A model generated the notes under the pieces. It was not told the DNA's origin. It saw only the letters and a program-made list of their open reading frames with translations, and did no database searches. Source: Octopus sinensis (lineage: Eukaryota). From it: DNA of 64,000 bases. This document shows, piece by piece, positions 1-64,000 of the stretch. The translations under genes were made by a program, and so were the position numbers. The stretch is from contig NC_043010.1 of the NCBI RefSeq assembly GCF_006345805.1, forward strand, positions 24,800,001-24,864,000, written 5' to 3'. Numbering within the stretch: the stretch's first letter is position 1; each line of letters opens with the position of its first letter.

Positions 1-870
1 AGATTGCTTAGACGTTGGGTAGGGCATGCTGGACCAGTTGTAATAGGTCTAAGTTTTAAGTCTTTTGGATGCAATAATTTTATGTACTCATTTTTTAGTT
101 CTTTTACTGCATGCTGAATATCTTTTGATTTATGTATTTTCGGTAAGCTATAGAATTTGCTGGGTTTTGGCTCGAAATTAGTGAGGTAGTCTCTTTCATT
201 ATCGGTAAGTGAGTTGTGGTGTTTTGAAACCAGGTTGTTGATCTTCTTCATGACGTGGTGGTCTATATTAGAAGGTATTTCACAATATAAGGTTGTGTCC
301 CTCAGTTGGCCCTCAGCCAAATCCTTGTAGCATTCTACATCCATAATAACAATTGCATCCTCTTTATCTGTTTGTTTAATTATTATTGTTTGATCGTTTT
401 GTATATGTTTAAGTGCAGACATTTCGGATTTGTTAATATTTGGCCTAACATTAGTATTGTCTCTAAGGAGAAATTTAGACAAGATATCAATGTATTGGTC
501 AAGATAGTTATTTCTTCCTTTTAGTGGGGCAAAATTTGATTTATTCTTTACTAGGGATTCATCAATCTGATTAGTTTTATTTGTGAATAATTTTACAAGT
601 CGTAACTTACAACAGAATTTTTGAATATCCTCCTTTAGTTCTTGGTGGTTGACTGTTGATGTAAATTTCAGTTCTTTTGACATAAGTTGGATTTCATCAT
701 TGTCAAGATCTCTTTTGGATAAATTAACTATTTTAGGATCTATATGTTGAGTAGTTTGGGGTATGTTACCTCTTGGATTTTATCTTTCTCCATGTCTGTT
801 TTCGTTCGGTTTCCTTGTATGTCTCCACTATCATGTTTTTGCTACCAACTTTGACCCTCTCAAATCCTAA
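1..870 (-). mobile_element. Penelope-like retroelement ORF fragment (N-terminal part of RT), running off the left edge; in an intron upstream of gene 1's last exon
   Basis: Minus-strand translation gives IIKQTDKEDAIVIMD..Y....QLRD, then FYSLPKIHKS and LKLRPITTGPACPTQRLSN, which are motifs typical of PLE reverse transcriptases. The 5' boundary is approximate. Confidence 0.8.
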
Positions 871-1079
871 TTTTTATTTTGGTTTGCGGGAGCAACTGCA
901 TTCGAAGACTCATATTGTCGTTCAGTGCTCGAAATGAGGAGCAGATGGACAGCCGACACCTGATTAAGGGTCGTTATATTACTTGTCCTGTTTTCCATTT
1001 GTTTCTCTCGTTGCTTATATATTCAACTCTTTTGTTTTCGCATTTCATGTTGTTTATGGTTTGTGACGTCCTGTACCCA

Positions 1080-1111
1080 CATATACATATATATATATAT
1101 ATGTGTGTATG

Positions 1112-1179
<68 letters not shown>

Positions 1180-1290
1180 ATATATATACATACATACAAC
1201 AAGCAGTCGCATATATATGTATGTACATATATATTTGCATACATACATACCTACGTATATACATATATGTATGTATGTATTATGTGTATT
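1080..1290. repeat. (TA)n/(TATG)n microsatellite
   Basis: Direct reading. Confidence 0.95.
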
Positions 1291-1335
1291 AGCACTAACG
1301 TTGTGTTTCTTTCTCATACGCTTCATCCAATGTAG

Positions 1336-4300
1336 CAAATGGAGAAAAGGTTGGCTGTTCAAAAGTCCCTGCAATCAAGATTTCAGATAGACCGGACAAA
1401 ACTAATCTAATCAACGTAACGGTGACGGTGCCAAGAAGGGATTCTGCAGCCATGGAATGCTATGCCAATGAAGCCTTTGTAAACATTAGTGGTGTTGGCG
1501 ACTTCTGTGATAGTCACTGTCGACTTGGAAAATGTCCTCGTAAATGGTGTGTATGTAACAGAACAGAAGACAAGGGACAAGATTTCAAATGTGTGGTCAA
1601 TAAGTATTATGAGAATATCGATGATCTCTTGACCTGGTGCTATGCACTTTGCGCTACAACACAGTATTGTCCGACACAGTATTGCATTTGCAGTGGCACA
1701 CCACGTGAAATAGCAAATACAGATTTCATGGGACCTGAAGAATTAAAAGAAATTACTTGCAGATTGACTAAGGGTTACGAAGGGATTCCAGGATTGTTAA
1801 AATGGTGCTATCGTTTGTGCAAAGGGCGATATTGTCCACGGACACATTGTATATGCAGTGTCGTTTCAGATACAACACCGGTACCAAAGCCCATACTAAG
1901 ATGTTCAGTGACGAATCGTTACAAACGGCTCCCAGGTGTTTTGAGTTGGTGCTATGTAATATGTGAAAGAGGATACTGCCCAAAATCTTTTTGCATTTGC
2001 ACAAAATCTATCACCCCTCCTCCGACCACACCCAAAATGGAATTGAGTTGTAAAGTGAATAGAAAATTTGGTGCAATACGAGGAATGATGTACTGGTGTT
2101 TAAACAATTGTCCATTGGGTAACTGTCCGAAATCACACTGCGAATGCGCAATGGTCAGAGTCACATCACCAACAACAACTCCAACAACCACACAAACAAC
2201 AAGATTAAGGAGGAGACGAACGATAATAATAAGGAGAAGAATAACGCGCATAATAAGAATAACATTCATAAGAACCCAGCCAGCAAGAGTAGGGACAACA
2301 ATACAACCAAGAACAACGCGAATTATTCGAAGAACAAGGATAATCACACGAATAATAACAATCATTATCAGAAGAACAATACTGCTAAAACGAACAACAC
2401 CTGCATTTACAAGAAATACGACAAAAACAGCAAATGCAACAGCAAGAAGCACGTTGAACAACAGGACAACGACAACGGCAAACACAACAGTGTCGCTAAC
2501 TGTAACAACACAGAATATAACAGCAACAACAGGAGTAACAATACAAAATCAAACTACTACAACACAAACAGCAAACAGAACCATAAAAATAACAACAAAA
2601 CCAACAACCATACCAACAACTAAACCCTCGACAGTACCAACAACCACACCAACAACCACACCAACAACAACACCAACAACACCAACAACAACACCAAAAA
2701 ACACACCAAAAGGACCAACAACCACACCCACTACAACATCAACAAGAACACCTAAAACAACACCAACAACCACACACAGAACAACGCCAACAACAACACC
2801 GACAACAACACAAACAACAACACCAACAACCACACCTACAACCACACCAACAACCACACAAACAACCACACCTACAAACACACCAACAACAACACATACA
2901 ACCACGCCTACAACAACAACAACAACAACACCTACAATCACACTTACAACAACAGCAACACCAAAAACAACACCAACAACCACACAAACAACAACGGCTA
3001 CAACAAAAGCATCAACAACACCTACAACAACACTAACAACAACACCAACAACTACACCAACAACAACACCTAAAACCACACCAACAACGGCACCAACAAC
3101 AACACCTACAACGACACCAACAACAAAACCTACAACCACTCCAACCACCACACCATCAACCGCACCTACAACGACACCAACATCAGCAACCACAACCACA
3201 CCAACAACACCTACAACAACACAAACAACCACACCAACAACAACACCAACAACAATACCAACAACCACCCCAACAAAAACACCAACAACCACACCATCAA
3301 TCACACCAACAACAACACCTACAACTACACCAAGAACAACACCGACAACAAAACCAACAACAACACCAACAACAACACCTAAAACTACACCAACAACAAC
3401 ACCAACAACAACATCAAAAACGACAACAACAACAACACCAACAACAACGCCAACAACAACACCAACAACAACACCTACAACTACACCAAAAACCACACCA
3501 ACAACAACACCTACAACTACACCAACAACAACACCAACAACAACTCCAACAACAACATCAAAAACGACAACAACAACAACACCAACAACAACACCTACAA
3601 CTACACCAAAAACCACACTAACAACAACACCTACAACTGCGCCAACAACAACACCAACAACAACACCAACAACAACACCAACGACAACACCTACAACCAC
3701 TCAATCAACAACACCAACACCATCACCAACGACAGCACCTACAACCTCACCAACAACCACACACTCAACAACACCAACGACGACACCAACAACCACACTC
3801 TCAACAACACCAACGACGACACCAACAACAACACCAACAACAACAACTGCAAAAACACAGACAGAAACACCTACAACCACCCCTGCAATCTCACCAACCT
3901 CCGCACTTATAACCACACCAACAACCACACCTACAACCTCACCAACAACTAAACCTACAACCACAACAACAACACCAACAACAACACCAACAACAACACC
4001 AACAACAACACCTACAACAAAACCTACAACCACACCAAAAACGACACCTACAACCACAACAACAACACCAACAACAACACCAACAGCAACACCAACAACA
4101 TCACTTACAACAACAGCTACAACCTCACCAACAACCACACCTACAACCTCAGCCACAACTACACCTACAACCACACAAACAACAACACCAACAACAACAC
4201 CTGCAACCACACCAACAACAACACCTACAACCAGACCTACATCCACACCAACAACACCTACAACCACACCAACAACCACACCTACAACTACACCTACAAC

Positions 4301-7300
4301 CACACCTACAACCACCCCAACAATCACACATACAACCACGCCAACATCCACACCAACAACCACACCAACAACAACACCTACAACTACAGCAACAACTTCA
4401 ACAACAACCACATCAACAACCACACCAACAACAACACCAACAGCAACACCTACAACCACACTTACAACCCCACCAACAACCAATATTCCAAGCACACCAA
4501 CAACAACACCTGCAACCACACCAAGAACAACATCTACAACAACACCAACAGCAACACCTACAACCACACCTGCAACCACACCAACAACCACACCAACAAC
4601 AACGCCAACAACTACACCAACAACAACACCAACTATCACACCTACATCCACACCTACAATCACACCAACAACGACACCTACAACCACACCAACAACAACA
4701 CCAAAAACAACACCGACAACTACACCAACAACAACACCTACAACCACACCAACAACCACATCAACAACAATACCAACAACCACACCAACAACAACACCCA
4801 AAACCACACCTACAACCACACCAACAACCACACCTACAACAAAACCAACAGCAACACCTACAACCACTCCTACAACCTCACCAACAACCACACCTACAAC
4901 CTCCCTAACAACCACACCAACAACAACACCTACAACCACTCCAACAACAACACCAACTACCACACCAACAACCACACCTACAACAACAACAACAACAACA
5001 CCCACAACAACACCAACAACCACACCAACAAAAACACCTACAACCACTCCAACCACCACACCAACTACTACACCAACAACAACACCCACAACCACACCTA
5101 CAATCACACCAACAACCACACCTACAACCTCCCTAACAACCACACCAACAACAACACCTACAACCACTCCAACCACCACAAAAACTACTACACCAACAAC
5201 CACACCTACATCCACACCAACAACAACACCTACAACCACACCTACAACCTCACCAACAACCACACCAACAACAACACCTACAACCACTCCAACCACCATA
5301 CCAACTACTACACCAACAACCACACCAACATCCACACCAACAACAACACCTACAACCAAACCTACAACCTCCCTAACAACCACACCAACAACAACACCTA
5401 CAACCACTCCAACAACCACACCAACTACTACACCAACACCCACACCTACATCCACACCAACAACACCTACAACCACACCAAGAACAACACCTACAACCAC
5501 ACCAACATCCACACCAACAACAACACCTACAACCACACCTACAACACACCCAACAACCACACCTACAACAACACAAACATCCACACCAACAACAACACTT
5601 ACAACCACACCTACGAACTCTCCAACCACCACACCAACAACATCTAAAACCACACCAACTACTACACCAACAACCACACCTACATCCACACCAACAACAC
5701 ACCTACAACCTCAGCCACAACTACACCTACAACCACACAACAACAACAACAACAACACCTACAACCACACCAACAACCACACCAACTACTACACCAACAA
5801 CCACACCAACATCCACACCAACAACAACACTACAACCACTCCAACAACAACACCAACAACCACACCAACAACAACAACACCTACAACCACTCCAACAACC
5901 ACACCAACAACACACCAACTACTACACCAACACCCACACCTACATCCACACCAACAACACCTACAACCACACCAAGAACAACACCTACAACCACACCAAC
6001 ATCCACACCAACAACAACACGTACAACCACACCTACAACCACACCAACAACCACACCTACAACAACACAAACATCCACACCAACAACAACACTTACAACC
6101 ACACCTACGAACTCTCCAACCACCACACCAACAACATCTAAAACCACACCAACTACTACACCAACAACCACACCTACATCCACACTAACAACACCTACAA
6201 CGACACAAACAACTACACCTACCACAACACTTACGACCACACCTACAACCACACCAACAACCACACCTACAAGCACACCAACAACAGCACCAGCATCAAC
6301 ACCTACAACCACGCCAACAACCACTCCAACATCCACACCCACAACAACACCTACAACAACACCTTCGACCACACCAACAACAAAACCAACAACCTCACCA
6401 ACAACGACACCTACAACAACAACTACAACCTCACCAACAAGCACACTTACAATCTCAGCCACAACCACACCTACAACCACACCAACAACCACGCCCACAA
6501 CCACACCAACAACAACACCTGCAACCACAACAACAACAACACCTACAACCAGACCTACAACCACCCCAACAACCACCACCTACAACCACACCAACATCCA
6601 CACCAACAACCACACCAACAACAACACCTACAACTACAGCAACAACCACACCAACAACCACATCAACAACAACACCAACAACAACACCAACAACAACACC
6701 TACAACCACACTTACAACCCCACCAACAACCACATCTTCAACCTCACCAACAAACACACCACCAACCACACCTACAACCACACCAACAACAACACCAACA
6801 ACAACACCATCAACAACACCAACTATCACACCTACAACCACACCCACACCACACCAACAACAACAACACCAACAACAACACCAACAACAACACCTACAAC
6901 CACCCTACAACCTCCCTCACAAACACACAAACAACGACACCTACAGCCACTCCAACCACCACACCAACTACTACACCAACAACCACACCAACCACTACAC
7001 CAACAACCACACCTACATCAACACAAACAACCACCACTTCAACTACACCTACAACCACACCTACAACCACACCAACAACCACACCTACAACCAGACCAAC
7101 ATCCACACCAACAACAAGACCTACAACAACACCCACAACCACACCTACAACCACACCAACAACCACACCTACAACAAAACCAACAGCAACACCTACAACC
7201 ACTCCTACAACCTCACCAACAACCACACCTACAACCTCCCTAACAACCACACCAACAACAACACCTACAACCACTCCAACAACAACACCAACTACCACAC

Positions 7301-10300
7301 CAACAACCACACCTACAACAACAACAACAACAACACCCACTACCACACCTACAATCACACCAACAACAGCACCTACAACCACTCCAACAACACCTGCAAC
7401 CACACCAACAACAACACCTACAACCAGACGTCCAACCTCACCTACAACCACACACCAACAACCACCACCTACAACCACACCTACAACAACACCAACACCA
7501 CACCAACAAAAACACCTACAACCACTCCAACCACCACACACCAACTACTACACCAACAACAACACCCACAACCACACCTACAATCACACCAACAACCACA
7601 CCTACAACCTCCCTAACAACCACACCAACAACAACACCTACAACCACTCCAACCACCACAAAAACTACTACACCAACAACCACACCTACATCCACACCAA
7701 CAACAACACCTACAACCACACCTACAACCTCACCAACAACCACACCAACAACAACACCTACAACCACTCCAACCACCACACCAACTACTACACCAACAAC
7801 CACACCAACATCCACACCAACAACAACACCTACAACCAAACCTACAACCTCCCTAACAACCACACCAACAACAACACCTACAACCACTCCAACAACACCT
7901 GCAACCACACCAACAACAACACCTACAACCAGACGTCCAACCTCACCTACAACCACACCTACAACAACACCAACAACCACACCTACAACAACACCAACAA
8001 CCACACCAACAAAAACACCTACAACCACTCCAACCACCACACCAACTACTACACCAACAACAACACCCACAACCACACCTACAATCACACCAACAACCAC
8101 ACCTACAACCTCCCTAACAACCACACCAACAACAACACCTACAACCACTCCAACCACCACAAAAACTACTACACCAACAACCACACCTACATCCACACCA
8201 ACAACAACACCTACAACCACACCTACAACCTCACCAACAACCACACCAACAACAACACCTACAACCACTCCAACCACCACACCAACTACTACACCAACAA
8301 CCACACCAACATCCACACCAACAACAACACCTACAACCAAACCTACAACCTCCCTAACAACCACACCAACAACAACACCTACAACCACTCCAACAACCAC
8401 ACCAACTACTACACCAACACCCACACCTACATCCACACCAACAACACCTACAACCACACCAAGAACAACACCTACAACCACACCAACATCCACACCAACA
8501 ACAACACGTACAACCACACCTACAACCACACCAACAACCACACCTACAACAACACCAACATCCACACCAACAACAACACTTACAACCACACCTACGAACT
8601 CTCCAACCACCACACCAACAACCACACCAACAACATCTACAACCACACCAACTACTACACCAACAACCACACCTACATCCACACTAACAACACCTACAAC
8701 GACACAAACAACTACACCTACCACAACACTTACGACCACACCTACAACCACACCAACAACCACACCTACAAGCACACCAACAACAGCACCAACATCAACA
8801 CCTACAACCACGCCAACAACCACTCCAACATCCACACCCACAACAACACCTACAACAACACCTTCGACCACACCAACAACAAAACCAACAACCTCACCAA
8901 CAACGACACCTACAACAACAACTACAACCTCACCAACAAGCACACTTACAATCTCAGCCACAACCACACCTACAACCACACCAACAACCACGCCCACAAC
9001 CACACCAACAACAACACCTGCAACCACAACAACAACAACACCTACAACCAGACCTACAACCACCCCAACAACCACACCTACAACCACACCAACATCCACA
9101 CCAACAACCACACCAACAACAACACCTACAACTACAGCAACAACCACACCAACAACCACATCAACAACAACACCAACAACAACACCAACAACAACACCTA
9201 CAACCACACTTACAACCCCACCAACAACCACATCTTCAACCTCACCAACAAACACACCACCAACCACACCTACAACCACACCAACAACAACACCAACAAC
9301 TACACCATCAACAACACCAACTATCACACCTACAACCACACCCACAACCACACCAACAACAACACCAACAACAACACCAACAACAACACCTACAACCACA
9401 CCTACAACCTCCCTAACAAACACACAAACAACGACACCTACAGCCACTCCAACCACCACACCAACTACTACACCAACAACCACACCAACCACTACACCAA
9501 CAACCACACCTACATCAACACAAACAACCACCACTTCAACTACACCTACAACCACACCTACAACCACACCAACAACCACACCTACAACCAGACCAACATC
9601 CACACCAACAACAAGACCTACAACAACACCTACAACCTCACCAACAACAACATCTACAACCTCTCCAACCACCACACCAACAACCACGCCAACAACAACA
9701 ATTACAACCACACCTACAACAACACCAACAACCACACCCACAACCTCTCCAACCACCACACCAACAACACCACCAACAACAACACCTACAACCACGCCAA
9801 CAACCACTCCAACATCCACGCCCACAACAACACCTACAACAACACCTTCGACCACACCAACAACAAAACCAACAACTTCACCAACAACGACACCAACAAC
9901 AACACCAACAACTACACCTACAACCACACCTACAACCTCACCAACAACCACACCTACAACCTCTCCAACCACCACACCAACAACAACAGCAACAACAACA
10001 CCTACAACCACTCCAACAACCACTCCAACATCCACACCCACAACAACACCAACAACAACACCTTCGACCACACCAACAACAAAACCAACAACCTCACCAA
10101 CAACGACACCAACAACAACACCAACAACTACACCAACAACCACACCAACGACAACACCAACAGCAATACCTACAACCACTCCAACCACCACACCAACAAC
10201 AACACCTACAGCAACACCTGCAACCTCACCAACAACTACACCTACAACCTCTCCAACCACCACACCAACAACAACACCAACAACAACACCTACAACCACG

Positions 10301-13300
10301 CCAACAACTACTCAATCATCCACACCCACAACAACACCTACAACAGCACCTTTGACCACACCAACAACTAAACCAACAACCTCACCAACAACTACACCAA
10401 CAGCCACACCTACATCCACACCAACAACACCTACAACCTCTCCAACCACCACACCAACAACAACACCAACAACAATACCAACAACCACTCCAACTACCAC
10501 ACTAACAACAACACCTACATCCACGCCAACAACCACACCAACATCCTCACCAACAACAACACCAACAACTACACCAACAACCACACCAACGACAACACCA
10601 ACAACAATACCAACAACCACTCCAACCACCACACTAACAACACCTACAACCACGCCAGCAACCACACCAACATCCTCACCAACAACAACACCTACAACAA
10701 CACCTAGAACTTTACCAACAACCACACCTACAACCTCTCCAACCACCACACCAACAACTACACCAACAACCACACCAACAACCTCCCTAACAGCCACACC
10801 AACAACACCTACAACCACTCCAACCACCACACCAACTACTACACCAACAACCACACCTACATCCACACCAACAACACCTACAACCACACCAACAACCACA
10901 CCTTCAACTACACCTACAACCACACCTACATCCACACCAACAACCACACCTACAACCACACCAACATCCTCACCGACAACAACACCTACAACCACACCTA
11001 CAAACTCACCAACAACAACACCTACAACCTCTCCAACCACCACACCAACAACCACGCCAACAGCAACACCTACAACCACACCTACAACCTCACCAACAAC
11101 CACACCTACAACCTCTCCAACCACAACACCAACAACAACACCTACAACCACGCCAACAAACACTCCAACATCAACGCCCATAAAAACACCTACAACAACA
11201 CCTTCCACCACACCAACAACCACACCAACAACGACACCAACAACAACACCAACAACTACACCAACAACCACACCTACATCCACACCAACAACACCTGCAA
11301 CCTCTCCAACCACCACACCAACAACAACACCAACAACAACACCTACAACCACGCCAACAACTACTCAAACATCCACACCCACAACAACACCTACAACAAC
11401 ACCTTCGACCACACCAATAACAAAACCAACAACCTCACCAACAACGACACCAACAACAACACCAACAACTACACCAACAACCACACCAACGACAACACCA
11501 ACAACAATACCTACAACCACTCCAACCACCACACCAACAACAACACCTACAACCACGCCAACAACCACACCAACATACTCAACAACAACAACACCTACAA
11601 CCACACCTACAACTTCACCAACAACCACACCTGCAACCTCTCCAACCACCACACCAACAACTACACCAACAACCACACCACAAACCTCCCTAACAACCAC
11701 ACCAACAACAACACCTACAACCACTCCAACCACCACACCAACTACTACACCAACAACCACACCTACATCCACACCAACAACACCTACAACTACACCAACA
11801 ACCACACCTTCAACTACACCTACAACCACACCTACATCCACACCAACAACCACACCTACAACCACACCAACATCCACACCAACATCAACACCTACAACCA
11901 CACCTACAACCTCACCAACAACAACACCTACAACCTCTCCAACCACCACACCAACAACCACGCCAACAGCAACACCTACAACCACACCAACATCCACACC
12001 AACATCAACACCTACAACCACACCTACAAACTCACCAACAACCACACCTACAACCTCTCCAACCACAACACCAACAACACACCAACAACAACACCTACAA
12101 CCACGCCAACAAACACTCCAACATCCACGCCCATAACAACACCTACAACAACACCTTCCACCACACCAACAACCACACCAACAACGACACCAACAACAAC
12201 ACCAACAACTACACCAACAACCACACCTACATCCACACCAACAACACCTACAACCTCTCCAACCACCACACCCACAACAACACCTACAACAACACCTTCG
12301 ACCACACCAATAACAAAACCAACAACCTCACCAACAACGACACCAACAACAACACCAACAACAACACCTTCGACCACACCAACAACAAAACCAACAACCT
12401 CACCAACAACGACACCAACCACCACACCAACAACTATACCTACAACCACACCAACAACCTCCCTAACAACCACACCAACAACAACACCTACAACCACTCC
12501 AACCACCACACCAACTACTACACAAACAACCACAACTACATCCACACCAACAACACCTACAACCACACCAACAACAACACCTACAACTACACCTACAACC
12601 ACACCTACGACCACACCAACAACCACACCAACAACAACACCTACAACCACACCTACAACCTCACCAACAACCACACCTACAACCTCTCCAACCACCACAC
12701 AAACAACAGCACCAACAACAACACCTACAACCACGCCAACAACCACTCCAACATCCACATCCACAACAACACCAACAACCTCACCAACAACGACACCTTC
12801 GACCACACCAACAACAAAACCAACAACCTCACCAACACGACACCAACCACCACACCAACACAACACCTACAACAACACCAACAACACACCAACGACAACA
12901 CCAACGACAATACCTACAACCACTCCAACCACCACTCCAACAACAACACCTACAACCACGCCAACACCACACACCCCATCCTCACCAACAACAACACCTA
13001 CAGCCACACCTACAACCTCACCAACAACTAAACCTACACCTCTCCAACCACCACACCAACAACAACACCAAAACAACACCTACAACCACGCCAACAACTA
13101 TTCAAACAACCACACCCACAACAACACCTACAACACCTTCGACCACACCAACAACAAAACCAACAACCTCACCAACAACACACCAACAACCACACCAACA
13201 ACGACACCAACAACAACACCTACAACAACACCTTCCACCACACCAACAACAACAACACCTACAACCACGCCAACAACCACACCAACATCCTCACCAACAA

Positions 13301-16300
13301 CAACACCTACAACCACACCTACAACTTCACCAACAACCACACCTACAACCTCTCCAACCACCACACCAACAACTACACCAACAACCACACCAACAACCTC
13401 CCTAGCAACCACACCAACAACACCTACAACCTCTCCAACCACCACACCAACAACCACACCTACAACAACACCAACAACCACACCTACATCCACACCAACA
13501 AACACACCTACATCCACACCAACAACACCTACAACCACACCAACAACCACACCTTCAACTACACCTACAACCACACCTACAACCACACCAACATTCACAC
13601 CAACAACCACACCAGCATCCACACCAACAACAACACCTACAACCACACCTACAACCTCACCAACAACAACACCTACAACCTCTCCGACCACCACACCAAC
13701 AACCACGCCAACAGCAACACCTACAACCACACCTACAACATCACCAACAACCACACCTACAACAACACCAACAACCACACCTACAACATCACCAACAACC
13801 ACACCTACAACTTCTCCAACCACCACACCAACAACAGCACCAACAACAACACCTACAACCACGCCAACAGCCACTCCAACATCCACACCCACAACAACAC
13901 CTACAACAACACCTTCGACCACACCAACAACCTCACCAACAACGACACCAACAACAACACCAACAACTACACCAACAACAACAACACCAACAACTACACC
14001 AACAACAACAACACCTACAACCTCTCCAACCACCACACCAACAACAACACCAACAACAACCCCTTCGACCACACCAACCCCTTCGACCACACCAACAACA
14101 AAACCAACAACCTCACCAACAACGACACCAACAACAACACCAAAAACTACACCAACAACAACACCAACGACAACACCAACAACAATACCTACAACCACTC
14201 CAACCACCACACCAACATCCTCACCAACAACAACACCTACAGCCACACCTCCAACCTCACCAACAACTAAACCTACAACCTCTCCAACCACCACACCAAC
14301 AACAACACCAACAACAACACCTACAACCACGCCAACAACTCTTCAAACAACCACACCCACAACAACACCTACAACACCTTCGACCACACCAACAACAAAA
14401 CCAACAACCTCACCAACAACTACACCAACAACCACACCAACGACAACACCAACAACAATACCTACAACCACTCCAACCACCACACCAACAACAACACCTA
14501 CAACCACGCCAACAACCACACCAACAACCTCACCAACAACAACACCTACAACCACACCTACAACTTCACCAACAACCACTCCTACAACCTCTCCAACCAC
14601 GACACCAACAACTACACCAACAACCACACCAACAACCTCCCTAACAACCACGCCAACAACAACACCTACAACCACTCCAACCACCACACCAACTACTACA
14701 CCAACAACCACACCTACATCCACACCAACAAACACACCTACATCCACACCAACAACACCTACAACCACACCAACAACCACACCTTCAACTACACCTACAA
14801 CCACACCTACAACCACACCAACATTCACACCAACAACCACACCAGCATCCACACCAACAACAACACCTACAACCACCCCTACAACCTCACCAACAACAAC
14901 ACCAACAACCTCTCCGACCACCACACCAACAACCACGCCAACAGCAACACCTACAACCACACCTACAACATCACCAACAACCACACCTACAACAACACCA
15001 ACAACCACACCTACCACATCACCAACAACCACACCTACAACTTCTCCAACCACCACACCAACAACAACACCAACAACAACACCTACAACCACGCCAACAG
15101 CCACTCCAACATCCACACCCACAACAACACCTACAACAACACCTTCGACCACACCAACAACCTCACCAACAACGACACCAACAACAACACCAACAACTAC
15201 ACCAACAACCACACCTACATCCATACCAACAACACCTACAACCTCTCCAACCACCACACCAACAACAACACCAACAACAACCCCTTCGACCACACCAACC
15301 CCTTCGACCACACCAACAACAAAACCAAGAACCTCACCAACAACGACACCAACAACAACACCAAAAACTACACCAACAACAACACCAACGACAACACCAA
15401 CAACAATACCTACAACCACTCCAACCACCACACCAACAACAACACCTACAACCACGTCAACAACCACACCAACATCCTCACCAACAACAACACCTACAAC
15501 CACACCTACAACTTCACCAACAACCACACCTACAACCTCTCCAACCACCACACCAACAACTACACCAACAACCACACCAACAATCTCCCTAACAACCACA
15601 CCAACAACAACACCTACAACCACTCCAACCACCACACCAACTACTACACCAACAACCACACCTACATCCACACCAACAACCACACCTACATCCACACCAA
15701 CATCACCTACAACCACACCAACAACCACACCTTCAACTACACCTACAACCACACCTACAACCACACCAACAATCACACCAACAACCACACCAACATCCAC
15801 ACCAACAACAACACCTACAACCACACCTACAACCTCACCAACAACAACACCTACAACCTCTCCGACCACCACACCAACAACCACGCCAACAGCAACACCT
15901 ACAACCACACCTACAACATCACCAACAACCACACCTACAACATCACCAACAACCACACCTACAACCTCTCCAACCACCACACCAACAACAACACCAACAA
16001 CAACACCTACAACCACGCCAACAGCCACTCCAACATCCACACCCACAACAACACCTACAACAACACCTTCGACCACACCAACAACCTCACCAACAACGAC
16101 ACCAACAACAACACCAACAAATACACCAACAACCACACCTACATCCACACCAACAACACCTACAACCACTCCAACCACCACACCAACAACAACACCAACA
16201 ACAACACCTACAACCACGCCAACAACCACTCCAACATCCACACCAACAACAACACCTACAACAACCCCTTCGACCACACCAACCCCTTCGACCACACCAA

Positions 16301-19092
16301 CAACAAAACCAACAACCTCACCAACAACGACACCGACAACAACACCAACAACTACACCAACAACCACACCAACGACAACACCAACAACAATACCTACAAC
16401 CACTCCAACCACCACACCAACAACAACAGCTACAACCACGCCAACAACCACACCAACATCCTCACCAACAACAACACCTACTACCACACCTACAACCTCA
16501 CCAACAACCACACCTACAACCTCTCCAACCACAACACCAACAACTACACCAACAACCACACCAACAACAACACCTACAACTACAGCAACAACTTCATCAA
16601 CAACCACATCTACAACCACACCAACAACAACACCAACAACAACACCTACAACCACGCCAACAACCACTCCAACAACCACACCTACAACCATGCCTCCAAG
16701 CACACCAACAACAATACCTGCAACCACGCCAACAACAATACCAACAACACCCACAACCACACCAACAACAACACCAACAACAACACCAACAACAACACCC
16801 ACAACCACACCAACAACAACACCCACAACCACACCTACAATCACACCAACAATGACACCTACAACCACACCAACAACAACACCTACAACCACTCCTACAA
16901 CCTCACCAACAACCACACCTACAACGTCCCTAACAACCACACCAACAACAACACCTACAACCACTCTAACCACCACACCAACTACTACACCAACAACCAC
17001 ACCTACATCCACACCAACAACACCTACATCCACACCAACAACCACACCTACACCCACACCAACAACCACACCAATAACAATACCAACAACTACACCTACA
17101 ACAACACCAACTACTATACCAACAACCTCACCAACAGCCACACCCACAACCTCACCAACAACCACACCAACAACTACACCTACAACTACTTCAACCACCA
17201 CACCAACAACAACACCTGCAACCACACCAAGTCCTACACCATCAACCACACCTACATCCACACCAACAACACCTACAACCACACCAACAACAACACCTAC
17301 AACCACACCAACAACCACCCCTACAACCACCGCCTCATCAACGTTATCTACTCTTTATTGCACTACATATTCTCTGACCTCTCTTGTTCCTACATCTGCT
17401 ACTTCATCCGTTTTCTCAATTCCAACCTCTCTGCTACCCTCGAGTGGAACTACCTATTTGTCTACTTCCGTTTTCGCTTCCACTATTTCTTCTCTCATTA
17501 GTACAACCACACCAACCACCCCAGAATCTACAACTCCAATCACTACCCCCACAACGCCAACAACATCACCAACAACAACGCCATCATCACCAGCAACAAC
17601 GTCAATCTCAACTCCAACAACATCTCCAACATCCTCACCAACAACCACAGCAACAACCACACTATCACTAGCTCCAACTACAACACCTTCAACAACACCT
17701 ACTACCACTCCAACAACGGCACCCACATCAACAAACAGTTCTTTTGCAACCAACAGTACCTCTGCAGCAAACAGTACCTCTGCAGCAAACAGTACCTCTG
17801 CAGCAAACAGTACCTCTGCAGCAAACAGTTCCCCAGCAGCAATACCATCTGAAGCCCCCACAAATATTTTTTTGGCCCCCAGTCCTCCTCCTTTCAAAGC
17901 CTTTACTCAATTACCTTATTTCACTATATTGAATCTGTCGGATGGTTTTGCTATATACTGCTATACAAATGTACCTAGTTCGGCTACAGAGCCTTCAAAA
18001 CCGTCTCAAAGTGAACCCGTATCCTCTGATTTCACGTCCGATGTCACTACTCCTCTGACGACATCAAAAGCGCCTTTGACCACAGTTTCGTCTGAGTTAT
18101 CCACCCCTAGTTATGAAACAACGCTTTTGGAAACTTCTTCGCCGTTGTTAACAACTCCAACAACAGCTACGCCTACCACGCCATCTACAGAACAAACTAC
18201 ATCCACTCCAACACCGATAACTACACCAACAACCATACGACCAACAACACTAATAACAACAGCAACCACCATGCCAGTAACAACAACACCAACAGCATCG
18301 CCAACAACAACACCAATATCTACGCCAACAGCAGCGACAACTATGCCAACAATCACGTCAACAACAACTACGCCTACCACGCCATCTACAGTACAAACTA
18401 CATCCACTCCAACACCGATAACTACACCAACAACATTAATAACAACAGCAACCGCCATGCCAGCAACAACGCCTGCAACAACAACACCAACACAATCGCC
18501 AACAACAACACCAACTACCATGCCAACTACCACACCAACAACAACACAAACTACCACACCAACCACCCCTTTTGCAACATTTTCTAGTGCAACAACTACA
18601 ACGTTTGACCAAAGTACAGCTGCAGTTCCTTTATATTCCAGAGTTAAGCTGTGGAAGGTGAATTCGAAATACGTCAGACGTTGCCGTTGTAAATTTCGTA
18701 AATGTCGCCGTTTACATAGTCAGAGTCGACCCCCTTGTCTTTGCATATCGCGACATCTTAGACGTTGTCAATGTCTCAGTAGGGTGAGAAAATTTCGTCG
18801 TTCTCCTACTTTGCGAAAACATCCTCACCGTCGTAGTCACAGACGAATTCACTTCAACCGTCGTTTCCCTCCGCGTCGCAATGCCTCTCGTCACAACACT
18901 CGACGAGGCTACCTACCACCCCGTCGCCGTTCACGAAACCGCATCTCACAAAGGCGAACTTCGCCTCGTTACCCTCTACGTACGCGTTGTCATCACGGTG
19001 GCTCTCGTAGTGTTGACTCTTCAAGAATAAGCCACACCTCAAGACGTCATTTCCAAGTGTTGTCTCAACATTATACGCCACCACAAAGTTAA
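1336..19092 (+). CDS. Gene 1: giant terminal coding exon of a mucin-like protein (5 Cys6 modules + Arg/Ile block + ~5,000 aa Pro/Thr repeat + Ser/Thr region + Arg-rich Cys tail); frameshifted in this assembly
   Basis: The frame is open from 1299. Phase-1 acceptors sit at tgtag|1336 (after a pyrimidine tract) and tttcag|1387. ORFs 1422-6188, 10352-12136 and 16690-19092 share the same PTT content, with non-repetitive unique ends. Stop at 19090-19092 and AATAAA at 19407. No signal peptide is in the window, so the 5' exons lie upstream. Confidence 0.8.
1458..2147 (+). other. Five tandem Cys6 modules (C-X15-C-X3-C-X4/5-C-X4-C-X-C) in gene 1
   Basis: [33 protein letters not shown]; [34 protein letters not shown]; [33 protein letters not shown]; [33 protein letters not shown]; [33 protein letters not shown]. 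Confidence 0.9.
2600..17330 (+). repeat. Coding A/C-rich tandem repeat (ACA/ACC/CCA/CCT codons; PTTT units), ~14.7 kb
   Basis: Direct reading; + strand almost devoid of G; encodes TTPTTTP. Confidence 0.97.
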
Positions 19093-19406
19093 ATTCGCTT
19101 TGACCGGGTTTACTCTGACGATCACAACTGAATACAACCCCAAATTTAATAACACCTGGACTTTGTGGGATAAGTAGTATTTTGTTCGGTCATATAGCAA
19201 CGACTTTCCCAAGGTCAGCATTTTGGGAATATAATCTAATTAAATATAAACCCAAGAAAACAAGCCCCACTGCCAACATTCAGATTAAACGAACATTTCC
19301 TTGCTAACTTTATTCCTATGCAAGTAACTCGTTCTCATGTACTAAGTGAATTCTATAAAGTTCTTTTTTTTTGCAACCATTAGACTGCATTCAAAGGCAC
19401 AATTTC

Positions 19407-19412
19407 AATAAA
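19407..19412 (+). terminator. Candidate polyadenylation signal of gene 1
   Basis: AATAAA ~315 nt after the stop codon. Confidence 0.45.
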
Positions 19413-19860
19413 CAACTAGAAAATCTATTCAACATTCAAGCTGATGAAATAAAATTGGGTGATAAACATGCCCACATCTTACACTTTTTACCGTGGAATA
19501 TCTAATACTTTATATATATATAAATGAACTAGTTACAAAATGGCCATTTAAAAAATTCAATTGTACGGTATTTTCAACGAAAGTTGTAAAGAATGTTAGC
19601 GGAATTGCTGCGCATACCTTTTGTTTGTATGTTACAATTAACTTTCAACATATTTGGTATGGATTTTCTTTATGTTAATTAACTTTTTCCTCTTCGGTTA
19701 CTTATGAAATTTTATCATTCATTATCGCTGGTTGCACTCATTAGACAGCGGCCACGCTGTGGCACTGCTATAAAGGGTTATAGTCAATCATACCGATGCC
19801 AGTACTTATTAAGATGTTATACGTAACCTATATTAGCAATCTAAGTATATATATATATAA

Positions 19861-20390
19861 TAGAAATATTAAAATTACTAAATCTCTCTAAAGGAGATTA
19901 CGGCAGCGTTACTGGATATTAATAGTTATCGCCAAACTAATATGGCAGTCCATAAATATAAGACTAAAGCTGTCGCTGATTAGCTCCAAGAGGCCATCGC
20001 CTCTAGCTAGCTATATGACACACGAACCTGCGTCCATTACAACCTTCGAACAGGGGAGGTCAGCCGCTTCACCTTGCTGGTCAGACATCTGCAGACATGC
20101 TTCAGGGTTGTTGCCCTTTATCAATAAAATCTTCGAACAGACGGTCGGTAGCGACACCTGCTGGGTTTGACTATGCTGCATTGATAAAGGGCAACAACCC
20201 TGAAACATGTCTGCAGATGTCTGACCAGCAAGGTGAAGCGGCTGACCTCCCCTGTTCGAAGGTTGTAATGGACGCAGGTTCGTGTGTCATATAGCTAGCT
20301 AGAGGCGATGGCCTCTTGGAGCTAATCAGCGACAGCTTTAGTCTTATATTTATGGACTGCCATATAGTTTGGCGATAACTATTTATAATA
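19861..20390. mobile_element. PLE-type terminal repeat with inverted partial copy (arms ~19917-20124 / 20180-20385), flanked by (TA)n
   Basis: Near-perfect ~205 bp inverted arms; homologous to 42050-42590; contains a hammerhead motif. Confidence 0.7.
20176..20216 (+). ncRNA. Minimal type-I hammerhead ribozyme motif (variant core)
   Basis: ctgca-TTGATAA-aggg caacaa ccct-GAAA-CATG-TC-tgcag: stem I 5 bp, stem II 4 bp, palindromic stem III ACATGT, GUC site. Confidence 0.6.
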
Positions 20391-20440
20391 TTATATATAT
20401 TATATATATATATTATATATATTATATATATATATATATA

Positions 20441-21713
20441 AATTATTAGAGAGTTATCCACTATGTGGATAACTCTAGTGCTAAAAATAGCTCCGAAGCA
20501 ACCACAGAAGATTTGTTTCCAACTAGAATCAACATACATTAACGTAAGGAAAGTGAAATACAACGAATAAAATAGATTGACTCATACAATTGTTTCATTA
20601 CTAATGTAAATGTAGTTTTACTTACACTTACATCTATAAATCTTCGTAGAGTTTGTCAGAAATGCAATTAATTAGATCGATTCGAGCGTCAAAAACACGA
20701 GCGGTCCAACCAATTACATTTTTAGTTATGTCTCAAATTCCGCGCCAAAAAGCAGGCCTAGACTCATTGGAAACGTATGCCGCATCAAATAAAATATTGA
20801 CTGCCGCGTAGTTAAATTTATAAAATTATAAATGAGGGTGAAAAATCGATATTAATTTACTAATACCATTAATTTAACACCAAGTGGCTTAGCACAAAAA
20901 ACTACGGAGAAAATACAAATTTATACATAAATTATTAGAGAGTTATCCACTATGTGGATAACTCTAGTGCTAAAAATAGCTCCGAAGCAACCACAGAAGA
21001 TTTGTTTCCAACTAGAATCAACATACATTTAACGTAAGGAAAGTGAAATACAACGAATAAAATAGATTGACTCTATACAATTGTTTCATTACTAATGTAA
21101 TATGTAGTTTTACTTACACTTACATCTATAAATCTTCGGTAGAGTTTGTCGTGCTAAGCCACTTGGTGTTAAATTAATGGTATTAGTAAATTAATATCGA
21201 TTTTTCACCCTCATTTATAATTTTATAAATTTAACTACGCGGCAGTCAATATTTTATTTGATGCGGCATACGTTTCCAATGGAGTCTAGGCATGCTTTTG
21301 GCGCGGAATTTGAGACATAACTAAAAATGTAATTGGTTGGACCGCTCGTGTTTTTGACGCTCGAATCGATCTAATTAATTGCATTTCTGACAAACTCTAC
21401 CGAAGATTTATAGATGTAAGTGTAAGTAAAACTACATATTACATTAGTAATGAAACAATTGTATAGAGTCAATCTATTTTATTCGTTGTATTTCACTTTC
21501 CTTACGTTAAATGTATGTTGATTCTAGTTGGAAACAAATCTTCTGTGGTTGCTTCGGAGCTATTTTTAGCACTAGAGTTATCCACATAGTGGATAACTCT
21601 CTAATAATTTATGTATAAATTTGTATTTTCTCCGTAGTTTTTTGTGCTAAGCCACTTGGTGTTAAATTAATGGTATTAGTAAATTAATATCGATTTTTCA
21701 CCCTCATTTATAA

Positions 21714-21715
<2 letters not shown>
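20441..21715. mobile_element. ~490-bp unit in tandem (20441-20930, partial 20931-21150), then inverted and circularly permuted (21151-21715); PLE-terminal-repeat-like; flanked by (TA)n
   Basis: Direct comparison of copies; internal perfect hairpin agagttatccac-tat-gtggataactct; hammerhead-like motif at 21394-21469. Confidence 0.7.
21394..21469 (+). ncRNA. Hammerhead-like motif (U4C core variant, imperfect stem II)
   Basis: actcta-CCGAAGA-...-GAAA-CAATT-GTA-tagagt; stem III palindrome ACAATTGT. Confidence 0.45.
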
Positions 21716-21755
<40 letters not shown>

Positions 21756-21809
21756 TGGTGTGTGTAATAGAATAAGAATAAGAATAAGAATAAGAATAAG
21801 AATCCTTTA

Positions 21810-21988
21810 TATTATGAGCACAAGGCCTGAAATTTTTGTGGGGAGGTGACAAGTCGATTACACCGATCCCAGTGTTTCACTGGTACTTAATTCATCGACC
21901 TCGAAAGGGTGAAAAGCAAAGTCGAGCCCCGGCGGAATTTGAACCCAGAACGTGAAGGCAGACGAAATGCCGCTAAGCTCGCCGCTCT

Positions 21989-21990
<2 letters not shown>
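21810..21990 (-). mobile_element. tRNA-derived SINE (family B: ...gagttcaaattccgccgaggtcgactttgcc...)
   Basis: Matches the other family B copies in the window. Confidence 0.75.
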
Positions 21991-22044
<54 letters not shown>

Positions 22045-22541
22045 CTATGGGATTTATAAATATTTTAATGCATTGCTCTGAGCCTGAGGATATGAACGCG
22101 GAAACATGATCAACACGGTGTCCATGCATACTATGGATTGTATTATAAGCATCCCAGGATTATGGACTATTATTGTAAGAAACATGTGATTTGTGGAAAC
22201 GCGCGTAGCGATGCATTAAAATATTGATAATTTCCACTCATGGTTTATTATCATTATTATTGTTGTTGTTGTTGTGTTGTTATTATTATTATTATTATCA
22301 TAACGGCACAGCTCTGTACAACTCCCAAAACCTGATATTGCCAGTTGGTGCCACTAAGCTGTAGCCTGCATAATAAAATAGGAGCTTTTATTTGCATATT
22401 AAAATACATTTGCTGTAAACGAAGAAGGATATAAATAATATGTGTGTGCGTGCGCGCGTGCGTAGTGCGTGTGAGTGCGTGTGTGTGCGTGCGCGTGAGC
22501 GTTTCAGTGTGTGTATATATATATATATATATATCTTTATA

Positions 22542-22758
22542 TACATGGTTCCGGGTTCATCCCCACTGCGTAGTACCTTGGGCAAGTGTCTTCTACTTTA
22601 GCCTCGGGCCGACCAAAGCCTTGTGAGTGGATTTGGTGGACGGAAACCGAAAGAAGCTCGTCGTATGTGTGTGTGTGTGTGTGCATGTATTTGTTATTTA
22701 TGTCTGTGTGTCACCCCACAATCGCTTAACAACCGATGTTGGTATGTTTACGTCCCCG
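22542..22758 (+). mobile_element. tRNA-derived SINE (family A: catggttccgggttcagtcccactgcg...), partial
   Basis: Matches the full copy at 37195-37670. Confidence 0.8.
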
Positions 22759-23022
22759 GTGATTCAGGTAATACGCTTCCTTCTTTCTCTAACTCACACT
22801 GAGTGTTGTGGACAAAAGATCTTGCAACTTTCAAACAACGAGAAATTTCTAAATCCCCATGCTTAGTCTTCACAGATACCATCACAGCATGCCTTTTCAT
22901 GTCGTTAGTAATCATAGGGCCTGTCATTATTATTTTCTGAAAGAGAAGTTCAATAGAAATTAGTCAAGCAAAATAATAACTAAAAATATAAGTCCTCAAA
23001 TATCGTCCGCACCCTGTATATA

Positions 23023-24100
23023 CAGGAGTTGGACAAAATAATAGAAATACCTTAAAATTTCAAACAAATTTATTTTGATATGCGGTAGGACTATCTTTGG
23101 CAGTAATTACATCTTGGATTCTACGAGGTATGGACTAGTGCAAAGTTTGAATTTTTTCCAAAGGAATTTTTCTCTATTCTTCAGCTAAAACAGTCTCCAG
23201 TTCTTGTAGTGATGATGGTGGAGGATATCGACTCCTTACTTGTTTTTCTAAAACGCACCATATATGTTCAGTAATATTGAGATCTGGGGACTGTGGTGGC
23301 CAGATAAGATGTTCAACTTCACCAGAATGTTCCTCGTGCCATTCAGTAACAACTTTAGCTGTGTGAATTGGTGCATTATCATCCTGAAAGATTGCGATTC
23401 CCTCTAAAAACAATTCTGCAACCATAGGATGAATTTGAACAGATAAAATGCTTAAATAGTGTTGACTATTAATTCTGCCACGAAAGGAAACCATTAGGCC
23501 GGCGGATTTCCGAGATATAGCCCCCCCCCCCCCCAATCATCACAGATCCTCCTCCATGTTTAACAGTTGGAAGAAGGCAGTCTGGGTCAAATGCTTCTTT
23601 TGGCTGTCTCCACACGTATACTCGGCCAGTGGTCGGAAATAAGGTAAAGAATGACTCGTCTGAGAAAATAACATTCTTCCACTACTCTAGGGACCAATTC
23701 TGCAGGTTTTTACTCCACTCTAAACGCTTTGAAACGTTTGTTTTTAAAAGTAGTAGTTTTTCTGATTGCAGCCCTTCCGTGAAATCCGGCTTTGTGCAGC
23801 TCCTGGCGCACAGTTTTTGTGGGAACTGGGTTCTCAAGGTGGTGATTAAGTTCTGCAGTAATTTTGGGAGCTGTTCTTTTGTGATCCTTTATAACAGCTC
23901 ACGTAAGATCCCAACGGTCCCTATCTGAAGGTTTTGGTTTTCTTCCGGAGTTTTGTTTCGACGAGAAGGTTTTTCCCTCTTTCTCAAAGGCTGTAATTAC
24001 TTTCGAGACAGTACTTCTTGATACACCAAGTATGGCGCCTGCCATATGAGCACCATCAATTTGACCTCTTTGAAAGTCCGATATATTAGTGTATCTTACT
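23023..24100 (-). mobile_element. Tc1-like DNA transposon remnant with degenerate DD34E transposase
   Basis: TA|caggagttggacaaaata terminus; FQDDNAPIH and WPPQSPDLNITEHIW motifs (ORF 23174-23536); no second TIR found. Confidence 0.85.
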
Positions 24101-24142
24101 CTAGTATTGCATTACTAAATTATATATATATATGTATGTATG

Positions 24143-24204
<62 letters not shown>

Positions 24205-24414
24205 TGTATGTATAATAAATCTCTGAGCGAAGTTGAAGATGGAAAGGATGGCTTCCCTTTGCAAATACTGATAGAGCAAAGAAAGTGTGTCAATAGCCAG
24301 CTGGAGGAGGTGTGTTCCAGGGGCTACAAGCTACTGTTGCATCCATCCTTAAGTGTTAGCCACATTTAAGTGGCAAATATTCTTCACGATATATATATTA
24401 TATATATATATTCT

Positions 24415-24625
24415 TCTATTCTTTTACTTGTTTCAATCATTTGACTGCGACTATGCTGGAGCACCGTTTTAGTCGAACAAATCGACCCCAGGACTTATTC
24501 TTTGTAAGCTTAGTACTTATTGCATCGGTCTCTTTTTGCCGAACCACTAAGTTACGGAGACGTAAACACACCAACATCAGTTGTCAAGCGATTTTGGGGG
24601 GACAAACACAGACACACAAACATAT
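24415..24625 (-). mobile_element. SINE family A, 3' half
   Basis: cttgtttcaatcatttgactgcg...gctggagcacc tail. Confidence 0.75.
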
Positions 24626-24626
24626 A

Positions 24627-24674
<48 letters not shown>

Positions 24675-24778
24675 GATTTCGCTTAGCAACAATGATACTA
24701 ATGCTTAGTTGTCAGAACTCAATAAACACATTCTTTAGAATATAGCCTCAAAGACTGCTGTAAGCTAAGATTGATTGA

Positions 24779-25260
<482 letters not shown>

Positions 25261-25360
25261 TTTGATTTATAGGTAAAAAATATACATATATACATAAGTA
25301 TGTGTATATGTATATGCATACAAACACGCACACACACAGACACACATACGCACACACGTA

Positions 25361-25427
<67 letters not shown>

Positions 25428-25927
25428 AGCACAGCACACACCGTACAGTGAAATGTAGTTTCCATTACATGACGGATCGCAAGAACAGCTGAACGCTGGT
25501 TTCACACTTGAATGCTTGAAAAGGCACTAACAACCGTTTTTGAAGGAGAAATGCTCTCGCTTCTATTTTAAAATACTCGGTTTGTGTTTTAATTACTTTA
25601 TATCAATAAAAGTTATAAAATAAACATAAAGATAATTTATCAGAAGAACATTAAACGTAAATACTTTACTAAACTCCATTATTTTTTTTTATTTTATTCA
25701 ATTATACTCTTAAACAGTATTTTTTATATTGTTCTTTTTTTTTATTCTTCTGCTATTCTTTTTGTCTTTTGTTTTACCATCTTTTGACGGTCTGGTGCTA
25801 TTTCCTTTTTGGATAGTTTAATAATTTTGTTTTTATTCGGGAGAGGGGGTTGCTTTTTTGCTTGTATGTTTGTTGTTGCTGTTGTTGTTTGTTTTTGTCT
25901 TCTTTTTTTTCTCAAACTCAAAAGTTG

Positions 25928-25934
25928 TATAAAT
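25928..25934 (+). promoter_or_regulatory. Candidate TATA box of gene 2
   Basis: TATAAAT ~175 nt upstream of ATG 26105, followed by a UTR-like stretch without ATG. Confidence 0.45.
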
Positions 25935-26104
25935 TCCAGCTAGAGAGAGACACCTGCCGTCAAAGAGAAGCTGACGCTCACCAAAGTTGTCGTCTTGAAA
26001 AGCTTTGGGTGTCTTCCTCTTCCTAATTTACAAAACAAAAAAAGAAAACAAATAATAGTAATCGTAATAATAATAACCGAAAGCTTTACTAAAATCTCAA
26101 AGCT

Positions 26105-26236
26105 ATGATTAAACCAACGTCTACTTCGCTTCTGATCTTGAATCAGTTTCTACATGTCGCATTCTTCATGCTATGTGCAGCATCATTTTCCAATGCGTTA
26201 ATCACTTTCCAATCACCAGACAAGGATCTTTGCAAT
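26105..26236 (+). CDS. Gene 2 exon 1: signal peptide + start of mature chain
   Basis: MIKPTSTSLLILNQFLHVAFFMLCAASFSNA/LITFQSPDKDLCN followed by a consensus phase-0 donor aat|GTAAGT. Confidence 0.65.
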
Positions 26237-26354
26237 GTAAGTGTCACAAATTCTTACCTTTTATTTGTTTATTCTTATACTGATTTTTGTTTTTTATTCA
26301 CTAAGATATTTGAGCACAGATATGGTCTGTTGTTTAGTCTTCTGGAGAAAAGAA

Positions 26355-27830
26355 TATTCTTTTCTACTCTAGGCACAAGGCTCGAAATTTTGGGGGAGAG
26401 AGGGCCAGTCGATTAGATCGAACCCAGTACGCAATTGATACTTAATTCATCGACCCCGAAAGGATGAAAGGCAAAGTCGACCTCGGCAGAATTTGAATTC
26501 AGAACGTAAAGACAGACGAAATACCGCTCAGCATTTCACCTGGCGTGCTAACGTTTCTGTCAGCTCGCCGCTTTACTGGGGAAAAATATCCTTTTCTGCT
26601 CTAGGCACAAAGCCTGAAATTTGGGGGGAGGGGGCCAGTCGATTAGATTGACCCCAGTACGCATCTGGTATTTAATTTATCGGCCCCGAAAGAATGAAAG
26701 GCAGAGTCAAAAATACTTGCTGTTTGATAATTTAAAACTGCTGTACAGACAAGAACCTCCTTACACCATGTAAATTGTACTTTTTTTTACATGAATGCAT
26801 TCCTTCCACTTGTAATTATTTGTCTTCCATTTTTCTGTTATATATTACATTATTGTCCACAGGGGGCTAAATATAGACGGGACAAACAAAGGGATTAAGT
26901 TGATTATATCGACCCCAGTGCGTAACTGGTACTTATTTAATTGACTACTACAGGATGAAAGGCAAAGTCGACCTCGGCGGAATTTTGAACTCAGAACGTA
27001 GCAATAGACGAAATACTGCTAAGCATTACGCCCGGCGCGATAACGATTCTGCCAGCTTGCTGCCTTAATAAGTATTATAATATTTATCTCTTTAATGCCC
27101 ATGGGATGGGGGCTAAATATAGAGGGAACACACAAGGACAGACAACGAGATTAAGTCGATTATATCGACACCAGTGTATAACTGGTACTTATTTAATTGA
27201 CCACGAAAGAATGAAAGGCAAAGTCGACCTCGGCAGAATTTGAACTCAGAACGTAACGGCAGACGAAATCCCGTTAAGCATTTCGCCCGGCGTGCTAATG
27301 TTTCTTATTTCTTTACTGCCCACAAGGGGCTAAACGCAGGGGGGACAAAGAAGGACAGACAAACGGATTAAGTCGATTATATCGACACCAGTGCGTAACA
27401 GGTACTTATTTAATCGACCCCAAAAGGATGAAAGAGGCAAAGTCGACCTCGGCGGAATTTGAACACAGAACGTAGCGACAGACGAAATACCTATTTCTTT
27501 ACTACCCACAAGGGGCTAAACACAGAGAGGACAAACAAGGATAGAAAAACAGATTAAGTCGATTACATCGACCCAGTGTGTAACTGGTACTTATTTAATC
27601 GACCCCGAAAGGATGAAAGGCAAAGTCGACCTCGGCGAAATTTGAACTCAGAACGTAGCAGCAGACGAAATACCTATTTCTTTACTGCCCACAAGGGGCT
27701 AAACATAGAGTGGACAAACAAGGACAGACAAACAAGGACAGACAAACGGATTAAGTCGATTTGAACTCACAACGTAACGGCATTTCGTCCAGCGTGCTAA
27801 CGATTCTGTCAGCTCGCCGCCTTAGCCTGC
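26355..27830 (-). mobile_element. Cluster/concatemer of ~7-8 SINE family B units
   Basis: Repeated ggcaaagtcgacctcggcggaatttgaactcagaacgta core with ~190-bp periodicity in 27110-27780. Confidence 0.85.
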
Positions 27831-28339
27831 TCATGAAATTAACATGCAAATGGCTGAACACTCTACAGACACACGTACTCTTAATCTAGTTCTCGGGAGG
27901 ATTCAGCGTGACATGATGTGGCAAGTTTGGCTCTAGCTGACAGAATCGTTACCGCGATTAATGCGTAGCAGCATTCCGTCCGTCTTTACGTTCTGAGAGT
28001 TCAAATGCCTCCGAGATTGACTTTACCTTTCATCCTCTCGAGGTCGATAAAATAAGTACCAGTAGTACCCTGCCCCGAAACAGATGGCTTTGTGCCACAA
28101 TTTGAAGCCGATATTCCGCAGAACTATCATTGCTTACGATACTGTGTAGTAGCTTCAAAGCAGAATAGGCTTCCCTCCACAAACCCATTGGTGCCGAAAT
28201 TTTTCTCGTGAATGAAATTGCCTGAAAATTCACAGATTCTATTGTTTTGACCTAAATAACAACTGCAAAAATTTCATTTAAATCCGTTTGATAGAGACTG
28301 CATACGCGTTAAGAACATGCTTCATTCTTTGATACAGAT

Positions 28340-55147: not shown

Positions 55148-57123
55148 CACAACATTTAGTACTTTTTCATATACTGAAAGGTATTTAGGAAGTATAATAT
55201 TAGTTAGAACAAAAAGAAACAATAAAACTCTGCACTGTAAATACCTTGATAACTCTTTTCTTAAGATGAGAAGAGCTTTGACGATCAAGATTTTCTGGAG
55301 TGTATACCTTCATCTCTTCTGACTAGAGACCATATATAATCTCCCATCATAGCAGTATCCCATCGTCCTTGGTATCTTCTTTCCATAGTTGCGATGTCCT
55401 GATGAAATCTCTCACCATGCTCTTCACTGACATCACACAAGTTTTCGGGAGAAAAATCTTGGTGAGAGTGCAAAAAAGGAACCTTTAAGGACATACGACA
55501 ACCCATTTTCTCGAAGTTTTCAATAAACTTTGCTACCAGCTGTTTGTAAATAGGATCCTTGTGACTTCCTAGGAATCCACGAAATGCACACCAAGCTTCT
55601 TTTTCAACTTTTGTCATCACTCTTTCCAGTCTCTTCAACTTTAACATTGCATTTACTTGGGGCCCAACAAATATGCCACTCTTGATCTTATCTTTGGAAA
55701 CATAAGACAAATTTCTTGAAAAGCTTCTCCTCTAAAATCTAAGGTCTTCAAAAACTGTTTTATCAATCCGAGTTTGTTATGAAGTGGGGTTAATAAGATT
55801 TTGTTGGAATCTACTAGAGGCTATTTGAGAACATTTAACATTCCTGGCTGCAGTTCCACTTGTGGGGGCCAATGTACTCTCTTGTAATGATGATCATCAG
55901 CTCTGCTGTCCCATAAGCAAAGGAAACATGAATACTTTGTGTATCCCCCTTGCAAGCCAAGCAAGAAGGCAAGCATCTTGAAATCACCACAAACATCCCA
56001 CTTGAACTCAGCGTAATTTATTTTGTCGAGAAGTTCTTTGATATTATCGTAATTTTCTTTCTTCTGTATGGAGTGTGCAAGAAGCAAATACGGATATTTA
56101 TTTCCATTATGGAGCAACACTGCTTTGAGACTTCGAGTTGAGCTACCTATGAACAGTCGCCATTCTGCAGAATCATGCTTGAGTCCAATAGCAGTAAACA
56201 AGCCAATCACATCTTTACAATAACACAGATCATTAATATTTTCATAGTAAATTTCAAATTCTTCATGGCGTTTCCGGTACAGAGATGTCTTTCAGTCTTC
56301 CCCCAGTAGATTCCATTCTTTCAACCTTGATGAAAGAAGTTCAGCTCCTAACTTAGTAAGATCCCAGATCCCTGATTAAATCATCTAGATCACTCTGATT
56401 TGGAAAGTGAGGCTCCAAAGTCGTTCTTGGTACGAAAGCTTCCTCCATTTCTTGGCTGCTGCTACTTGTTGACTCTTCAGATGAAATATTTTATGGTGAT
56501 AGTGGTACTCGTAAACTGTCATCATGATGATGGTGTGTCTGGATACTGAAGAGCTTGTCTTCCTTTCACTTTTCTGTACTCTGTCACATCGATCATACAA
56601 AAGTAACAGTCATCATGATGGTTCTTTGGCTCTCTCCACACCCTTGGAATGGCAAAAGGCTTTGACCTTCCTGTACCTCTTAACCATCTTTCTAGAGTAG
56701 ATCGACAGCTTCCACATATCACATGTGGGGCCCATGGTTTGTCCTGGTCACCCATGGGCATTCCGAAATAGAGTCTGTATGCTATCCACAATTTGGCACC
56801 TTTCACGATCTTATGTAATACCTGCTTTTTTCCAATATAATAACCACACACAGCAAAATGTATCTGGAGAATTTTTACATATTCCAGTAGTCTAAAAGTA
56901 GCAGAACTTAGTAATTGGTCTGACAGAAAAAATTAGACATACATTTAGTAGCGGAACATTATAACAATACTGAATATATAATAACATTGAAAGTCGACAT
57001 ATTTTTTTAACTGTTGATGATACATAAAAAAAATTTCATTTTTGGAATCAGCAGAAAAAATGGATTGATAAACAATAAAAAAAATACAATAAACAATTTT
57101 TTTATGAAAATCGTTACGTTGTG
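55148..57123 (-). mobile_element. Complete Chapaev3-like (CMC) DNA transposon with degenerate transposase
   Basis: tta|CACAAC...GTTGTG|tta termini (3-bp TTA TSD); DQDKPWAPHVICGSC, WREPKNHHDDCYFC, WRLFIGSSTRSLKAVLLHNGN, SEEHGERFHQDI..MERRYQGRW; multiple stops/frameshifts. Confidence 0.8.
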
Positions 57124-57559
57124 TTATTATTATTATTATTATTATTCAGGTTACTGGCTGGAATCGAAGTCGGAATCTTGGGGTTTGTAGCCTGCGCTTT
57201 CAACCACTCCGGCATAAGCCCGTGGACTATATTTCAATAGTTATTTAATTTTTTCATATGTTCACCGTCTTAGCCACGTCCAAACACACGGCTCGTGGAT
57301 TTAAAAACCTAAAGGGCAAATGCTGTATGACAAACGTAATTTGACTATGAGTAAATGGCATGGATGGAGATGTATGAAAAGTCAATTATATCATATCTGT
57401 TAATTATTTTATCCACCCAAGAACGATGATAAGCAAAGTATACGCTAGTCGGATTTGAATTCAGCTGTAAAGTGATGTAACCCGATATTCATTGATGAAA
57501 TAAGGCACAAAGTCTTCCCCCATTCACAGATTTTAATGTGACGAACTAGAGCAGAATTA

Positions 57560-57840
57560 TTAGCATGTCGGAAAGATACCTAACGGCATTTCCTGCTCTT
57601 TACGTCCTGGGTTCGATCCCGCCCAGATCCGCTTTGCCATTCACCACCCCAGAGTCGATAAAAATAATGTACCCGTCAAGTACTGGACTGATTGTATCGA
57701 CAAACACTTTTCCCTCAAATTTTCTTTTATTTTTTCGGGATCGATAAAATGAAATACCAGTCAAGTACAAAGGTTGGTGTAATCGACTAGCCCCTCCCCT
57801 CAAAACTGTTGGTATCGTGCCAAAGTTAGAAAGAATTAAC
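57560..57840 (+). mobile_element. SINE family B, diverged
   Basis: Partial core match. Confidence 0.55.
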
Positions 57841-58389
57841 ACGTTTCGATTCACACGCTTCTCTTAAATGAAACACGGTTCGCTTTTTTAAGTCATTCGC
57901 TCTCCACTCGCGGAGGTACTTTATTGTATGTTATTGCTTGAGGCGTAGATAGAGAATTTCGGTGAAAAGGACCAAATCTAGCGACAAATGGTTATTTCAA
58001 GTTCCATGAATCGCCTCGAACCACGTACAGACCATTAATCTTTTAAAACGAGCCGAAAAGAAAGCTTGTAAGTGATCGCACGACCTACTAGAAATAACAA
58101 CCGTATCGGATCTTTACCTTTTGACAGACAGATTTAAAAAATAATTTTTTGTAACTAAACACTTTCAAACTTCGGACACTGGTAGAATGTGTTATATAAT
58201 ACATCATTTACTCTTTGCGTTTTTGAGAAAAGCTTATATTTAGGAAATTATTTCACGTTAAAGTTGTCGTATTTCGGTAATTTCAACCAATCAATGACGT
58301 GTATTCAGCTGAATAAAATTATTGCTGTCCACCGTATCTCTCTCATATCATCACAAACCGTTATCGTAGAAGAAAGGAAATGCAGGGAT

Positions 58390-58720
58390 TCCTAATTCCA
58401 TGTATATATTATATGACTGAAAATTTGACCAACGATGAACAAAAGTGAAATCATCAAGCAGAACTGGAAAACAGAGAATTCAGAAATGGTTAGACGGAAT
58501 TGGACTAAAGAGTATGAAAGACCAGCCATGTTGAAATTAACTGTTTACAGAATACGTGACAAATTTGAGCTGACTGGGTCCATCTGCAATGCACATAAAA
58601 GTACTTGCCACTCAAGAAAATGAAATGCTTGTGAGACAAACATTCGCTCAAAGTCCCCGGGAATAAAAAAAAGAGGGCTTCCAATGAATTAGGCAGCTCT
58701 CGCAGATCCGTTCGTCGATT
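58390..58720 (+). mobile_element. Mariner-like transposase N-terminal remnant
   Basis: TVYRIRDKFELTGSI resembles the HTH region (F..TGSV). Confidence 0.45.
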
Positions 58721-58824
58721 TACGAATTGTTTGGATTTAAAAAAGAAAAATGAGAAATGAAAAGAATATTCCTCACATATAAATCAACAGCATACATGCA
58801 TTTGCCCGCCCCTAGATATAATGT

Positions 58825-59085
58825 ATGTGGAGGCACACACTGGGCGATGTGTGTGTTTATGAGCGAAACACCTAAGCCCCACGCGGCGCCGGCAGAAGGT
58901 AATGGCGAACCTCTGCTGACTCTTTCCCCACAAATTTCTCTCACTCTTTCCTCATGCACCTTGCAGCTCACCTGCGATGAACCGGCGTCCCGTCCAGGTG
59001 GGGAACCTATACGCCAAGGAAACCGGGAAACCGGGAAACCGGCCCTTATGAGCCAGGCATGGCTTCAGAAGGAACAAACAACAAC
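58825..59085 (+). mobile_element. V/Meta-domain-like SINE (related to 48390-48680)
   Basis: cctgcgatgaaccggcgtcccgtccagg core and gaaaccgggaaaccggcccttatgagcc tail. Confidence 0.6.
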
Positions 59086-59466
59086 AGGTATAATGCATAC
59101 AACATCTTACATAAAAGTAAAAATAAAAAGCTAAGTAAATTCTAGTATACGGAAAACTATCTCGTATAATTGTGTTTTTCGTGATACAAGCAACTCGGTT
59201 ACTCGTATTTCTTAAAGGTTTTCTCTGTCTTGATGTCAGTGTTACCATGAAACTTTTCCTATGTTTAAATAACATTAAAGTTATGATTGTGTTCATGGGT
59301 CAGATAGAGGCTGACCTGTCTTCTCACAATGAAGGCTATTGATACAAAGCAACGCTAAAAACATGCGATGATACACTTATAAAGGAAACAAATGTTTTCT
59401 GTCGGAAAACGTAAATAATGGATTATAAACGCCCGAATATACTGGGGACTTGTTTGATGTTGTTAT

Positions 59467-59467
<1 letters not shown>

Positions 59468-59526
<59 letters not shown>

Positions 59527-59560
59527 GGAGGAGGAGGAGGAGGAGGAGGAGGAGGAGGAG
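59468..59560. repeat. (GAT)n(GAG)n compound trinucleotide repeat
   Basis: Direct reading. Confidence 0.95.
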
Positions 59561-60304
59561 AAGGATGTTACTGCGGTTGATGTTGCTATTGTTGTTTTTC
59601 TGACCTTTTATACTATAATTTTACTTGTTTCTGCCATTAGTCTTTTGACCATGCTGGAGCACACAAACTTGTGGAGTGTTTTCGAAAGCGGTGCTCCAGC
59701 ATCGCCGCATTCCAATGACTAAAACGAATAAAATAAAATATAGACCCACCCACACTGCCCAACTGCTTATTTTATAGACCTCGGAAGGATAAAAAAAAAC
59801 ATACCTGTGTAGGATTTGAACTTTAAATCCTCTCGCCATACATTTAAACGTAGTTAATATGGAGGTCACAACAAAAATGAATGTAGTTAAATTTAAAGTT
59901 TCAATGAACTGTAAAGGCCCTTGTAGAACCCATATGGGCGTCTTAAGATATCTGTAGACCAAGAGGAATGAAGAAATATATTTCTAGACAGGTTGCTTGC
60001 CTATCGTAAGAACCACTTGTTCGGAAAACATCGTGTTTTTCGGCAGCTATGTTTTGAATAGGGTTCCATATAGATGCATTAATGTGCTTCTACTCAGTCC
60101 CACATTCACATGTTAATGAGCGAAATGTCTAAAACCTTATCTGCTCATCCATTTCATCAAATTCTTTTATCGCTTCACAAAATTCCTTCAGTTCACCGGC
60201 GGGCGGCATTACTGTATCGCGTGATTTCACCATACCGCGAATTATCAGCGACAGCCAGATATACGGTGTCGAATTGAAAAACGACTCTATTCTGCCAGAT
60301 TCAA

Positions 60305-60700
60305 ATACTCTTTTCTACTCTAGGCACAAGGCCCGAAATTTGGGGGAGGACACCAATCGATTAGATCTACCCCAGTACGCAGCTGGTACTTAATTTATCG
60401 ACCCCGAAAGGATGAAAGGCAAAGTCGACCTCGGCGGAATTTGAACTCAGAACGTAATGACAAGCGAAATACCTATTTCTTTACTACCCACAAGAGACTA
60501 AACACAGAGAGGACAAACAAGGACAGAAATGGATTAAGTCGATTACATCGACCCTAGTGCGCAACTGGTACTTATTTAATCGACCCCGAAAGAATGAAAG
60601 GCAAAGTCGACCTCGGCGGAATTTGAACTTAGAACGTAGCAGCAGGCAAAATACCGCTAAACATTTCGTCCGGCGTGCTAACGTTTCTGCCAGCTCTCCA
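60305..60700 (-). mobile_element. Two tandem SINE family B units
   Basis: Core match twice. Confidence 0.85.
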
Positions 60701-60832
60701 CCTTTCCAGATTCAAATACTGATATATCTATTAATTAGCACATCCAAGTTTATTTGTATGTGTTGTTTATAACGCCTTGCTCTGTCGTGAACTTCCAGGA
60801 AAATCGTTTCGAGCAGAAAGCATTTAAATTCT

Positions 60833-61016
60833 ATTATCGGTTGACGAAAATCCGTCATTATACCGGCGGATGACACTACCCTATTCGTGATTTCACCATA
60901 TCGCAGATCATCACCGGAAGCTACCCAAGCCGAATGCCAGACAGAAAACCAAAGAAATCATGTGATACACTAGTGTCATCCGCCGGGGTACTGACGGGAT
61001 TTCGCTAATCGATAAT
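60833..61016. mobile_element. MITE-like element with ~45-bp imperfect TIRs
   Basis: ...accggcggatgacacta / tagtgtcatccgccggggta... Confidence 0.5.
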
Positions 61017-61969
61017 CGATGCTTTTTAACATGTGTTATCTACACGAAGTGATTTTTCGGTTCGTTTACATCGGTCAAAGATGTTACAAGCAGCACATCC
61101 AACTTAACTTGGATGTATTAATTAATATTCGTTACAAAAGTTACTTCTGTTGCTAACAGCTAATTGTTAAATCATTATTTCTAGCTTTACCGAACTTGCT
61201 GTTGTTGTTTAGCCCTGCTCAAGAAGAGAAACTTGAGCATCCAGTAATTTTTGTTGTTCTTGGTATTTAAAATAAATTATATCTCGGATTATATTATTCA
61301 ATATAGCAGTAGTCAGGGTTTTGAAGAAAATTTAGCTGTTATTTCTAGCAATCACGTAGGGACTTTATCTTAGGATTGATTTTGATTGTTGCTATTTAAA
61401 CTCAGATCAACCCTAATAGCGCAAACTCATGGCAAAAGATAATCTAATCGAATTCACTGCTATAATTGGGCCCCGTATAATCGTTGCTTATTCAAGTAGT
61501 TGTTACAAATGACCGCCAGTACTTGACTGGCGTTTTATTTTTACCGACTCCGGAGAAATGAAAGCAAATCTGACCGATAGAGAATTTGGTCTCAGAATAC
61601 CAAGTGCAGCAAGAGATTTTTTACAAGGCCGTAACGATTCTGCCAGCTCACCGTTTTTATCGGGTCATGCGTTACAACAGATTAAACGAAGCTATTATGA
61701 GGTTGTTATGAGGAAGGCTTTCCAACTCCTCATTTAAGAAAACTTCCTCACCGAAATGTCTATAAATGGTCGAGTCAGTCTGACAGCAAACAGCCGATAT
61801 CTTTATTAGTAACATCCCACATTGTGTACGTCAAATAAATTACTCATTAACATTAATATATGGCATGTGGGAGGACCATTGTAATTGATGTGAACATTCA
61901 TAATGGGCTGATATAAACGCAAAAATTCACTAGAAGCACCACAGTCATCAGAACTGGAAAATTACGGCA

Positions 61970-62180
61970 GATTTATATATATATATATGGGGGATATGAG
62001 TGTGTGTGTGAGTGTGTGTATACGTATATATATATATATATATACATACGTATATATATATACATATATCTACATACATATATACAGCTACATACATATA
62101 TATATATACATATATATATATACATGGATACAGCTATAAACATCTATATACATATATATATACATCTATACACATATATC

Positions 62181-62233
<53 letters not shown>

Positions 62234-62245
62234 TCACTCATACGC

Positions 62246-62322
<77 letters not shown>

Positions 62323-62522
62323 TATATAGATACATACACACACAGAAATCGGGGAGAGAGGAAAATAAAATTTCTACGAGATTATTTACTTGCATATATG
62401 AATATATATGTGTGTGTGTGTGTGTGTGCGTGAGAGAGAGAGAGAGAGAATAAATATATATACGAATAAATATTTATATATATATGAATATATGCGTGCG
62501 TGTGTGTGTGTGTGTGTGTGTG

Positions 62523-62555
<33 letters not shown>
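61970..62555. repeat. (TA)n/(TG)n/(AG)n microsatellite complex
   Basis: Direct reading. Confidence 0.95.
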
Positions 62556-62929
62556 ACCAGGTAATGGGAAAGTAGCGCCCAGTTTCTGGGAAGTCATACC
62601 TTCCTTTGTTGTTTTGCAAGTTATTACTGTCAGTTTTTGAAAGTTACTAAATCTGGATCGTGTATCATATTGTTAATACTCGTTGATGTCACAATCCGAC
62701 CTCTTGCACCGAGAAGAATTGTATTCCAGAAGGGAAATGGGTACAACAGTAAACTAGAAGGCTGAAATAAAGTGCAATGAAAGGAAATCAAGTATATGTA
62801 AACAGGATGATAGGTTACACAGCAGGGGAATGAATGGATGGTGGGTGTGTCTCAATCCAGTGCTATCAATTGATCAGTTGCAGGTAAAAAAGACGAACGC
62901 ACTTAGCCTTGGAAATTCAGGTACGCAAG

Positions 62930-64000
62930 ATGGTGAAACCGCTCATTAGATTCTTCATTGTTGCTTGGCAGGTTATTATTGACAGTTTTTGGAAGTCACG
63001 AAATTCACATCAAGTTGACCCATGAATTCGCTTTCAATAAATCAATGCATGGCAGTTGTGAAACATTACTACAACTACAATGGAAGACAATCCTTGAACG
63101 CACGCCGTCTGGCGGAGGATTTTGATATTAACTCGTCCCATGGAAAAAACATGCATTAGATTATCAAGAAATTTGAAACTACAGGGTCGGCAGCCACTGT
63201 AAAATAAAACGTCTGGTCATTCATAAACGGCTACGAATGAATCTAAGGCTGAAGGAACTCCACAAAAGTCAACTCACCATTTATCTGCAGAGATGGGAGT
63301 GAGCCAGCCAAGTGTTATGTGTATGCTTCACAAAATGGAAACCTTACATTCCACACTTACTGCATGCTGTTCAGGATGAAGATGATGACCACCGTCTTCA
63401 ATTTTGCGTAGAGTTCCTGGCTAAACTTGTTAGAGACGCATCAATGTTTAACAGTATCTTGTGCTCAGATGAGGCTTGTTTAAAATTCAATGACACCACA
63501 GGCACAACTGTATCTATTAGGCTGAGGGGAACTCAAAAGTGACGGTTGATAAGGAAGTGAACTTACCTGGTGTGACAGTTTGGGCAGCCACACCTTCATT
63601 GGGAATAATTGGTCCTTCTTTATGTGAGAGAGTTTTCAATGGGGTCAGGTAATTGGATATGTTTCAAACCTTCTTTTGGCTCAGGATACAAGATCAAAAC
63701 TGTTATTTCCAGCAAGATGGAGCCTCCACCTCATAATGCACAACATGCACGTCAGTGGCTTGAGAAAAACTTTCCTGGAAAGTGAATCGGATGCTGCAAT
63801 CCGACTGAGTGGCCGGCACGCTCCCCAGACCTCACACCGGCATATTTCTTTTGGAGGGCGACCCTTAACGACCTTATTTATCGTGAAAAACCTTGTACTA
63901 TTCAGGAATTGAAATTTAAAATTACTGAAAAGTTTGAGGAAATTTATAATAAAATCTTCAAATGCGTGTGCCATACTGTGCCTGCTCAGTTGCACTTGTA
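62930..64000 (+). mobile_element. Tc1/mariner-superfamily transposase remnant, running off the right edge
   Basis: KWKPY..HLLH, ILCSDEA, LPGVTVWAA, YFQQDGA, EWPARSPDLTP motifs with stops and frameshifts. Confidence 0.8.

Follow-up and report, generated by a model that had tools for sequence, protein, structure and literature searches.

Organization of the locus

The window, a stretch of 64,000 nucleotides of Octopus sinensis DNA, contains a giant exon at 1336–19092 on the plus strand (Table 1) and a short paralogue, gene 2, at 37.7–44.5 kb. Every part of the architecture listed in a sequence-only reading of this DNA, namely five Cys6 modules, a cationic block, a PTT repeat, a Ser/Thr spacer, and a cationic Cys-containing tail, was found within the exon. 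That reading had also described a single giant coding exon; a very large mucin-type gene on one giant exon is indeed present, but the exon is the last one and not the whole gene. Its first ~40 residues form the end of a domain encoded by earlier exons outside the window. A signal-peptide exon was sought in positions 1–1335 and upstream of 37740, and nothing convincing was found.

Table 1: Features of the giant exon and positions in the window.
Feature	Position	Strand	Basis
Exon start and end of truncated LPMO-like N-domain (last strand or strands)	1336–1457	+	Acceptor ttcatccaatgtag followed by C; Argonauta P0005 alignment; N-domain profile
Five Cys6 modules with short linkers, putatively chitin-binding	1458–2147	+	Regular expression, alignment, profile search, AF2
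Individual Cys6 modules	1458–1556, 1590–1691, 1758–1856, 1902–2000, 2049–2147	+	
Cationic Arg/Ile/Thr block	2202–2450	+	Translation, composition
Thr/Asn-rich linker, non-repetitive, with N-x-T sequons	2451–2590	+	Translation
PTTT mucin array	2591–17330	+	TRF, stitched-frame composition
Zone with all 16 frame switches	5697–13178	+	Viterbi frame tracking
Individual frame switches	5697, 5735, 5828, 5910, 6578, 6846, 6902, 7499, 7536, 12077, 12836, 12858, 12884, 13040, 13070, 13178	+	
Ser/Thr/Pro-rich spacer, mostly non-repetitive	17341–18639	+	Translation, TRF, composition; only frame 1 open
Arg-rich tail and TAA stop	18640–19092	+	Open-frame test

The start of the exon is preceded directly by a pyrimidine tract and AG, and the alignment to the Argonauta orthologue P0005 begins at 1335/1336. 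In the N-domain profile, which aligns to the C-terminal portion of LPMO domains from molluscs, the segment ahead of the first module corresponds to positions ~113–150. The stop codon occupies 19090–19092. The cationic block comprises 83 residues (23 R, 19 I, and 19 T; pI 12) and is kept in frame in the close homologue P0001; it is absent from the Argonauta orthologue and therefore lies outside the conserved design. The spacer encodes 433 residues with a pI of 4.1 and includes six copies of an 18-nt repeat (NSTSAA) at 17732–17842, as detected by TRF. Pfam searches with the N-terminal 300 and C-terminal 596 residues returned no VWD, CK, SEA, or other family (E <= 1), bearing out the absence of these domains reported previously, and neither Pfam nor PDB sequence searches with the N-terminus, the cationic block, and the C-terminus gave a match.

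Coding signature of the PTTT array

The array is built from the 12-nt unit CCA ACA ACC ACA, which encodes PTTT and is present in 1,235 copies according to TRF. When the frame was followed through the array, 4,916 codons were obtained, most of them PTTT (T 65%, P 23%, and S 6%) and none of them a stop; this long Pro/Thr/Ser tandem repeat makes up most of the protein and is presumably densely O-glycosylated. Near-identical internal duplications were found in the array by ungapped window scans and pairwise alignment. Such a 14.7-kb, A/C-rich sequence could in principle be a non-coding satellite beside a small Cys-module gene that looks open for want of T and G, and it does remain open for kilobases in all three plus-strand frames as well as in several minus-strand frames. 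We nevertheless regard this as extremely improbable and effectively refuted already, because constraint within the array has a three-fold periodicity, with deviation from the unit consensus of 5–11% at codon position 1, 2–6% at position 2, and 13–41% at position 3. Moreover, the array is in frame with the modules upstream and with 584 open non-repeat codons downstream, and the arrangement is kept in frame in Argonauta, where a different nucleotide unit (ACA ACA CCA ACT) encodes the same peptide.

At the corresponding Argonauta hians locus (L001), the exon starts as in Octopus and encodes five modules in which 31 of 31 cysteines are aligned, at 55% identity. From 11084 onward, PTTT repeats run in a single open frame until the locus ends at 22723 (>11.6 kb), and the same frame-tracking method detected at least 10 kb of PTTT with 0% indels and no switches. 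The codon-position constraint in the repeat and this orthologue, with its identical exon start, 31 cysteines, and in-frame PTTT, together indicate that the gene is real. In Argonauta, the giant exon is preceded by exons for a signal peptide and for the truncated LPMO-like domain, and P0005 starts with a hydrophobic leader, MGYKSDWIILLPSVAYLVMVSTLTVAEA, as judged by eye; the protein encoded in the window is presumably secreted. The expectation that annotation misses or breaks such genes held in the two relatives examined. In Argonauta, one ORF is split into models of 461 and 7,868 residues, the latter starting at 14498 in the same frame, and P0001 is a fragment of 350 residues.

Short paralogues, consisting of the N-domain and Cys6 modules with only short Thr-rich linkers, are represented by gene 2, O. 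sinensis XP_029645183.1, and Argonauta GAB1603672.1. The O. sinensis locus L002, which carries the paralogue P0017, was considered as the site of the mucin gene and rejected, as it shares only interspersed repeats with the window (82–95% identity).

Frame shifts in the Octopus assembly

An uninterrupted frame from the Cys modules to the stop, as claimed in the earlier reading, was not observed. Frame 3 encodes the Cys modules and frame 1 the tail; the longest stop-free stretches are 1299–6188 (frame 3), 6142–10371 (frame 1), 7244–12136 (frame 2), and 10708–19092 (frame 1), so that the ORF beginning with the Cys modules ends at 6188 as assembled. Viterbi frame tracking located 16 switches of the PTTT frame, all but one of which were −1; the repeat is thus readable in one frame in the Argonauta orthologue but not in this assembly. 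In a 1.2-kb comparison with an in-frame sister copy of 99.5% identity, four of the switches proved to be single-base indels, and only five substitutions were counted. The breaks cluster in noisy patches, which differ from their nearest sister copies by ~10% mismatch and many 1-nt gaps. In three places, a triplet of −1 shifts regains the frame within ~50–140 nt.

The most likely origin of these shifts is single-base error in the consensus of a long-read assembly within a near-identical repeat, and they are probably not features of the gene; recent pseudogenization is the less likely explanation. If the shifts were real, the locus would be a recent pseudogene or would yield a truncated product of ~1,600 residues ending at 6188 and consisting of the Cys modules, ~1,050 residues of PTTT, and ~160 residues of mostly out-of-frame His/Gln/Pro-rich sequence. 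The number of switches, the lack of a single open frame, and the clustering of the switches in divergent, gap-rich patches would all fit such a product. We consider it improbable, however, since the codon signature is still perfect over ~12 kb of the array, where the PTTT frame has no stop, and 15 of the 16 changes are 1-nt deletions. Four single-base indels to five substitutions is a ratio typical of consensus error and not of neutral decay, and the triplets of −1 shifts put the frame back almost at once. Furthermore, the downstream 6 kb, including the 584 non-repeat codons, remains open, and the Argonauta orthologue is intact.

The noisy patches themselves could be real decayed segments, which counts against attributing them to consensus error.

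A truncated LPMO-like N-domain

The octopod N-domain aligns, by iterated profile only, to the C-terminal two thirds of the LPMO domains that bear Cys6 modules, including their C-x2-C-V-L-Q-W motif. Pfam LPMO_10 scored 15.2 bits against the gene 2 exon, which is below the cut-off of 23 (E = 0.035), and did not match the N-domain of P0005. An AF2 model of the N-domain (pLDDT 72.6) retrieved generic Ig-like beta-sandwiches in Foldseek, with the LPMO-like structure 6ibh at rank 15 (E = 0.02). No region equivalent to the N-terminal third of LPMOs is present in the octopod N-domain, and His1 of the histidine brace was sought directly after the signal peptide of P0005, P0017, and P0011 and not found; the residues following the leader are EFEPP, ITSNI, and DPDCG, respectively, with cleavage sites judged by eye. 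Because the N-terminal third with its catalytic His1 is missing, the domain is truncated and presumably non-catalytic.

The Cys6 module family

Each module comprises 33–34 residues with the pattern C-x15-C-x3-C-x4/5-C-P-x3-C-x-C, as defined by regular expression and alignment. Six invariant cysteines at this spacing, a Trp before Cys2, and a Pro after Cys4 were found in the consensus common to 243 distinct modules from the profile matches, and an aromatic residue at position 8 is conserved together with the Trp. The profile search matched 289 proteins (best E = 5e-141), and every match whose organism was named in the source came from a mollusc or an annelid. LPMO_10 (18) and GH18 (2) were the only recurrent partner domains among the 115 proteins scanned, and many module-bearing proteins also contain S/T/P-rich stretches. 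The modules form tandem groups that are either C-terminal or inserted between two halves of GH18. No Pfam family matched the module, a homologue search with the module alignment A2 yielded one candidate and no match, and literature searches retrieved no description of the mucin gene or of the Cys6 module.

Given these recurrent partners, the Cys6 modules are putative chitin binders, as suggested by domain co-occurrence, and the matrix-binding N-terminus proposed earlier is consistent with this assignment. An AF2 model of the module (pLDDT 88) has a strand-helix-strand topology in which CxxxC starts in the helix and CxC lies on the last strand. Invertebrate defensins and scorpion toxins of the CSab type likewise have six cysteines in the order C...CxxxC...C...CxC on a strand-helix-strand fold, so the modules might instead be defensin-like effector or protein-interaction units that make the N-terminus antimicrobial or oligomerizing and not a chitin anchor. 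In keeping with this, most module proteins lack an enzyme domain, and the only PDB sequence matches were scorpion beta-KTx/scorpine-type toxins and cyclotides. These matches were insignificant (E = 0.26–4), however, and Foldseek of the 37-residue module model against the PDB returned nothing. The C3-C4 loop is also much shorter in the module than in CSab peptides, and the Cys6 units are tandem parts of large proteins and enzymes. The chitin-active partners, the CBM-like placement, and the conserved aromatic residues further argue against an effector role, which we consider unlikely, though less so than real frame shifts in the array.

The arginine-rich tail

The tail (18640–19089) encodes 150 residues, including 41 R, 8 C, and 12 H, with a pI of 12 and a CpG observed/expected ratio of 1.54. 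It contains no stop in the mucin frame, whereas the other five frames contain 3–13, and only three of 2,000 dinucleotide shuffles remained open (p ~0.0015). The tail is an in-frame open extension of the mucin ORF, and the cross-linking role suggested for it in the sequence-only reading is putative. Alternatively, the coding sequence could leave at a donor such as AAG/GTGAAT near 18660 for a downstream exon, or end earlier, leaving the open frame a coincidence. The donor-like motif does lie at the start of the tail, whose composition (R 27% and the elevated CpG ratio) is unlike that of the remainder of the gene, and a homologue search with the C-terminal 420 residues gave 8,000 low-complexity candidates, none significant, so that an orthologue could still exist. 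The minus-strand reading of the tail is acidic and protein-like, but it was rejected on account of its 6–13 stops. Considering the 150 stop-free codons in the mucin frame, the stops in the other frames, and the shuffles, together with the finding that no further module or exon of the mucin gene was detected at 19.1–37.7 kb, exclusion of the tail from the protein appears to us quite improbable.

Discussion

With moderate confidence, we conclude that 1336–19092 is the giant last exon of a genuine octopod mucin gene, that its product would be secreted and anchored to chitin, and that the frame shifts are most likely assembly errors. As part of this explanation, the gene would derive from a mollusc and annelid family in which small Cys6 modules are attached to an AA15-type LPMO domain, and one member of this family would have gained at least 15 kb of PTTT array in octopods. 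The truncated LPMO-like domain and the five modules would anchor the protein multivalently to chitin or to a matrix that contains it, and the PTTT domain of ~4,900 residues, once densely O-glycosylated, would form a hydrated bottle brush of micrometre length. The free end would consist of the S/T spacer and the Arg/Cys-rich tail and may bind polyanions or form disulfides. Such a product would coat chitinous surfaces and lubricate or protect them, like the chitin-binding mucins of the insect peritrophic matrix.

The insect intestinal or peritrophin-type mucins (Trichoplusia ni IIM and Drosophila mucins with PerA; PMC2515642) are likewise secreted and pair long Pro/Thr/Ser repeats with several small modules of six cysteines. 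Their presumed role, to hold a brush of glycans on a chitinous matrix, is also alike, with the chitin association of the octopod modules being inferred. However, the octopod modules are not CBM14/peritrophin-A, having no Pfam match and differing in cysteine spacing (C-x15-C-x3-C-x4-C-x4-C-x-C) and predicted fold. The octopod gene is of LPMO-family descent, and its mucin domain is far longer (~4,900 residues here and >8,000 in Argonauta). Among AA15 LPMOs with C-terminal extensions (Sabbadin et al. 2018, PMC5823890), molluscan and annelid members bear the same Cys6 modules C-terminal to LPMO_10, whereas neither the N-terminal third nor the copper-site His1 is present in the octopod domain, and Pfam LPMO_10 is below threshold or absent. 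Most C-terminal extensions in that study could be assigned to known CBM families, with CBM1 and CBM14 fusions named; the Cys6 module is not named among them.

Vertebrate gel-forming mucins (MUC2, MUC5AC, MUC5B, and MUC6) likewise have a giant central or terminal PTS-repeat exon with internal duplications prone to copy-number change, and they are often collapsed or fragmented in assemblies and annotations. In contrast, Pfam detected no VWD, C8, TIL, or CK at either end of the octopod gene, and oligomerization would therefore not proceed via the VWD/CK route. The gene is accordingly unlike classical gel-forming mucins, as the sequence-only reading had proposed, with neither a VWD-C8-TIL assembly nor a C-terminal cystine knot. 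Mucinization of non-mucin genes by exonic gain of PTS repeats has been described in mammals (Pajic et al. 2022, PMC9417175); the octopod family resembles such cases in having short paralogues beside one member with the giant array. Here, the parent would be a cephalopod LPMO/CBM family, and we infer the direction of change.

More tentatively, Cys6 may constitute an uncatalogued lophotrochozoan family of carbohydrate-binding modules with a CSab-like fold, and octopods may have turned a non-catalytic LPMO/CBM protein into a single-exon mucin of 6,000–9,000 residues by which a brush of glycans is attached to chitinous cuticle. If true, lophotrochozoans would have invented the principle of the peritrophic mucin independently, and mucinization would have a clear case outside mammals. 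The Cys6 unit is widespread on molluscan and annelid LPMOs and chitinases, with neither a Pfam model nor a solved structure, and may represent a new family of CBMs. At this locus, an enzyme-derived binding protein would have given rise to a mucin, and the short paralogues alongside allow comparison. Since both examined assemblies have the gene broken or split and P0001 is just a 350-residue fragment, cephalopod mucin inventories are likely incomplete. If our interpretation is correct, the gene would be a concrete cephalopod candidate for the glycoprotein that coats chitinous surfaces, for example the gut cuticle, sucker lining, radula or beak, or stylet.

Architecture of the giant exon

The plus strand is nearly devoid of G between 2 kb and 18 kb (GC skew about -0.94), and Tandem Repeats Finder reported a single array of period 12 (unit AACAACCACACC, 1,235 copies, 76% matches, 2% indels). 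The N-terminal parts were read by translation in frame 3 from 1299 and the 3' end in frame 1. Every element listed in the sequence-only reading was found in its place by translation and Tandem Repeats Finder, and the absence of recognisable domains was confirmed, as Pfam returned zero domains at E <= 1 in either end of the product. The five Cys6 modules have the spacing C-x15-C-x3-C-x4/5-C-P-x3-C-x-C, and the (NSTSAA)n repeat forms a series of N-glycosylation sequons within the spacer. An (AT)58 microsatellite lies at 1081-1196, just 5' of the exon acceptor. The ATG at 1271 starts a signal-peptide-like ORF (1271-1336) in a frame different from that of the exon, probably by chance.

Features of the window and of L001, the Argonauta hians locus on BAAFZT010000032.1
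Feature	Position	Strand	Remarks
Five Cys6 modules, 33-34 residues	1458-1556, 1590-1691, 1758-1856, 1902-2000, 2049-2147	+	frame 3 translation
Arg/Ile/Thr block, 83 residues, pI 12	2202-2450	+	frame 3 translation
Short Thr/Asn linker	between Arg/Ile/Thr block and PTTT repeats	+	frame 3 translation
PTTT repeats	2591-17330	+	Tandem Repeats Finder, translation
Ser/Thr/Pro spacer, 433 residues	17341-18639	+	frame 1 translation
(NSTSAA)n, 18-nt repeat, six copies, 90% match	17732-17842	+	inside spacer
Arg-rich tail, 150 residues (41 Arg, 12 His, 8 Cys)	18640-19089	+	frame 1 translation
TAA stop	19090-19092	+	frame 1, directly after tail
LINE RT ORF	29258-30889	-	
LINE endonuclease ORF	30829-32031	-	
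LINE zf-CCHC ORF1	32880-33740	-	
Gene 2 first exon, LPMO-like N-domain	37740-38030	+	canonical splice sites atatttag/A ... AAG/gtaagt
RT fragment	40189-41103	+	within long intron of gene 2
100-N scaffold gap	43853-43952		
Gene 2 last exon: two Cys6 modules, hydrophilic tail, stop	43954-44511	+	
Gene 2 Cys6 modules	44098-44196, 44206-44304	+	
Argonauta signal-peptide exon	L001 10001-10126		
Argonauta N-domain exon	L001 about 10418-10747		
Argonauta third exon	L001, start 11258		behind pyrimidine tract and AG

An orthologue in Argonauta hians

A Cys6 profile built from the seven window modules of both genes matched 289 proteins, among them P0005 (GAB1603675.1), a hypothetical protein of Argonauta hians. 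It is 53% identical to window 1335-1961, the alignment beginning exactly at the proposed exon start. Each of the 31 cysteines in the N-terminal part of the window product is matched by an Argonauta cysteine. The Argonauta locus has two exons upstream of the one corresponding to ours; 1336-19092 is the last exon of the gene and not all of it. Frame 2 of L001 is open from 11084 to 22723 (3,880 codons), where the fetched DNA ends, and encodes five modules, a Thr-rich linker of ~175 residues and then PTTT repeats. The Argonauta array, at 12638-22722 and continuing past that point, is of period 12 with 85% matches and an indel rate of 0%. At the nucleotide level, its unit (ACA ACA CCA ACT) is not that of the window, while the encoded peptide is identical. 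A further family member lies 5' in L001, at 4653-6256.

In the deposited annotation, this continuous ORF is divided between two models. One, of 461 aa, has a last exon that reads the repeat in the wrong frame; the other, of 7,868 aa, begins at an internal Met (L001 14498) in frame 2 like the third exon. Since one ORF was divided between two models, the true product is about 9,000 residues long. In the two relatives examined, the expectation that such genes are missed or broken in annotation was borne out. The orthologue settles that the window gene is real and what probably caused the frame breaks described below.

Coding status of the array and tail

Stitching the frame together across the array gives 4,916 stop-free codons, of which 65% encode Thr, 23% Pro and 6% Ser. 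When 942 four-codon units in register were compared with the consensus CCA ACA ACC ACA, second codon positions departed from it in 2-6% of cases, first positions in 5-11% (mainly to T or G, which yields Ser or Ala) and third positions in 13-41%. The PTTT array is coding; a non-coding satellite would not give such a three-fold codon-position pattern.

On the 3' side of the array, frame 1 alone is open, for 584 more codons. The five other frames of the tail region contain 3-13 stops each, and the tail by itself was stop-free in 3 of 2,000 dinucleotide shuffles. What is established for the Arg-rich tail is only that it is open and in frame; no homologue of it was found, the fetched Argonauta locus ending before the 3' end of that gene. 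The CpG observed/expected ratio of the tail is 1.54 at 49% GC (0.95 and 35% just downstream), an excess apparently due to its CGN Arg codons. The tail also contains several R-x-[KR]-R-like motifs that could be convertase sites.

Frame breaks in the assembly

The exon had been read as uninterrupted, but in this assembly none of the frames stays open across the whole of 1336-19092. Stop-free stretches occur in frame 3 (1299-6188), frame 1 (6142-10371), frame 2 (7244-12136) and frame 1 again (10708-19092). Because an A/C-only repeat leaves all frames tending to be open, we followed the Thr/Pro/Ser-encoding frame with a three-state Viterbi model, which placed 16 frame changes between 5697 and 13178, all except one being -1. 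As assembled, the tail (frame 1) does not share the frame of the Cys modules (frame 3), and the ORF beginning with the modules stops at 6188, its last ~160 residues being out of frame and mainly His/Gln/Pro-rich.

An in-frame copy at 8397-9617 is 99.5% identical to 5911-7120. The two differ by five substitutions, two longer indels (of 12 nt and 3 nt) and four single-base indels, and the last four correspond exactly to the frame switches at 5910, 6578, 6846 and 6902. The remaining switches are confined to three patches (5560-5930, 7280-7560 and 12680-13200) with about 6-10% mismatch and numerous 1-nt gaps relative to their nearest copies; outside these patches, array copies matched at 85-100% identity. 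The same Viterbi model detected no frame switch in 10.1 kb of the Argonauta array. The breaks might be real, marking a recent pseudogene, which we consider improbable; the strong deletion bias among the switches, the indel-to-substitution ratio near one and the codon signature intact on either side of the breaks indicate that they are most likely consensus errors of a long-read, gap-scaffolded assembly.

Kilobase-scale internal duplications of 95-100% identity were also observed in the array (4800-7120 versus 7135-9620, and 13400-15000 versus 14630-16300), at lags of about 2,335-2,981 nt and 1,230 nt; one repeat segment of the Argonauta array recurs at a 2,001-nt lag. The window duplications could be true higher-order repeats or in part assembly duplication.

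The Cys6 module, the N-domain and the cationic block

No Pfam model matches the Cys6 module, and a profile search against the PDB gave nothing significant (best E = 0.26, scorpion beta-KTx-type toxins). An AlphaFold model built with 78 modules as input (pLDDT 88) predicted a strand-helix-strand topology and had zero Foldseek matches. Its pattern, C...CxxxC...C...CxC, and predicted topology are similar to those of the cysteine-stabilised alpha-beta (CSab) motif, a resemblance rather than membership; a CSab fold would predict the disulfides C1-C4, C2-C5 and C3-C6. Members with an organism-named source came from gastropods (Biomphalaria, Elysia, Littorina, Nucella), bivalves (Tegillarca, Pinctada, Mercenaria), cephalopods (Argonauta, Octopus sinensis) and an annelid (Paralvinella). 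A Pfam scan of 115 members gave just two partner domains that recur, LPMO_10 (18 proteins) and GH18 (2). The modules occur in tandem, C-terminal to an LPMO domain or between GH18 halves, S/T/P-rich stretches are present in many members, and both an aromatic at position 8 and the Trp preceding Cys2 are retained in the consensus. From these partners, placements, stretches and conserved aromatics, we infer by association that the modules bind polysaccharide, most likely chitin.

The octopod N-domain includes the segment encoded by window 1336-1457 and is also encoded by the first exon of gene 2. By iterated profile, it aligns to the C-terminal two thirds of the family LPMO domains and has the C-x2-C-V-L-Q-W motif in common with them. 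Because it lacks the first third of the domain and the copper-binding His1, scores under the Pfam threshold and gave a non-specific fold search with its model, we do not call it an LPMO but an LPMO-derived, presumably non-catalytic domain.

The cationic block proposed earlier is present, and is kept in frame in P0001, a 350-aa fragment of a close homologue (85% identical over its full length). It is not conserved, however: the block is absent in the Argonauta orthologue and was therefore regarded as a lineage-specific insert. The sequence is purine-rich, with 24-nt periodicity at 2206-2257, and its AGA, ATA and ACG codons suggest an origin from Thr codons via second-position changes.

Other features of the window

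Gene 2 is a short paralogue on the strand of the giant exon. Its homologues are P0152 (UniParc UPI0006952ED0, 97% identity) and P0008 (a 1.1-kb Logan contig, 90%). The scaffold gap swallows the beginning of its last exon, where P0008 and P0152 carry about 16-22 additional residues (...PTSKEYVKCYP / ...PTPKEYVKCYA). A LINE-like element with zf-CCHC ORF1, endonuclease and reverse transcriptase occupies 29258-33740 (-), and short interspersed repeats at 24469-28692, 37202-39197, 49796-51432 and 60305-60705 are 82-95% identical to L002, a paralogue locus on an Octopus sinensis chromosome.

Proposed function

The signal peptide of the orthologue indicates that the protein would be secreted. With its five Cys6 modules and truncated LPMO-like domain, the head may attach multivalently to chitin, and the ~4,900-residue PTTT domain, if O-glycosylated, would extend as a brush about one micrometre long (our own estimate, assuming roughly 0.25 nm for each residue). 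At the distal end would be the spacer and the basic Cys tail, with polyanion binding or disulfides possible. The earlier proposal is well supported as regards a giant mucin that is not gel-forming and whose head binds matrix, the matrix binding by domain association.

Neither this gene nor the Cys6 module was described in the searchable literature, and octopus skin-mucus proteomics named only generic 'mucin-4/19-like' entries (PMC11431876). Members of the AA15 LPMO family were shown to occur widely in molluscs, many of them carrying CBM extensions at the C-terminus (PMC5823890). Unlike those of insect chitin-binding mucins, the building blocks of the window mucin appear to descend from this family. 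The short paralogues (gene 2, O. sinensis XP_029645183.1 and Argonauta GAB1603672.1) share the N-domain and Cys6 modules and have short Thr-rich linkers only, which is in keeping with 'mucinisation' as reported in mammals (PMC9417175). We propose that the gene encodes a chitin-binding mucin in which a Cys6 module not yet catalogued is combined with a domain derived from an LPMO.
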